From UHGV virus genome UHGV-1374678: a DNA stretch of 64,000 nucleotides; one strand, 5' to 3'. The DNA is from a virus. The translations under genes and the position numbers were made by a program. Under the pieces are notes generated by a model. That model was not told the origin of the DNA. It did no database searches and worked only from the letters and a program-made list of their open reading frames with translations. Shown piece after piece: positions 1 through 64,000 of the stretch (position 1 is its first letter; every line of letters starts with the position of its first letter).

Positions 1-1038
1 ATATTCACCAGACTCTCTTCTGTTTACAAAATCTACTTTAAATTCTGTCTCATCTAATCCAATTGGGTTTATTTCCATATCTATATCATGATTTTTTTCT
101 AGTGGATTATAGATGCTATAATAGTTATAATATCTTTTACCATAATATTCTTTTGCTTTAATTTGTTTCTCTTTTTCTTCAATTAAATCAGCCAATAACT
201 CGTCATCTAAATCAATTGTTCTGTAGCTGTCATACTTAGGAGTTGAGAAATACCAATACCCACCGCCAGTTTCTTTCGTGCCATTTTGTTTTAATTTATC
301 TTCTTTTGTTCTGTTCTTATTTGACATCCATTGCACTTGCCTATTTACAGTTAATGTTTTATCTTTAAAGTCTATATCTTCCCAAACAAGTCCAAATGTT
401 TCGCCTAATCTTAAACCACAATGATATGCAATCATCAATGGAATATAAGCAGAAGATCCCTTTGGAAATCTATCAAATATCTTTTCCATCATTTCCTTTG
501 GAATAAAAACATGACTATCAATTCTTGACTTTACTTCTGTTCTTTTTGGAATTTTTAATTTATAAGCAGGAGATGATTTTATTATTTTGTTCATCTCACC
601 CCAATCAAATATAGAGTTAATTAGTCCTTTAACGCTAGTAAGCGTATTCTTTGAAAATCCTTTGTTAGCCATGTCGGTTATTAATTCTTGCAATTGTAAT
701 CTTGTAACAGATTTAGCCATATATTTGCCAATTACAGGCTTTATATAGAGTCTTATTTTCTTTTCATATCCATCAATTGTTTGTGCTTGCAAATCAGTTT
801 TTCCATACTCTTCGAGCCATTTATCACATAAATCTGATACTGACATTTCAGATGGAACAACAACTTCTCCACAGTTTTCATATTGTTCAAGTGCTTCACG
901 TCCGGCTTTGAGAGCTTCTGCTTTTGTTTTAAAACCACTCTTTGATTTCTGTTGTCTTTTTCCATTAATCGAAGCAAGAGTTATTCTATATTCCCAACTT
1001 GCACCAGATGGTCTTTTTCTTGCACTAACATCTCCCAT
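1..1038 (-). CDS. Tyrosine recombinase / phage integrase (Tn916-Int-like; N-terminal arm-binding domain plus core). Partial: C-terminus runs off the window start.
   Basis: Minus-strand ORF from ATG at 1038 with GGAGGGA RBS 7 nt upstream. N-terminus MGDVSARKRPSGASWEYRIT resembles the AP2/arm-binding domain of Tn916-type integrases. Box I-like AYHCGLRLGETFGLVWEDIDFKDKTLTV. Not in the ORF track because it lacks an in-window stop. Confidence 0.7.
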   Translation of the reverse strand, partial: MGDVSARKRPSGASWEYRITLASINGKRQQKSKSGFKTKAEALKAGREALEQYENCGEVVVPSEMSVSDLCDKWLEEYGKTDLQAQTIDGYEKKIRLYIKPVIGKYMAKSVTRLQLQELITDMANKGFSKNTLTSVKGLINSIFDWGEMNKIIKSSPAYKLKIPKRTEVKSRIDSHVFIPKEMMEKIFDRFPKGSSAYIPLMIAYHCGLRLGETFGLVWEDIDFKDKTLTVNRQVQWMSNKNRTKEDKLKQNGTKETGGGYWYFSTPKYDSYRTIDLDDELLADLIEEKEKQIKAKEYYGKRYYNYYSIYNPLEKNHDIDMEINPIGLDETEFKVDFVNRRESGEY

Positions 1039-1143
1039 AAAAATCCCTCCATTTATTTAATTTGTATTATCCAAGTAATCTCAAGGCAGTATTATATAAT
1101 AACATGTAAAACCATCGGGTTCAACTCTTATTACAAAAATCGT

Positions 1144-1187
1144 AAAAAAATGGGGAATAGAAGAGTATTAAATCTCAACTATTCCCC
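1144..1187 (-). terminator. Rho-independent terminator downstream of the endolysin gene
   Basis: 9-bp stem GGGGAATAG/CTATTCCCC followed on the minus strand by a T7 run (plus 1144-1150 AAAAAAA). Confidence 0.55.
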
Positions 1188-1207
1188 ATAATATTATTTA
1201 CAGAAAA

Positions 1208-2227
1208 TTAATTTGGACAAATCTGGAATCTATCCATTGATCTTCCGAAAGCTCCAGCATAACCATCCATGCCATTACCTTTCTCATTATCATACTGCCA
1301 TGAGTAGTAATCTTTGCCAATTACGGCAACTCTGTATTTAGCTTTCTTATATCCATACTTATTTGCATAAGCAGACGGTGTATTGTAATATACTTCAATC
1401 GCATCAATCTCTTTTCCATTTCCTGCATATCCATTATTCCCGTCAGAGACATTATATCCTGTTACATAAGGCAACCATTTTCCACCTTTAATATGAACAC
1501 GATATTTGACAGACCCTTTGTCAACTCCAATAGCAATATCTGTAATAGCCTTGCCTCTTACACCTGCATAATCTGCGAGGTTGTGCACTTCAGGATACCA
1601 TTTTCCACCAGCACGAACTTTATATTTAAATGTAATTGTTGGTTTTGAAACAGAAGTGGAATTTGAAGAACCAGAAGATGACTGTGAACCTGAAGACTGA
1701 GATGGAGTAGGGGTAGTTGCCACTGTACCACTTACTATATCTTTTTTAAACTGATTCCAAATAGAAGAGTCGCATCCGTTTGCTCCCCATCCGTTCCATC
1801 CTGGGCAACATTTAGAACATACATCCCAATGACGAACAACATGGTTTGCATCAATTTCATATTTTTTCATCAAGCTTTTTGTAAGCTCTACAGTATTTCT
1901 ATATGTAGCGTCTGCAATCTTTCCGCCAGTAGAACACATTTCAATACTAATAGAATTGTTATTTGTGCATTTGCCGAATAAATTATTTGATCCATAATTG
2001 CGACCAACAGCCCAAGCTGTATTTTCGTCTTTAACGACCTGTACTACAGTTGTTTCATCTACAAAATAATGGGCAGATGCTCCACGATTTGTATTTTTAA
2101 AATAGTTGGCATTACTCGTAGATTTATCGTTCTGATTTCCTGTGTAGTGAATGACAATATATTTTCTTCCGGAATTACCTTTTGAGTAATTAACGGTTGT
2201 AAGATTTTGAATAAAATTATATGACAT
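1208..2227 (-). CDS. Endolysin: N-acetylmuramoyl-L-alanine amidase (amidase_2/PGRP-like) with C-terminal repeated cell-wall-binding modules
   Basis: KYIVIHYTGNQN...SAHYFVD amidase_2-like N-terminal motifs. Ser/Gly-rich linker. Two C-terminal repeats (GGKWYPEV... / GGKWLPYV...). RBS AAAAGGAGGAG upstream. Last gene of the late operon. Confidence 0.75.
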   Translation of the reverse strand: MSYNFIQNLTTVNYSKGNSGRKYIVIHYTGNQNDKSTSNANYFKNTNRGASAHYFVDETTVVQVVKDENTAWAVGRNYGSNNLFGKCTNNNSISIEMCSTGGKIADATYRNTVELTKSLMKKYEIDANHVVRHWDVCSKCCPGWNGWGANGCDSSIWNQFKKDIVSGTVATTPTPSQSSGSQSSSGSSNSTSVSKPTITFKYKVRAGGKWYPEVHNLADYAGVRGKAITDIAIGVDKGSVKYRVHIKGGKWLPYVTGYNVSDGNNGYAGNGKEIDAIEVYYNTPSAYANKYGYKKAKYRVAVIGKDYYSWQYDNEKGNGMDGYAGAFGRSMDRFQICPN

Positions 2228-2245
2228 AAAACTCCTCCTTTTAAC

Positions 2246-2300
2246 ACATAAAAAATAAAAGCAAGCGTAAATACTCGAAAAAAGTATTAATTAGCTTGCT
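2246..2300 (-). terminator. Nested hairpin terminator between the 148-aa gene and the endolysin
   Basis: Stem AAGCAAGC/GCTTGCTT enclosing an inner hairpin AATACT/AGTATT, followed on the minus strand by TTATTTTTT. Confidence 0.4.
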
Positions 2301-2369
2301 TTTTGGAACTTATCCTCTTTATTTTTTGTTTGAATTGCTACTTTTGTGAGATTTCTATTTTTCAAATAC

Positions 2370-2816
2370 TCAATCAACAATCCATACAACATTCCCACCA
2401 ATATAACTTCCAGTAATTGAGGTGGCTACATTTGCACCATAAAAAAGACCAACTTTCCCGGTGCCAGACGAAGTTGGTGTAACTGAAATAAAATAATCTC
2501 CTCGTGTTTGTCCTCTAACAAAAGCTGAGGCAAATGTATAATTAGACGGTCTATCTTTCTCTTCGAGGTTTACAATGGTTCCATTGCTAGATGATGATGC
2601 ATCGACGATATGTAAAATCCTCAACTTTCCCAACCTTTGTAATCTTACACCAGATGCCAAAGTGACAAGTTCTGGCTCACAGCCATCAACATAATCCTGA
2701 ATAGTTGTACTATTATCTTTTAACATGACATTTTCCGCACTAATAAATATTTTCTGAAATCCATTAGCAATTTTACGAAACAATGGAATAATAATCCCTG
2801 TATTAGTTTGAGCCAT
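2370..2816 (-). CDS. Hypothetical phage protein (148 aa), late operon
   Basis: ORF translationally coupled to the upstream gene (stop/start overlap at 2816). No TM segments, so not a holin. Confidence 0.45.
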   Translation of the reverse strand: MAQTNTGIIIPLFRKIANGFQKIFISAENVMLKDNSTTIQDYVDGCEPELVTLASGVRLQRLGKLRILHIVDASSSSNGTIVNLEEKDRPSNYTFASAFVRGQTRGDYFISVTPTSSGTGKVGLFYGANVATSITGSYIGGNVVWIVD

Positions 2817-3610
2817 TAAATCACCACCCTGTCCACAGAAATTTTTTTGAAATTTGGATTATCGATAATTCCATATACAGGAATATCGTTTTCAGAATCG
2901 TCAGTTAATGATAATGTCATTGTTTCTGATTCTTGGTTTTTATCAACAATAAACGGTACATTATCCGTTGTTGTTTTATACAACTCTCCGTTGTACACAC
3001 ATTTATATCCTTCGTCTTTTGCAACAAAATTTTGTGTCGCAAGATCAATAAATAAAGGATATATATCTATAAACTTTGTTGCATCATCATCACTTAAATT
3101 CTGAGCAAGAGTAGACACTACATCGTATGACAAATCGTATTTATTAGCCTTTTTCGACAACGAATTAATTCTATCATTAATACTGGCGTTCTCAAGAGTA
3201 ACGGTAATTATTGTCCCATTTTTTGTGATTTTTTCACTTTCTATTTCTGCTGGATGAAAGACCTTCTGAACAACTCTGTTTCCATCTTCGTCTACAATTT
3301 CTTCTCCAGTTTCGGCATCTACTAAGTTCTCTTCAGTAAAATAGCCTTCTTTAATAATAGTATTTTTTTTGATTGTTATTGAGCCATTTTCTGATTGAAT
3401 TGATTTTAATTTCATGTCCAAAGAATAACTTGTTTTTATACTAGTTTCATCGTCATACAGTGTACAGTTTTTAATTATATCGTCCCCAAAGAATACTGCG
3501 ATTGTAGAATAATCCGAATCAAAAAATTTAAAAATACATGATGTTTTTGTCAGATAAAAATCATAATATTCTATTTGATCTGTGTTGTTTAAACTTAAAT
3601 ATTTCGCCAT
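2816..3610 (-). CDS. Hypothetical tail-associated protein (264 aa)
   Basis: ORF in the tail-fibre gene block, with RBS. Confidence 0.45.
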   Translation of the reverse strand: MAKYLSLNNTDQIEYYDFYLTKTSCIFKFFDSDYSTIAVFFGDDIIKNCTLYDDETSIKTSYSLDMKLKSIQSENGSITIKKNTIIKEGYFTEENLVDAETGEEIVDEDGNRVVQKVFHPAEIESEKITKNGTIITVTLENASINDRINSLSKKANKYDLSYDVVSTLAQNLSDDDATKFIDIYPLFIDLATQNFVAKDEGYKCVYNGELYKTTTDNVPFIVDKNQESETMTLSLTDDSENDIPVYGIIDNPNFKKISVDRVVI

Positions 3611-3624
3611 TTTCTCCCTCCTTT

Positions 3625-5493
3625 TTAAGACGAACTTAAGTCAATGGTTGCAATAATTGGACACCAAATGCTATTATCTATTAAATTTTCTGGTTCAATT
3701 TCTTCACTTTCAGTAAAAGTAATTTTCTCCGAAATTGTTTCCAAGACTTTTCTTTGATTGCTTTCAGAATCGGTTACTATAACATCACTTGCAACTATCA
3801 ATTTACAATTACTTGACAAATTGTCCTGATTTGGAATTTCCCCGATTAATACAGTACCATTATCACTAACTGTCATTAAAGGGCTTCCTTGACCAACAGA
3901 GGTAACATATGTAATACTTTGCATTTTATCTGTTATAACAAATTCAAAATCATATGACTTTTGATTATCCAATGTAATGAATAAGGCGTTGGAATATGAA
4001 ATTTTAAAATCATTTCCAGAAGTGGAAACTGAAGGAGATATGGCAGTATAGCTTGACCAGCTTCCATTTTGTGTACGATATCTGTATTTTAATGATTGTA
4101 ATGAATTTCTATTTGAAGAAGTGTAAACTCTAGAAATATATCCATCTACTACAAGACTTGTTTCTTTTTCGAAGTTGTTTATACGGGATAAATTTAAGTC
4201 AATTGATGGATTATGATATAAATAAACCTGAAATGATTTTGAAACTAAGTTGCTAATATTCCCTCTTGAATCAACAGCCTCAATATTTATTTTTACAGTT
4301 CCAGGTTGTGAAAATGATCCAAAGTCTAAAGATAAAGTAGAAGAGGACTCTTCAATCTTTTTTAATATCGTAGTTTTATCCGGATCTGTCACTGATACAT
4401 TGTAATAACTAATTGTTGAACTATTTTGTGGAGTAGCTTTCTGTGATTGCGTCAAAGATACTTTTAGGTTTCCATAATAAGTAATCATAGTAGTGCTGTT
4501 GCCAAGCATAGAAATAGATTTAGAGTCGGTATTAGCAAACGTAAAAGTTGACAAAACTGGATTACTATTTGTTACAAAAGCCTTTCCTAAATATTCATTT
4601 GTATATTCTTTTGAATTTATAGTTGTCCCACATATAATTTTGATTTGACATTCGTTTGAATTTGGCGTATTATCAAACATTGTTGTTTTAAAGTTAGTCA
4701 AATCCCATTCATAAGTTTCTTGTTGTATCTCTTTACACTCATCAATTAAATCCCATTCATCGGATAAGTTTTTTTGATATAGTCTAAGAAATGATTTATT
4801 GTTTGAATAATTTGTAAAAGAAAGAGATAATTTTTCTCCAATATTACATGATATTGAAGAATTGTTTATCGACGCAATCGGTTTTGTTTTAAACGTTTTG
4901 TAGGCACTGTCTTTCCATAACTGACTGTCTTTTCTTTTCACACTAATTTTTATTTTATAATCCTTTCCCGGATCCAACCCGGTTACATCAAAAGACAATC
5001 CAGTTAAATATACCCATTGTTTTCCTTCTATCATATATGCCACACTATCACAAGCTGCATCTGCATTCCACGTAATACGGACACTTGTTTGTGTTATATC
5101 CGATAAGGTATAAGTAGTTATGTTTGCATAACGTCCAATTTTTGTCAGAGCAAAAGAACCAGAAGCCGCAAAGGAAGCAGGGGATATACCAGTATAAAAA
5201 CCTCCTGCACAACTAATAGTTTTACTTCCGTCGCTGTTATGTGGTATCTTGAAACTGTAACTTCCTACAGTCCACCAAGTTCCGGCAGGTGTATTATTCC
5301 AATTAAATGTCAAAGAATGATTTCCTGATGCCGTTCCATTACAATTTATATACCAATATGCACTAGAGCTATGTCCAATCATTGCATAATTAGTACGTCT
5401 TATCTGCATTGTTATTGTTACATTAGAATAGTTTTCTTGTCCTCCGGACACATATGTTTCAGAGCATGTAAGTCTGCTTTCCCAATTTGCCAA
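3625..5493 (-). CDS. Tail fibre / receptor-binding protein candidate (622 aa) with FN3-like segment
   Basis: Position after the Tal-like gene. Ser/Thr/Asn-rich beta-type composition. FN3-like stretch (DPGKDYKIKISVKRKD). Confidence 0.45.
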   Translation of the reverse strand: MANWESRLTCSETYVSGGQENYSNVTITMQIRRTNYAMIGHSSSAYWYINCNGTASGNHSLTFNWNNTPAGTWWTVGSYSFKIPHNSDGSKTISCAGGFYTGISPASFAASGSFALTKIGRYANITTYTLSDITQTSVRITWNADAACDSVAYMIEGKQWVYLTGLSFDVTGLDPGKDYKIKISVKRKDSQLWKDSAYKTFKTKPIASINNSSISCNIGEKLSLSFTNYSNNKSFLRLYQKNLSDEWDLIDECKEIQQETYEWDLTNFKTTMFDNTPNSNECQIKIICGTTINSKEYTNEYLGKAFVTNSNPVLSTFTFANTDSKSISMLGNSTTMITYYGNLKVSLTQSQKATPQNSSTISYYNVSVTDPDKTTILKKIEESSSTLSLDFGSFSQPGTVKINIEAVDSRGNISNLVSKSFQVYLYHNPSIDLNLSRINNFEKETSLVVDGYISRVYTSSNRNSLQSLKYRYRTQNGSWSSYTAISPSVSTSGNDFKISYSNALFITLDNQKSYDFEFVITDKMQSITYVTSVGQGSPLMTVSDNGTVLIGEIPNQDNLSSNCKLIVASDVIVTDSESNQRKVLETISEKITFTESEEIEPENLIDNSIWCPIIATIDLSSS

Positions 5494-5510
5494 TTTATCA
5501 CCTCGTTTCT

Positions 5511-7052
5511 TTATGAATTTCCAGAGCTAGATATGAATACCAAGCTTCCAATCTTCAAATTCCCAAAAGTATAAGTCATTGGTATTTCTTTTATGGTATA
5601 ATGATCTACACCATTTTTTACTTTAAGTCGTGTTAAATACATTAAATCTTTTTCAATACTCATTGCGTTCTCATAAGTTCCACGACCATTATCATATTCG
5701 ATTTTAATCGTATCCCCTGTAAACTGTGTTCGATATCCTTCACTGGCAGATCGAGTAATTGTCATTCCGTCATGCGTTAAAGACATGCTTACTGTCTCTG
5801 TTGCATAAGAGTCATCATATGCACCAATGTTTGCCAATGATACACGCCATCCATTTGCATCAAGAATCTCTTGTGCTTGTTTTTCTACCGCACCTTGGAT
5901 TGAGGTTACTTGTTGAGAAATTTGATCAGAATTTAATTTGATTTCAGATATTTGCTTATTAACCGAATCTGTAAGAGTAGGAATTGTATCATCCTGAATT
6001 TCTTGAGTTGTATTTTCCACGCTTTCAACTCGTTGTGTAATAGAATCAACATCTGTTGCTATACTTGCGTAGTTATTCTCTGCATCCTGAACTTTTTGAG
6101 TAATAGAATCAAGATTTACTTTAATAAAAGACAAGTTCTTATTAACCAGTCCGTCATTTATAAGGTAAGTCTTTCCATCTGAAGTTTCGTCGTATGTACC
6201 ATTTTTTTCGCTATTAAATAATTCGTACCAGTTATTTCCATCTAAAGATACTACAAGTTTATGATTATATGATTTTCCTTCTTTATGGTAAATAGTAATA
6301 TAACCAGTATTTATTGCATTTTCTTCGCCTAGGTCAATCTGGATATAATGCCAGTCAGAATCTGTGGTTGTCACGTTTGTATCCAAATCTTCATCTACAA
6401 AATTTTTAATATCTTCTAACTCAATATCCGACGAAAGAGTGGTTGAGGTCAAACATGCAACATTCTGTTCGCCAGATACAATATTTGTATTATTTGTTAC
6501 AACTTTACACTCGACCCAACAGCTTTCCGTATTATCTGTTGCCAATGCGAGATAATCTCGAATATATCTAATTTTTGCAGGAAGTATATCTTGTTTTGAA
6601 GCAACTGACAATTCAATAAAATCTGCTCTTTGCTCAAAATTTGACTGAATAGAATATAGTTTTTGATCAAAATCTTCTGGAGCAGGAGTCCACGCAGTTG
6701 CAACCGTACCAGTTTCTAATTTCGCATTGTAAAACCAATATTCTCCCGAATTAAATATTAAATCAATATATAAAGACTCATTATCTTCTACAGAAAATTT
6801 TTGAACAAACCTTTTCCATTCAATTTCAGAAGAAAGTTCGAATTCCTGATCTTTAATTTTTAGTGTGATAGAAGATTGATTTTTTGATTTAAGAATAATC
6901 TGATAGACATAATCTCCTGTCAACTTTATTGTATTATTCAATCTTAAAGTTGTTGTTTCTGTACATTCAATATGTCCACAAGTTATTTCTTCCCCAGACA
7001 TTCCGACAATAGAAACTGAATCAAAATTTTTCAAATTATAACCTCCTTCCAT
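5511..7052 (-). CDS. Tail fibre-like protein (513 aa) with coiled-coil stretch
   Basis: Central heptad-like region (NTTQEIQDD...SEIKLNSDQISQQVTSIQGAVEKQAQEI). Position in the tail-tip block. Confidence 0.4.
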   Translation of the reverse strand: MEGGYNLKNFDSVSIVGMSGEEITCGHIECTETTTLRLNNTIKLTGDYVYQIILKSKNQSSITLKIKDQEFELSSEIEWKRFVQKFSVEDNESLYIDLIFNSGEYWFYNAKLETGTVATAWTPAPEDFDQKLYSIQSNFEQRADFIELSVASKQDILPAKIRYIRDYLALATDNTESCWVECKVVTNNTNIVSGEQNVACLTSTTLSSDIELEDIKNFVDEDLDTNVTTTDSDWHYIQIDLGEENAINTGYITIYHKEGKSYNHKLVVSLDGNNWYELFNSEKNGTYDETSDGKTYLINDGLVNKNLSFIKVNLDSITQKVQDAENNYASIATDVDSITQRVESVENTTQEIQDDTIPTLTDSVNKQISEIKLNSDQISQQVTSIQGAVEKQAQEILDANGWRVSLANIGAYDDSYATETVSMSLTHDGMTITRSASEGYRTQFTGDTIKIEYDNGRGTYENAMSIEKDLMYLTRLKVKNGVDHYTIKEIPMTYTFGNLKIGSLVFISSSGNS

Positions 7053-7079
7053 TTTATGTAGAGAGGCAAATATACCTCT

Positions 7080-10000
7080 CTACATGATTTCATATTCTTT
7101 AAAATCTAACGTGTTTGAATTCCTTAATAAATTACGTCCTCCAACACTCAATGCAGCCAAAGCATCTTTTGACAGATATTTTTGTGATACCTCTGTTTTA
7201 AAAGACGCTGCATCTTGCTTTAAATTCGATATCTCTCCATTTGCAGATTCAACAGATTGTTGAATTTGTTCTGATGTTTGTTGTAATTTAGAGATGTTTC
7301 CATTTGCATCCTCTACGCTTTGAGCAATTTTGTCTGCTCTTAATGTCAAGTCAGATTTGATTGTATTAACATTATCTTTGGTTTCGTAAGTTTCGCTTAC
7401 TTCCAATTTAATCTCTTTTGCACTTTCTGAGATAGCAGAAGATAAGGCACTTTTCATAGAATCATTGGTAACATAATTACTTTCAACTGTCTGTCTAAAT
7501 CCTTCTGCGGTCTGCTCGTTTTGAGATACTTTTTCTGATAATTTTTGAACAGTCGAACCGTCAGCTTTCTTTTCAAGCGTTGACTGTACGTCAGAAACAG
7601 TAGAAGAAATATTTCCAATAATAGACTTTGTTTCAGCCAGCTGATCCCTAACTATCTTTATTTCTGAGTTGTCATATTCTTGAATTTTTGTATTAATATC
7701 ACTCTGCCAAATTTTACTATCAATACTTTTTTCAACGGCATCAACCTTTGAAGACATACCAGACATTGAGGTTTTTATTTCTTTGATTTCTTCCGAAAGA
7801 GAGTTAGAATCAGACAATACGACAACTGTTTGTTCGTCTAATTGATTAGAAACTCCTCCTGACGAACATAAAATACATTGTATTGATTCTACATCGTCAG
7901 TAGAAATATTATATACAATACTATCTTCGTCCTCTATTGACATATATTTAGTGGAGTATGTTGATCCATCTGGCGATTCTTTTACAATAAACCTTCCTAA
8001 GTATGATTGTTTTTTAGTTGAATTACCTTCTCTATACGATGAAGAAAATGTAATTGTATTTGGAATAAAATCTCCGTTCTTATTCTTCTTTACAACAAGA
8101 GAAGATGCATTTAATTCAAAAATCCTTGCAGACGCTCCGGCTTGCCCAGGATCTCCCATTTTTGATTTTGTCCAATTAAAATTTTTAACAATCTCTTTGC
8201 CGTTAATTGTAAATGTAATTGGAATTGTTCCTGTTAAGATGTCATCTCCACCAAGATTTGCGTTCTGCGAAATATTTAAAATAACTTTTCCAGACGTAGT
8301 ATCTGTTGCGTCTTCAATTGTTCCTAACGTCATACCAGTAGGAAGAACCCCAACTGTTGCAGAACATGAAACCTGGGACATGCCAACAAAACCAATAAAA
8401 GGAATCTCAATTAACAATGGGAGAGAAGTGAGTCCATTATTATCACAAGGGATATTTTGTGATTCATTTGACATTACAATATTAAAAGATGGTTCAATCC
8501 CAGAAATGTCTTTCTTCACAGATTCTATTGATTCACGAATCGATGTGAATTCTACATCAATTCCTTTTCCATTTATTACAACTTTTCCTGCGTCGATATT
8601 TCCATTTTCGTCAGGCTCAACAATACTAAAATTTAATTTATCTTTACTAATTGAATTATCAGCAAGCATATCGTTTTTTATCAAACCATCAGAAATAGCA
8701 GATTCTTTTACCCCTGTTGAGTCAATTAATACTCCTTGCCCAGTTTCATCATAAAGACAGAATGTAAAATTATTCGTAGCATCCCTGCCTATCTGAATTC
8801 TTACAACGTTATTAGAATCTTTAAACTGCATTGTGTTTCCAATAATTTCAACACCGCCATCTTCAGACACAATATGGAATTTATCTGTACTAATATCACT
8901 TGCTTTTAACATTGACACTGTGATATTTGCTGCAATAAGATCTCGTATTACAGCTTCGTCAATTTGCACATTTTCTGCTGTAAGCTTAATTACATGAGCA
9001 ATTTCTGCACTAATATTACCAGCCAACAAGTTATCAATTGCAGCAACCAAAGCAGATAAAGTCTTAAAATCGGCACTTTCCGAAATGATTTTGTCTGCCG
9101 TTATAAGCTTTACTTGCAAATATTCAAAGAATCCATTCTCGCCAATAATGTCAGTTACTTGAATCATTTTTGCATTTAAATCAGAAATAGAAATAGATCC
9201 ACTACCTCCGGCAATAATTCCTGCAAATTCATTATTCACAATTTGAGATACTTTGTTTGAAAAAGCTCCACTAGAAATGAGTTTTTGTATAAGACCAGCA
9301 GTTAAAGTTACGCCTTCGTTATTTAAAAAGTTATTGGAATTTCCAGACGCAGATGTTTTTGAACCACCAGTAGAAGAATCTAAAAGAGACATGGTATCAC
9401 TACGAGAACTTCTGGATTGAATCATATTAGAGAAAGAAATGGACAAGTTATTATCCATAATCATTGGATAATATTCCATTGAAACCACACGAAGTTTTAC
9501 GATTTTATTTTTCCCCAGACCAAGATGTATATAGTCCCCTACATTTAATTGGTCTGTATAATTCTTGTAATCATATTTTGCAAGAAAATTATCTAAACTT
9601 GTTGTGTAAGTGTATTGTGGATGTGCGGAAATGTATAAATCATCTTGTGCGGCATTTAACAGTTTTAACTGTTCGTCTATTGCAGACACCTGATCGTCAG
9701 AATCCACAAGAAACATATTCTCATTTGTATAGTCACCGTCTATGTACAACTTTGACAGTTCTAATAGCTCGTCTTCTGTAAATGGAAGAATCTCTTGAGA
9801 CAAAAGGAATCTGTTTCCTTCTTCGTCTACAATATAATTTCCCTCTTCATCTGTAAGATATTTCTCAGACCCGTCAAGAACATGTTCCCAAGTTTCTTTT
9901 TCTACAGACTCGGCAATGGCTTTTCTTGCATCGTCATATTCTTTTTGGATTGCTTTAGCCGAATCAATCTCTACCTGTCTTTGATTATATGCCTCTTTGC

Positions 10001-11549
10001 ATCCATCGACAAAATCTGGATCTAATTGGTTCTTTGCATCGAGATACTTTTCATACATCGCTTCGTGAGTATCTTTTGTATGTGACGACTCATCAGAATA
10101 TGGTTCACTATATCCATTTTTCTCACAGATGTCTATAATGTTTTGATACTCATCAAGCTTTACTTGTAGTTCGTCCAACCCATATAATTTCCAGTTTGTT
10201 TTCCACGTATCAACATAATCCGCTTTGTCATCGTCCGTCGGCAATTCTCGGTTCGCAAATTCGATTTCAATCGACGGAAGGATTACATCCTTTATCTGAT
10301 AATAATCATTTGCATCTACCGACGCTTTTAATGCATCTTCATCAAAATTTCCATCTTTATCAACATAAAAAGATTCATATCCTTTTAACTGTGCCTTGTA
10401 GTTTTCTTGAGCTTCTCGCAATTCGTCATCTGTAAAAGTACTCCAATCTGTAGAACAGTCATCAAGCGGAACTCTGTCATACAATTCGGATATTACACTC
10501 ATCTGTTTGTTATATAGACGAGTATTTTCTATGTAAGATGGTCTTCGTGCTTCAACGTCATCTTTCCATAAATTATATTTCCAAATAGTTAATGGGCTTA
10601 AATATTTTTCATTAAGATAATAAGAAATGTCTTCAATATAATTATGTCCAAAATTAACATAGGTAATCCCAAGATCGTCTTGCCCTTGGACATAATATCT
10701 TGTAAATATATTGGAATCATCTACACTTATCTCGTGAGACTGTTGCAGATTGCGGAAACCAATATTTATATTCGTATCTTTCCCTAGATTTTCAGGATGA
10801 TATACATTAATAACAAATCTTTTAAAATCAAATACGAACACAACTTCGAAAAATTTTGCCATGTCTTGTGTGAAAAATGAATACAAATCTTGGCTTTCAA
10901 TGTCAAACGATCCAACCTCGTCGGATAGAAGAGTGGTCTTTTCTTTTAACTCACCGTCTTCATAATATTTATAAGTCTTAGGGACTTTATCAATGTGTCC
11001 GACCGTCCATCCGTATAATCCAGACGCTTTCATCGCTAAGTCTAAAAGACTAAGTTGTGGATTGTCTGCGTTATAGAATTTAATTTGTTCTTTCGCAAAT
11101 TCTACATCGTCAATAATTTCTACGTTCCCATCTGCGAGCATTTCCAATGAATCGGTTGTTCCCTGGTTAATTTTAAATGATTTTAGGTCATGTTGCTGAA
11201 ATTCTATTTCTGCGGACTCGGCAGAGATTGTTTTATACTCTTTATATGCTTCTCCATGTACTACAGGAGGACTCATAATAAACCATCCAATATTTTCAAC
11301 ATACACTCTCATTTTCTGATCGAGCAAAAGGTAGACATAAGATTCAACTTCTTTGGTTCGTCCATTATCTTCATATAAGATGAATTTATTTACATCAAAG
11401 GTTAAAGACCATGTGTTGTTAATGTTCGGAGTAAGAACACAAGAATCTTCTACCATTCCGTTAATGGCACACAACACTTTATTATTTGGAGTTCCAAGAT
11501 ATAATTTTGCCGGCTTCGGCTGACGATGGTTGTCAAAATAAATATTCAA
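7080..11549 (-). CDS. Tail-associated lysin / prophage tail endopeptidase-like protein (Tal, 1489 aa)
   Basis: Size and position immediately after the Dit-like gene. N-terminus MNIYFDNHRQPKPAKLYLGTPNNKVL typical of siphophage tail endopeptidase N-domains. C-terminal coiled-coil repeats. Confidence 0.6.
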   Translation of the reverse strand: MNIYFDNHRQPKPAKLYLGTPNNKVLCAINGMVEDSCVLTPNINNTWSLTFDVNKFILYEDNGRTKEVESYVYLLLDQKMRVYVENIGWFIMSPPVVHGEAYKEYKTISAESAEIEFQQHDLKSFKINQGTTDSLEMLADGNVEIIDDVEFAKEQIKFYNADNPQLSLLDLAMKASGLYGWTVGHIDKVPKTYKYYEDGELKEKTTLLSDEVGSFDIESQDLYSFFTQDMAKFFEVVFVFDFKRFVINVYHPENLGKDTNINIGFRNLQQSHEISVDDSNIFTRYYVQGQDDLGITYVNFGHNYIEDISYYLNEKYLSPLTIWKYNLWKDDVEARRPSYIENTRLYNKQMSVISELYDRVPLDDCSTDWSTFTDDELREAQENYKAQLKGYESFYVDKDGNFDEDALKASVDANDYYQIKDVILPSIEIEFANRELPTDDDKADYVDTWKTNWKLYGLDELQVKLDEYQNIIDICEKNGYSEPYSDESSHTKDTHEAMYEKYLDAKNQLDPDFVDGCKEAYNQRQVEIDSAKAIQKEYDDARKAIAESVEKETWEHVLDGSEKYLTDEEGNYIVDEEGNRFLLSQEILPFTEDELLELSKLYIDGDYTNENMFLVDSDDQVSAIDEQLKLLNAAQDDLYISAHPQYTYTTSLDNFLAKYDYKNYTDQLNVGDYIHLGLGKNKIVKLRVVSMEYYPMIMDNNLSISFSNMIQSRSSRSDTMSLLDSSTGGSKTSASGNSNNFLNNEGVTLTAGLIQKLISSGAFSNKVSQIVNNEFAGIIAGGSGSISISDLNAKMIQVTDIIGENGFFEYLQVKLITADKIISESADFKTLSALVAAIDNLLAGNISAEIAHVIKLTAENVQIDEAVIRDLIAANITVSMLKASDISTDKFHIVSEDGGVEIIGNTMQFKDSNNVVRIQIGRDATNNFTFCLYDETGQGVLIDSTGVKESAISDGLIKNDMLADNSISKDKLNFSIVEPDENGNIDAGKVVINGKGIDVEFTSIRESIESVKKDISGIEPSFNIVMSNESQNIPCDNNGLTSLPLLIEIPFIGFVGMSQVSCSATVGVLPTGMTLGTIEDATDTTSGKVILNISQNANLGGDDILTGTIPITFTINGKEIVKNFNWTKSKMGDPGQAGASARIFELNASSLVVKKNKNGDFIPNTITFSSSYREGNSTKKQSYLGRFIVKESPDGSTYSTKYMSIEDEDSIVYNISTDDVESIQCILCSSGGVSNQLDEQTVVVLSDSNSLSEEIKEIKTSMSGMSSKVDAVEKSIDSKIWQSDINTKIQEYDNSEIKIVRDQLAETKSIIGNISSTVSDVQSTLEKKADGSTVQKLSEKVSQNEQTAEGFRQTVESNYVTNDSMKSALSSAISESAKEIKLEVSETYETKDNVNTIKSDLTLRADKIAQSVEDANGNISKLQQTSEQIQQSVESANGEISNLKQDAASFKTEVSQKYLSKDALAALSVGGRNLLRNSNTLDFKEYEIM

Positions 11550-11551
11550 AT

Positions 11552-12649
11552 TTATTCACCAACCTTTCGTGATTCTATGTGCTTAAATGTAAAATCTGCA
11601 TTGCCATACAGAAGGATAGAATTATTCCCATGCAAAAGTTGCAACCAGTACATGTAGTCAACGTCGTTTATACCAAGACGGTCATAAGTAATCATTCTGC
11701 CAAGCTCGTCATTAATGGTTAATTTTAAGCAATCCATATATACCGTAAGGTCTTTGTACACTTTCATATATACAAATCCATTTTCAACAATCGAATAAAC
11801 ATGGGTATCCGGCATATAGTATGCGGTGCATTTTGTTTCGACACCGTAAATATCTGTTAGATTAAATTGCACAGCCGTCCCGTCGCATAGACTTACAATG
11901 TCATACGCACCTGATCCGGTGTATTCTAATGTGTAATTATTTTTGGATGCGAATTCTTCCACGGTATCAAGAAGAGAATTAAAGTAAGAATTTGAAGTAG
12001 AAGAGAGTGTCAGTGTTCCTGTGGCTATGATATTTGCATCATTTAGGTTGCAAATATAAATTTCTCCATTTTCATGAGGGTTAATTACAATTGATGGATA
12101 ACAACTGGATTCAAGCTCATCACTGTCATTTGATATAAGGATATTCTTGTAATTTGAAACACTGATTTCATCGACAATTTCATTTGTGTATCCAAATGGA
12201 GTAGTACACCGGAATGTCATTCTTATTCCATATATTGATCCATATGCAACAAAAGTTTCAATATTAGAAAACCATCCGTAATACCGAACAGCATCATCTG
12301 TTTCATTATCATATTCAAAGTTTAACCATTCTGGAAAATGTGATGATGTAAGCCATCTTGTAAGCTCTCTAATATCAGATTTTGTAATTTCCAAATTTTC
12401 CTGTGAATCGTATTTGCAAGGATTCTTCATAATATCTAATTCTATTTCAAGGTTGTCTGACCATTTATCGTAAAATGTATTCGCCTCAACTTTGTATCTG
12501 TTGGAATCTCCAACTTCCATGTCTCTTGCCATTGAAAGAGATACGTCCCCATCTGCATCGAAATCAACTGAAATATAATCTGCTAATAAATTGCTAAATT
12601 TTTCGCTACAAAAAGTAAAATCTTTAAATTTTTTTGCCATTTCTTTCAC
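11552..12649 (-). CDS. Distal tail protein (Dit)-like, 365 aa
   Basis: Position between the tape-measure and Tal genes. Size typical of Dit. Confidence 0.45.
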   Translation of the reverse strand: MKEMAKKFKDFTFCSEKFSNLLADYISVDFDADGDVSLSMARDMEVGDSNRYKVEANTFYDKWSDNLEIELDIMKNPCKYDSQENLEITKSDIRELTRWLTSSHFPEWLNFEYDNETDDAVRYYGWFSNIETFVAYGSIYGIRMTFRCTTPFGYTNEIVDEISVSNYKNILISNDSDELESSCYPSIVINPHENGEIYICNLNDANIIATGTLTLSSTSNSYFNSLLDTVEEFASKNNYTLEYTGSGAYDIVSLCDGTAVQFNLTDIYGVETKCTAYYMPDTHVYSIVENGFVYMKVYKDLTVYMDCLKLTINDELGRMITYDRLGINDVDYMYWLQLLHGNNSILLYGNADFTFKHIESRKVGE

Positions 12650-12702
12650 CTCTTCTCATAAAAAACGAAGACACCATTATCTGATGCCTTCGCTAAAATA
12701 AA

Positions 12703-14215
12703 TTATCTGATTTTTTTAAGACCAAGCTTTCTTGCTTCTTGAGTCATTCTTTTATCAATATACTCATATGCATATTCCGCCATTTTTTGTGTTCCAGGGA
12801 ATGTGTCTTTGTCAACATTTCCTTCAACATTAATCAAGCTTCCATAAGTATTTTGAATTGTCATGTTTCCAGAAGAATCTGCTTTCGTATCATTAATCAA
12901 TTTTAAAGTATTGATCATACTATCAACTAACTTATTGGCAGTAACAGAGCTATCAATTTGTGTCTTGTATTTCTGTCCACCAAACATAATGTTTCCATCT
13001 TCATCCAGATGAGCAGAAAGAGCCATTAATTTCTCTGTTTCATTATTTGGAATTACTCCATCACCACGGTGTAATTTTGTAAGCTTTGCACCATCGCTTT
13101 TTCTGACAATAATTTCTCGTTTATTGTCCTCACCAGTCCATGCAAGCTGATCTGCACCAACTCCTAATGTACCGTTTTCATAACCGCTAATCTGTGACAA
13201 GCTAACCCATCCAAGGTTCCCATAACGTCCGTCAGCAGATTTAATATGGATTTTTAAATTTCCAGTATTACGTCCAGTTCCGCCATAATCCTTGCTAGAA
13301 TAACTGTCAATTACAACACCGTTTGGAACACCAGAGTATCTGGTTCCGGCTGGATTCATTCCCCATGAATCGTAGTAATATCTACCAGTAAAGGTTACAA
13401 CATCACCTACTCGTGGGATGCCATCTCCACCAGTGCTAACAGACGGTTTCTTAGCCGGTTTAGGTGGCTCGGGTTTCTTTGTAACGGTAACGGCAATCGT
13501 TTTAGAGATGCCACTGCCATCGGTTGTCGAAACCGTTACAGTACATGATCCAGGCTTAATTGCTTTGATAGTACCGTTTGATGCGGTAGCAACAGCAGTA
13601 TTGCTTGATTTCCAAGAAAGAGTCTTGTTTTTTGCATCATTTGGTCTTATCGTTGCCTTAATTGCTGTAGATTTCCCTTCCTCAAGGGTCACAGAAGTTT
13701 TGTCTATCTTCAGTTCGGCTACCGGACGATTCTCCGTATTCTCTGGAGACATAATATCTTCTGTGATTTTGCCATTTTCAATTGCATTATCTTTAATTGG
13801 ATCTGTAATTGTGCCACTGGCAGAAGAAGAAGGGTTTTTATTTGCATCGGATTGAGATTGAGAAGCGTTGTCTTTTTGAGACTGTGCTCCTTCTTGGGAC
13901 GACATTTGATTTTGATTATTGTTAAAATCGGTGCTTCCGACCCATCCAAAATTGGATATAATAGAATTAATCTTATTATAAGCATCTTGATATTTTCCTA
14001 CAGCCTTATTAAGCATTGAATCGATTATTTCAAGCTGCTTATCTGCATTATGACTAATTTCATATTCCGTATCCTCTAACATCTGTTGGAGGTCATCAGA
14101 AAGCTTGTCGTAGCCTTCGCTCTGCATATCATTTGCATGATCACGTTTTGTGTCGGACAACTCATCTTCAGCAGATTTGAGCTGTTCCTTCAGCTTTTTC
14201 ACTTGTGCTTGAGCA
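12703..14215 (-). CDS. Tape measure protein, 3' exon (C-terminal about 504 aa: coiled coil, Big_2 Ig-like domain, SH3-like segment)
   Basis: ORF has no RBS and only a GTG start, with an in-frame stop 8 codons upstream. N-terminus continues the coiled-coil character of the upstream 2191-aa ORF. Big_2-like stretch TSVTLEEGKSTAIKATIRPND...GSCTVTVST. The junction was inferred from intron P1 and the omega-G position. Confidence 0.55.
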
Positions 14216-15691
14216 CTTAAATTATTTCACTTGTCTTTTCATCCATTCGCTACATGGATGAGAGCATATTAAATACTCCTCATACTTTCATATGAGAATG
14301 GGACTATATCTTCTATTTGAATAAAATTATTTTGAATTTTTGTTTGAAATGTTTGAGATATTTTGGACATTATAAAAGAGCAGTAGTGATTTACTGCTCT
14401 TGGATATTATATCTTTTCATTTTTAGGTTTATATGACGGACTTCGGTAAATTTCAGTTTTACTCTCAAGTTCCGTTTCAAAATGTGTGATTTTATTTAAT
14501 AACAACAATGTACTTTTTGAAGTTCCACGGGTATAATCTGTATAATACTTTTTAAAAAATGAACAACCTTTATGTTCATTTTCAAATTTAGGATAAATTC
14601 TTTCTTTAACAAGGAATAAATAGAATGTTTCTGCATCTACATATTCCAAAAGATAATCTGCAACTATTTCTGTATATTGCGTGTAAAATCGTGGATTGAT
14701 TTTATACATAACATCATTATTTTCTATAATATCTTCTAATAAATATAAATTTGCTATACGTTCTTCAACCTTGTATTGTTCATATTTTAAAGATTTTTTT
14801 AAATATTCAATTTTCAAATCTCCACTTAATATATCTTTAAATATACGTTCTCTATTTGTAGAAGAAAATTTTAAATCATCTAAATGTTGTATTCCTGCTA
14901 AATGAAAGAAGGAATCATATGGAAAGTGAAGCAATAAATTATATTCTTTTCCTTTTCTTCCAAGCTTAATTTCATATGCAACATGTCTTAATTTTGCATA
15001 TTTTACAGCCGCTTCATACAATATGTCTTGTTGCATTTTATCCCCCGTAAACACAAAAGGCTCTGTTTCAAACAGAGCCCTTTTATGTGATGTTTTCTTT
15101 CGGATCTAGCCTAGTCAGATTGTGGACGAACATCAAACCCCATAATGTCAGTATATACCACTTTTCTGACAAAGCGACATATACCATTTGACAACAGACA
15201 CTCAAGTTGCCTGTTTATAACATTGTAAGAAAGACACATATCTTTCTTAACTATATTATAGCCAATTTAAGAGAAAAATGCTACCCAAAAATACTACAAA
15301 AGTACGCATTTTTTATTATGCAAACATTCCAAAACATACGTTCTATTTTACGTGTTATATATATCTTTTCCATTATAATTTGTTTTATTCAAATAGTCTA
15401 TATTTTTCAAGTCGCCAATCGCTTGCGACCCTACATTAAGGCTTACGCCACCCATAAAGGGTTAGTCTCTGAATGTCTTCCGTATCTGTTGACTTAGGAA
15501 GTTCACTGCGTCTGGGAGACTTGCACTCCCGGTTATCCCTAACCTATTTGTTTTTTATGGTTTCTATCTTTCGACTGGTGAGTTTTAAACTCATACCGCA
15601 TTCACGCTTACCGTTTCCAGTTACGTTGTAGCAAAATAGGGTTATGGGGATGTCCCCGCAATTAAATAGATTTTACAGGTGCAATAATTTC
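14216..15691 (-). ncRNA. Group I self-splicing intron (about 1476 nt) interrupting the tape measure gene
   Basis: Read on the minus strand, the 5' exon end AGGUGU pairs with intron GCACCU, giving P1 with a terminal U.G. Hairpin GGGGACAUCCCC follows. Core segment CCUAAGUCAACAGAUAC...CAGAGACUAA (plus 15482-15498 and nearby) is nearly identical to the Tetrahymena/IA-type P7-J8/7-P7' consensus (CCUAAGUCAACAGAUC...CAGACUA). The 5' core is GC-rich in an AT-rich genome. A terminal G precedes the 3' exon. The exon-1 stop codon lies inside the intron. Confidence 0.7.
14407..15054 (-). CDS. Intron-encoded ORF (215 aa); putative homing endonuclease or maturase of an unrecognised family
   Basis: Same-strand ORF wholly inside the intron, with its own hairpin terminator (14372-14400). 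No LAGLIDADG, GIY-YIG or clear HNH motif visible. Confidence 0.5.
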   Translation of the reverse strand: MFTGDKMQQDILYEAAVKYAKLRHVAYEIKLGRKGKEYNLLLHFPYDSFFHLAGIQHLDDLKFSSTNRERIFKDILSGDLKIEYLKKSLKYEQYKVEERIANLYLLEDIIENNDVMYKINPRFYTQYTEIVADYLLEYVDAETFYLFLVKERIYPKFENEHKGCSFFKKYYTDYTRGTSKSTLLLLNKITHFETELESKTEIYRSPSYKPKNEKI

Positions 15692-18600
15692 ACACCTTCA
15701 AGTGCTGCAATCTGAGCTTTTAGGCTGTTAATATCTTTGCTCTGATTTTTGATCTTTTTGTCATAATCGTAATATTCAGCTTTTCTCTGCAAAGCTTCCT
15801 TTCTCTTTGAGATGATTTTATCAAGATATTCAACTTCCGTTGACATTGCATTCTTGTATAAATCAATTAAGGAATCTTGGTACGATTTAACATCTTGTGT
15901 GCTGTCCTGAATACCCTTTCGATATTCTTGTGACTTTTCATTATACTCGTCTAATGAAATAACACCGTTCTGATATAACTCCTGTAACTTTTGAAGTCCA
16001 GTTGTATAATCAGATATCTTTTGTTTCGCATTTCCAAGGCTTTGGGACAGGAGAGCAATTTGTGCCAATCCATCTTCTGTAATTCCGCCTTGTTTATCAA
16101 GAAAAGCATCTTCATTAAGGAGTGCTCTAAATCCTGATAATTCGTCTTCAAGATCAGAATAACTTTGAATAGCCTTTTCTATATTTGTCATACGGAGATC
16201 ATAAATCGAATCCTTAAGATCTTCATTGTCTTTCTGAAGTTTTAGAATCTCTGTATCCGCACTGCTAATTTTATCAGCCAGCTCCTGATATCTTTTTGAA
16301 TTAACATCATAAACAGATTGCTCCTTAAGATATTGGTTTCTTAAATCATACTGTTTTTTAATATTAGCATTGTTATTATCAATTTGCTCCTGATATACAG
16401 TTTCCGGGACTTCTTTATCTTGTGCCTCCAACAAATCAACATATGAACTAAGTTTATCTACTCTACGTGAGAATCCGTCAATAATATTCTGAAGAGTATC
16501 ATAACTAATCTGTCGTAACTGATCCTGCAACTCAATTAATTCAGACGATGCTTTTGTTATATTGGTTGTAAAGTCCTGAATGTTCTTCATGGTATCATAC
16601 CATTGCTCAGAACCTTTTTTCATAAGACCGGAATTCAACTGAGAGTTTACTTCTGCTTGGTAGTCAGACAACTTCTTTGTCAAAGAATCGTAAATTTCAG
16701 ATTGTGTCTGAATCGATTTCTGTATACTGTCTGTATTTTGATGGTTATCAATTGCCGTACCGAGATTTTCAAGAAGAGTGCGGTTTTCTTTAAGACCGTC
16801 TTTTATAGACTCTTTCAGATTCTCTATTGCATCATATTCATCTTCAATAATACTAAGCCTTTTCTCTGCTAATTCTGTTAATTTATCTTCTAAAGTAAGT
16901 ACATTGTCAAGAGCAGATAGATAATTTTCATAATATGTTTTATATTTAGAAATTTTATCATTCAAATCACTGTCTTTAATTGTCTCAATATTTAATGTAC
17001 CATTACGAACTTTAGATGCATATGTCTCGCTTAATCCAACCGCATTTGCGGCATTCAAATATGCTTGGGCTGCTTGTTGGTTAGTTTTGATTTCAGACTG
17101 TACCTTGGAAATAGCATCCGCAGCTTTCACTTGCTTATTCACAAGACCAATCGCCCTGTCAATTGCATCAACTGCTAAATCAGTTATTCTCTTAACTCTT
17201 GAAAGTAAAGTTTCAATCCAATCAATAACATTTTCTGATGCGTCTTTTGATGAACTATCCGATGAGGAATTATTATTAGAAGAGGAGTTGTTATTAGAAG
17301 ATGATTTCTTTTTCTTTGAAGAAGATGTTGCTTTGCTTCCAGAACCACCAGTTCCGAAAGTAACACCGCTAGTACCACCATACCCTGCATGTGCAGTACC
17401 ATGTGCCAAAGCCGTTCCTCGTGAATTAATAAATCCAGAAGAAAGCAGTTGCTTTGTTTGATTTGCATCAAACACAATAGAACCTTGTGGAATACGTGTA
17501 AATTCAGCACCATTGTCACCAACGGTTCGCCATTTACCATTCTTAGGATCAACAACAATTTCTTGTCCTAGTTCACCAACTAAAGAGCCTTCAGATTTTT
17601 TTGTTCTCCAACTAGATTTTAACCAACTTGTATCAGATATATTGCCATTTGCGTAAGCACTTCCGTACATTCTTGGATTGATTGTTCCAAATGTATGTGC
17701 AGTACCAGAAGCACTTGAAGCTCCTTTTTTTACTGCGGATGCAACTTTACTTGCTACATTGGTTTGAGGCATATTTACAGTTGAAGCATAGTATGTGACT
17801 TTTCCTGTTAATGTTGGTGCGGAATTAGGGAATAAAGCCTTTGTATAATTGGCAAGACCATTAATTGTAGGTGCTATCTTAGGATGGTCGCCCATTTCAT
17901 AACTAACTGTACCATCTTCATTTTTTACTTCATCAAGATAATAATTAACACCATCAACATTTGCGATATAAGCAATTTCTCCACTTTCTGTTTTGACAGC
18001 TTCAATCTGAGTTGGTACATTATCGACGTTTGCCGTAAAATATAATTCTTGTCCCGTTTTTAACTGATTGAGCTGTGCTTGAACTTGATCTGTTGTAGCA
18101 TCAACTTTCATATAAATTGTGTTATCATCTGGACGAGATAAAATACCATCAATTTTTGCATCCGCTTCTGTAGTATCAACGTCAACCTTGATCAGCCCCA
18201 TATCTGATAATACATCAACAAATTCATTTAAATACGACGGGTCAATATTCATAGATTGCATTAATGTACTTAATGAATCTTCCATTGCAGAAGTCTGGTT
18301 ATCTGTCAAATCAATTGACTTCAATTGTTGTTCAGAATAATCCTTAAGAGAACTAAGAGATGCTTTTTGTGCTTCGTCCCCAAGATAAAATTGATCCTGT
18401 ACAAGATGTAGGGCTTCAGCATATCTATTGGCTTGCTCTACAGAATCTTCTCCATAATAAGTTCTTATTTTAAGACCGTCAGTATCTTCTCCACCATTTA
18501 AAAGTTCTTGTGCATAACTTTTTAATTCTTCCGGGCTATACACATCTCCATTTGGTAAAATAGGAGTTACGACAATTGTTTTATCCCCTGCTTCATTTGA

Positions 18601-21600
18601 GAATCCACTTGTATACACAGTTGCAGTAGAATCTTCTGGAACGTCCCAACCGACATCGTTCATATACTTACCAGAAACTTCAGGTCTATTTGTTAAATCA
18701 ACATTTCCTCTTTCTGTAGTTACTTCAACCGTTGCTTTTTTACCTTCTGTTTTATTGATGGCATTATCAACAGTTGAGTCAAATTTAGATGTATCTGCAT
18801 CAACCGTCATAGTTCCAGAAGTATTGTCAACTTTCTCTTTAGTTTCTTGAGTCTTCTGATCTACCTCTGTTGTATCGGCTTTGTAATGATAGATTCCATC
18901 AAAACTTTTATAAAGTTCTACCTTTTTCCCGTCTTCAAATTCTGCATAGTAATGAATTTCACCATCGATTCTTTGTCCCGAAATTACAGATGACTTAGTT
19001 GTTGTTTTCCCGTTCTCGTCAGTAAATTGAACATCGCCATTAAAAGTAATAGTCTGTCCCTCTTTTAGATTGTCTATTTGTGCTTGGATCTGAGAGAAAT
19101 CTGCATCCGCTTTCATGACAATTAATAAATCATCTGAATATGCAACACCCATCAAATCATTTAATGCTTGTTGCTTTTCAATCTCAAGAGTTGCAATTAT
19201 CTCTGGATCCATATTCTCAATAGTGCTCAGAACACTTTCTTGACTAGACGGATCAATCCCAAGGTCAGTCAGCATCTGTGGGTCTGCATTTTTAATGGTT
19301 TCGTATAAAGTCTTAACTTTATTCTCCGCATCTGTAGTATCAATGTCTATCCCAACGCCTTTTAATGTTTTTTGTCTTTCAAGTTCGTATTTAGCCTGAG
19401 AAAATTCTTTAAGGCTATTTAAAAGATTTGCAGAATCGTTCTTGAGATTTGCAAAATTAACTCCACTATATTTACTTTCGGTAAGAGACTGTTTTTGAGC
19501 ATATAATGCATTAATAGAATTGATCATTGCCTGAGAAGAGCTGTCATTAAATGACTTTCCTTTACCGTTGAGCTTTTGGTTACTTAACAACGCTTTTTGA
19601 ACAAGGGCAATTTGATCGTCAAGATTTTGTTGATTTGTTGAATCAAAATTGATTGTTGCGTCATTAATTCCATGTGTTTTTGCATAGCCCATAGAATATT
19701 TATTAACCAAATTTTGTGTTGTTCTAATAGTTTTTTGTGCTTGCTCTTTAAGTTCATCGGCATTATTTAAGTCCACATCGATACCAATGACTTTATTCGA
19801 TATTTTATCAAGTTCTTCTTCTGCATTTACAATATTTAAATTAGCATCTAGCTCGATACCATTCTCATTTGCAATTTTCTGAATCTCTGTTTCGAGTGCT
19901 TTTGCAACTTCGTCTGTGTCTGTTCCATACGCTTTGGTAGATTTAATTCTATCTCTTTCAGTAAGCAGGGTAGTAATCTGTTCTTTTCCTTGTTTAATCT
20001 TTTCAGCATACTCATCTGCGGAGTGTTTTGCTAACTGTTCTGTAGCAGAGCGTGTTTCTGCTAAATCATTCTGTAATGCAGCGATTTCATTTTTCTTTTG
20101 TGTAATAGCTGTGTTGTCAGCACCAGTGGCTTGCAACTCAGCTAACTCAGCCTGTGCCTTTGCAATTTTCGAAGATAAGTCTGTAATTCTTTCAGCACCG
20201 TCAGCTACAGATCCAACAAAATTATTATGAGCACCATAATCTTCCAATCTGCCAAACATGTCCATGAACCAATCAAAGCTCATACCCATATCTTTAGCAG
20301 CGTCAGTTATGTCTCCAATGTTGTATGTCCATTGTTTACTTCCATCAGCGAGTGCTTGAGAAGCTGCGTATCCCTTTTTCTCTAAATCTGTTAAGAAATT
20401 CTGAACCCCTGTTGCATCTTCTGTCATATATCTTGCTGCTTTGTTATAATTTTCTGCAAAATTTACAGCATCATCAGCACCAGTAGGAGAGAAGTATGCA
20501 GCCCTGGTCTTAAAATCATCTGTGCCAATAAGACCTTTATCAAAGGCTTCTTTTGCTTCTGTCAGATATGTAACACCTTTTACATAATCGTCCCCAGCAT
20601 TTGCGGATTCGTCAGCAGCATCAATTGCAGAAAAGGCACTGTTGTCTTTTAAGTCAATGGCAGTAGCTCCGGCTGCAATCGTATCTTCTATTTTCTTCTT
20701 AAGCTTATCAAAATCATAGCCAACTTCGTCCGCATTGTCACTCATGACAATATCATATGCGGTATTTATCTCTTTGATATTGAGATCGTTTATAGCGTCT
20801 CCAAACTTTTCTTTTAAGACTTTTGTTTTGTCAGAAACTTCTTCTGTCAATTGATCTAACCCGAATATTGTCTTGAAAGAATTTTGTGCCTCCTTATCAT
20901 TCGGGAAGGCATCATCTAAAGCCTTGCTTATTGCGTATTTATAATTTTCAAGATGTAGATTGTCAGGATTGATATTTAATAAATCAGCAATTTTTTCTTG
21001 AGCTTCTGGTTTAAGATCATTCATTGGCTCTATAAACTCAGAATATATGAAACTTGTAATATCTCCATCATAATCATCCATGATAGTATCGATATCAAAG
21101 TCAAAGTCACCAAAATTAGTTGTGAATGCATTTTGTAATTTGGAATCCAAAGATGTAAATTCTGTTGAAGTTTGTAAATATTTCGATACAGAATCACTCA
21201 AAGATTTAAACTGTTCTTTTATTAAAGAATTCTTCTCTTGAACTTTTTTCTTATCTTCGTTAATTTGTTGAGTAAGCTTTTCTTCAGAATTAATTTTGCT
21301 CTCCTCTAACACTTTACTGAGTTCCTTCGCAGTATCTTTGTTCATTGGAGTGGAATAGGTTAATAACCCTGTTTTTTCAGAGTATGTTGACGCAGGAGTC
21401 AAACCGTGTTTCTTTAATACTTTAAGTAGGTCGTTACCTTTAACAAGTGTTGGATCAAAAGAAACCGATTGTTTCTTAAAAATATTTTTATCATTAGCTC
21501 TTTCTGAAATTGCTTTTATTGCATTTTCTTTTTTTTCTATTGAATTTTCAAGATCTGTTCTATCATTAGAATATACTTTAATTTGTTCTTTAATTCCATC

Positions 21601-22248
21601 AAATGCATCTTGCAAATCTTCTCCAATTTTAATATGGGAAGAGTTTAAAGAAGCGTCATACAATTCGTTTAAAGATTTTGCAGCAGTGGCTGCATTGTTT
21701 CCAATATTTAAAATTGCATTTCCCTGTGCGTCATAACCTGCAACTATTTCCGGGAATACATTAGCTAATTGATTCGACGTATCAATATAAGATTGATAAT
21801 CTTCATCGCTTAACAACTTGTTAGAATTATCTGAGTTTACGCCTTCTTTTAATTCGGCATACTTTTTAGCAACTTCATCAATTGCATCCCCAGTGCTTTT
21901 TATTTCTTCTGGATTTTTTGCAAAACTTTTCCCAAGATTTTCTATAGAATTTTTATTTTCAGAAAAAGTCTTGAAAGTAGAGTCAATGGAAGCCTTTGCC
22001 TCCTCTCCTTTTTCAATTAGTTTTTCTGACCGATGAATATAATCATCAATTAATTCTATTCCTTTAGTTATTATAGCGGAAGCAGCCATGCTAATTCCAA
22101 AACTTGCGATTGAAGAGACAAAAGTTCCTGCAAAATTTTTCACGCCAGTTTTTAATTTTGACATGGTAGAAGAAAATTTGCTTTGAGAACTTGTTGCTTC
22201 TTCTGTAGCAACTTGAAATTCACTATAACTGATTTTCCCTTCTTTCAA
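15692..22248 (-). CDS. Tape measure protein, 5' exon (about 2185 codons)
   Basis: Giant coiled-coil ORF with an N-terminal hydrophobic segment (FAGTFVSSIASFGISMAASAIIT), a Gly/Ser-rich low-complexity segment, and position before Dit/Tal. Annotated TTG start at 22246-22248. The reading frame stays open a further 93 codons upstream. Confidence 0.65.
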
Positions 22249-22548
22249 TGCCTTTGCCGAATCGACAAGCTTTTTATCAACATCCCCAAGCGATTTTCCA
22301 AGCGCTGCCGTTGTAATATTAAGTGGTTTTTGTTGTAAGTTTTCTAGATTTGTTCCGCCTTCTGTTACAGAAGAAATTAATTTGCCAAAACTGCGATTTG
22401 CTTTTATTTGGTTTTCAGATTTTGGCGTAAATAAATTAGAAAAAATAGAACTAAAACCGTTTTCTTTGTCATAGCTTAAAATCGTTTTTTTAATTGATAT
22501 AATTATATTACTTGCAATAATATATTATTTGAAAATGGAGGAGAGTTT

Positions 22549-23004
22549 ATGAATATCAAATACTGTCCAGAATGTGCGAAATGTAAAAAATCAATAGAAG
22601 ATCCTGAAGATTTTTATGCTGGATATCAAGTCTATTTTTTTCAAGATAAAATTGGGAAAACATGTCAAATTTGTAACAAGGATACGTTAATAGAAACAAA
22701 CATAACTGAAGATGAGCTTCATGAAATAGGAGAAGCGTCAAACTATAATCCTTCTTTTCTCAAAGCCATGCGTGAACTCAAAGAAAAAGACATCATAGAA
22801 TATGAACTTAAAATGTCACAGTTCCGGTCACAAGTCGAACAGAAAAACAAAGCAAGAGAAGAAGCAAATCGTCCGAGGTGTCCGAAGTGTGGTTCTACCT
22901 CAATTGCAACGACAACTCGTGGTTACTCATTTTGGACAGGATTTGTCGGCTCTGGTAAACCAATGAACGTGTGTCAAAATTGTGGTCATAAGTGGAAGAT
23001 ATAA
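22549..23004 (+). CDS. Zinc-ribbon protein (151 aa; four CxxC pairs)
   Basis: GGAGGAG RBS. CPECAKC...CQIC...CPKCG...CQNCGHKW. Confidence 0.55.
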
Positions 23005-23296
23005 CACGAATATTTTATCCAAAGCACAAATACGCTCTTGTTTTTTTGCTAACTGCTTTTGATAAATATAAGTTTTCTTCATAAAAATATCACCTACTTT
23101 AAAAATATTTATTTTTAGAACGTTTGCAACATTTGTTCCTGTGTTCATTTTCAAGAACCTTACACCTACGGTTGTATTCTTTAACATAAGAAGCAGGGAT
23201 ATAGTTTGTATCTTCTATTGGCTTGCTTAATTCTACCATATAACCTATTAACATTTTTTCAATATTACAAATAAAGACCATCTCCTTTAAGAAAGT

Positions 23297-24061
23297 GTGA
23301 TATGTATGGATAAAAATATATTAAAAATCTACGGATTAACTGGTGCGTATTGTAAATTTATGGGAATTACTAAAATGCCAAAATTTAAAGTAAAAACATT
23401 TAAAGGTGGAAATGCATCTGCGTATATTTCCTATCAAAATAATTCTCAAATATTTAATATAGAAGAAAACTATATTAATGTTTTAAAACAAAACGCACTA
23501 CCTCTTATTTATCATGAATTTACTCACATTGTAGATAACGAAAGTTTTCTTCCAGAAGTGAGTGCAAAAACAAAAATTCCATTCATAAAAATGTTATCGG
23601 AATATAGAGCTATTCAAGTTCAAATGAAAATAAGCATGAATTTTGAAATCTATAATGAAGATAAAAAGTTTTCATTTGATGATAAAACACATGATTGGTT
23701 TGAAGAAAAAACCGTAAAAGAAGATATAGTATATAAAACTGAAGATTTTGTTGCAACGATAAAAAATCTTTTAAGTAAAAAAGAAAATAATTATACTTAT
23801 TTTTTAGTTCTACATTGTGTGTATTACCAGAGCATGTGTGATTTTTGGAAAGAATATTGTATTAATGAAGTTCAACATCTATTAAAAGAAGATATAATAA
23901 ATACTTTATTTGGATTAGAATTTGATATTTTCCATCATATGTTATCAAAAATAGATAACAAAGATATAAATTATTTTAAATTACTGTTATCATCTCAGAA
24001 TAAAATGGTCGGATATTTTGGATTATATGAAGACGAAATCATAAAAACATTAAGCGTATAG
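23297..24061 (+). CDS. Hypothetical protein (254 aa)
   Basis: ORF in the plus-strand accessory block. Confidence 0.45.
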   Translation: MICMDKNILKIYGLTGAYCKFMGITKMPKFKVKTFKGGNASAYISYQNNSQIFNIEENYINVLKQNALPLIYHEFTHIVDNESFLPEVSAKTKIPFIKMLSEYRAIQVQMKISMNFEIYNEDKKFSFDDKTHDWFEEKTVKEDIVYKTEDFVATIKNLLSKKENNYTYFLVLHCVYYQSMCDFWKEYCINEVQHLLKEDIINTLFGLEFDIFHHMLSKIDNKDINYFKLLLSSQNKMVGYFGLYEDEIIKTLSV

Positions 24062-24334
24062 AAATAAATTATTCTTAATGTACAGCGAAAAGTGATATCT
24101 GTCGGGAAGAAGATCAAAGGATCTATATTGTTTGGTTTATTCAGCAACGATGCTAAAAAACAAATGAGATGCAAGGATTGTGGATATAAATTTTAATCAA
24201 ATAAATGTGCAATCGTATAGCAAAATAATTTTATCCTTAAAAGTAAAATTGACATTCTTTTCTTTTTTACTTCTTTTGAGTAAACATAATTATCTTTCAA
24301 AATAAAATCACCTACGCTTTCTGGAGGAATGAAT

Positions 24335-24496
24335 ATGACAAACGAAAATAACAAAAGTATAAAGCAAACTACAGCAGATAAAAACAAGCAAAAAGATACT
24401 CGTAAACCATTACCGAAAGCTAATATAATTGGTAAACGCTTAGAGATATTTAACATGGATTTAAATGTTATATACAAGAAGAATAAGAAAAAATAG
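24335..24496 (+). CDS. Small basic hypothetical protein (53 aa)
   Basis: ATG at 24335 preceded by a GGAGGAA RBS. The ORFs on the opposite strand here look spurious. Confidence 0.35.
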   Translation: MTNENNKSIKQTTADKNKQKDTRKPLPKANIIGKRLEIFNMDLNVIYKKNKKK

Positions 24497-24692
24497 CATT
24501 TTACTTAGTTTTTTATACTTTTGGTTTCTTTCCATGCAGCAAATGCCATTCTACATTTTTTGAATTCTTGATCTGCAATTTTGTCTTGTTTTTTATTAAA
24601 ATCATCACATATTTTTTGCTGCTTAAAGGAAAGACAGAATATTTCTTGTCGCATTCCTATAATATGTGCTTTTGGCAAAGGAGATTTTTTTA

Positions 24693-25223
24693 ATGAGTTC
24701 ATATAACGATATCCTTTCTTTTGAAAATGACTACTACAAAGAATTATATTACGATGGTGCAAAACAGAGAGATAGGATAAATAGTAAATTTACACCAACA
24801 ATAACATTATTAACTGCTGAAACATCTGGAATCATTTGGATTATCTTCAATTTAGTGAAGAAGATGAAGTCGTTTAATTTTATATCAATTACAGCAACAA
24901 TAATCTTGTGTTTTATAATTTTATTTGGGTTAGTAGCTCTTGTGAATTTTTTATTTTGTTTTTTAAAATATGGCTTTCTATATCCAAAACCAGCCGATGT
25001 GAAAAATTTTATTAAAGAAAATAAAACATATATTGGTGAATATACAGAAAAAGAGATTGTTGATAATATTGTAGAACAAATTTCTTCTGAATATATTACA
25101 ATGGCAATTAAAAATAATAAAGAAATAAATAACAGGTCAAAATATCTGAACAAGTGTTACATAGGAATTGTGTACACGTTGTTATTTATGATTATTGAAT
25201 TCCTAATATTATTATTTATGTAA
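24693..25223 (+). CDS. Membrane protein (about 176 aa, multiple TM helices)
   Basis: AAAGGAGA RBS before the ATG at 24693. Hydrophobic segments. Confidence 0.45.
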   Translation: MSSYNDILSFENDYYKELYYDGAKQRDRINSKFTPTITLLTAETSGIIWIIFNLVKKMKSFNFISITATIILCFIILFGLVALVNFLFCFLKYGFLYPKPADVKNFIKENKTYIGEYTEKEIVDNIVEQISSEYITMAIKNNKEINNRSKYLNKCYIGIVYTLLFMIIEFLILLFM

Positions 25224-25328
25224 AAGTATAATAAAATATAATTGTTTTATTAAGTAAGAACGCTAAAAACAAAATTTGAACGTAAGGATTGTGGATATAA
25301 GTGGTAGGAGAACATGGATGTTTTTGAA

Positions 25329-25541
25329 CTACCGATCATACAAACTAATTAAAACTTTTCCAAGTTCAAGAGCAATGGCTTCATCAAAGTCTTCTGCGAT
25401 TAATTTTGCTAATTCACATGTTGGATGACACAAAACAAAATCTTCATCATCCGATAATTTGCTTTTACCAGTTTTTGGAGCAAGTTCGTTCCAATAATAA
25501 CTAATAAATTTACCTGTTTTCGAATGATCCATATCATTCAC
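25329..25541 (-). CDS. Hypothetical small protein (70 aa)
   Basis: ORF divergent from 25567..26031 with a 25-nt spacer. Confidence 0.4.
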   Translation of the reverse strand: MNDMDHSKTGKFISYYWNELAPKTGKSKLSDDEDFVLCHPTCELAKLIAEDFDEAIALELGKVLISLYDR

Positions 25542-25566
25542 CTGCCTTTCAAAAAATGGAGAAATT

Positions 25567-26031
25567 ATGAGATTAAATCACGATTATATTAGAAACATTC
25601 TTCTTTTTATAGAAGAGAACTTAAATTATAAAGAATATACTGATATGCCATCATATCATAAAACACCTTCTTTTGCAGAAGTATTATCTGATGAGTATTT
25701 TGTGGACTACAACCAAGAAGAACTTTTGTATGCAATGGAACTTCTAATACGAGAGAAGTATATTCAATGTACAAAAGAGCCATATTTTGTAAATGGTAGT
25801 CTTATGAGCGCAGACATTGTTGGATTGACATGGAACGGATATCAATTTCTTGATAATGTAAGAAACGATACTGTTTGGAATGCAGTAAAAGAAAAAGCAA
25901 AACAATATGGTCAATTTTCAATCAAGACATTAGCATCCGCAGCAGGTTCTTTATCTGTAGCTTTAATGAACGATACAAACGCTATTCAGAATTTTTTACA
26001 AGGTGTTGGTAATATAGTTAAAATTATTTGA
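25567..26031 (+). CDS. Hypothetical protein (154 aa)
   Basis: ORF with GGAGAAAT RBS-like sequence. Confidence 0.45.
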   Translation: MRLNHDYIRNILLFIEENLNYKEYTDMPSYHKTPSFAEVLSDEYFVDYNQEELLYAMELLIREKYIQCTKEPYFVNGSLMSADIVGLTWNGYQFLDNVRNDTVWNAVKEKAKQYGQFSIKTLASAAGSLSVALMNDTNAIQNFLQGVGNIVKII

Positions 26032-26241
26032 AGTGACTTTACTATTGAAACTAATAATGTAATTACTGAAATAATCATTGACAAGTTTTGGTATTTTTCT
26101 GAAAGCTTCAATAGTGGCATAAAAATTTTATCATTAATAAAATCAGACATGTTATTACCTCGAAACAAAAGAATGGCATTGTAATAGCTGTGGAAGTGAC
26201 TTTTAAATCAATAAAAGACACCGATTAAGGTGTCTTTTAAT

Positions 26242-27255
26242 TTAATTAGAATATATAGATAACGGTGCAACAATACTACTTACTTTTGATTCTAATACAA
26301 CATTACTTTCTATTACTGCATCTTCAGTTGTCACATCTAATAAGTGTGGTTGACTCATCGTTTTAATCACTTCTATAACATCAAGTATTGGAAATTTTGA
26401 TCTTGAAACTAATTCTTTACAAACCAAACGATCCAAAGGAGAACATAAATTGATTTCCTTTGGCATATTCCCATTTGCGTTGATAAATTGTTTTACAATA
26501 TTCCAACCTTCATAGAAAATCTCCATAAAAGATTCGTCATATGGAACTGGACATACAATTAAATTTTTTGTTTCATGTTGATAAATTTTATCGGATTTCC
26601 CTTGAGCAGAAGGAACTATCCCAAGTCTTAAACCTCTTGCACCTTCTAATTGCTTTGGATTTATTTTAACAGTTGTACCAACCCATTTGTCTACATCTGT
26701 ATTTCCAACAAATAAATCTGCTTTCCATAAACCATTTATGCTACTAGGAAGTTTTTCTCTCTCTTTTGGTTTTCTGAACGATGAAACAACTCCGTTTATA
26801 TGTCTTTTTAATTTTATTGGCTTCCCTTTTTTACCTGTTAACAATATAGAATCATCAGTCAGATGTTCTTTTACACTGTCAATAAACTGTATTGTATTTG
26901 CTTCTTTTTCTACGCCAAACAAAATAGAAGATGGATCGTTCCCTTTTATGTTGCAGAATTTTGAAAGTGCAGAATCTATTCTGTTCAAAACATTTGGATC
27001 TTTTGATATGATTGCATCATGTACCGCATATTCAAAACAAATTCCACAATCTCCATCACCAGGACTGTATAATCTTGTAAATAATTCAAGTGTTATTTTG
27101 TCGTATCCACCGATCTGGTTTATTATGTCTTGTTTTATAGTATGCACCAAACCAGTTAAAATAGGATGAATAACAGAGAATAATGCTTCGTATTCAGAAT
27201 TAACTGCATTTGTTTGAATGCATTTTATTTTTTTAATCATTTTTATTCTCTCCAT
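26242..27255 (-). CDS. Hypothetical protein (337 aa); possible nuclease or defence-type moron next to the switch
   Basis: Large ORF downstream of the divergent promoter region. PGDGDCGICFEYAVHD-type acidic/Cys segment. No confident family assignment. Confidence 0.45.
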   Translation of the reverse strand: MERIKMIKKIKCIQTNAVNSEYEALFSVIHPILTGLVHTIKQDIINQIGGYDKITLELFTRLYSPGDGDCGICFEYAVHDAIISKDPNVLNRIDSALSKFCNIKGNDPSSILFGVEKEANTIQFIDSVKEHLTDDSILLTGKKGKPIKLKRHINGVVSSFRKPKEREKLPSSINGLWKADLFVGNTDVDKWVGTTVKINPKQLEGARGLRLGIVPSAQGKSDKIYQHETKNLIVCPVPYDESFMEIFYEGWNIVKQFINANGNMPKEINLCSPLDRLVCKELVSRSKFPILDVIEVIKTMSQPHLLDVTTEDAVIESNVVLESKVSSIVAPLSIYSN

Positions 27256-27355
27256 TTATTTTCTCCTTTTATTATACGACACAATATGACAAAGTACAAT
27301 TCAAAACATATGTTCTAATATATGCTAACAAGTACAAAAGCATCAGATTTTATAT

Positions 27356-27384
27356 TTGACCCAATTCCATTTTCTTCCTATAAT
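27356..27384 (+). promoter_or_regulatory. Sigma-70-type promoter (TTGACC-17 nt-TATAAT) driving the plus-strand HTH gene
   Basis: TTGACC at 27356-27361, 17-nt spacer, TATAAT at 27379-27384. GGAGGG RBS and ATG at 27422 follow. Confidence 0.6.
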
Positions 27385-27421
27385 AATACACATCATCTTT
27401 TTTACTCGGAGGGTGCAATAC

Positions 27422-27628
27422 ATGAATTATTTTTCAGAAAACCTTTTATATTATAGGAAGAAACGTGGAATGACACAAAATGATATTGCCAGAAAAGTAT
27501 TTGTTAAGCATCAGACAATCTCAAATTATGAAAAGAACACAAGAACCTGTGATTTGAACACACTTGTTTTACTTTCCAATGCTCTTGATATCACACTGGA
27601 TGAATTGATTAAAAATCCACATCCATAA
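27422..27628 (+). CDS. XRE-family helix-turn-helix transcriptional regulator (about 68 aa)
   Basis: MNYFSENLLYYRKKRGMTQNDIARKVFVKHQTISNYEKNTRTCDLNTLVLLSNALDITLDEL is a canonical Cro/CI-type HTH. The real start is at 27422, not at the track ORF start, which overlaps the promoter. Confidence 0.7.
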   Translation: MNYFSENLLYYRKKRGMTQNDIARKVFVKHQTISNYEKNTRTCDLNTLVLLSNALDITLDELIKNPHP

Positions 27629-27631
27629 TAC

Positions 27632-27811
27632 TTAGTTGTATGTAGGAATACCAACAAACACAAGACCTTTTACATTATGAGCATCTATACTTTTACCTGC
27701 TTCTTCATAACTTGTGAATTTTGTTTCCGATACAACCTTGTGATCAAATTTACCTTCTGTATTTTTCGTTACCTGAATTCCAATGACATCTACACCTATA
27801 TTTTTCATCAT
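27632..27811 (-). CDS. Small protein (59 aa) co-transcribed downstream of the minus-strand HTH regulator
   Basis: ATGATG start with a strong GGAGGAAAG RBS. Not in the ORF track (under 60 aa). Convergent with the plus-strand HTH gene (stops 4 nt apart). Confidence 0.45.
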   Translation of the reverse strand: MMKNIGVDVIGIQVTKNTEGKFDHKVVSETKFTSYEEAGKSIDAHNVKGLVFVGIPTYN

Positions 27812-27826
27812 ATCTTTCCTCCACTC

Positions 27827-28030
27827 TCAGAGTTTGAATATATCTTCAACAGACACACCAAGAGCATGGGCAAGTTTGATAGCTGTATAAACATGTGGGT
27901 TTTCAAGAGGATTATTTTCTATCAAACTTATTGTAGAATGTGACACATTGCTTTTCATAGCAAGTTGTGTTTGTGACCAATCTTTTTCCCATCTTAATTC
28001 CTGCAATCTGTTACGCATATATTCACACAC
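27827..28030 (-). CDS. XRE-family helix-turn-helix regulator (CI/Cro-like, 67 aa)
   Basis: WSQTQLAMKSNVSHSTISLIENNPLENPHVYTAIKLAHALGVSVEDI HTH_3 signature. Confidence 0.7.
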   Translation of the reverse strand: MCEYMRNRLQELRWEKDWSQTQLAMKSNVSHSTISLIENNPLENPHVYTAIKLAHALGVSVEDIFKL

Positions 28031-28151
28031 CCTTTTATTTTTAGTATGTGTAAATTGAAGCTTCTTCTTTACAAGAAAATAATACCAATAATTTTTGCAT
28101 AGAAGTAGAACAGTTTTTTATGGAAATTACGTAACTTTTTCTATATTCAGT

Positions 28152-28173
28152 TATATACTATATATAGTATATA
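28152..28173. promoter_or_regulatory. Perfect 22-bp palindrome (TATATACTATATATAGTATATA); candidate operator in the divergent promoter region of the switch
   Basis: Exact dyad symmetry. Lies between the minus-strand HTH gene start (28030) and a plus-strand promoter-like TTTACC-17-TATAAT at about 28210-28233. Confidence 0.45.
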
Positions 28174-28422
28174 CATTTTCAGATGTGTATGAACTAATGT
28201 TCTGTATTTACCATTTTTAGTGAAAATGATATAATATTTTCTGATAGATAGTTATGATGCAAACCTGTACCATCATTGTATGCGCGCACTATCCATCAAA
28301 AAAACAGGGAGTACCAGTGTAAGACTGATACGGTTCGAAAAATTAAAGAGTGTCTAAAATTCAGGGTGTTCTGCCCATTTTATTCCCTCGTAATTAACAT
28401 TCTTACAGAAGGGAGGGTAGAG

Positions 28423-28617
28423 TTGAATTTACTAGAATTAATAGTAAACAACTTAGACATTAGTATAATTGCAGCTTGCGTAATGTATTTCATTCACGAA
28501 GCTTTCAAATTTGCAAGTGTTATTGTGATTTCCAAGTCCGATAATCTTACAGATAAGAAAGCTCAAGCAATTGCAAAGATAATGTCATTTAGATTCGACT
28601 TTCGAATCAAAAAATAA
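28423..28617 (+). CDS. Small hydrophobic protein (about 64 aa) divergent from the HTH regulator
   Basis: TTG start after a GGGAGGG RBS inside the 113-aa track ORF. Followed by a hairpin terminator (28659-28685). Confidence 0.3.
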   Translation: MNLLELIVNNLDISIIAACVMYFIHEAFKFASVIVISKSDNLTDKKAQAIAKIMSFRFDFRIKK

Positions 28618-29203
28618 TTTCTGAATTTTGTCATTTTTCATTTTTAATTTTTCCTTTAATTCAATTATGCTCCGTGGAGTCCATATCTTCACGGAGTTCT
28701 TTATATTATATTCTCCAATAGGAGATAATATTTGTTTTATGTTTTTTATACTCATTAAGTTTTTGCAAGTCATCAATGAGTTTGTGTGATTTGTGTCAAT
28801 AGGGTAGTAGTAGACTACTTGCATATCCCCTACGACTTCCACAGGCTTTCCCCGTGGTCACGGACTGTATGTTTGAACCAATAGTACAATTACGCCTGTA
28901 CTACGTCATGCCTTGTCAGCCTCTCGCACGATACATGAAACCACACTTTCATTTTTATTGTAACGTGTCGGGACTACCGTTTTCGTATTTCTACTTATTT
29001 CTTCGTGAACATAAGATTTAATCTTACGCTTTTATTGCATCACTCCGATACCATATTTGTATGGCTTACGGCTTCCCCCGAAATTCGGCATATTTTGATT
29101 TTAGTTAAATCAAGGTGGATAGAAGATATGTATGTTCATATTACTTCATATTCTCTCTACGTTAAACATATGGCATTGTTATATGTCCTTATAGAAATAG
29201 GCA

Positions 29204-32185
29204 TTAAAAACTATGACGTTTACCTCCACCTTTACTTTTTAAAGATGCTACAGCAGATATTGTACCTATGATTGCTGGTATTCCACCGAATGTATCAACA
29301 ATTTGTGTTAATACTTTTAAAAATTCATTTGCACCTTCAACAGCAGTTTTAAAAAGATCAGAGCCTAAGAAGCTTGTTGAAAAATCCTGAAACGTACCTT
29401 TGATTTGCTCGATACTATATTCAATACCTTTCTTATAATTTTCCAACTCTTTCTCTGCTGATCCAGATGAATTTTCTGCTGTTTCATAAGCACTCTTAAT
29501 TACGTCTACATTATTAATAGCGGCTGCGAGTGCGTTTGACTGATTCTTACCAGCCAATGTTTCGAGCAAGTCTGCTCGATTAATATCTGAAAGGCTTGAC
29601 CACCTTTCACCGATTCCTACAACAATATCATAGATATCTTTATAGGTATCTTTATCCTGCATGATGTCAAAGCCACCTGTCAGTGCTTTGACTTTTGCTT
29701 GTAATTTTGAGGTTGAGGTTATAAGACCATCTGTGTCCTCGTTCATCTCACTAAGCTCAGACTCTGAACCTCTAAGTCTGGCACTAACCGTTTTCCACAT
29801 ATTACCGACCTTATCTGGATCCTGTAATGTAGTATTGGTTCCAGTAATCAAAGCAATTGACTTTGATAAACTTGTATGACTCGCATTAAATGACGCAGCA
29901 CTTCTCTGTAAAGCGTCACCAATTCCATCACTTCCGATTGCGAAATTATTTGCTACCTCATTAAGTTTATCCACAATCGATTCTGCTTGCGAAGCCTGCA
30001 TATTATAACCCTGAAGGATTGATACAAGACTTTGCGATGCAGTTTCTTGAGTCATGTTATCTCCGACTCGCTGATACAATGTTGTTGCATCAGATGATTT
30101 CTTAGCGTCTTCAAGATTATAACCCAATTTTGACCAGTCAGCAGTACTGCTAATTACGTCACTGACTGTCGCACCATATTTTTGTGCACTTGCAGTTGCT
30201 TCATCCCAGTAATTTTTCAATTCTGTATCAGAAGCATTGCTTACTTTTCTTAATTCAATCTGTGCAGCATTAACTTCCCTTACTGCACTAACAACTTTGG
30301 ATGGGAACTGCATCATTGTATTCTGTAATATATAATACATCCCGGTAAACTGAGCAATCTGTCCAAAAGCACGCTTCATATCTGCCCATGTAGAAGACCC
30401 TGTTAGACCTTGAGATTTAATCTCTGCTTGCAACTGCTTTGCTTGGCGAGCTGCATCAGCCTGATCCCCTTTTGTCTGAGCATTAGCCTTCGCTTGATAA
30501 ATGGATTCCATCCGATCTTTGTATTTTGACCATGCTTTAGTATTGCTGTTCATATAAGCTCGGAACTCATTTGCGTCCTTTTGTGCCTCGCCTTTCCCAA
30601 GCGTTTTAGACTCCACTTGTTTTACTTCTTGCAAAGCATTCTTATACTTAGTTACTGATTTTTCAAGGTTTTCATAAAGAGAAGAAACATGTGACGTATC
30701 TATATTTTCCGCTGTTAATGCACTTGTAATTTCTGTTTGATACGCATTTACTTGCTTTGCCAATGAACGAAGTTTTTCTAAATGGGTGCTCGACTGACCA
30801 GTATATTTACTAAGTTCAGTTTCCATCGTTGTTGTTCTAAGACTGAACTCCCCAGACTCTGCCTTGTCTCTAATGGAAGATAGTTTGGTCAACGCTTCTT
30901 TGCGTTGCTTTACCTCTACCATAACTGCACTTAGTTCTTTATCTACAGACTCTTTGCCAGATGAAGTTAATCCGTCAGTATATTTCCCCTGAATCTTAGT
31001 CAAACTTTCTGACTGAGCCTTTGTCATAAATTCAGAATATTCTTTCTGGAAATTGGCAATCTTTTCCCTTGCTTTATCGAGAGAAGACATATTCAAGGAT
31101 TTTTCCATGGTAGACTCTACAGTACCCATAGAAGCCTCAAAAGCCTTCGTAGCAGCAGTTAAATTATTAAATTCTCTTTCAATTTCTCCTAGGGAAGCAC
31201 CTGTAGAAATCAGGCTTTTAAGACGATTTTGCGAATCAAGAATTTTCTGACTCCAATCTTCTGCATTTGTCAAATCAGAAGATGTTTGTCCAGAATAGTT
31301 AGAAATACGATTTTCTCTTTTTGCTCTCGATGTAGTTATAGCTTCGTCTGTTACCAAAGCTTTTGCTTTTTCTCTAATGGAAGATAATTTGGTGTTTTCA
31401 GCAGCCATCAAAGAGTTCTGTCGTTTTGTGTAAGCATCATGTTCGGCTTTTGCTGACTTGTCCATATCAGCGATCCATTTTTCCTGTTCAGCCTTTTGAG
31501 CTTCGTGATATGCTTTTTGTGTAGCAAGACGATTCTTTTCTGCTTGGTTTTCCTTTGCCTGCTGTCGAGCTTCTACACCCATTTCATAATCAGATTTAGC
31601 ATTTCGATAAATACGTGCTGATCGATTTTCGTATTCGTCGTTATAAAATCCACGATCTTTTGCTTCTTTAAGATATTTTCTTCTGTCGAGAATAGATTTT
31701 TCTAAATCAGCCATTCTTGCTTTTGTCTGTTGATATTCTTCTGGCTTAACATTCCCTTTTGATACCTTCGTCTTTAACTGATAATATTCTGTTATTTCTT
31801 TATTTAAGGCACCGTATTCTTTTTTTAAATTAATAACTTCTTTCTCAGAAGTAGTTACTCCATTAACAGTCTTTATGTTCTTTCCGTTAGAGTATGTTGT
31901 GTCTGTGACAGTTTTATCTCTCCCTTTGGTTATAGTTGTCTTGTCAATATTCTTAGATTGTTTATCTACATTTTTTCCACCTTGATTATTGCCAAAAGCC
32001 TTTCCTAAATTAATAGAGTTTACAGATTTCGCTAAATTCAAAAGCTGTGAATTATCAATTTTAATAGGAATAACAATTTCTGTTTTTGCAAATTTTTGTA
32101 AATCTTCAATAGCAGATTTTGCACTTTTTGCCTGTTCAATTAACGTTTTCGCAGAACCAGTAATATCTATTTTATAACTAGCCAT
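29204..32185 (-). CDS. Tape-measure-like giant coiled-coil protein (993 aa)
   Basis: Alpha-helical Ala/Lys/Glu/Gln-rich sequence throughout. C-terminal hydrophobic segment FGGIPAIIGTISAVASL. Lies downstream of the tail tube and small chaperone-sized genes. Confidence 0.5.
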   Translation of the reverse strand: MASYKIDITGSAKTLIEQAKSAKSAIEDLQKFAKTEIVIPIKIDNSQLLNLAKSVNSINLGKAFGNNQGGKNVDKQSKNIDKTTITKGRDKTVTDTTYSNGKNIKTVNGVTTSEKEVINLKKEYGALNKEITEYYQLKTKVSKGNVKPEEYQQTKARMADLEKSILDRRKYLKEAKDRGFYNDEYENRSARIYRNAKSDYEMGVEARQQAKENQAEKNRLATQKAYHEAQKAEQEKWIADMDKSAKAEHDAYTKRQNSLMAAENTKLSSIREKAKALVTDEAITTSRAKRENRISNYSGQTSSDLTNAEDWSQKILDSQNRLKSLISTGASLGEIEREFNNLTAATKAFEASMGTVESTMEKSLNMSSLDKAREKIANFQKEYSEFMTKAQSESLTKIQGKYTDGLTSSGKESVDKELSAVMVEVKQRKEALTKLSSIRDKAESGEFSLRTTTMETELSKYTGQSSTHLEKLRSLAKQVNAYQTEITSALTAENIDTSHVSSLYENLEKSVTKYKNALQEVKQVESKTLGKGEAQKDANEFRAYMNSNTKAWSKYKDRMESIYQAKANAQTKGDQADAARQAKQLQAEIKSQGLTGSSTWADMKRAFGQIAQFTGMYYILQNTMMQFPSKVVSAVREVNAAQIELRKVSNASDTELKNYWDEATASAQKYGATVSDVISSTADWSKLGYNLEDAKKSSDATTLYQRVGDNMTQETASQSLVSILQGYNMQASQAESIVDKLNEVANNFAIGSDGIGDALQRSAASFNASHTSLSKSIALITGTNTTLQDPDKVGNMWKTVSARLRGSESELSEMNEDTDGLITSTSKLQAKVKALTGGFDIMQDKDTYKDIYDIVVGIGERWSSLSDINRADLLETLAGKNQSNALAAAINNVDVIKSAYETAENSSGSAEKELENYKKGIEYSIEQIKGTFQDFSTSFLGSDLFKTAVEGANEFLKVLTQIVDTFGGIPAIIGTISAVASLKSKGGGKRHSF

Positions 32186-32196
32186 ATTCCACCTCC

Positions 32197-32664
32197 TTAA
32201 AATCCTAATACTTCTTTGACTGAGCTTTTTAGTAATCTGTTAATTTGTCCGTTCAGTCCACTGTTAATGCTTTGTTCCATATATTCGTCTGGTGGGGTAG
32301 TAGTAGCTGCAAGAAATTTACCATGACCATGTTCACCATTCATATAAAACATTTCAAAAGCAGACAATCCGTCCAAAGGGTCACCCCAAAATCCAGGATA
32401 ATCCCACATCTTGTCGCCAGTAACATTAATTGTCACTCCGGTGTCATCCGCAGTTGTTGTTACATTTCGATTATTTATAAAATTATACGTTCTATCATAC
32501 TCTCCAACATAATCTGTATAATAATTTGCTATTGCCATTTCAGCAGCATTATCAATCGCTGGTTTTATTTTTTTAGAAAATATTTGAATAGTTTTTGGCA
32601 AATAATTTTCTAATTCACGTATAATTCCATCGAGATCTAAATCTTGCATAACCACCCTCCCCAT
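32197..32664 (-). CDS. Hypothetical protein (155 aa), tail module
   Basis: ORF immediately upstream of the 993-aa gene. Confidence 0.45.
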   Translation of the reverse strand: MGRVVMQDLDLDGIIRELENYLPKTIQIFSKKIKPAIDNAAEMAIANYYTDYVGEYDRTYNFINNRNVTTTADDTGVTINVTGDKMWDYPGFWGDPLDGLSAFEMFYMNGEHGHGKFLAATTTPPDEYMEQSINSGLNGQINRLLKSSVKEVLGF

Positions 32665-32668
32665 TCAT

Positions 32669-33076
32669 TTAATTTTGCATAATATCTACAATATCTTTAA
32701 GTTCCATCTCAAGAAGAATTTTAAATTCGTTAAGTTCTCTTTTAGGAATTTCACTTAGAATTAAATCAATTAATCCATTCTCATTTAAAAGATCATATTC
32801 TTCATATTTATTTTCAAATTTTATTTTTAAATTGGTGTAGGAATCAATAACAGACAGTGCATAATTAATATATCGATCAATAGAAGAATACAGACACTCA
32901 TTTGTATCATTATAGATAATAGATTTAATCAAGACTCGTTTTTCTTGAATTTTTATATATGTAGTTTTTATTTTTAAATTGTCTCTAAAACATTTTGCTT
33001 TTAATACATCATTCGCCTGTCTTTTAAAACAAATACAAAAATTTTTGACAGGAATCTTATCCTCTGTTTTCTGCAT
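32669..33076 (-). CDS. Hypothetical protein (135 aa)
   Basis: ORF overlapping neighbouring genes by a few nt (operon coupling). Confidence 0.4.
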   Translation of the reverse strand: MQKTEDKIPVKNFCICFKRQANDVLKAKCFRDNLKIKTTYIKIQEKRVLIKSIIYNDTNECLYSSIDRYINYALSVIDSYTNLKIKFENKYEEYDLLNENGLIDLILSEIPKRELNEFKILLEMELKDIVDIMQN

Positions 33077-33725
33077 TTTTTGTCTCCATTTCTTTTATAA
33101 TATCCAAACCGATTTTGGATAAAGCACTTTCATTAATTACATCAAAGGAATCCATTTTCTTTAGAACAGAAGTCATTAAAGAAATATTTTCCGGATTCTG
33201 AACCATTGGTTTTGCAGCATTAACAATATTTTTTGCAATTTCAGTAATCGAAGAAGCAATGTCGTTAATATCCTGGTATAAACGTTCTTTTGAATTTGTA
33301 CAATTTAAAACTTTTTCTTTTTCAAATTCAATTATTGACATAGCGTTTTCTGCGACAAATTCCTGAATGTTAATGTACTCTGCATTCTTTTCCTTATCTT
33401 CATCTGCCATTCCTTCTGTAGCAAAAAATTTTCCTACAAGATCTAAAATTTCCTTATCAAGGAATACAGCGTCATAAATACTTTCATTTTCATCAAATTC
33501 AATTCCATCAATAAAATGAACAACAATAGATTCAATCAATGTTTTTCTCACAAAAAATGGAGTATATTTTCCATCCGTGAAAGCTGAATTTACAACCATG
33601 TCAATTGCTGCAATCTGATCAATAAATGTAATGTTATTTTTAATTCTAATATTTTTCTTTTTCATACAAAATTCTCCTTTTAATACTATTTTTTGACATA
33701 AATAAAAGAGCCTATGTTTGCACAT
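33057..33725 (-). CDS. Hypothetical protein (222 aa)
   Basis: ORF with RBS. Confidence 0.4.
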   Translation of the reverse strand: MCKHRLFYLCQKIVLKGEFCMKKKNIRIKNNITFIDQIAAIDMVVNSAFTDGKYTPFFVRKTLIESIVVHFIDGIEFDENESIYDAVFLDKEILDLVGKFFATEGMADEDKEKNAEYINIQEFVAENAMSIIEFEKEKVLNCTNSKERLYQDINDIASSITEIAKNIVNAAKPMVQNPENISLMTSVLKKMDSFDVINESALSKIGLDIIKEMETKNAENRG

Positions 33726-33780
33726 AGACTCCTATGAATTTGTTGTTTTCCATTTTTTATTCGCAAAAAAAGATTGTATA

Positions 33781-34101
33781 TTAATTTTCTTCTTTGTCAT
33801 CATCTGGATTCCTTTTTATAAGCCTCTCTATTTCATCCAATGATTTTCCAGACGCTTCAATCATATTAACAAGTTCTTCAATCCTTTTTCTTTTTTCTAT
33901 TTCTGCCTTATATTGCTCGTAAACAGCTTTTTCTTTTTGCAATTGCTTAATAAACTTTTTCTGTTCGGAAATAACTTTTTTCTCAGTTTCAATTTTGTGT
34001 TTTGCATCATCAATTCGTTTTTCAGCGTCCGAAATTAATTTGTCAAAATCTTTTTCTAAAACTACTTGTTTTCTTCCTCTTGGCATTTTATTACCTCCCA
34101 A
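33781..34101 (-). CDS. Small highly charged coiled-coil protein (106 aa)
   Basis: KE-rich heptad-like sequence. Confidence 0.4.
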   Translation of the reverse strand: MGGNKMPRGRKQVVLEKDFDKLISDAEKRIDDAKHKIETEKKVISEQKKFIKQLQKEKAVYEQYKAEIEKRKRIEELVNMIEASGKSLDEIERLIKRNPDDDKEEN

Positions 34102-34157
34102 TATTTATTTTATAATTGGATAATAACACCAAATAGAAGAGAAGTAAAGGCATGCTT

Positions 34158-34655
34158 TTATAAATGCGTATCAAAAATAAATTTTTTTATATTATATTTA
34201 TAATTTACTTTTTTACATTCTGATTCAACATAAATAGCATTGTATTTTTTTAAGTCATTTTGATTAAATGATTTTTTATTTATCTCCGAAATCATTCGAT
34301 TAAAATTTGTAATTTCTATAAAATATGTATCATTATTTTTGTTTCTGAAATTAATTAAAAAGCCGGCAACAAGGTTATGTTTCCCCGCATTAGTTAATTC
34401 ATCAATCTGATTATCTCTAATCATTGAAAGAGGAACTGAAGTAGATTTTGTCGATTTTAGCTCGATTGTATATAATGTTTTTGTACCATCTTCAAACATA
34501 ATATAATCACACATATTATGACTAGCAAATCTTGTATTGTTGCTTCCACCAAAACTTGCTGCATTGTCTTTTAACCTGTAAATCCACATATTCTCTAATT
34601 CTTCAACAGATTTTTTCCAATTCTGCTCAAATCTTTTTCCTTCGTTAATTGCCAT
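34158..34655 (-). CDS. PD-(D/E)XK-type nuclease (RecU/Holliday-junction-resolvase-like), 165 aa
   Basis: MCDYIMFEDG...TLYTIELKSTK gives a D...E-x-K catalytic motif arrangement. AGGAGTGA RBS. Confidence 0.45.
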   Translation of the reverse strand: MAINEGKRFEQNWKKSVEELENMWIYRLKDNAASFGGSNNTRFASHNMCDYIMFEDGTKTLYTIELKSTKSTSVPLSMIRDNQIDELTNAGKHNLVAGFLINFRNKNNDTYFIEITNFNRMISEINKKSFNQNDLKKYNAIYVESECKKVNYKYNIKKFIFDTHL

Positions 34656-34679
34656 AATAAATCACTCCTAAAAAATATT

Positions 34680-35082
34680 TAAGAGTAGGAGAGTGGCTGT
34701 TCAGTCTGGTACCATTCTCCATCAAATACTCTTACCATACGACTGAACATGTATGGTAAAATTACTTGATATGTGTTATAATACAAATGTACTCGCCAAC
34801 CGGATATCATATCTTTGGTAGAAAGTTCTTGGTGATAGTATGTTTCATATGGAATTTCCGTATATAGTACATGTTCGTGCTTACGACCGTTTCCGCCTTA
34901 ACCGATGGGAACACGTCCGTGAACACTGGCGTTCTTATCCTAATCGATAAGTTGTTATTAAGTTTTATCCTGTAGCTGAGTATCAAACTCTCGTTAAAAG
35001 ATTGGTACACATCTATTGTGGTAAAAGCGAGTACATTTTTACAGAGTGATTTCTACAGATGAAACCACTCTTTCTTTGTGAA
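34680..35082 (-). ncRNA. Structured noncoding element B (about 400 nt), homologous to element A at 59.7-60.0 kb; possible ribozyme or intron-derived or IS-end-derived RNA
   Basis: Locally GC-rich 400-nt gap. Several strong hairpins (GTTCAGTC...GACTGAAC; GGAGAATGGTACC...ACTCTCC). About 100-nt block alignable with element A (GTTTCCG..CTTNNNNGATGGGAACAYGTCCG ... AACTCTCGTT). The overlapping 67-aa ORF has no RBS. Confidence 0.35.
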
Positions 35083-35685
35083 TTATTTTTTATCTGATTT
35101 ATATAAAGTTGTTACAGGAATTATTGGTAAATTATCTGTTACATAATTATATTTCTTTTCACGATTGTGGTTCCCCATTAATCCTCGATATGCATCATAA
35201 ACAGAATTAAATTCATCTACTTCATCAGATGGAATCCCACCTAATCGTATATATTTTTCATACTTTTGGTCTATTTTGTCTCCAAGCAACTCTTTTGTTC
35301 CTGTCATTAAAGATTCTATTTGTTCAGATCTAGTAGAGTCAGATTTTGCTAGATATTCTATAGATTCTTTTAAATCTTTTTGAATACGAATAGACTGTTC
35401 TCTATACGGAGTATAAAAATCAATCATTTTATCATTAAATAAATTATCTGTATTGTTTTCTGCCTTATTGAATTTATTATTAAGTTCTGTTACTTTTTCT
35501 ACAGTTTCTTCTAGTAATATTTTTTGCTCTTTTTTTTCTCTTTGAAATTTTGTTTCTATTCCTAGAATTTTACAAAATAAATTTTTACAAATAGGTATAA
35601 AATAATTTAGTCCAATAATAATTAAACATAATTGTGTAATTAACTTGACATAATCAATTTCTATTAAAGGTCTTATTGCATCCAT
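35083..35685 (-). CDS. Membrane-anchored coiled-coil protein (200 aa)
   Basis: N-terminal TM helix, then a heptad-rich region. Confidence 0.4.
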   Translation of the reverse strand: MDAIRPLIEIDYVKLITQLCLIIIGLNYFIPICKNLFCKILGIETKFQREKKEQKILLEETVEKVTELNNKFNKAENNTDNLFNDKMIDFYTPYREQSIRIQKDLKESIEYLAKSDSTRSEQIESLMTGTKELLGDKIDQKYEKYIRLGGIPSDEVDEFNSVYDAYRGLMGNHNREKKYNYVTDNLPIIPVTTLYKSDKK

Positions 35686-35712
35686 TCATAAGCACCGTTC
35701 CTTTCCCGTTAC

Positions 35713-35991
35713 TTACGATTCGCTTTTATCATCATTCTCTCCAGATTCAATATACTGCTTAAATAACTGGTGCATTCCAGTAGAAGCCAACCCACTAACC
35801 AAACCAGATAAAATTACCTCTGGTGTAAGCTGCCATGCGTTAATCCAAAGTGCCAATATAATACCAACAACCGCAACTAATGTTGGAATGTATTTATTGT
35901 CTACATCCTTAATCCATTTCTTAATAACATAGCCAAGACATAAACAAATACCTACAACGATCGGCATCATATAAGTGTTTAAAAATTCCAT
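35713..35991 (-). CDS. Small two-TM membrane protein (92 aa), holin-like
   Basis: Two hydrophobic helices plus a charged C-terminal tail (ESGENDDKSES). Location is atypical for a holin. Confidence 0.35.
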   Translation of the reverse strand: MEFLNTYMMPIVVGICLCLGYVIKKWIKDVDNKYIPTLVAVVGIILALWINAWQLTPEVILSGLVSGLASTGMHQLFKQYIESGENDDKSES

Positions 35992-36019
35992 TTCTTTTCC
36001 CTCGTTTCTTTAAAAATAA

Positions 36020-36283
36020 CTAACAGTTTTCTTTTATTAATTCGTAACTGATAACAACAGGAACAACTAACAATTCATTATCTGTCATTCCAGTATCTCT
36101 ATAATAATAATGTATATATTCGCTTGCTAATTGACTTCCCATAAACTTAGTTGCTGCTTCTATATTTTTTACAAAACAATATGAATCTGTGGGCAATCTT
36201 TTCAAATAACATCCGTCCATATTTGCAATTACGAATTTTTTAATTCTTCTCTCTATATATTTATCCATTTTACTCCAACTCAT
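36020..36283 (-). CDS. Hypothetical small protein (87 aa)
   Basis: ORF in a co-oriented block. Confidence 0.3.
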   Translation of the reverse strand: MSWSKMDKYIERRIKKFVIANMDGCYLKRLPTDSYCFVKNIEAATKFMGSQLASEYIHYYYRDTGMTDNELLVVPVVISYELIKENC

Positions 36284-36494
36284 AATTACACCATAATCTG
36301 TACAATTCTTCAGATTCTTTTCTTGAAAAAATCATTACAATAATATCATTTCCAGTTCTTTGATCAATGCTTGTATAAATATCAATTGGATATACATTAT
36401 TTTTAATATATAGTAACTGTTGTTTTTGATTCACAATCCTACACACGTCCTTTAAACAATAGTCGTGTGATTTTAAATGTGTGTTTACCTTCAT
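36270..36494 (-). CDS. Hypothetical small protein (74 aa)
   Basis: ORF in a co-oriented block. Confidence 0.3.
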   Translation of the reverse strand: MKVNTHLKSHDYCLKDVCRIVNQKQQLLYIKNNVYPIDIYTSIDQRTGNDIIVMIFSRKESEELYRLWCNYELE

Positions 36495-36619
36495 CCTTTT
36501 TCTCCTAATGTCAGTGAAAAATCGTAAAAAATAGGGATATAAAAAATGAATAGTTCATTCTCTATATCCCTATTAAAAATCACTATTCACTATTATTTAT
36601 TCAGATTTTAGAATCTGAC

Positions 36620-36982
36620 TTACTCTGCCTTTTTACGAACATTTCTTGCTTTAGACGGAGTTTTATTATCTTCATCCTTTGCAATATGTTCGTCAATATT
36701 TTTTGTTGTATTGTCGTCTTTCAAAATTTCGGAAAGTGCATTTTTAACACTATTTTCAAAATTATCCTTGTCGGACAAATCACATTTTGAAATCATCTTC
36801 TTTGCAATTTCCTTAGAATATACGTTTCCAATATAACCCGATGCAATTTTATAAATTTCTCTACAATTATCATCATGGAATATAAACATCCATGTTGGTT
36901 TTGAAGAATCATTTGCACAGTTTGGGCAGTAGTAATATTCTTTCCCGCAGACAATACATTTTCTTGCAATTTTTCTACTCAT
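36620..36982 (-). CDS. Zinc-ribbon protein (120 aa)
   Basis: CIVCGKEYYYCPNCAN motif followed by a basic C-terminal tail. Confidence 0.4.
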   Translation of the reverse strand: MSRKIARKCIVCGKEYYYCPNCANDSSKPTWMFIFHDDNCREIYKIASGYIGNVYSKEIAKKMISKCDLSDKDNFENSVKNALSEILKDDNTTKNIDEHIAKDEDNKTPSKARNVRKKAE

Positions 36983-37043
36983 AAAACTCCTTTTAAATAG
37001 AGTCCAGTCGAAAAACCAGACTCTATGTTATATTAATATTATC

Positions 37044-37838
37044 TTACTCGTCCTCTTCTACATCATCTTCTGCCATATAGAATTCATATAAAGATTTGTC
37101 AGTAGAGCAGTAGTTGACCTGAAGATCACCTTTGTACTCGATCTGAGACTCTGTTGTTAATTCAAGAGAAATCTCCGGAGATACCTGGAATGACGGAAGA
37201 ACGATATAACAAGCACGAAGAGTGTCCTGAGTACAAGGGTCTACACAAAGAGCCTTAAGAGTCAGCTTAACAGTCTTAGGGAACTTATCCGCTTTATTCT
37301 TAATAACAATTCCGCTTGTTACCTTTCTGTCATATTTAACAACATAAAGTTCAACATCAGTATCTGTAGGTGCTGTAAATTTGTTTCCATCTGTTACATA
37401 ACCAAATGCTGTTGCAGAAGCAGAAGCTGCCTGAGTATAAGTTTTTCCCATTGTTCCATTGGCACAATACTCACTTACCTGAATAGATCCTTCTACTGCA
37501 TCCTTCAGAACAAGATCTTTTGTACCCTTGGCAACAGTCATAATCTTAGGCATTACGGAAGGACTTTCTGTACTTGCCTGTTCAACACCACTACCAGCAG
37601 CAGCACCAATTACATTAACATTAACCATTGCATTGTTTGCAGTATATGTACCAGTCTTTCCTTTCCAGAAACGTTTTACAAGTGTTCCATCCTTGTCTGT
37701 AGCATCCTTGGATTCAGCAGAAATTTCAATTGTTGAATCTGCAAGCTGAGAAAGTGTGTACAGTGGTGTACCACTCAGAGTCTCTGCATAACCCATCTGA
37801 ATTCTATCAATGATAATATCACCTAATTTGAAACTCAT
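37044..37838 (-). CDS. Major tail (tube) protein candidate (264 aa)
   Basis: Beta-rich, Thr/Ala/Gly-rich composition. Acidic C-terminus. Position after the neck genes. Confidence 0.5.
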   Translation of the reverse strand: MSFKLGDIIIDRIQMGYAETLSGTPLYTLSQLADSTIEISAESKDATDKDGTLVKRFWKGKTGTYTANNAMVNVNVIGAAAGSGVEQASTESPSVMPKIMTVAKGTKDLVLKDAVEGSIQVSEYCANGTMGKTYTQAASASATAFGYVTDGNKFTAPTDTDVELYVVKYDRKVTSGIVIKNKADKFPKTVKLTLKALCVDPCTQDTLRACYIVLPSFQVSPEISLELTTESQIEYKGDLQVNYCSTDKSLYEFYMAEDDVEEDE

Positions 37839-37875
37839 ATTGTTTCCTCCTTTAAAAAAATTTAATAAAAAAAGA

Positions 37876-38649
37876 CTAAGAAGAAATATCTCTTAGCCAA
37901 TTTGTTCTTTCACTTAATTCAGTTTTGCTTAATTTCGATGTATCCATAAAACCAGAATACATCCCACCTAGAAACGCTCGGCATTGTTCATAAATTTGTA
38001 GTCTGTTTACACTGTCCATGAATTCAACGATGCCAACATTTCGTAAATCTTTTGTTGAATATTTAAATCCGGGATGATTGACCAATGCGGAAATAAGAGG
38101 TAACAAATAAGAAGAAGATCCTTTCTTTTTGTTTCTTTTCTTATTTTCCAAATTCATTTTGTCTTCATCTATGATTGCTTGTTTTGTTAATTTCCCCTTT
38201 GCTTTTTCAACTTTTGGATGTCGATCAAACATTTTTTTTAAATATTGAGAAATATAATAATAAGTCATTTCATTTATAACTTCATTTCCTTCAGAATCAT
38301 ACAAAGAAATTTGTTCATCTGCATCTTTGTAAGGAATTAACTTTGAAAAATCATATCCATCAAATACTAATTTAGTTATTTTTGGTGTAAGAGCAGGATA
38401 AAACATTAAGAATAATTGATAATCAGATATTTTATTCCAGTCAACACCTACTTCCCATAACTGTAATCTATGTGTAGTTGAATTACTTACAAACGGCATA
38501 ATGGACGATTCTACATTCATTTCTCCAAAAGTAACAATGTCACCTATGGTTGGCTGTTTTATTGTTAAATAATCAGAGACAACCAAATCTTCCGCAAAAT
38601 ACATTTTTAGCTCATCAAAGTCAAAATGATAATTACTATCGTTTGACAT
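37876..38649 (-). CDS. Head-tail joining / neck module protein (257 aa)
   Basis: ORF between the capsid and tail tube genes. Confidence 0.35.
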   Translation of the reverse strand: MSNDSNYHFDFDELKMYFAEDLVVSDYLTIKQPTIGDIVTFGEMNVESSIMPFVSNSTTHRLQLWEVGVDWNKISDYQLFLMFYPALTPKITKLVFDGYDFSKLIPYKDADEQISLYDSEGNEVINEMTYYYISQYLKKMFDRHPKVEKAKGKLTKQAIIDEDKMNLENKKRNKKKGSSSYLLPLISALVNHPGFKYSTKDLRNVGIVEFMDSVNRLQIYEQCRAFLGGMYSGFMDTSKLSKTELSERTNWLRDISS

Positions 38650-39275
38650 TATTTGTTCACCATTTGGTTAATAACACGAGTCTGTAAATTTGATGAGCGA
38701 ATATTAGAATTCGGGAGTGTTGCCTGAAAAACCAAAGTTCTTGTAATATATGCGGAATCCATAGTGGCTTCTTTATTCTTTATTAAATGACACTGTAATC
38801 CTAAAATATTAGACCAATTAAATTTTTCTCTTATAATAGAAGCTACAAGATCATGACGTGGAATCCCACTTAATTTATCTATAGGATCAGCACCATTTAT
38901 AAAAATATTAAATGTTAAATAACAATATTTTTCTATTGTATTGTATCTGGGAGAACTGTCAAAAGACATTTGATAACATAAGATGTGATCGACCTCTTCC
39001 TGGGCTTGTGGTATATGTAAAAATGGTCTTATATTAGAACTTCTTCCAAAATACAAATCCCAGGCACCATCATAATTGATTGTCCCGTCAGAGCAAAAGA
39101 GTTCTGAATCTAAAGAAACATTATGAATGGCGTATAATAATTCAGGACATTTTAAAAGGCTGTCTTTTACCTTATCTTTATAATGAATATTGTCATCGTC
39201 GCAGGATGTTTTATATGCCCTGAGTTTATTTAATAATTGTTCTTTTGTTTGCAATTGTTCTTCTTTTAACTTCAA
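38649..39275 (-). CDS. Neck module protein (208 aa)
   Basis: ORF with stop/start overlap to the neighbouring gene. Confidence 0.35.
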   Translation of the reverse strand: MKLKEEQLQTKEQLLNKLRAYKTSCDDDNIHYKDKVKDSLLKCPELLYAIHNVSLDSELFCSDGTINYDGAWDLYFGRSSNIRPFLHIPQAQEEVDHILCYQMSFDSSPRYNTIEKYCYLTFNIFINGADPIDKLSGIPRHDLVASIIREKFNWSNILGLQCHLIKNKEATMDSAYITRTLVFQATLPNSNIRSSNLQTRVINQMVNK

Positions 39276-39288
39276 GCCATATCCCTCC

Positions 39289-40500
39289 TTACGACGTAAT
39301 TTCCATCAAAAAATTGCATTCATTATTTTGAACTTTACATTTAATATTCAACAATTTTGTGAGATAACTTGAATTGTTACCAAGCTTTATTTTTATTTCA
39401 TTTATTTTTAATTGTTCTTTCCAAACAACGTAATCATTTGATGTAAAATCAACACCATCAATTTCGCATGACCAAACAGGAGAGAAATCTTCTAAAGTAT
39501 CTGTTATATCTGTATTTGAACTGTCATAGGCATGAACAGACAGAGTTCTATAACTTCCATTATTTTTTATTTGGTTAGTAGAGCATAGAATTTTGTAGGA
39601 AATGTCTGGAATCGTGGATGCAGTGTCTTTTTCTGGAATGATACTCTGAGAATAATAGTCAGCATACATTTCGTGTGTTTCCAAATTAACATAATCCGTC
39701 TCTCGGTTAAATACATCCTGGTCTAATGTAATCCTAATAATCCCCAATGGCTTTGTTCTTTCAATTTTACTTACCTGCCAAGCAAGAGGTTCTTCACAAA
39801 ATACATCCATTAAAATTCTTTGATTGTCTTTTCTTCCATTTTTATATCTTATTTTTTCTGTAATAGGATTAATTGGAAGCCATACTTTCTGAATATCATC
39901 AGGTGTTGTAAAGTAATTGTCCGTCCAACGTCCAGACGTATAGTTATTCATTGCACGAGAAACACACCACATTTGCCTTTTAATTCTTGAAGTTCCAGTG
40001 TCTTCAATCCACTGCAAAAAATAATCACAAGGAAGAATAAAATACTTAATAAATTGGTTTCCTTTTTCTCTCCAACAAATTAACCATTTTTCATATACAC
40101 CTTTATCATTTGGAATATCTATCCACATTCCAATTGGGAATTTAACGCCATAACGATTAGCAACATCAGTCTGATAATAATATAAAGAATCACCCTCTAA
40201 AAAAGTATCCTTCTGACTTGGACGAAACATCAAGTGGTATGACACTTGGTCTTTAGATATCGAACCATATTCAGACACAATAAATTTTGCGTCGATTGGT
40301 GTTTTTGTTGTATTTTCATACATCATATTTGAAGCTAGTTCTGGATGATCATCGTGAAAATAATCATAAATATAACAACGTTTTGACTGCGGATCATTCC
40401 ACCAAGTTTCTTCCATTGCATAATCTGATATCTCTTTAATTTGTTGTCCGACTGTTCCATAATGTGCATATCTTTTTTTCATATCAGCAAAAGAAGGCAT
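39289..40500 (-). CDS. Hypothetical structural protein (403 aa)
   Basis: ORF in the morphogenesis block. Confidence 0.4.
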   Translation of the reverse strand: MPSFADMKKRYAHYGTVGQQIKEISDYAMEETWWNDPQSKRCYIYDYFHDDHPELASNMMYENTTKTPIDAKFIVSEYGSISKDQVSYHLMFRPSQKDTFLEGDSLYYYQTDVANRYGVKFPIGMWIDIPNDKGVYEKWLICWREKGNQFIKYFILPCDYFLQWIEDTGTSRIKRQMWCVSRAMNNYTSGRWTDNYFTTPDDIQKVWLPINPITEKIRYKNGRKDNQRILMDVFCEEPLAWQVSKIERTKPLGIIRITLDQDVFNRETDYVNLETHEMYADYYSQSIIPEKDTASTIPDISYKILCSTNQIKNNGSYRTLSVHAYDSSNTDITDTLEDFSPVWSCEIDGVDFTSNDYVVWKEQLKINEIKIKLGNNSSYLTKLLNIKCKVQNNECNFLMEITS

Positions 40501-40833
40501 TTAATCAACCTCCTTTATTTTTAATACTTCAGCACCAGCGTCAAGCACTAATTTTCGATATACTTCATATTGAAAACACTGACTGTTATATTGATTTTGA
40601 GCAGCCTTTAATAAACACATAACTTCTACAATTTCCTGTGGAAAAAATAGAAGAGTGTTAAATCCGTCAAGTTTGTACAATAAACAATCGAACGCTTTAT
40701 TTACGTCAACGTTAACATAATCACTTGCCGTGTTTGGATCAACACATAGCAATAAGAAATATATTGATCTGCGTAATTTGTTTTTGGTTTTAATTATTTG
40801 TCGTTTGGAAAATTCTCCGTAAAGGTGTTTCAT
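40501..40833 (-). CDS. Neck module protein (110 aa)
   Basis: ORF with stop/start overlap. Confidence 0.35.
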   Translation of the reverse strand: MKHLYGEFSKRQIIKTKNKLRRSIYFLLLCVDPNTASDYVNVDVNKAFDCLLYKLDGFNTLLFFPQEIVEVMCLLKAAQNQYNSQCFQYEVYRKLVLDAGAEVLKIKEVD

Positions 40834-41288
40834 TATTCACCTCCGGATAAATAAGAATTATATTCGTAACCATAATCACGAATATATTTTTTTAGATTAA
40901 TTTCTAGTGAATCAAGTCGTTCTATATTCGACTTGTAATTTGACTGTATTTTTTTTTCTTCTTTTCCACCAATAATATTTGCAAGATTAATAACATTGTC
41001 AATCTGCGGTTTTTGCCATTGGATAACCATTTGTTGGGCAAATACACTCAAAACAAATTCTTTGTCAGAATCTTCATCAATAGAATTTTCTAATTCAAAT
41101 GTCAATTCTTCCATTTCATCATCCAACGTTATAGAAGAAAAAATCTTTCTAATACATGGAATAGAAATTGCATCATGTATCCAACCACTCATTAAATTAT
41201 AAGCAAAATCTTCATCCTGCTTATAAAAAGATGGATCAGTCATCAGTCTATAAAAACGACTATATATTTCTTCATAATCGCAGGTCAT
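40833..41288 (-). CDS. Neck module protein (151 aa)
   Basis: ORF with stop/start overlap. Confidence 0.35.
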   Translation of the reverse strand: MTCDYEEIYSRFYRLMTDPSFYKQDEDFAYNLMSGWIHDAISIPCIRKIFSSITLDDEMEELTFELENSIDEDSDKEFVLSVFAQQMVIQWQKPQIDNVINLANIIGGKEEKKIQSNYKSNIERLDSLEINLKKYIRDYGYEYNSYLSGGE

Positions 41289-41309
41289 ATTTCACCTCCG
41301 ATCACTTAT

Positions 41310-41966
41310 TTACATTTTAAGGTCAAAGCGAGTACCGCAAATGTCATCAATGATTTTCGCTTTGTTATACTGTTCAAAAGTTCCGTTTTCAATCTGTGTA
41401 GCATACATAGAAATAATTGTCTCTTTCGCAACAGATGGTAGCTGCTGAAATGCAATCCTGAAATCAGAAGTTGAAAGACTCATAATCTTTTTAATATCAT
41501 TTTCATCAAACATATTCTCATAAAGATTTTTGATCTCATACCAATGTTCATCATTGACTAAATTTTCATCATCAATAATTACATCAGGATTAAAGAGAGA
41601 ATCAGTATGTTCAAGCATCGCTGCCTTTAAATCCTGATATTCAATATTTCTACGATCACCCGCTCCAACAAATTTATATGTCATTCCGGTATGTTTTCCA
41701 TAAAAATGAAGAACGCCAGGAAAAACAGAATGACACGGAATCATTTCATCCGGACGATAATCACTATCTTTGCGGATAGATTTCTTTTCTTTTTCTTCCT
41801 GCTCTTTTTTAGTTTTTTCTTCGTCAATCTTCAGAATAACATTGTTAATCTGCTCATCTGTTAAATTGGACACTGGTGCAATTTTTTTGTCAGAACCATC
41901 ATTAAGGATATCTGTAATTACGGAACTTTTTACACCAAGCTCTTTTCCTAACTCATATACTTTCAT
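41310..41966 (-). CDS. Phage protein with IF2-N-like N-terminal domain (218 aa)
   Basis: MKVYELGKELGVKSSVITDILN resembles the IF-2 N-terminal-type domain that recurs in phage morphogenesis proteins. Confidence 0.4.
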   Translation of the reverse strand: MKVYELGKELGVKSSVITDILNDGSDKKIAPVSNLTDEQINNVILKIDEEKTKKEQEEKEKKSIRKDSDYRPDEMIPCHSVFPGVLHFYGKHTGMTYKFVGAGDRRNIEYQDLKAAMLEHTDSLFNPDVIIDDENLVNDEHWYEIKNLYENMFDENDIKKIMSLSTSDFRIAFQQLPSVAKETIISMYATQIENGTFEQYNKAKIIDDICGTRFDLKM

Positions 41967-42033
41967 TTCATTATCCTTTCACTCATAAAAATAGGAGAGC
42001 AACAATAAGCTCCCCTATTAACATTAAATTTAA

Positions 42034-43143
42034 TTATGACTGGAATGTCCAAACTCCAAATCTGCGATTTGTAACAGTCTCTACACCCATGCAAGACTTG
42101 AACTCGTATTCCTTTGTGTCGTCAGCATTGTCGCCAATCTCTGAACGCTCAACAATTTCGTCTGCACCTTCATAATAGAATTTAACGAACTTATCAATGT
42201 TACCCGGCATGATGATAACCTTTGTATCATCTTCAAGGTAGCTTGTCTCGTCGTTGTAATCAAATGGATTTGGAAGTTCAACAATTGTTGTTCCTTCAAA
42301 CGTTCCAATACGACCAAACTTATATACATCATTCTTTGCTTCCTCAGAAATCCAATTAACATCAGCAAAGCCAGTAAGTTCACCAAGCCCAACTTCTGTT
42401 CCCATGATTACAACATCAGATCCATTTGCCCGCTTAACGTCAGAAATCAGACCCTTGAATGATTTCTTGTTTGCTGCATTTGCAAGACCTTTCTGGTTCC
42501 ATTTGGACTGTACCGGAAGGCTCTTAACCGCACCCATAACCTGATCATGAATCATTCTGTTTACATGAATTGTAAATGCCCGTGAAATTGCATCAATCAG
42601 TTCGTTCCAGTCTTCAACACCCTGAAGGAATCTTGTCATCTCCATGTATACAGCAGCACCGTAGTAAGCTGTTGATACAGATCTTTCTGTTCCTTTTCCG
42701 AGTCTCTGACGCTCAACATTGTGATGTCCAGCAGAAATCTTAGATACATTAAGGATCAGATTGTCTGCTTTAATATAGAAAGAGTTCTTCTGTCCGAGAA
42801 CTGCTGTCTTAAAATCAACATACTTATTGAACCAAGGATCATTTGTCCATCCTGTAATAAGTGTCTGGTCAAGTGTCTCCTCAAGAATCTCAAATACAGC
42901 TTCTCTAATTGCTGTCTTCTTGAAAGCTTTTTTGATATGACGCTCCGTTGGATTCTCCGGAAGTCCCATTACTTCTTTAATTTTTTCTCTAATTACAGTA
43001 TTAGCCTGTGCAACAGTCTGTCCCTGAAGCTGATTTTTATATGTATCAATACATACCTTTCCAAAAGTATGAACATCTTTCAGGTCTTTAAAATGTGCCT
43101 GTACACCTTCACTGTATTCACTAAAATATAATTTTCTAGACAT
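42034..43143 (-). CDS. Major capsid protein candidate (369 aa)
   Basis: Size and position downstream of the scaffold-like genes. Confidence 0.45.
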   Translation of the reverse strand: MSRKLYFSEYSEGVQAHFKDLKDVHTFGKVCIDTYKNQLQGQTVAQANTVIREKIKEVMGLPENPTERHIKKAFKKTAIREAVFEILEETLDQTLITGWTNDPWFNKYVDFKTAVLGQKNSFYIKADNLILNVSKISAGHHNVERQRLGKGTERSVSTAYYGAAVYMEMTRFLQGVEDWNELIDAISRAFTIHVNRMIHDQVMGAVKSLPVQSKWNQKGLANAANKKSFKGLISDVKRANGSDVVIMGTEVGLGELTGFADVNWISEEAKNDVYKFGRIGTFEGTTIVELPNPFDYNDETSYLEDDTKVIIMPGNIDKFVKFYYEGADEIVERSEIGDNADDTKEYEFKSCMGVETVTNRRFGVWTFQS

Positions 43144-43163
43144 AATATATATTACCTCCCCTC

Positions 43164-43697
43164 TTAGACTGCTTTATTCTGCTTAACGAAAATATCAAAA
43201 GTTCCATTTGCATTAACTTTTAAAATATATCCAATAAAACCTGCCTCTGTAGCAGTTGGTGCAGTTGTATCGGTTGTAAGCTTATAAGAATCAGCTTTTA
43301 CCTTCACATATGCACCTTTCTTTGGCTCTGCATCAGTATCAAAAGCGTCTTTGCTAAGAGAAAATCTATCTCCCTCATAAACTTCATAACATCTCATTAC
43401 TTCGCCAGCTGCATTATAGAAATTGCTCTCATCCTGCATAAGCTTTGTATATTCTGGATAAATTTTCGGCACTGTAAGAACCAGTACAATCTTATCCTTT
43501 ACCCCTGCCTTTACAGCTTCGAAATAATCATTCTCTTTCCATTTCTCCGGTGTAGGATTCTGAAGAACACTTCCATTGTCAATGTCTTCTGTGCCTACAA
43601 CGTTATAAAAATGTCCACCACTTTTTGTAGCCAGCATAAGAGTTGACTCTGCAACACCGTGACCACCGTATTCAAATTTGTCAAAAATACTTGCCAT
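43164..43697 (-). CDS. Head decoration/scaffold-associated protein candidate (177 aa)
   Basis: ORF between the 530-aa gene and the capsid gene. Confidence 0.3.
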   Translation of the reverse strand: MASIFDKFEYGGHGVAESTLMLATKSGGHFYNVVGTEDIDNGSVLQNPTPEKWKENDYFEAVKAGVKDKIVLVLTVPKIYPEYTKLMQDESNFYNAAGEVMRCYEVYEGDRFSLSKDAFDTDAEPKKGAYVKVKADSYKLTTDTTAPTATEAGFIGYILKVNANGTFDIFVKQNKAV

Positions 43698-43770
43698 TAT
43701 TTGATTCCTCCTTAAAAAAATTTAATAAAAAAAAGAACCTATATTCAGGTTCTAAATCTGTTTGTTTTTA

Positions 43771-45363
43771 TTAATGCGTTGATTTAAAATAATCACCATA
43801 AATGCTATCTTCAGCAGAGTCAGCATCGGTAAAGATTGCTACAGAATTTTTACGTTTCTTTGTAACATTTACATTGTTGTCTGCCGCAAAAGTAGTCTTC
43901 TTCTTTGCCTTACAGATACGTCCAAAAGCTGCATCAGCCTTTTCTTTCAATTCTTCCTTGGAATATTTCTTGAGAGTTTCTTTAGACATAAGAGATTTAA
44001 ATTCTTCTGTCTCCAGACAGTCTGCATAATCTTCATCATCAAATATTGTAATTTTATCTGCAAGTTCCTCTGCCTCTTCGTATTTTGCCAGTTTTTCTGT
44101 AATAGAAGAGTAGTTGACTCTCATTGTCTGAAGTTCCGCATATTCTTCCTCTGTCAAATATTCTTTGACGAGAACATATCTTTCTCCGTCGAATGTAACT
44201 ACGTTATCATTATCTACAGTATATTTCTGACCGTAGATTTTTCCGCCATCCCAATTTTCATAAACAAAATAAGAATCATATACATTTGTAATGTAATACC
44301 AGTCATTATCATTTTCTTCAACTGCTGACAAAAGATTGTATAAAGCGTATTTGATGTCTTCATGACTAACTTCAAAAGTTCTCACCATATTTTCAAACTG
44401 TTCTGTTACGTCACCGTCTGTATCACCATCTTCACTGGATTTAGGTTCAGAATTATCAGTGGAGGATTCCTCAACTGTTTCCTCGGACTCTTCTTCTGGA
44501 TTAGTTACTTCCTCTTCAGACTCTTCTGTGTCAGTTACCTCCTCAGTAGTAACTTCCTCTTCAAAGTTTTCTTTATTCAATTCGGTTCCTCCTTTCATAT
44601 AATTTTCTTTTTCTATATTGAAACAAGTTGCCTCTAATTTTTTGAGCCTTTCTTGCATTTCAATTAATTGTTCTGAATAATCAATAGTTTCTCGCTTGCT
44701 AAAATCTGCTATATCAAGTCTGCTTCCAAGCATTCCTTCCCCTATAGCTTCTCCTAACAAAGTAATTCCTGTGAACGAAAAATCATTAATAACAAGAACT
44801 TTGTCTTTTGCAGACCATGCCATATCATAGATTTCAAGCTCTACAGAAACTTTTGTCCCATTTTTTCTTTTAATTATGTCAGAAGTTTCATTTCCGTAAT
44901 AATTAAAAATATATCCGTCAACGATTGTATATGTCTTATCTTGATCTTCGTCATATTCTAAATGGATGTTATTTGTTTCAGGAATAATTCCAACTGGCTT
45001 TTCTATATAATGAGTGTATTCTTCTCCATTTTCATCTGATTCGAGAGTAAACGAATGACTGCCAAAATCTTTCTCTCCATTTTCACCATCAATAATTTCC
45101 GCCAGAATTGGTTTATTTGAAAATGTTGGGAATGCTTTTTTCATTACTTCTTCTGTAATTTTCGAATTATTTCTATTAACTCCACAATGACATGCTTTTA
45201 AAGTAACAGACATAAGAGATGGATCAGAATTCTCAGAATAAGAGATATTTCCGAATGTATTTACAACAATTGGTTTTCCAGTTTCTTTTGAACTAAAATG
45301 TGATAATTTATTTTTTTTACAATAATCAATAAGACTATCTATAGTTAATATTCGATTGTCCAT
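43771..45363 (-). CDS. Head morphogenesis / scaffold-like protein (530 aa) with extremely acidic central region
   Basis: EEEVTTEEVTDTEESEEEVTNPEEESEETVEESSTDNSEPKSSEDGD acidic tract. Position after the portal. Confidence 0.4.
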   Translation of the reverse strand: MDNRILTIDSLIDYCKKNKLSHFSSKETGKPIVVNTFGNISYSENSDPSLMSVTLKACHCGVNRNNSKITEEVMKKAFPTFSNKPILAEIIDGENGEKDFGSHSFTLESDENGEEYTHYIEKPVGIIPETNNIHLEYDEDQDKTYTIVDGYIFNYYGNETSDIIKRKNGTKVSVELEIYDMAWSAKDKVLVINDFSFTGITLLGEAIGEGMLGSRLDIADFSKRETIDYSEQLIEMQERLKKLEATCFNIEKENYMKGGTELNKENFEEEVTTEEVTDTEESEEEVTNPEEESEETVEESSTDNSEPKSSEDGDTDGDVTEQFENMVRTFEVSHEDIKYALYNLLSAVEENDNDWYYITNVYDSYFVYENWDGGKIYGQKYTVDNDNVVTFDGERYVLVKEYLTEEEYAELQTMRVNYSSITEKLAKYEEAEELADKITIFDDEDYADCLETEEFKSLMSKETLKKYSKEELKEKADAAFGRICKAKKKTTFAADNNVNVTKKRKNSVAIFTDADSAEDSIYGDYFKSTH

Positions 45364-45861
45364 TTTTGTATATCAGTACCTCCCTTCTTTACAAAATAAA
45401 ACATCCAATGTTTAAAACATCGGATGTTATCTACAATAATTTTTATCATTTATAGTATTTATAAGAAGATATATGTAACCCTCATACATACCTGTTTCTT
45501 TATTAAAACTCACGAATTCCTCCTTTTATGGAGGTAGAGATAGGAGAGTGTGAAAACCGTCCTATATAACTCTTTATCAGATTGTCCATCTGACCTTATT
45601 TCTATATTCTCTAAATTTTGGTATAAAAATAAGCATAAGAAAAGAGTTGCATATTAATTTGCAACCCTTAGATAAACAATATATTGCTATACTGAATATT
45701 TTTTAAATCAATTTCATCTGAGAATTTGATCTTATTTGTATTTAGAAAAGTAAAAAAACCATTTGTGTCATCAACCAGTTGAAAGCCCAATTTCATGAGC
45801 GTTTCAGCAGTCTTTTTATCTATGACTTTTATAAATCTCTTGTTCATAAAATCAGTCCTTT

Positions 45862-47535
45862 CTACATATCATTTTTCCCATTTTCTCTACTCGAACTTCC
45901 TTCGTCTGTCAATTCAGTAGCATCTTTTGTTGGTGCTCCACCGTCAGAAGAAGATGACGACTGAGTATAACTTGTATTTAAAGGTGTCATTAACTCGTTA
46001 ATTCCTAAAGCCGATTCTAGATATAATGACGAAATAAACTCCAACTGACTTTCTCCGTCAAGAATCGCAATCTTCATTTTATTCATCCCGTTCTGTGCGG
46101 ATTCAAGGTATTCTTTTCTTTTGGATTTTCTGGTGTACGGACATACACCTTTAAGATATTTAATTCGAGCATGATCATTTCCAATGGTGTAATCGAAATA
46201 CAAATTGAGATATCTATTTAACTGGGGAACGATTGTTCCATGAGCCAGTTCCATATCTGCAATGATTTGAGCTTCGTAGATGGTCGATCCGGTTTTATCA
46301 TTATCAAGGATAACTCCACCAACCCGTTTAAAAAGATTAGACAATGAACTTGAAATCATATCTGTATCATCTGTTGTGTTCAAATCTTTAAATTCTACAG
46401 CTTCGATAGGAATAGGAGATAAACATGCATTTACACATTCCGGAAGTGCAGCTACGAATTTATTATAATATTTAAGTGCAGTCTGCGGATCAACTTCGAA
46501 ATCATCTGGGGATTTTGCTCCTGTTAATGGCTTTAATCTTGCAACAAGCAGTTTATAAGCACTCAGTTCATCTTTCGCAGTCTTAATTGATTGAAGGTCT
46601 ATATTTGAAATAATTGACTCAAATAAGCTTGCAAACGGTGGATAGTCCATTGTTGCATCGTCTGCATTTACTTTTAAACATATTTGTCTTTCAGGATCAA
46701 GTTCCTGCCATCTAAGAGACGAATCATTCTCATAAGCTTCATATTTCTCTTTGAATTCACTATCCCAATAGTCCAAATATGTACTATGTGATCTGAAATA
46801 ACTAAAATCGAATGCAAACCGAAAAACACCTTCTTCAATTGAAGATACTCTGCAATAATCTCCATCAAGAATCTGATAAAAACATGTTCCGCCTTCCTGA
46901 TCGGAATCATCATACACATACCCATATACTGTATCTTCACGCCACGCAACTATTAGCAGTTTTGTAAGCTCATTTTCAAAATTCATTCTCTGCCATTTTG
47001 AAAGTGTTGTATACCAATTTTTTATTAATTTATTTTCATTAATCTTTTTTGTCGGATCAACTAACGGGACTATATTAAAAACATCCCCACATACCATAGT
47101 TGCATAAAAATAGCAGATTCTTTTATATTCGTAACATAAACGATATAAATATCTGCTTAAATTTCTAATCTGTGATTCATAGTTTTTGGGAGATTTAAGA
47201 TATGTACGAAGTGTATCTCTCGAATAAGTTTGGAATGTTCTACTTTCTGTTTTTGAAAGGTCAACAAGTTGCAATGCATCAATCATTGCCTGTGTTGTGG
47301 CGAACATTTCATTCACTTGTTCTTGTTTTGTAAGATATTCTGAAACCTGTTTTACTGTTTTGTCTCCAGACGGAGTTGAAATGGATGGTTTTACGTTATT
47401 TTTTTTCTTTCCATTTAATAAAAGCTTATCTACTTTATCCATTTTTTTTGACTTGGATAAATTTGTGACAGTAGATTGAGCAGGTGTACCGTCCAACACC
47501 TTTGGTTTATTTTTGCTACCTTTAGGTCTACCCAA
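45862..47535 (-). CDS. Portal protein candidate (557 aa)
   Basis: Immediately downstream of the terminase large subunit. Size typical of a portal. Confidence 0.5.
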   Translation of the reverse strand: MGRPKGSKNKPKVLDGTPAQSTVTNLSKSKKMDKVDKLLLNGKKKNNVKPSISTPSGDKTVKQVSEYLTKQEQVNEMFATTQAMIDALQLVDLSKTESRTFQTYSRDTLRTYLKSPKNYESQIRNLSRYLYRLCYEYKRICYFYATMVCGDVFNIVPLVDPTKKINENKLIKNWYTTLSKWQRMNFENELTKLLIVAWREDTVYGYVYDDSDQEGGTCFYQILDGDYCRVSSIEEGVFRFAFDFSYFRSHSTYLDYWDSEFKEKYEAYENDSSLRWQELDPERQICLKVNADDATMDYPPFASLFESIISNIDLQSIKTAKDELSAYKLLVARLKPLTGAKSPDDFEVDPQTALKYYNKFVAALPECVNACLSPIPIEAVEFKDLNTTDDTDMISSSLSNLFKRVGGVILDNDKTGSTIYEAQIIADMELAHGTIVPQLNRYLNLYFDYTIGNDHARIKYLKGVCPYTRKSKRKEYLESAQNGMNKMKIAILDGESQLEFISSLYLESALGINELMTPLNTSYTQSSSSSDGGAPTKDATELTDEGSSSRENGKNDM

Positions 47536-47644
47536 TTTTTGCGTACACCTGCCTTTCTATGATTAATTTTATAATTTTAAGATGTTTGTGATTTCTATGA
47601 TTTTTTGAAATAAGAATATTAATTAAGAACATTCAGAAAAAATG

Positions 47645-49678
47645 CTAGGAAAAATAAGAATGTCTGGTTGCAGATTTAATTGGAAGCATATCAACTAGAG
47701 AAGAAGAGGAGTAGGTTTTTTGTTTTTTGTTTCTTACATGTTCTAGCCTCTTTTCCGATGTGTACCAGCCAAGCATGGCGAGCACATACGCTCTATCGTC
47801 GTGCATCGTCGCTTCAGAATTTCCAGTGTCTGCATCTTTGTGTGCTGGAAGTTTGAAGCTATCTTTTCCACCTTCTCTTTTTGTTCTACAAATATTTACG
47901 ATTTCTTCCTTCATTGCATCTATTTGAATTAAAGCAACTTCTTCATCCAATGATAATTTATACATTGTAGTTTTTGCCGATTCTATTTCTGATAATCGCT
48001 CTTCAAGTTTCTCTTCATATTCGCTAATATCAAGATCCATTTTATCTAATTCAGATCTAATTTTTTCTTCTGAATCTTTCATAAGATTGTTATCAACTTC
48101 AAGGATATTTAAGTATCCTTTTCCATCATATTTTTCTGTAAAATGTATTTTATCAGCTTCAACCATTTTTATTAATGCTTCAAACATTTCAGCTTTATAT
48201 TTACTTGGCTCAATCAGTTTCAACTTATCTATTGCATCTGGATATCGTCTAGCATAAACATCTCCATTTGCATATTCCTTATCAATTAGACCATGGTGAA
48301 TTTTTCCAGTTTTGTCTGTCCATTCTTCGATAAGACTATCTCGAACCCATGAATTTCCGCCACCGCCTGAACCTGCATCTGCTAAGACAATTTCAATATT
48401 TTCATAATCTAAAGCATCTCCATTATAATCTAACAACGCTTGTCTTAATTCACGTATTTGATCTTGGGTCATCATAGGAGTTTTCCTCCTCAAACCCAAG
48501 TCTGCGAAAGATATTACATTCACAATATCCATCGTATAGCCGTCCTGTTCATTATATAATAATTCTCCGATTCCAAGAATACTATTATCTGTTGATCTTG
48601 CCGGGTCATAAGCCAATACAAATTTCCTTGTATTTGTATCATTATAAAGGACAGGTGGTTTATTAAATGAATTTCTAACGATTAATGCACGTTTTATAAT
48701 TTGTCCAACGCCACCGTCTTGTGTAAATTGATTATAGTATTCTCGCATTGCTTTTTCTGGATTATTTCTGATTTCATTTTCAATGGTTTCTCTATTAAGA
48801 AGAGAAGCAGGATATGGTTTCCCATGAAAAGTTGTGTTGATTACGATGTCACAATTTAAATCTGCGACAAAGTATCTTGGGTCGCCCAGCAACATTTTTT
48901 TAGAAAAATCACGATATTTTTGATAAAATGCGGTGTCAATAGATGAGGCAGAAGATGCATATAATAATTGATGTGGAAATTCTTTTGGAACAGTTGCAAC
49001 GTCAATATTTCCACCAAGTTTAAAGTCTGCACTCTGAGTTGTAAATGCTCCGATAACATTGAATTCTTCTTCTGATAACCAGCCTCCTTCATCGAAATAC
49101 ACGGCTTCTGCACGTTTTCCTCTTTTTGCGTTAATATTGCTATTTAAAGTTTTTACAAAGCTACCGTTGTAAAGCTTATATGTAAATCCCATGGGATTAT
49201 GGATAAAACCAGACGAATTCGCTTGGGAAACTTCAACTTCATTTCTAAAAACATCAGTTAATCCCGTCATAGATTCGATGTTTTTCATTGCAATATCTTC
49301 AATTTTTCTAAAGGTCTCTTGAGATTGATCTGCCGTACCAGAACAAATATAAATACGATAATTATTATGTAGAAGTCCTCGAAGCATAGCATATAACGCT
49401 AATTTGGTTGTCTTTCCTGCATTTCGACTTTCCAACCATAAAACATATGGTCTTGTCCAACTCATCATAAAAGTATATTCCTGAGAATCAAGCAAATCAA
49501 CACCAACAAATTGAGACAAAAATTTAGTAGGATATCTTAATCCCCATTGCTTTATTTCTGCTAATTTTTGATAACTTTCTAATTTTCTTTGTGAAATTTC
49601 TCGTTCTGTTGGTTTGACATAAACTTCATAATTTTGTGGAAGAAAAATTCCAGAGGATGTCTTAATCATTTGCATCAC
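47645..49678 (-). CDS. Terminase large subunit (677 aa)
   Basis: Walker A SRNAGKTTKLALYAM near the N-terminus. C-terminal nuclease-type acidic motifs. Confidence 0.75.
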   Translation of the reverse strand: MMQMIKTSSGIFLPQNYEVYVKPTEREISQRKLESYQKLAEIKQWGLRYPTKFLSQFVGVDLLDSQEYTFMMSWTRPYVLWLESRNAGKTTKLALYAMLRGLLHNNYRIYICSGTADQSQETFRKIEDIAMKNIESMTGLTDVFRNEVEVSQANSSGFIHNPMGFTYKLYNGSFVKTLNSNINAKRGKRAEAVYFDEGGWLSEEEFNVIGAFTTQSADFKLGGNIDVATVPKEFPHQLLYASSASSIDTAFYQKYRDFSKKMLLGDPRYFVADLNCDIVINTTFHGKPYPASLLNRETIENEIRNNPEKAMREYYNQFTQDGGVGQIIKRALIVRNSFNKPPVLYNDTNTRKFVLAYDPARSTDNSILGIGELLYNEQDGYTMDIVNVISFADLGLRRKTPMMTQDQIRELRQALLDYNGDALDYENIEIVLADAGSGGGGNSWVRDSLIEEWTDKTGKIHHGLIDKEYANGDVYARRYPDAIDKLKLIEPSKYKAEMFEALIKMVEADKIHFTEKYDGKGYLNILEVDNNLMKDSEEKIRSELDKMDLDISEYEEKLEERLSEIESAKTTMYKLSLDEEVALIQIDAMKEEIVNICRTKREGGKDSFKLPAHKDADTGNSEATMHDDRAYVLAMLGWYTSEKRLEHVRNKKQKTYSSSSLVDMLPIKSATRHSYFS

Positions 49679-50864
49679 CTGTCAAGTCAATATTGTTGTC
49701 TTTTAAAAGGGCTTTTAAATCATAATTTTCCTTTAAAAGAATTCTTGATTTTTCTTCGTTTTCATCAGATTTTTTCTTGTATTTGTTTATTAGCTCACGT
49801 TGCTGTATAATCATGTCGTTATAATCATTTTCATCTAATCTAATTTGCTTAATAATTGCAGCATCACTGATTTCAGCAACTTGTTTTAGTCCATCTGAGT
49901 ATTCAATGTCATACAAATTTGTTTCAGCCTCTGCCAAATTCATTTCTTTCATTTTTCGTACTTTCCCCGTCCATGTATTTTCTCCCTTAGATGCGTTTAC
50001 AGAGTGTTTCAAACTAATTCCGTTATCTTTTGCTAAATTTAATACAGATGCAGTAATCTTATTCTTTGTTACTTCAAGGTTTTTTATAGTTGCAATATTC
50101 TTTTCCATATTTTGAACATCGGACATTAATGTAGTGATAACATTGTTAATTTTTTCTATATGATTAAAACTTTTTACAATTTCTATAGATGACGAAGTTT
50201 TTAATCTATCTTCGTTTGCATCTTCGCTGGAATCTAAATATCCTATTAAACTGGCATATAGGTAAGGTTGATCAGACGGCTGTTCTTTTTCGAACGGATC
50301 ATACCCAAGTAAACGAATAGTATCTTTTTTATTTTGCTTAAATGTTTCTAAGATTTCATCATTTACAGTAGAAGAAGTTGTTTTGTCGTTTTCGTTGCTT
50401 ATTTTTATAGAATTATTTTTTTGAAAATAAAAATCACTGTCAGAAAAAGTTTTACAGTTATATTGTCCCATGGCTACGTTTTTGATATATGCAGCCCATG
50501 GATTTGATTTTATTCTTCCAGACGCTAAATTATCTGATTCTGAGACGCTGGAATCCCATAAATCATTTAAAAAAGGCTTATCCAAATATTTAAGAGCCAA
50601 TATAACAGACTCTTTGTCGGGTTCGTGTTCTACTTTGTCTTTCCCAACTTTAAGAGCTATTTTTTTTGCACATTCCTTGCATATTGGTGTAATTCCACTT
50701 TTATTTAATGGGTCAGTACTTACATAAAATTTATCTCTTGTTTTGTGTGTATTACAAAGATAGCACCACGCTCCATCTTTCAATGCGTTTACCTTGTCTT
50801 CGAGTCTGGAAATTTTTGCTTTCATTTGTGCAGCCGTCAATTTAGCTGTTCCATCCGTAGCCAA
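49662..50864 (-). CDS. Terminase small subunit candidate (400 aa) with zinc ribbon
   Basis: Overlaps the terminase large-subunit start by 17 nt (translational coupling). CYLCNTHK...CKEC zinc ribbon. Confidence 0.4.
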   Translation of the reverse strand: MATDGTAKLTAAQMKAKISRLEDKVNALKDGAWCYLCNTHKTRDKFYVSTDPLNKSGITPICKECAKKIALKVGKDKVEHEPDKESVILALKYLDKPFLNDLWDSSVSESDNLASGRIKSNPWAAYIKNVAMGQYNCKTFSDSDFYFQKNNSIKISNENDKTTSSTVNDEILETFKQNKKDTIRLLGYDPFEKEQPSDQPYLYASLIGYLDSSEDANEDRLKTSSSIEIVKSFNHIEKINNVITTLMSDVQNMEKNIATIKNLEVTKNKITASVLNLAKDNGISLKHSVNASKGENTWTGKVRKMKEMNLAEAETNLYDIEYSDGLKQVAEISDAAIIKQIRLDENDYNDMIIQQRELINKYKKKSDENEEKSRILLKENYDLKALLKDNNIDLTGDAND

Positions 50865-50897
50865 TTAGCAGCCACCTCCTTTAAATCCAATAACAGA

Positions 50898-52130
50898 TTA
50901 AGCACTCTCTGCAATAGCAACGAGAGTGCTTTCTAAATACTCTATGTAATCGTAGTTAATATTAATTTGTAAATTATTTGTTGTGAACCATTCAGTAAAT
51001 TCACCATTGTCAATTCTATCTATAAAATCTAAAAAATTATATGGAGAAAATCCAGTATATCCATAATTATCATGAAATAGTTTATGCACTTCTTTATTAA
51101 TACAAGCTCCATACCCATAGATTGTATGCAATTCTTTAAGTTTACATCTGAGCAGCATGAAGTCATTCTTTTCATAATCACATACTTGCTGTTTTACCTC
51201 AATTCCAGTCAACTCAAAAACTTCATCCACAATATCTCTAAAAGCAGTTGTATGATGTATATTATGAAAACCACCACCAGTAATTACACATTTGTAATTG
51301 CAAAATTTCATCGAATCATTAGTCCAGTCTTTTGTATCAGAACGAAGCTCTTTATATGTAGAGAGAATTCCACCTTTCCAACGCCCATTAAGTTCGCCAT
51401 ATAAAGGATTGATGTGCCTTGGGTTATTATCACTAGACCACTCGCCTTTTATTCCTTTACATTGTTCGGGACTTCTTTTCCTACCTTTCCACCAACCGTC
51501 ATGAGTCTTATAATATTCTTTACGAGCTATAGAAATTTTACGACATGTTTCTGGTGATATAATTCTACCTTTTAACTTTTCACTATTTTTTAAACGTCTT
51601 GAGACATTGGCTCTGTGTTTTGCTTCGCAATTTTTACCTACTAATCCAAGAATGCCAGCACGACATTCTATTGATCTAATTGTTCTATTAGGAAAGAATA
51701 GATTGTGTAATTCTTCTCCGGTAAAATTTTTATAGTTTTCATACATTAACTTATCTTCGTGTTCTGACCATTTTTCAAATACTGTATAGTTAGGGTCTAA
51801 GAACCCAGCTTCTTTTTTATTGCACTCTCTACAAACGCTCCTCAGTCCGTCTTTACATGATAAATCAATTGAAAAATACAATTTATTATTTGGTAAATCA
51901 CGCCCACAATTTTTACAATGTCGAGTACCCGGATAGAACAAATCTTTCCCTTTATTTTTTTCGATTGTTTTTAAACGTTTCTCTTTACTTATTTTAGCTT
52001 GACATGTTTTACATACAGAACTTAATCTGCCTAGTTTTTTGTTAGCATAAGTAAAATATTCATTAGTATTTGGATATTCTTTATTGCATTTTGTGCAAGT
52101 TCTTATTTTAGAATCTATACTTGTCCCCAT
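50898..52130 (-). CDS. HNH endonuclease with multiple zinc-ribbon/NUMOD-like DNA-binding modules (410 aa)
   Basis: Repeated CxxC pairs (CTKCNK...CKTCQ...CKNCGR...CRECNK). C-terminal HNIHHTTAFRD...ACINKEVHKLFH HNH-type motif. Adjacent to the terminase genes. Confidence 0.55.
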   Translation of the reverse strand: MGTSIDSKIRTCTKCNKEYPNTNEYFTYANKKLGRLSSVCKTCQAKISKEKRLKTIEKNKGKDLFYPGTRHCKNCGRDLPNNKLYFSIDLSCKDGLRSVCRECNKKEAGFLDPNYTVFEKWSEHEDKLMYENYKNFTGEELHNLFFPNRTIRSIECRAGILGLVGKNCEAKHRANVSRRLKNSEKLKGRIISPETCRKISIARKEYYKTHDGWWKGRKRSPEQCKGIKGEWSSDNNPRHINPLYGELNGRWKGGILSTYKELRSDTKDWTNDSMKFCNYKCVITGGGFHNIHHTTAFRDIVDEVFELTGIEVKQQVCDYEKNDFMLLRCKLKELHTIYGYGACINKEVHKLFHDNYGYTGFSPYNFLDFIDRIDNGEFTEWFTTNNLQININYDYIEYLESTLVAIAESA

Positions 52131-52458
52131 GTGTATATCCCATTATCTCCAACCTCCTTATATAACCTAGCGAACAATAATTTAAAAGAGCAGAAGAGTG
52201 GCGAGGTTAGAATAACCACATACAAACTGGTAGCTACTCCAAGTTTGCTTCTACTCTTGAATAGTCACGTCCCACCGACAGAACAACAAACGCCAAATCG
52301 TTTATGACTACATTTATTTATTCTCTAAATTCTAAAAATCCACTTGTAAAAATTGAGAGTCTTTGTATTACTTTTAACTCTTTTATAAAACGCTGTGGCA
52401 AGTTTTATCTTTATAGTTCTTCTTTATTTGTGGATCGAAGCAAATCCTTACATCCTTA

Positions 52459-55032
52459 TTATTCTCCATATATCGCAAACACTGGACGAATACCGTATGT
52501 GCTCGTGGCGGCATCATTACTTGCATCTCCATATTGTGAAACTAAAGCATATGTTTGCGAACTTGATACGTTTCGCAACCAGTAGTTCGTACCGATTACC
52601 TTCAACTCAGGCACAAGCCGGAACAGTGCCAACTGCTGCGTATCAGATGTCTGCCTATTATTGTTGTCGGTACAAATATATGTACCATGCACCATTACTT
52701 CATTCATGAGATCCACGGACGCATTTATCCAAGCTCCATCGGAAAACATTCTATGTGATATCAGTATATTTTTAAATGCGTCCGGCAGCGAGTTAGCTAT
52801 TTGATTTAACCGTGCATTTTTCATCGTCGAACTGTTGTAGCCGCCTGATGTACTGTTGCTTGTATGCATCTGTCCGCTCCCTAATATAGTATCCGGGACT
52901 ATTAATATATGGGGTTTTTGTACTGATTCTGGATAACCTACATTTCGCCAGTAATTAATGTCTGCTATCCGGTATCGCACCCCATTTATCTCCCAGTAGT
53001 CACCGACGTATAAATCGTCAAAGCTTCCATCACGGATTGCAGCTAATTGTTCTTCTGTGATTGACTCTCCCAAGGATTTTCCCCGGAAGATGTTCCGATG
53101 CATATAAGGATTGTCAAGTAGTGACTTAAGTATTGCTCCGATTGGTATTGTGTTGTCACCATAGTGCACTGTTACATCACCTGCATACTCAGCGTTGCCG
53201 TCCCAATCGACTGTATGTATGTTTTTTCGGTTATTAGCGTCTGTGCCTCCACCTACAATATGGGCATACTTGCCATCTGCATCCTCCACATTGTACTTGC
53301 CCTGTACGTGCTGGTATTTACATGATGCAATTGTACCACCACCCTCTGCGTGAGTGGCTGTCTGATTTGCGACCGTAGCAAACCCCTCGGCATGAGAGCA
53401 TTGACCGTTAGCTTGCGTTCCATAATTCTGAGCATTAGCCATGCTTGCGGTAGCTTTTGAGTTGTACCCAGATGCATGGGAGTAGCTGCCTGTCGCATAT
53501 GTATTATACCCCTCGCTATGTGCTGCTTGACCACTGGCTGTAGTGCCGTAGCCTTCTCCATGAGCATATTTGTTCGACGCAATTGTTCCCGCACCACCCT
53601 CGGCATGAGAGCCACGTCCTGTTGCTTTTGTCAGTTCTCCCTCTGCGAAACTGTACTGTCCAGATGCTTCTACGTCATACCCAAAAGCTATACTTTTCTC
53701 TCCAACTGTTGTGACTGTTTTTCTTCCAAAACTAACAGACCAGTCTGCTGATAGATACTTACTGTCATTCTCAAGCTGACCTACTTTTGTCGGGATAGAA
53801 GATTGTACATTTTGTAAATTTTCTTGTAATGATTCTATATTAGTTTTATTGGAATTAATTTGACTCTTATGTGATTCATAATCGGTAACGAAATCATCAG
53901 TAGAAAATGACTTTATATCTGCAAAAGAAGTTTTTTTTACTTTTTGTTCTTCATTGTCCCAAAGAGGTATAACGTCATTTTCATTAATCGTCTCTTTCAT
54001 TGGATAATCATTAAAGGTCTTTCCAATCATTTTTATCATTTCAGAACCTGCACTATTAACCTCACTGATTGCTGATTCTTTGGCGGAAGAAAGAACTTTT
54101 ATGCTCTCATCATTTTGATTTTTTATAGATTGTAGCGATTCGTTTTTGGACGATGTGATTTCGGAAATAGAGTTATTTTTTAATTCATTAATAGAAGACA
54201 AACATTCATTGCCTGCCTGCGTCAGAACTGTCTTGTGCGAATTAAAATCGGAAGTGTATTGATTTGTGAAATTAGAAATATCAGATGCTATAGATTCAGA
54301 TTTTGATTCAACTTCATTTTTAATCAAATTAATTGATTCATATTTCTCGGCTATATCTGATGCCTTTTGTGTAATATCTGTTGCAAGATCTTCAACTTGC
54401 TGTTTGTTGCTTTCTATTTTGGAATTTATATCTTCGATTGAAGAGAAATTGTCTTTGACTGTTTCTTGAATATTTTGTAATTCTTCGAAAATATTATCTA
54501 TTGATTGTTTTACATTATCTACATGTTCTCTGTCAGCAGAAGCAGAGCTTGCATTTTCATCTGCGACAATTGCAGCGTTTTCTAGTCTGTCTTGAGCAAT
54601 CCTTAATGCTTCCAACATTTCATCAATTGCTGGGCTTTCAACTTTTTCAATTTCAGATTCATCTAAAAAATTATCTCTAACAATTATTCTTCCAAAAGTG
54701 TTACTAACATATGTAACCTTACTTTGGTCAATATTGTTGTCTTCAATTTCATAATCGTCATCAGTGGCAATCAAAAGCAATTTCCATTTTCCTGGATAGG
54801 CACTGATCTTTGATGTAATAACAACTTCACTATTTATAATTGGTTCAATGTAATACTTTTTTGTTACCGGATTGAGTAGAGCAATATACTTTCTTCCAGT
54901 AATCCCCTCATCAAGAGAAAAAATTAATTTAGATATCTTATTGTCGTATTTATTAACGACTATTTTCCCATTATCATTATCACATGACAATTCTTTTCCA
55001 ATCTGTGTAATTGTATTTGTTATATATTCCAT
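52459..55032 (-). CDS. Tail-fibre-like protein (857 aa) with coiled coil and tandem SHAEG/GYxT Gly-rich repeats
   Basis: Central heptad region. Repeats GSHAEGGAGT/AAHSEGYNT/YSHASGYNS/CSHAEGFAT/ATHAEGGGT. Located between the integrase and the packaging module. Confidence 0.45.
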   Translation of the reverse strand: MEYITNTITQIGKELSCDNDNGKIVVNKYDNKISKLIFSLDEGITGRKYIALLNPVTKKYYIEPIINSEVVITSKISAYPGKWKLLLIATDDDYEIEDNNIDQSKVTYVSNTFGRIIVRDNFLDESEIEKVESPAIDEMLEALRIAQDRLENAAIVADENASSASADREHVDNVKQSIDNIFEELQNIQETVKDNFSSIEDINSKIESNKQQVEDLATDITQKASDIAEKYESINLIKNEVESKSESIASDISNFTNQYTSDFNSHKTVLTQAGNECLSSINELKNNSISEITSSKNESLQSIKNQNDESIKVLSSAKESAISEVNSAGSEMIKMIGKTFNDYPMKETINENDVIPLWDNEEQKVKKTSFADIKSFSTDDFVTDYESHKSQINSNKTNIESLQENLQNVQSSIPTKVGQLENDSKYLSADWSVSFGRKTVTTVGEKSIAFGYDVEASGQYSFAEGELTKATGRGSHAEGGAGTIASNKYAHGEGYGTTASGQAAHSEGYNTYATGSYSHASGYNSKATASMANAQNYGTQANGQCSHAEGFATVANQTATHAEGGGTIASCKYQHVQGKYNVEDADGKYAHIVGGGTDANNRKNIHTVDWDGNAEYAGDVTVHYGDNTIPIGAILKSLLDNPYMHRNIFRGKSLGESITEEQLAAIRDGSFDDLYVGDYWEINGVRYRIADINYWRNVGYPESVQKPHILIVPDTILGSGQMHTSNSTSGGYNSSTMKNARLNQIANSLPDAFKNILISHRMFSDGAWINASVDLMNEVMVHGTYICTDNNNRQTSDTQQLALFRLVPELKVIGTNYWLRNVSSSQTYALVSQYGDASNDAATSTYGIRPVFAIYGE

Positions 55033-55160
55033 TTTTATTTATCACCGTCCTTTTAGTTTCCAAAATGATTAGAACCGACAAAAGCCGGTAATTTCTTATT
55101 TCTACGCAACAAAAAAGAGCCAATATCATTGACTCTTTTGATTCGTTATTTATTTGAATA

Positions 55161-55241
55161 CCTCATTTGAGATTCGAACTCAGATACCGAAAACCGATAT
55201 CAGTAATTACAAAAATTACTCCTCCACAAGGATTAATGAGG
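55161..55241 (-). tRNA. tRNA-like element (81 nt) with a long variable arm. The anticodon loop is non-canonical, so it may be a pseudo-tRNA or att-associated.
   Basis: 7-bp acceptor CCTCATT/AATGAGG. D-arm TCCT-TGTGG-AGGA. Anticodon-arm GTAAT-TTTTGTA-ATTAC. 7-bp variable-arm helix GATATCG/CGGTATC. T-loop TTCGAAT. Confidence 0.35.
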
Positions 55242-55410
55242 TGCAGCAGGAGAGTAGTACTACCCTCCACAGAAGTAGCGAAACTTCTTTTTAATGGTTC
55301 ACATTTTATGGCAGTGAAGTACCAGACCGCACAGCAGTCACATTCAAATTCAGACTTGGTACAAGTACCATTTATAATAAAAATCTATGATGATTTTTGT
55401 TCTTTAGATA

Positions 55411-56466
55411 TTAGATACCAAACATTGAATTAATTGTATCTTCTGAGTGATCTTTCAAATAACTCTGTGTGGTACTCACATCAGAATGATGTGCAAACAC
55501 TTGGATTTGTTCAAGAGGATACTTTCTTGGTTGACCATTTTCGTCAAGCAATCTTTCATCAGTGCCTTGCGCAAGACATTCTAATCTTGAATGTCTCATT
55601 GTGTGAGTAAATATATTACACTGCTCACCACGTACTTCAGATAAAATCTTTGAAATACTTACTATTCTTCCGTATAGTACGTTAGGATCAGAAATAGGCT
55701 CTTTATTTTCTCCAGAACCTTTAATCCATAATGAATCAATATTGTCTTCTCCACGCCATTCAAGATACTTTCTTATAAGCTCTTTTGTGTCATCTAAGTA
55801 AACAAGCGGAAACTTTTTACCTCTTTTACCAATGACAACATTAGTCTTATTCCCATCAAGAAGCCCATGCTTTTCAACTTGAAATAATTCATTTTTTCTT
55901 CCTGCTGAATCAAATCCCAAGCTCCATAATACAGCTAATTGCCATTTTTCTTTTTCTACTAATATATCCCTTACTTTTATAAACTCTTCATATGTAAAGA
56001 AAAAGTCATCCTCATCATCCTTTACACGAGATTTTGGTATTCCTTTAACTTTCTTTGCATAGTTGATTTCATATTCATAATCATCATCTTCTTCGCAAAA
56101 TGTAAGAAGACTATTTATTGCGCTTTTAAGTCTATTTGTTCTAGCAGCAGACATTTCACATTCTTCTGTAAAATATAAACTAAGACCTCTAAAATCTTTT
56201 TTCTTCAAATCTAAAACACAACGATTGTCTAGCTCTAAAAGTATATATATCATAATAATTCTAAGGTCATTATAATATCCTGCAATAGTTCCCTTGCTCT
56301 TTTTTCTCTGTTTATATTCTGCTAAAAAATCATCAAGGATTCTTTTGTTTTCTTTATTTACCTGTTCCCATAATTCAGGAGTGTAAAAATTATGGTAGAT
56401 TCTACCTCTTTCCGCCAATTCGTCACTTCCTTTCAAAAATAAAAAAGAAGCTAGATAGTAGTACAA
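55411..56466 (-). CDS. Tyrosine integrase/recombinase (351 aa)
   Basis: Conserved R (AGRKNEL), HxxR (FTHTMRHS) and a C-terminal AHHSDVSTTQSYL with the catalytic Tyr. Confidence 0.85.
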   Translation of the reverse strand: MYYYLASFLFLKGSDELAERGRIYHNFYTPELWEQVNKENKRILDDFLAEYKQRKKSKGTIAGYYNDLRIIMIYILLELDNRCVLDLKKKDFRGLSLYFTEECEMSAARTNRLKSAINSLLTFCEEDDDYEYEINYAKKVKGIPKSRVKDDEDDFFFTYEEFIKVRDILVEKEKWQLAVLWSLGFDSAGRKNELFQVEKHGLLDGNKTNVVIGKRGKKFPLVYLDDTKELIRKYLEWRGEDNIDSLWIKGSGENKEPISDPNVLYGRIVSISKILSEVRGEQCNIFTHTMRHSRLECLAQGTDERLLDENGQPRKYPLEQIQVFAHHSDVSTTQSYLKDHSEDTINSMFGI

Positions 56467-56547
56467 CTAAGCAACTTCTTTCAAATAACTTATATAACTT
56501 AACAATACTTATTTATTCTCCACACAACAATGCAGAAAAATATAAAG

Positions 56548-56620
56548 CAGACCGTTTAGGACTCGAACCTAAATAAACAGTTTTGGAGACTGTCATGTTA
56601 GCCAATTACATTAACGATCT
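56548..56620 (-). tRNA. tRNA-Trp (anticodon CCA), 73 nt, AT-rich. Likely phage-type or the integration target.
   Basis: Hand-folded cloverleaf: acceptor AGATCGT/ACGGTCT (one G.U), D-arm ATGT-AATTGGCTA-ACAT, anticodon arm ACAGT-CTCCAAA-ACTGT (U33, CCA, A37), 4-nt variable, T-arm TTAGG-TTCGAGT-CCTAA, discriminator G. Confidence 0.7.
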
Positions 56621-56713
56621 ATACGCAGCACATTGCACTCGAAGAAAATACGAATTAACGTACACATTACTTAGCAGGTAAGTTCCAGACCTTCTGGATT
56701 TATGCTGCAAAAA

Positions 56714-56738
56714 TGGATAGCGTAGGAATCGAACCTAC
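56714..56738 (-). other. Orphan tRNA 3' fragment (T-arm GTAGG-TTCGATT-CCTAC plus acceptor 3' strand)
   Basis: Perfect T-arm consensus with no foldable 5' half upstream. Sequence differs from both nearby tRNAs. Confidence 0.4.
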
Positions 56739-56813
56739 AATCTGACCAAACCTACCCACATAAAAAGAGCCTGTAAGCATATTCACCTACAAGCCCTTCC
56801 CTCGTAATTAAAT

Positions 56814-57413
56814 TTATACGCCAAAGATATCTAAAAGTCTTTTCAACGTATATACATCAATAGTATCTGTAGAATAATAGCTGTAACTAGAACAGCCATG
56901 ATCATCACTCTGAGTTACTGTAAAACCATGCATACCGTCATCTTCATGAGCAATAGAAATGTTCATATCATCTTTATCATCCATATGACAGTTTTCACAA
57001 TCTCCATTGCATTCTACTTCATCCTCATCATCTTCGATATGGACTTCGTACATTACCGTATCTTTATCATAAGCAGATGTAGCTTTGTGATTTACATTAT
57101 CCATGAAATAAGCAATGGTAGCACCTGAGCCTGGATACTTTCCATTAACTTTTGCTCTTTCGCAATAAATCTCATTGCCAATAACAGCAATGCTAAACTC
57201 ACCATTATATCCGTCAAATGCTGGATCAACAAGTTCTACCTGTGCAATTTCATAACCATAGAAGACAAGCTCTCTAATAATCACTCTTGCCTCATCATAA
57301 TTAGCAACAATTTCTGCATATGTATAAGTATCTCTAAGGTCATTCACAATATCATTATAGATTTCACAGAATTCTTCTACGCAACACACATCAATTTTCT
57401 TCAATAAAAGCAC
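56814..57413 (-). CDS. Highly acidic Cys-containing protein (199 aa); possible DNA-mimic or anti-restriction-type protein
   Basis: Asp/Glu-rich throughout (IEDDEDEVECNGDCENCHMDDKDD). Functional call is speculative. Confidence 0.4.
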   Translation of the reverse strand: MLLLKKIDVCCVEEFCEIYNDIVNDLRDTYTYAEIVANYDEARVIIRELVFYGYEIAQVELVDPAFDGYNGEFSIAVIGNEIYCERAKVNGKYPGSGATIAYFMDNVNHKATSAYDKDTVMYEVHIEDDEDEVECNGDCENCHMDDKDDMNISIAHEDDGMHGFTVTQSDDHGCSSYSYYSTDTIDVYTLKRLLDIFGV

Positions 57414-57424
57414 ATCCCTTCAAA

Positions 57425-57706
57425 TTATGAATTCTTAATTGCTTCTTTGAATGCTTTGCCTGCTTTAAATTTTGGAATCTTAGAAGCTGGAATGCTAATT
57501 TCCTCGCCTGTCTGTGGGTTTCTACCGACACGAGCAGCTCTTTCTGTCGTCTCAAAACTACCAAATCCAACAAAAGATACCTTCTCTCCTGCGACGAGTG
57601 CGTCTGTCAGAACTTTCTGTGCCGCATCAAGAATTTCTGCAACTTCTTTCTGTGTATAATTCTCTACATTCTTTGTAATTTCTCTAATAAAACTTGTCTT
57701 ATTCAT
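57425..57706 (-). CDS. hup: DNA-binding protein HU (histone-like, HU/IHF family), 93 aa
   Basis: MNKTSFIREI...GFGSFETTERAARVGRNPQTGEEISIPASKIPKFKAGKAFKEA is the canonical HU fold signature. True start MNKTSF has an AGGAGA RBS. An in-frame TAG lies just upstream of the longer track ORF. Confidence 0.85.
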   Translation of the reverse strand: MNKTSFIREITKNVENYTQKEVAEILDAAQKVLTDALVAGEKVSFVGFGSFETTERAARVGRNPQTGEEISIPASKIPKFKAGKAFKEAIKNS

Positions 57707-57739
57707 TTTAAAAATCTCCTTTTTCTCATATAATTTCAT

Positions 57740-58205
57740 AACAAAAGAGGGTAGCAGCTACGAAGAGTCTACTCCCTCATTTTCGGCTTCGTCAGCCAAA
57801 TAATACATGTCCCGTCCTGAGATCATGTTCCTTTGTCTTTATATATAGCTGCCCACTCCAATAATCGTACACGATCGAGAGTTTGATGGGGTAGAAGTGA
57901 GCAGTTAGTTGCTTAATCTAAAATTTTATGGTACTATATAAATCGTAGGAATTCTCCTACATTCAGGTCATCAGTTTTTCCAAAGATTTTAAATCTACCG
58001 GAAAGGCAGGTGATTACATATGGCTAGTTTTTACTCTCTGACACTCCAACGGCTAAAGATCGTTGGGTTCTCATATACATGAACTTCCAAATATACTCGA
58101 AAGCATATAAGACTAATTCATTTCTATGAGACTTTCATTATCAATCACTCCAATGAGTGAATTAGCGATAGCATACGGCTCATGTCAAAACCGTTTTATA
58201 AAATT
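57740..58205 (-). ncRNA. Noncoding 3' flank of tnpB (about 465 nt); candidate right-end/omega-RNA-like region
   Basis: No ORF. Hairpins (GTAGGAGAATTCCTAC). Contains CGAGAGTTTGAT (plus 57876-57887), the inverted counterpart of a motif in the 5' flank. Confidence 0.3.
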
Positions 58206-59690
58206 TTAAATTCCCATACTACTTAAAGTATCTATACTGCTTAATCTCTGTATCTCTATATCATGCAGCTTTTTAAAGTTATCAAATCTATCATTGCATT
58301 TTTTTATATCGAAACTCTTTAAATCATCTGAAATATTCATTATTAGAAAAGCACTATATAAATCTCTTTGAATCTTTACATCGTTTAAATCATTCCATCT
58401 CTGTGACAGGGATTTCTTGTGATATTCTCCTGTCATATGATTGAATTGACTCGCTTTTGCACTAAATGTATCAATCTCGATGAGCTTTTCTCCAAAATAA
58501 CCTAACTTCCTATTTATAATAGTTAACAACATGCTTGGCGCTTTATTTGCTAAAGATTTACCAAAACGTTTCTTTCTTTTAAATCTTCCTTTATCATTTT
58601 TCTCGGTATTTTTAGCACGTTTTTGAAGTCCCGCAAAATTCATTTTTTCAACATATATTTTGTTTCCAAGGGATACAATATAATTTGACAGACATTCGTG
58701 TTGATATTTCCGTACATCTGCTTGTTTTCTATATAATTCCTTCAGTTGATTTTGATATTTTACATAATGATTTGATTTATTCCAAAAAACTTTTTTACTT
58801 CCTTGTTTTCTGACTGTTCCATCTTCATTATAATTTTCCAAATTGGTAGCTCGTCTACTGCGATCCATTTTTCTCAATAAACGATGCTTTTCATCTTCAA
58901 TATTCTGCACTTTATCAGCAAGAATAAGAAGTTTAACATCTGTATTGCTAGAAATTGCAATGGTGGAAGTGCCAATGTCTAAACCAACATCACCTTCACC
59001 TAAAAAGTGTTTGATTTTGCCGGTTTCTTTATTAAATTTTATTGGTTGAGTTCCCTTAAAAACTACTTGGACATAGAATTTATATTTGTTACGAACAAAT
59101 TTTCTAACGATGCGACAATAAGAAATTTCAGATTGCATTGCCTGGTATTCATACGGATTGTTCCAGTCAATAACAACTGGAATATTTAATCCGTTCCATA
59201 TCAGATGTTCATTTACAAAACGAATACCAGTATAATTAGATTTTCCTTCTAATGAATTCATATCTCCGTATTTCTTATAATAAACTCGTTTACCATTTCC
59301 ATAAAATAGCTTATCATAAGACTTCCAGAGAGTAGTAGCAATCTTCTGAGCAGTAAAAGAATCAATATTTTTCTTAAAATGTTTTTGCATTTCTTTTACA
59401 TCGGCGTGAAGTGAATATTCGGTCAAACCGTATTCTTTTCGCATCTGACCAATATGTTTCCAAATCGGTTTATCAGATTTTTTATTTCCAGTTAACATTG
59501 ACATTAGACTTCTATATTTCTTCGTTTTAATCATTTCTTTGTATCTCTTTTGAGAAACGGTCACTAAAGAATTATAAATTTTTCTTCCAATTTCAAAACG
59601 TTTATTCAAAATATCTTCTTGATATTTTTCTGTTCTTAATGGAAACTGAACTACGAAATTTGCCATAATATTCACCTTTCTGTTTGACAT
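58206..59690 (-). CDS. tnpB: TnpB (IS200/IS605 OrfB-family RNA-guided nuclease homologue), 494 aa, lacking the zinc-finger cysteines
   Basis: N-terminus FVVQFPLRTEKYQEDILNKRFEIGRKIYN (OrfB N-domain). RuvC-I GLDIG. RuvC-II YVEKMNFAGLQK. RuvC-III QRDLYSAFLI. No CxxC...CxxC between RuvC-II and RuvC-III. Confidence 0.8.
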   Translation of the reverse strand: MSNRKVNIMANFVVQFPLRTEKYQEDILNKRFEIGRKIYNSLVTVSQKRYKEMIKTKKYRSLMSMLTGNKKSDKPIWKHIGQMRKEYGLTEYSLHADVKEMQKHFKKNIDSFTAQKIATTLWKSYDKLFYGNGKRVYYKKYGDMNSLEGKSNYTGIRFVNEHLIWNGLNIPVVIDWNNPYEYQAMQSEISYCRIVRKFVRNKYKFYVQVVFKGTQPIKFNKETGKIKHFLGEGDVGLDIGTSTIAISSNTDVKLLILADKVQNIEDEKHRLLRKMDRSRRATNLENYNEDGTVRKQGSKKVFWNKSNHYVKYQNQLKELYRKQADVRKYQHECLSNYIVSLGNKIYVEKMNFAGLQKRAKNTEKNDKGRFKRKKRFGKSLANKAPSMLLTIINRKLGYFGEKLIEIDTFSAKASQFNHMTGEYHKKSLSQRWNDLNDVKIQRDLYSAFLIMNISDDLKSFDIKKCNDRFDNFKKLHDIEIQRLSSIDTLSSMGI

Positions 59691-59699
59691 CTTTTCTTT

Positions 59700-60017
59700 T
59701 TATTCTCCACATTCTCCTTGATTGTTTCGCTACAAATATTACCAGCAGTTGAAACAAAATATCAATATGTACATTTATTTAATTATTTTTTTTGTTATCT
59801 ATCTCACACCTAAAGGAGTGGCTTTTCGCTTTATTTGTTATAAAAACACCTGTGTACGTTCATGCGTACTGGCGTTTCCGTCTTGGTAGATGGGAACATG
59901 TCCGGGCGCATTGGAGAGCACTCCCACGCTGCTAAAAGCAAATGTGCTCCTTGCAACGCCCAGATGGGATCAACTCTCGTTGAATTTCAATTCTAGGTAA
60001 CTGATGACCATTATCAT
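59700..60017 (-). ncRNA. Structured noncoding element A (5' flank of tnpB); group-I-ribozyme-like or IS left-end RNA, homologue of element B
   Basis: GC-rich. Nested stems (GGGCG...CGCCC enclosing GGAGCAC...GTGCTCC). Hairpin GGGAGUGCUCUCC parallels the GGGAGUGCAAGUCUCCC hairpin preceding P7 in the tape-measure intron. Shares a block with element B. Confidence 0.35.
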
Positions 60018-61256
60018 TTAAATAATATCAAGAGGAATATTATATGTTGCCTCTCTTCCATAAACATCATTAAAAATCATAAGTGTTTGTCCTGGACGAG
60101 AATATAATCTTCCGTTATTTGAATACTCATCTGCTCCACACAATGAACGGACAAGAATACTTTCAATATCAAATTTTTCAAATTCTTCTAGGTGGTGCTT
60201 ATCACCAGAAATTGTGTAATCTATAGTTTCACCAAATTTTCTGCTGAATAATGTATTAATTGTTACACCAATGTTCTTAAAATCTCTCTCAAGATCACCA
60301 TGTACACAACAAATATTTTTCCCAAGCACATTTAATTTTGTAAATTCTTTGTATTCAGAATACGCTACTTCAATTTTTTTATTGTTCTGCAATCTCTGTT
60401 CAATCCACCAAGGAACGATACGCTCCATATTATCTGAATGAATCGATTCGTTTTTGTTCTGAATTGTTTTCATATGATTTCCATAACAGGAATATAAAGT
60501 AATGTGATTCACGACTTTCGATAAGTCATTTAATGCCTCTGCCATAATTTCAGACACATGCATTAACTGATCACATGTATTTTCTTCAGATTGTACTCTA
60601 CATGTAGAATGAATCGATCCGTGTGCGGAATCTCCAAGCATTACAACATCAAGTACATCAATATTATTTAATTTAATAAATTCTTTTGATATTTCAACAA
60701 AAGTCTTTACCCTTTTTTTGCATATTTCAGTATTAAATTTATTCCAAATGTTATCTGTAATCATTCCATAATGCCAATCAGACCAAAACATAACAGCTTC
60801 TTTATGTATGTTCGATGGAAACCATTTTTCATTAAATATCAAAGGTTTTTCCTGATTTAATCTATTCGCAGATTCAACTAACTTATCCATTAAATGTTCT
60901 GATCTAGCATTAAAAGTAAGTTCTCTATTGTACAATCTTCTTTGATCGGACAGGAGTTTTCTTTCTTTAAAAATTTCTTCCTTTTCTAAACGAAGAGCAT
61001 TTAAGTAGTCATCTTCGTTATTTGTTTGACTTTCTTTCCATTTATAATATTCTGATACAAACACTGATCCAATTAAAGGCGGTTGCGTTCCTTTTCTGAT
61101 TGTATCAGGATTAAATTTTAATCCGTATCTATCACAAATTTCAGACCAATCATCATCAGAAATTTTCTGAATCTTATTTGAACAATCCTTCAAAAGCTGT
61201 TCATATCTTTCTTGAGTTAGATTATATTTTGCTAATTCTTCTTCGAAATTAAACAA
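60018..61256 (-). CDS. Calcineurin-like metallophosphoesterase (412 aa)
   Basis: GDSAHG, GNHM (GNHE-type) and downstream GD/H motifs of the metallophosphatase superfamily. N-terminal approximately 150-aa extension. Confidence 0.65.
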   Translation of the reverse strand: MFNFEEELAKYNLTQERYEQLLKDCSNKIQKISDDDWSEICDRYGLKFNPDTIRKGTQPPLIGSVFVSEYYKWKESQTNNEDDYLNALRLEKEEIFKERKLLSDQRRLYNRELTFNARSEHLMDKLVESANRLNQEKPLIFNEKWFPSNIHKEAVMFWSDWHYGMITDNIWNKFNTEICKKRVKTFVEISKEFIKLNNIDVLDVVMLGDSAHGSIHSTCRVQSEENTCDQLMHVSEIMAEALNDLSKVVNHITLYSCYGNHMKTIQNKNESIHSDNMERIVPWWIEQRLQNNKKIEVAYSEYKEFTKLNVLGKNICCVHGDLERDFKNIGVTINTLFSRKFGETIDYTISGDKHHLEEFEKFDIESILVRSLCGADEYSNNGRLYSRPGQTLMIFNDVYGREATYNIPLDII

Positions 61257-61275
61257 TCATTCACCAACTCTCTAA

Positions 61276-61503
61276 TTACTCTTCAGAATCCGGAAGATCA
61301 AGTTCCTCATCAGTCTTAAGAGCAACAGTAAAATCAATTACCTGATTCTTAAATGCTGCTAACAAGTCACATACTTTTACTTCCTGTTCAACATCATTCT
61401 TGTCTGTATATGTAATAGTAAGACAATCTTCAGAAAGAACTCCACTCTTTACCGTAAGTTTGTCAGTTGTTGTTCTCATAAAATTTAATTTAGATTTTGC
61501 CAT
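61276..61503 (-). CDS. Hypothetical small acidic protein (75 aa)
   Basis: ORF with RBS between the ClpP-like and phosphoesterase genes. Confidence 0.4.
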   Translation of the reverse strand: MAKSKLNFMRTTTDKLTVKSGVLSEDCLTITYTDKNDVEQEVKVCDLLAAFKNQVIDFTVALKTDEELDLPDSEE

Positions 61504-61570
61504 TTCCTTTTTTCTCCTTCTATATCAACTAATTTTCCGTATAAAAATAGGAGAGTAGTGTATACTCTCC

Positions 61571-62188
61571 TTAAATAATTTCGTCTAAATCACAATCTTC
61601 TCCGACAATATAATCACAGATAGAATGTTCTTTTGCCTCATGTGGTAGCATGTACCATTCTACTCTGTATTTATCATCATAGAATTTATCATCAATAGAT
61701 GTACAACTAAGTACAAACTGCTTGGTATGTTGTTCAAGCTGACCTGTTTCATACTCAATTCTATCTCTAAGTTTTGACGCACTTTCAAATCCGATTCCAT
61801 TTGATCCGTCGTGCATGAGGAAGGTTGAGTGCAACATGCTAAACCTCTTGTTTCCAGCTAAGAAAATTAAGAATGCCATTGATGCACACATTCCCTGATT
61901 TACTGTATAAATAGGTGTTTTGCTACACTGCATAGCTGAAATCAAAGCGTATCCAGAATAAACAGAGCCACCCGGACTATTTATATAAAGAATAATCGGT
62001 TTTCTGTCTTTTGCATCAATTCCTTTATCTTCTCTGTTATAATTCATAATGTGAAATACAATTGTATCAATTACTTCATCATCAATTTCACTATTGATAT
62101 AAAGTCTTCTTTCTTTAAGCTCATTAATTTCATACATTTCACTATAATGCATGTTAATTGTGCTTTTAATATCTTTTAAATTCATCAT
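61571..62188 (-). CDS. ClpP-family serine protease (S14), 205 aa
   Basis: INSPGGSVYSGYALISAM...GMCASMAFLIFLAG...LMHDGS matches the ClpP Ser-His core signature. Confidence 0.7.
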   Translation of the reverse strand: MMNLKDIKSTINMHYSEMYEINELKERRLYINSEIDDEVIDTIVFHIMNYNREDKGIDAKDRKPIILYINSPGGSVYSGYALISAMQCSKTPIYTVNQGMCASMAFLIFLAGNKRFSMLHSTFLMHDGSNGIGFESASKLRDRIEYETGQLEQHTKQFVLSCTSIDDKFYDDKYRVEWYMLPHEAKEHSICDYIVGEDCDLDEII

Positions 62189-62232
62189 GGGCGTTACCCC
62201 TTGCTTTCATAATATTTTTCTCTTGTGAGAAA

Positions 62233-63153
62233 TTAAACTTTATTATATTTGATAATATAAGATGAAAATTCTAAATCATTAATTATATCATCGTCAAAAA
62301 TTAATCTATAATCTAATAGATCAGCCATTTTTTGAGTCTCAGTTCTTGAGTCTTCCATACTGTTCCATTTCATCATACCCAATGATTTTTGATATTTTCT
62401 TTCTAAATAAATAGTTTTATTTTTATAAATATAATTATGGAAAACTTCTGCTGATTTTTTTGAAAACGTTTTTAATTCAAAACATTTTTTATGATCAAAT
62501 GAAACAATTTTATAAGATGGAATATTTGCTTCTTTTGCAATAAATTCTAATATCTCTTTCGTTCCTAAGATACTATAGCTATATGTGTAATTATGTGGAT
62601 AAAAACAAACACATCCATCACCATCAAAATATCCACGAATAAAATGACTAAGTAATTCTTTTGGAATTGTCGTTGGTGGTTGTAATATTAATGATTTGTT
62701 TTCAAAACATCCGTGAGATATCAAATCATTAACCATTTTTATTGATGATACATATGCTCGATATGCATAGTATTCTTTTTCATTTAACTTAACAACTTTA
62801 TTCGAAATTGGAGCAGTTGATTCTATATCATCTAAAAAATTTTGAATATGATATTTGTCTCTTTCTTGCAAACACAACTCAACCGATCCGCCTTTTTCAT
62901 GTCCACTTTTATCATGTTTTTTGCAAACATAGCCATCTGCATACAAAAAACCTAACCAATAAGCCTTTTCTTCCGTATCAATAATTTTAAAAAAGTTTTC
63001 ATTAACTTTATTTTTTCTTGACGCAGACAAATAATCATGATTTTTTAATTTGTTATGTGGTCTAACACCATATCCGAGCGTCTTTAAATATTTCGATACT
63101 TTATCAGCTTTTGTATTAATTGCTTTTGCAATAACACTATATGTTTCTGCCAC
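62233..63153 (-). CDS. LAGLIDADG-family homing endonuclease (double-motif, 306 aa), free-standing
   Basis: Two LAGLIDADG-type motifs: WLGFLYADGYV and IRGYFDGDGCV, about 100 aa apart. Confidence 0.6.
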   Translation of the reverse strand: MAETYSVIAKAINTKADKVSKYLKTLGYGVRPHNKLKNHDYLSASRKNKVNENFFKIIDTEEKAYWLGFLYADGYVCKKHDKSGHEKGGSVELCLQERDKYHIQNFLDDIESTAPISNKVVKLNEKEYYAYRAYVSSIKMVNDLISHGCFENKSLILQPPTTIPKELLSHFIRGYFDGDGCVCFYPHNYTYSYSILGTKEILEFIAKEANIPSYKIVSFDHKKCFELKTFSKKSAEVFHNYIYKNKTIYLERKYQKSLGMMKWNSMEDSRTETQKMADLLDYRLIFDDDIINDLEFSSYIIKYNKV

Positions 63154-63333
63154 TCAAAATGTGTTGAAATATACTCAAACACATCGAGAAATTGAAGTCC
63201 TTGCGGATACTTCTTACTGCTTCAATGTGTATGCTTTGGCGATTATAAACAATACGCTACTCACAAGTTCTTGTACACTCCACAGTCGTAAATTCCTGCG
63301 ATAGCCCGCAGTACATACTTACGTTTGCTTTCA
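63154..63333 (-). ncRNA. 3' flank of the truncated tnpB; candidate right-end/omega-RNA hairpin region
   Basis: Hairpins CTGCG-GGCTAT-CGCAG and ATGTGTT...AACACAT immediately downstream of the tnpB stop. Confidence 0.3.
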
Positions 63334-64000
63334 TTATGCAACTTCGTAAGTTAAAGCATCTCTTAGATTAAGAGCAGCATTAAAATCCCTATCCTCAACA
63401 TAGCCACAATCACAACAGTATATTCTATCTGAAAGCTTCAAATCTTTCTTGATAGCACCACAACAGTGACATATTTTGGATGATGGATACCATCTGTCTA
63501 CGACTCTTAATTCAATACCATTTTCATCACACTTAGCTTTAAGCTTAGTTCTGAATTCATAGAACTTTTGTGATGCAACGGCTTTTGATAGATGTCTGTT
63601 CTTCATCATTCCTGATACATTCAAATCTTCAATCGTTATATAAGATGGCTTGGTTTTCACTATCTCGGCTATTGATTTATTGATATAATCAGTACGGATA
63701 TTATCTATTTTATGATGAAGTCTTTGCACTTTGAGCTTTTGCTTTTGTATATTTTTTTGAGTGGACTCTCCTTTCTTTAAATTCTCATACTTGCGTGAGA
63801 GACATCTTTGTTCTCTGCACAATTTCTTTTCCAATTTTTTAACTCTTGCTGACTTATTGATATTTTTATAAGTTTTACCATTAGAAACAATCGCCAAGTC
63901 TTTCAACCCCAGATCAATTCCTATACCGTCATTGCTATTATTAGCAATCTTAGCGTCGGGAATTTCCACAAGAACTGACACATAATATCTGCCTGCTTTG
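63334..64000 (-). CDS. tnpB: TnpB (IS605 OrfB), C-terminal RuvC/zinc-finger half; N-terminal part beyond the window end
   Basis: RuvC-I GIDLG. RuvC-II ITIEDLNVSGM. Zinc finger CHCCG...CCDCG. RuvC-III RDFNAALNLRD. Confidence 0.8.
   Translation of the reverse strand, partial: KAGRYYVSVLVEIPDAKIANNSNDGIGIDLGLKDLAIVSNGKTYKNINKSARVKKLEKKLCREQRCLSRKYENLKKGESTQKNIQKQKLKVQRLHHKIDNIRTDYINKSIAEIVKTKPSYITIEDLNVSGMMKNRHLSKAVASQKFYEFRTKLKAKCDENGIELRVVDRWYPSSKICHCCGAIKKDLKLSDRIYCCDCGYVEDRDFNAALNLRDALTYEVA

What the first reader, a model, noticed from the sequence alone, without database searches (positions are those of the whole stretch)
14216..15691. Group I intron splitting a phage tape-measure gene
The 2191-aa tape-measure ORF ends in a stop codon 18 nt into a GC-rich, highly structured stretch.

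Read on the minus strand this stretch has the features of a group I intron:
- Exon AGGUGU pairs with intron GCACCU, giving P1 with the canonical terminal U.G.
- A GGGGACAUCCCC hairpin follows.
- A core segment CCUAAGUCAACAGAUAC...CAGAGACUAA is nearly identical to the Tetrahymena/IA-type P7-J8/7-P7' consensus.

The downstream 499-aa ORF has no RBS and only a GTG start, with a stop 8 codons upstream, and it continues the coiled-coil sequence. Splicing after U (15692) and after the only G available in the right phase (14216) gives an in-frame junction ...AALEGV|AQAQVKKLKEQ... and a tape-measure protein of about 2690 aa. Introns in tail tape-measure genes are uncommon, and the tape measure sets tail length.
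Basis: partly seen in the sequence, partly recalled or inferred. Interest (0 to 1): 0.85.

Follow-up and report, generated by a model that had tools for sequence, protein, structure and literature searches.

The report
Tape-measure gene intron with RNase cassette
A self-splicing group I intron does interrupt this phage's tail tape-measure gene, but instead of the usual homing endonuclease it carries a small structured RNA (drum) followed by a predicted RNase gene, arranged like an RNA-antitoxin/toxin pair.

Summary
A group I (IA-like) intron splits the tape-measure gene on the minus strand. Three details need correcting.

- **3' splice site.** It lies after G14228, not G14216. The intron is 15691..14228 (1464 nt), the junction is ...ALEGV|NNLSAQAQVKKL..., and the product is 2693 aa.
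- **Core assignment.** The 'CCUAAGUC...CAGAGACUAA' segment is P6-J6/7-P7 (5' strand). The real J8/7-P7' (AAGAUAUAGUCC) lies 1.16 kb downstream at 14312..14301. P8 closes around a 1.06-kb insert, which is why Rfam's Intron_gpI model stays below threshold.
- **Cargo.** The insert is not a homing endonuclease. It is a drum RNA (RF02958), a terminator, and a PBECR4 RNase-fold gene.

Support for the intron:
- 33 base pairs with compensatory changes across 10 same-site introns.
- Homology to an annotated intron in Staphylococcus phage MarsHill.
- Intron-less alleles, including an exact empty site.

Sister introns at the same site carry ToxIN/AbiQ, NYN or DUF3990 genes in the same slot. In 14 loci (7 independent PBECR4 lineages), every PBECR4 gene has drum plus a terminator just upstream.

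I infer that drum-PBECR4 is a type III-like toxin-antitoxin or defence module. This is untested.

Tape-measure introns are already known; the cargo is the new part. A second interruption of about 6.7 kb lies upstream in the same gene.

The parts
15692..22248 (-). Upstream exon of the tape-measure gene (middle piece). The frame stays open upstream to about 22524.
   Evidence: ORF list. PHROG 4211 tape-measure hit. Homology with L160 begins near 22485.
14228..15691 (-). Group I intron, 1464 nt. The first nucleotide is G15691 and omega-G is G14228.
15677..15697 (-). P1: exon AGGUGU (15697..15692) paired with the internal guide GCACCU (15682..15677), with U.G at the 5' splice site.
   Evidence: Sequence. 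All cells paired in 10 sequences, with one pair changed on both sides.
15683..15690 (-). P10, 5' strand: AAAUUAUU. It pairs with exon-2 AAUAAUUU at 14226..14219.
   Evidence: 8 bp in the window. In relatives the register shifts by one (helix 2; my reading).
15383..15670 (-). 5' part of the ribozyme core: P3 (UCUAU), P4 (UUGCG/CGCAG), P5, P5a, the conserved P5b module (15631..15602), P5c, an extra hairpin, P6, J6/7-P7 5' strand (GAGACUAA, 15469..15462), P7.1, P7.2, the GUCGC/GCGAC hairpin, P3' (AUAGA) and the P8 5' strand (15396..15383).
15085..15193 (-). drum RNA (Rfam RF02958), inside the P8 loop.
   Evidence: 51.8 bits against a gathering score of 43; full-length match to positions 1-112.
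15049..15079 (-). Intrinsic terminator between drum and the ORF: stem at 15079..15059, then UUUUGUGUUU.
   Evidence: Sequence, scan, and a fold of -20.4 kcal/mol. The same layout occurs in the 6 other lineages checked.
14407..15036 (-). Cargo gene: a 209-aa PBECR4-family predicted RNase. The RBS (GGGGGA) lies upstream of ATG 15036.
14371..14400 (-). Second terminator-like hairpin, after the cargo gene (AGAGCAGUA...UACUGCUCU, then a U tract).
   Evidence: Sequence. Rfam's weak hit mis-read this hairpin as P1.
14301..14326 (-). P8 3' strand UUUUAUUCAAAUAG (14326..14313), followed by J8/7-P7' AAGAUAUAGUCC (14312..14301).
   Evidence: 14-bp complement of 15396..15383. Matches the RF00028 consensus GAAGAUAUAGUC. 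P7 and P8 covary.
14229..14300 (-). P9, P9.1 and P9.2 hairpins and the 3' tail that ends in omega-G.
   Evidence: Helices 17-19 have 8 pairs changed on both sides. RNAalifold recovers them independently.
12703..14227 (-). Downstream exon: the coiled-coil continues, followed by a Big_2 Ig-like domain. It begins at A14227.
11552..12649 (-). Next gene: a tail protein (DUF6558). This gives the gene-order context for calling the split gene a tape measure.
   Evidence: Pfam PF20195 and PF20753.

Best explanation
**What it is.** A group I intron of the phage IA kind occupies 15691..14228 on the minus strand, inside the tail tape-measure gene. Helices P7.1 and P7.2 sit between P7 and P3', and there is no P2.

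**Shown by sequence and comparison.**
- P1 forms between exon AGGUGU and the guide GCACCU, with U.G at the cleavage site.
- The core P3-P9 is conserved and covaries.
- P10 pairs the first exon-2 bases with intron nt 2-9.
- The last intron base is G14228.
- Joining U15692 to A14227 gives an open frame of 2693 aa reading ...AALEGV-NNLSAQAQVKKL..., the same length as intron-less relatives.

**Inferred from how group I introns work.** Exogenous guanosine attacks after U15692. The freed exon then attacks after omega-G.

**The cargo (shown).** The P8 stem (14 bp) closes a 1.06-kb loop that is a gene cassette of its own. In order it holds promoter-like sites, the 109-nt drum RNA, an intrinsic terminator, an RBS, a 209-aa PBECR4 RNase-fold gene, and a second terminator. 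There is no homing-endonuclease domain.

**The cargo's function (inferred, about 45% likely).** Drum RNA and PBECR4 are an obligate pair that works like a type III toxin-antitoxin or abortive-infection system. The RNase would be the toxin, and the abundant upstream RNA, made in excess because of the leaky terminator, would hold it in check.

**Role of the intron.** It offers a harmless landing site in an essential late gene, and cassettes are exchanged there by recombination.
For: **Intron.**
- Sub-threshold RF00028 matches to both halves, with P1, Q, R and S aligned.
- On 10 same-site introns with the cargo removed, 92% of cells are paired. 33 pairs have changes on both sides, against 9.4 +/- 2.4 in shuffles (0 of 500 reach the observed value) and 1-7 when partners are slid.
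- RNAalifold finds 12 of the helices unaided.
- The P5b module CUACAACGUA...AAGCGUGA occurs once in the window, with 0 expected by chance. It occurs in more than 120 IMG/VR stretches.
- The same module occurs in the MarsHill RNA-polymerase gene, which its annotators joined across an intron.

**Junction.**
- Relatives P0001, P0004, P0005, P0006, P0042, P0104 and P0118 are continuous across it, with 10 residues between ALEG and KKL.
- Relatives L002, L005 and L008 have A, not G, at the position equivalent to 14216. All keep UG|AAAUAA.
- Contig OGLM01000261.1 (L164) is an empty site, 99.2% and 92.7% identical to the exons flanking the L010 intron. It reads GAAGGGGT|AAATAATTTAAG.

**Cargo identity.** drum at 51.8 bits. 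PBECR4 at 6e-19.

**The pair is obligate.** All 12 loci holding PBECR4 homologues from 5 clusters (26-71% identity; phage and chromosomal contexts) have drum on the same strand, ending 40-55 nt before the start codon. L008 does as well. A terminator and an RBS lie between the two in 7 of 7 lineages, each with a different stem sequence.

**Toxin-antitoxin analogy.**
- At the same intron site, L017 carries ToxN/AbiQ (5.8e-43; PADLOC AbiQ) behind 2.9 copies of a 34-nt repeat and a terminator.
- L002 carries an NYN nuclease (PADLOC HEC-09) and L001 a DUF3990 protein (PADLOC PDC-M13B).
- The flanks are shared while the middle is swapped.

**RNase fold.**
- H45 is invariant and S159 nearly so. This fits the His plus Ser/Thr active site described for PBECR domains (PMC5512222).
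Against: - RF00028 does not reach its gathering score.
- No splicing experiment and no spliced transcript is available.
- P5 and P4 do not vary, so they lack covariation support.
- Two sense-strand terminators inside the intron should reduce read-through to exon 2 and the downstream tail genes. I cannot explain how the phage copes with this.
- For the toxin-antitoxin reading: drum is a single structured RNA, not the tandem repeats that define known type III antitoxins.
- PBECR4 is absent from PADLOC.
- Toxicity and neutralisation are untested.
- Iyer et al. proposed that PBECR domains attack host or CRISPR RNAs, which is an offensive role rather than a toxin-antitoxin role.
Confidence: 0.8

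Rival explanations
1. One reading: the intron is 15691..14216 and splicing after G14216 gives ...ALEGV|AQAQVKKL... (2689 aa).
For: G14216 is in the right phase and the product is open.
Against: - The product is 4 residues shorter than every uninterrupted homologue.
- In L002, L003, L005, L008, L012, L017 and L020 the equivalent base is A, so this site cannot be used there, whereas UG|AAAUAA is invariant.
- P10 pairs with AAUAAUUU, which this model would place inside the intron.
- The empty-site allele L164 retains AAATAATTTAAG.
Confidence: 0.05
2. There is no splicing. The 2191-aa and 499-aa ORFs are separate genes, and the stretch between them is an inserted accessory-gene island (moron) with a decayed ribozyme.
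For: - Most database relatives are annotated as two proteins (59% or 39% coverage).
- Terminators lie inside the stretch.
- There is no Rfam hit at the gathering score.
Against: - The ribozyme helices keep pairing through 33 compensated positions, so the RNA structure is under selection.
- The phase is preserved in all 10 variants.
- Exon 2 has no RBS or ATG, and its homology begins upstream of the GTG.
- Intron-less alleles are single ORFs.
Confidence: 0.04
3. The cargo serves the phage offensively or as a regulator, not as a toxin-antitoxin pair. PBECR4 would cleave host, rival-phage or CRISPR RNAs, or phage early mRNAs as T4 RegB does. Drum would be a cis leader or sRNA that sets PBECR4 expression or targeting.
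For: - Iyer et al. 2017 proposed such roles for PBECR domains.
- RegB is among the structural matches.
- Drum is always directly upstream with a terminator, which also fits an attenuator-type leader.
Against: - Drum-PBECR4 pairs also sit alone between housekeeping genes on bacterial chromosomes (L149, L153, L155), where a phage-takeover role makes little sense.
- L155 has two further drum copies downstream of the gene, so drum is not only a 5' leader.
- The same slot holds ToxIN/AbiQ in L017.
Confidence: 0.25
4. Drum plus PBECR4 is the intron's mobility machinery: an RNA-protein nuclease that cuts intron-less tape-measure alleles in place of a classical homing endonuclease.
For: - It occupies the loop position where related introns carry HNH, GIY-YIG or LAGLIDADG genes.
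- The intron is widespread at this one site.
Against: - The BECR fold is a metal-independent RNase fold, and no DNA-nuclease domain was found.
- The same module is found outside introns.
- Sister cargo genes (ToxN, NYN, DUF3990) are not DNA endonucleases either.
Confidence: 0.06

Closest known systems
Phage group I introns of subgroup IA (T4 td/nrdB/sunY, SPO1 DNA polymerase, Twort orf142; the annotated intron in the Staphylococcus phage MarsHill RNA-polymerase beta gene)
   Same: - P1 with U.G, the P3-P8 and P4-P6 domains, P7.1/P7.2 insertions, the J8/7 sequence AAGAUAUAGUC, and omega-G.
- An ORF placed in a peripheral loop.
- The P5b module is shared at about 80% identity with the MarsHill and Listeria LPJP1 introns.
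   Different: - The loop cargo is not a homing endonuclease but an RNA gene plus an RNase-fold gene with their own terminators.
- There is no P2.
- An extra hairpin sits between P5' and P4'.
- The subgroup assignment rests on my recollection of the IA hallmarks, not on a classifier.
Group I introns in tape-measure genes of Bacillus cereus-group prophages (Tourasse and Kolsto 2008, PMC2504315)
   Same: The host gene is the same kind, with several insertion sites per gene. Here too, relatives carry further interruptions in the gene.
   Different: The phage lineage is different (human-gut metagenome contigs; one cluster is named Dorea longicatena). I did not compare sequences with those introns. 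No toxin-type cargo is mentioned in the passage I read.
Type III toxin-antitoxin systems (ToxIN, AbiQ/antiQ, CptIN, TenpIN)
   Same: - Order of parts: promoter, antitoxin RNA, leaky terminator, RBS, endoribonuclease gene.
- Small stand-alone modules found in phages, plasmids and chromosomes.
- A genuine ToxN/AbiQ cassette with 34-nt repeats sits in the identical intron slot in L017.
   Different: - Drum is one structured RNA of about 110 nt, not a tandem array cut into units by the toxin.
- PBECR4 belongs to the BECR fold, and it has no ToxN hit: Pfam returned only PBECR4 and PADLOC returned nothing.
- No functional data exist.
drum RNA motif (Rfam RF02958; Weinberg et al. 2017, PMC5737381)
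   Same: Full-length match above the gathering score, a 3' terminator, and a tight link to one nearby protein family, as that paper states.
   Different: Here it lies inside a group I intron loop. The partner protein is identified here as Pfam PBECR4, in a fixed upstream, same-strand arrangement. I could not read the paper's supplement to see which protein its authors named.
PBECR domains of phage polyvalent proteins (Iyer et al. 2017, PMC5512222)
   Same: Pfam PBECR4 match. The predicted active site is a His in the N-terminal helix region plus a C-terminal Ser/Thr (H45 and S159).
   Different: This is a solo 209-aa protein paired with an RNA, not a domain of a giant injected protein.

Membership tests
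Group I intron | P1 helix between the 5' exon end and the internal guide, with U.G at the splice site | tested here: met
   AGGUGU/GCACCU in the window. 100% of cells are paired in 10 sequences. One pair occurs as U-A, G.U and G-C.
Group I intron | Conserved core with the P3/P7 pseudoknot, P4-P6 and P8, supported by covariation | tested here: met
   P3 has 2 pairs changed on both sides, P7 has 1, P6 has 2 and P8 has 6. P4 is invariant. Overall 33 compensated pairs against 9.4 in shuffles.
Group I intron | Terminal omega-G, and an in-frame ligation that matches intron-less alleles | tested here: met
   G14228 gives a 2693-aa ORF. Uninterrupted homologues exist, as does the empty-site allele L164.
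Group I intron | Rfam RF00028 covariance model at the gathering score (50 bits) | tested here: not met
   26.1 bits for the 3' part and 14.7-18.2 bits for the 5' part. The model cannot bridge the 1.06-kb P8 insert. The related loci scanned at the gathering score gave no Intron_gpI hit either.
Group I intron | Self-splicing with a guanosine cofactor | not testable with these tools
   Needs in vitro transcription and splicing, or RT-PCR.
Mobile group I intron with a homing endonuclease | Intron ORF of the LAGLIDADG, GIY-YIG, HNH, His-Cys or PD-(D/E)XK type | tested here: not met
   The window ORF matches only PBECR4. Related introns elsewhere do carry HNH, GIY-YIG, LAGLIDADG and AP2-HNH genes.
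drum RNA (RF02958) | Covariance-model match above gathering, followed by a terminator | tested here: met
   51.8 bits against 43, model positions 1-112. The terminator is at 15079..15049.
PBECR4 (PF18813) | Profile match above the curated cut-off, with conserved His and Ser/Thr | tested here: met
   69.6 bits against a cut-off of 27. H45 is invariant and S159 nearly invariant in 46 sequences.
Type III toxin-antitoxin system | RNA gene, terminator, then an endoribonuclease gene in one small operon | tested here: met
   The layout is present in the window and in the 6 other lineages checked. The RNase activity itself is only predicted.
Type III toxin-antitoxin system | Antitoxin is a tandem array of short repeats processed by the toxin | tested here: not met
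   No tandem repeats occur in the window cargo; drum is a single structured unit. L017, by contrast, has 2.9 copies of a 34-nt repeat.
Type III toxin-antitoxin system | Toxin is toxic and the RNA neutralises it by direct binding | not testable with these tools
   Needs expression and rescue experiments.
Phage tail tape-measure protein | Homology to tape-measure families, and a position just upstream of the distal tail genes | tested here: met
   PHROG 4211 hits for the 2191-aa and 993-aa ORFs at consecutive profile positions. The next genes are a DUF6558 tail protein and a minor tail protein.

The most novel reading that the evidence does not exclude
Drum RNA, an orphan structured RNA since 2017, is the cognate RNA antitoxin (or obligatory RNA subunit) of the PBECR4 RNase. 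Together they would define a new, non-repeat class of type III-like toxin-antitoxin or abortive-infection system.

In addition, the P8 loop of a group I intron in the tape-measure genes of large gut phages would serve as an exchangeable slot for such defence cassettes. The slot is seen holding drum-PBECR4, ToxIN/AbiQ, NYN/HEC-09 and DUF3990/PDC-M13. Self-splicing would thus let a phage carry and swap conflict genes inside an essential structural gene.
Probability: 0.4. Interest if true: 0.8.

Novelty: new variant of a known kind. Interest (0 to 1): 0.66.

Why it matters
A group I intron in a tape-measure gene is not new in itself.

- **Annotation.** The gene should be called as one ORF of 2693 aa or more, not as two genes.
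- **Intron biology.** A set of introns at the same site has a peripheral loop that carries toxin or defence-type cassettes, each with its own promoter-like sites and terminators, instead of homing endonucleases. These cassettes are swapped between otherwise near-identical introns. This suggests that introns can shelter accessory conflict genes inside essential genes.
- **The drum RNA.** It is given a precise and testable partner and layout: always upstream of a PBECR4 gene, on the same strand, separated by a terminator. A simple toxicity-and-rescue experiment could settle the function of a widespread orphan RNA.

Tried and rejected
- **Rfam at gathering score.** No Intron_gpI hit on the window. 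The 26-bit hit in E-value mode aligned the cargo terminator as 'P1', so only its 3' part (J8/7-P9) is meaningful.
G14216 is rejected, as set out above.
- **GGGGACAUCCCC as P2.** Rejected in favour of J4/5-P5 after comparison with L010, MarsHill and LPJP1. P5 itself is invariant, so this remains the weakest helix call (helix 5 is also mis-registered by one column).
- **A first idea that ACCCUA/UAGGGU was P3.** Abandoned. It overlaps the covarying GUCGC/GCGAC hairpin, and the Rfam alignment pointed to UCUAU/AUAGA, which does covary.
- **A covariance model of the whole mini-intron.** Not feasible. The alignment has 432 columns and the limit is 400.
- **The phage collection.** It holds no close relative of this phage; only the P5b module and Ig-domain matches were found.
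- **PADLOC.** It has no model that matches PBECR4.
- **Literature.** Searches for drum RNA function, PBECR4, ToxN plus intron, and type III TA plus BECR found nothing on this arrangement. The supplement of Weinberg 2017 and a 2026 BECR preprint could not be read.
- **The upstream 6.7-kb interruption.** Attempts to classify it failed: Rfam E-value scan, blastn against phages, and a junction-spanning homologue search.
Full report
**1. What is at the coordinates**

On the minus strand a 2191-aa ORF (15673..22248) is followed by a 499-aa ORF (12703..14202) that starts with GTG. A 215-codon ORF (14407..15054) lies between them.

- The 2191-aa ORF matches the tape-measure family PHROG 4211.
- The 499-aa ORF carries a Big_2 Ig-like domain.
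- The next gene is a DUF6558 tail protein.

The 5' 310 nt of that stretch have 40.7% G+C, against 32.9% for the window.

**2. Rfam**

At gathering thresholds there is no Intron_gpI hit. What the scan finds inside the stretch is a drum RNA (RF02958) at 15085..15193, scoring 51.8 bits against a gathering score of 43.

In E-value mode RF00028 matches two separate places.
- 14279..14403 scores 26.1 bits. The convincing part is GAAGAUAUAGUCC plus a GAAA-capped hairpin, that is J8/7-P7'-P9.
- 15360..15701 scores 14.7-18.2 bits. Here P1, the P element AAUUGCG, the Q element CGCAG, P6, and UUCAGAGACUA (J6/7-P7) are aligned.

The ribozyme is therefore split. By my own count of the Tetrahymena sequence, CAGACUA is C262-A268. 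The 3' strand of P7 lies 1.16 kb away. CUAUUUGAAUAAAA (15396..15383) and UUUUAUUCAAAUAG (14326..14313) form a 14-bp P8 that closes a 1.06-kb loop.

**3. Relatives and the true 3' splice site**

A search with the spliced junction peptide found many relatives. Most cover only the exon-1 part (59%) or only the exon-2 part (39%). Seven are continuous across the junction.

Contigs of the split relatives carry a homologous intron at the same site. In most of them the base equivalent to G14216 is A, yet all keep UG|AAAUAA.

Three further points favour G14228.
- The in-frame stop upstream of exon 2 is UGA at 14229..14227, so G14228 is also in phase.
- Splicing there gives ...AALEGV|NNLSAQAQVKKL..., a 2693-aa product of the same length as the uninterrupted homologues.
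- Exon-2 AAUAAUUU then pairs with intron nt 2-9 AAAUUAUU, next to the guide sequence. This is a normal P10.

The metagenome contig OGLM01000261.1 (L164) settles the matter. It is 99.2% and 92.7% identical to the two exons flanking the L010 intron, and it reads GAAGGGGT|AAATAATTTAAG with nothing in between. That is an empty site at exactly the predicted ligation point, within a 3-nt AAA ambiguity. L021, L024 and L025 are further intron-less alleles.

**4. Structure**

I removed the P8 loops, aligned ten distinct same-site introns (A2), and wrote a structure from the window sequence.

| Measure | Observed | Shuffled | Partners slid |
|---|---|---|---|
| Cells paired | 92% | 87.4% | 35-45% |
| Pairs changed on both sides | 33 | 9.4 +/- 2.4 (0 of 500 reach 33) | 1-7 |

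- Compensated helices are P1, P3, P5a, P5b, P5c, an extra hairpin between P5' and P4', P6, the distal pair of P7 (G-C and A-U across a bulged base), the GUCGC/GCGAC hairpin, P8, P9, P9.1 and P9.2.
- P4, P5 and P7.1 never vary.
- RNAalifold, which cannot draw the pseudoknot, recovers 12 of the helices on its own.

The P5b module CUACAACGUAAC-GNRA-...AAGCGUGA occurs once in the window, with 0 expected. It occurs in more than 120 IMG/VR stretches. It also occurs in Listeria phage LPJP1, in Bacillus, Serratia and Pseudomonas EL-like phages, and in Staphylococcus phage MarsHill. In MarsHill it lies in the RNA-polymerase beta gene, which the annotators joined across an intron.

P7.1 and P7.2 between P7 and P3' point to subgroup IA, from my own knowledge of the class. 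There is no P2. The GGGGACAUCCCC 'hairpin' is better read as J4/5 plus P5.

**5. The cargo**

The internal ORF (ATG 15036 to 14407, 209 aa) is a PBECR4 protein (PF18813, E = 6e-19). It has no PHROG, PADLOC or endonuclease match.

- Its AlphaFold model is confident (pLDDT 94.4).
- H45, D54, S82 and R93 are invariant and S159 is nearly invariant in 46 homologues. This fits the His plus Ser/Thr active site described for PBECR domains (PMC5512222).

Upstream on the same strand lie, in order:
- the drum RNA;
- a strong hairpin with a U tract (15079..15049);
- an RBS.

A second terminator-like hairpin follows the ORF. Promoter-like sites occur at 15400..15372 and 15250..15222, but they are no more frequent than in shuffled sequence.

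**6. Is drum-PBECR4 a real pair?**

L008, another same-site intron, has a PBECR4 gene that is only 31% identical to the window's. It also has a drum RNA (71 bits) just upstream.

I then took PBECR4 homologues from five further clusters (26-71% identity) and fetched 12 loci. These were phage contigs and plain bacterial chromosome contexts, for example between transporter and oxidoreductase genes or next to flagellin. All 12 have drum on the same strand, ending 40-55 nt before the start codon (51-86 bits). L155 and L156 have two more copies downstream.

In 7 of 7 independent lineages a terminator hairpin with a different stem sequence, then an RBS, lies between drum and the gene. Weinberg et al. 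2017 reported that drum RNAs have 3' terminators and a 'compelling association' with a nearby protein (PMC5737381). I could not read their supplement.

**7. What sits in the same slot in sister introns**

| Locus | Cargo in the P8 loop |
|---|---|
| L017 | ToxN/AbiQ (Pfam 5.8e-43; PADLOC AbiQ), preceded by 2.9 copies of a 34-nt repeat and a terminator. This is the canonical type III ToxIN layout. |
| L002, L020 | NYN nuclease (PADLOC candidate HEC-09) |
| L001 | DUF3990 protein with weak PARP similarity (PDC-M13B), plus an overlapping 70-aa ORF |
| L005 | Unassigned 172-aa protein |
| L010 | 500-aa zinc-ribbon protein that resembles ORFs in other introns of the family and may be an endonuclease |

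L017 and L005 share intron nt 1-583 (93%) and the last 154 nt (100%) but differ in between. L017 and L008 share nt 1-394 and the last 163 nt. The cassettes are therefore exchanged inside a constant intron scaffold. In the wider intron family the loop ORFs are ordinary homing-endonuclease types: HNH, GIY-YIG, LAGLIDADG and AP2-HNH.

**8. Interpretation**

Shown:
- A group I intron, 15691..14228.
- Its P8 loop carries a self-contained drum RNA / PBECR4 cassette.
- Drum and PBECR4 are a conserved two-part module.

Inferred: the module works like a type III toxin-antitoxin or abortive-infection system, with an RNase toxin and an RNA made in excess upstream of a leaky terminator. I put this at about 45%.

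The main rival (about 25%) is an offensive or regulatory RNase, with drum acting as a leader or sRNA. A homing role is unlikely.

The weak points are these.
- Drum is not a repeat array.
- There are no functional data.
- Two sense-strand terminators inside the intron should hinder transcription of exon 2.

**9. Comparison with what is known**

Group I introns in tape-measure genes were described in Bacillus cereus-group prophages, at three positions per gene (PMC2504315). The bare finding is therefore a new member of a known kind.

I found no report of toxin-antitoxin or defence cassettes, or of drum RNA, inside group I introns. The library is incomplete, so this is absence of evidence only.

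**10. Beyond the coordinates**

The 993-aa ORF at 29204..32185 matches positions 64-948 of the same tape-measure profile, and the 2191-aa ORF matches positions 969-1565. The latter's frame is open to about 22524, and homology with relative L160 begins near 22485, well upstream of its TTG.

The same gene is thus interrupted a second time, by about 6.7 kb that holds genes on both strands. The first 520 nt or so of that insert are non-coding, nearly identical in L160, and fold better than shuffles (z = -3.9). They match no Rfam family and nothing in the phage collection. No homologue spans this junction. Relatives have yet more interruptions in the N-terminal piece. If all pieces are joined, the protein would exceed 3,700 aa. 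This is unresolved.

Noticed in passing
window 22490-29206 (minus strand), between ORFs 29204..32185 and 15673..22248: A second, much larger interruption of the same tape-measure gene. The two ORFs hit consecutive parts of PHROG 4211. The downstream ORF has no start codon where its homology begins (about 22485). The insert of about 6.7 kb holds genes on both strands, including DUF2513, an XRE-type HTH and a zinc-ribbon/HTH protein. It begins with a conserved, well-folding non-coding element of about 520 nt that has no Rfam or phage-database match. It could be a giant intron of unclear class or a two-gene tape measure.
   Followed up: partly
L158-L161 (IMG/VR), L001 1290-2749: Tape-measure genes of related phages carry further interruptions at other sites: about 2.1 kb and about 0.54 kb in the N-terminal piece, and a 336-aa ORF between two pieces in L001. 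The gene looks like an intron hot spot in this phage group.
   Followed up: partly
window 63214-63286 (minus strand): A RAGATH-18 RNA (RF03064) at 75.5 bits, full length. This is another orphan structured RNA, lying next to ORF 62233..63153.
   Followed up: no
window 56548-56620 (minus strand): A tRNA gene (58.7 bits) within the phage late region.
   Followed up: no
window 15510-15546 (minus strand), inside the intron: A weak match (12.8 bits) to the Ocean-VII RNA motif over AGGGAUAACCGGGAGUGCAAGUCUCCCAGAC, which is the P5' strand, extra hairpin and P4' region. Ocean-VII may itself be a fragment of marine phage group I introns.
   Followed up: no
L155 2343-3791; L156 45-1493: One PBECR4 gene is flanked by three drum RNA copies (one upstream and two downstream; 81-86 bits) on a bacterial contig next to flagellin. 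Multiple RNA copies per toxin gene recall repeat-type antitoxins.
   Followed up: no
L002 5040-5160; L005 and L013 intron nt 540-727: The NYN cassette, and perhaps the 172-aa cassette, also seem to have a short leader RNA before the RBS. In L002 a terminator-like hairpin (GGGAGGAAGU...ACUUCCUC, then a U tract) is visible. This hints that the RNA-terminator-nuclease layout is general in this slot. No Rfam family matches.
   Followed up: no
L146-L148, L152: In other gut phages the drum-PBECR4 cassette lies next to, rather than inside, tape-measure or tail genes. It is accompanied by Spo0A_C, DUF2513 and zinc-ribbon genes like those in the window's 6.7-kb insert.
   Followed up: no
window 15602-15631; phage records H39-H50: A 38-39-nt stretch of the intron (UUUGCUACAACGUAACUGGAAACGGUAAGCGUGAAUGCG) is 95-97% identical to sequences in Pseudomonas phage EL-like and Serratia jumbo phages. 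This is striking conservation of one peripheral module across distant hosts.
   Followed up: partly
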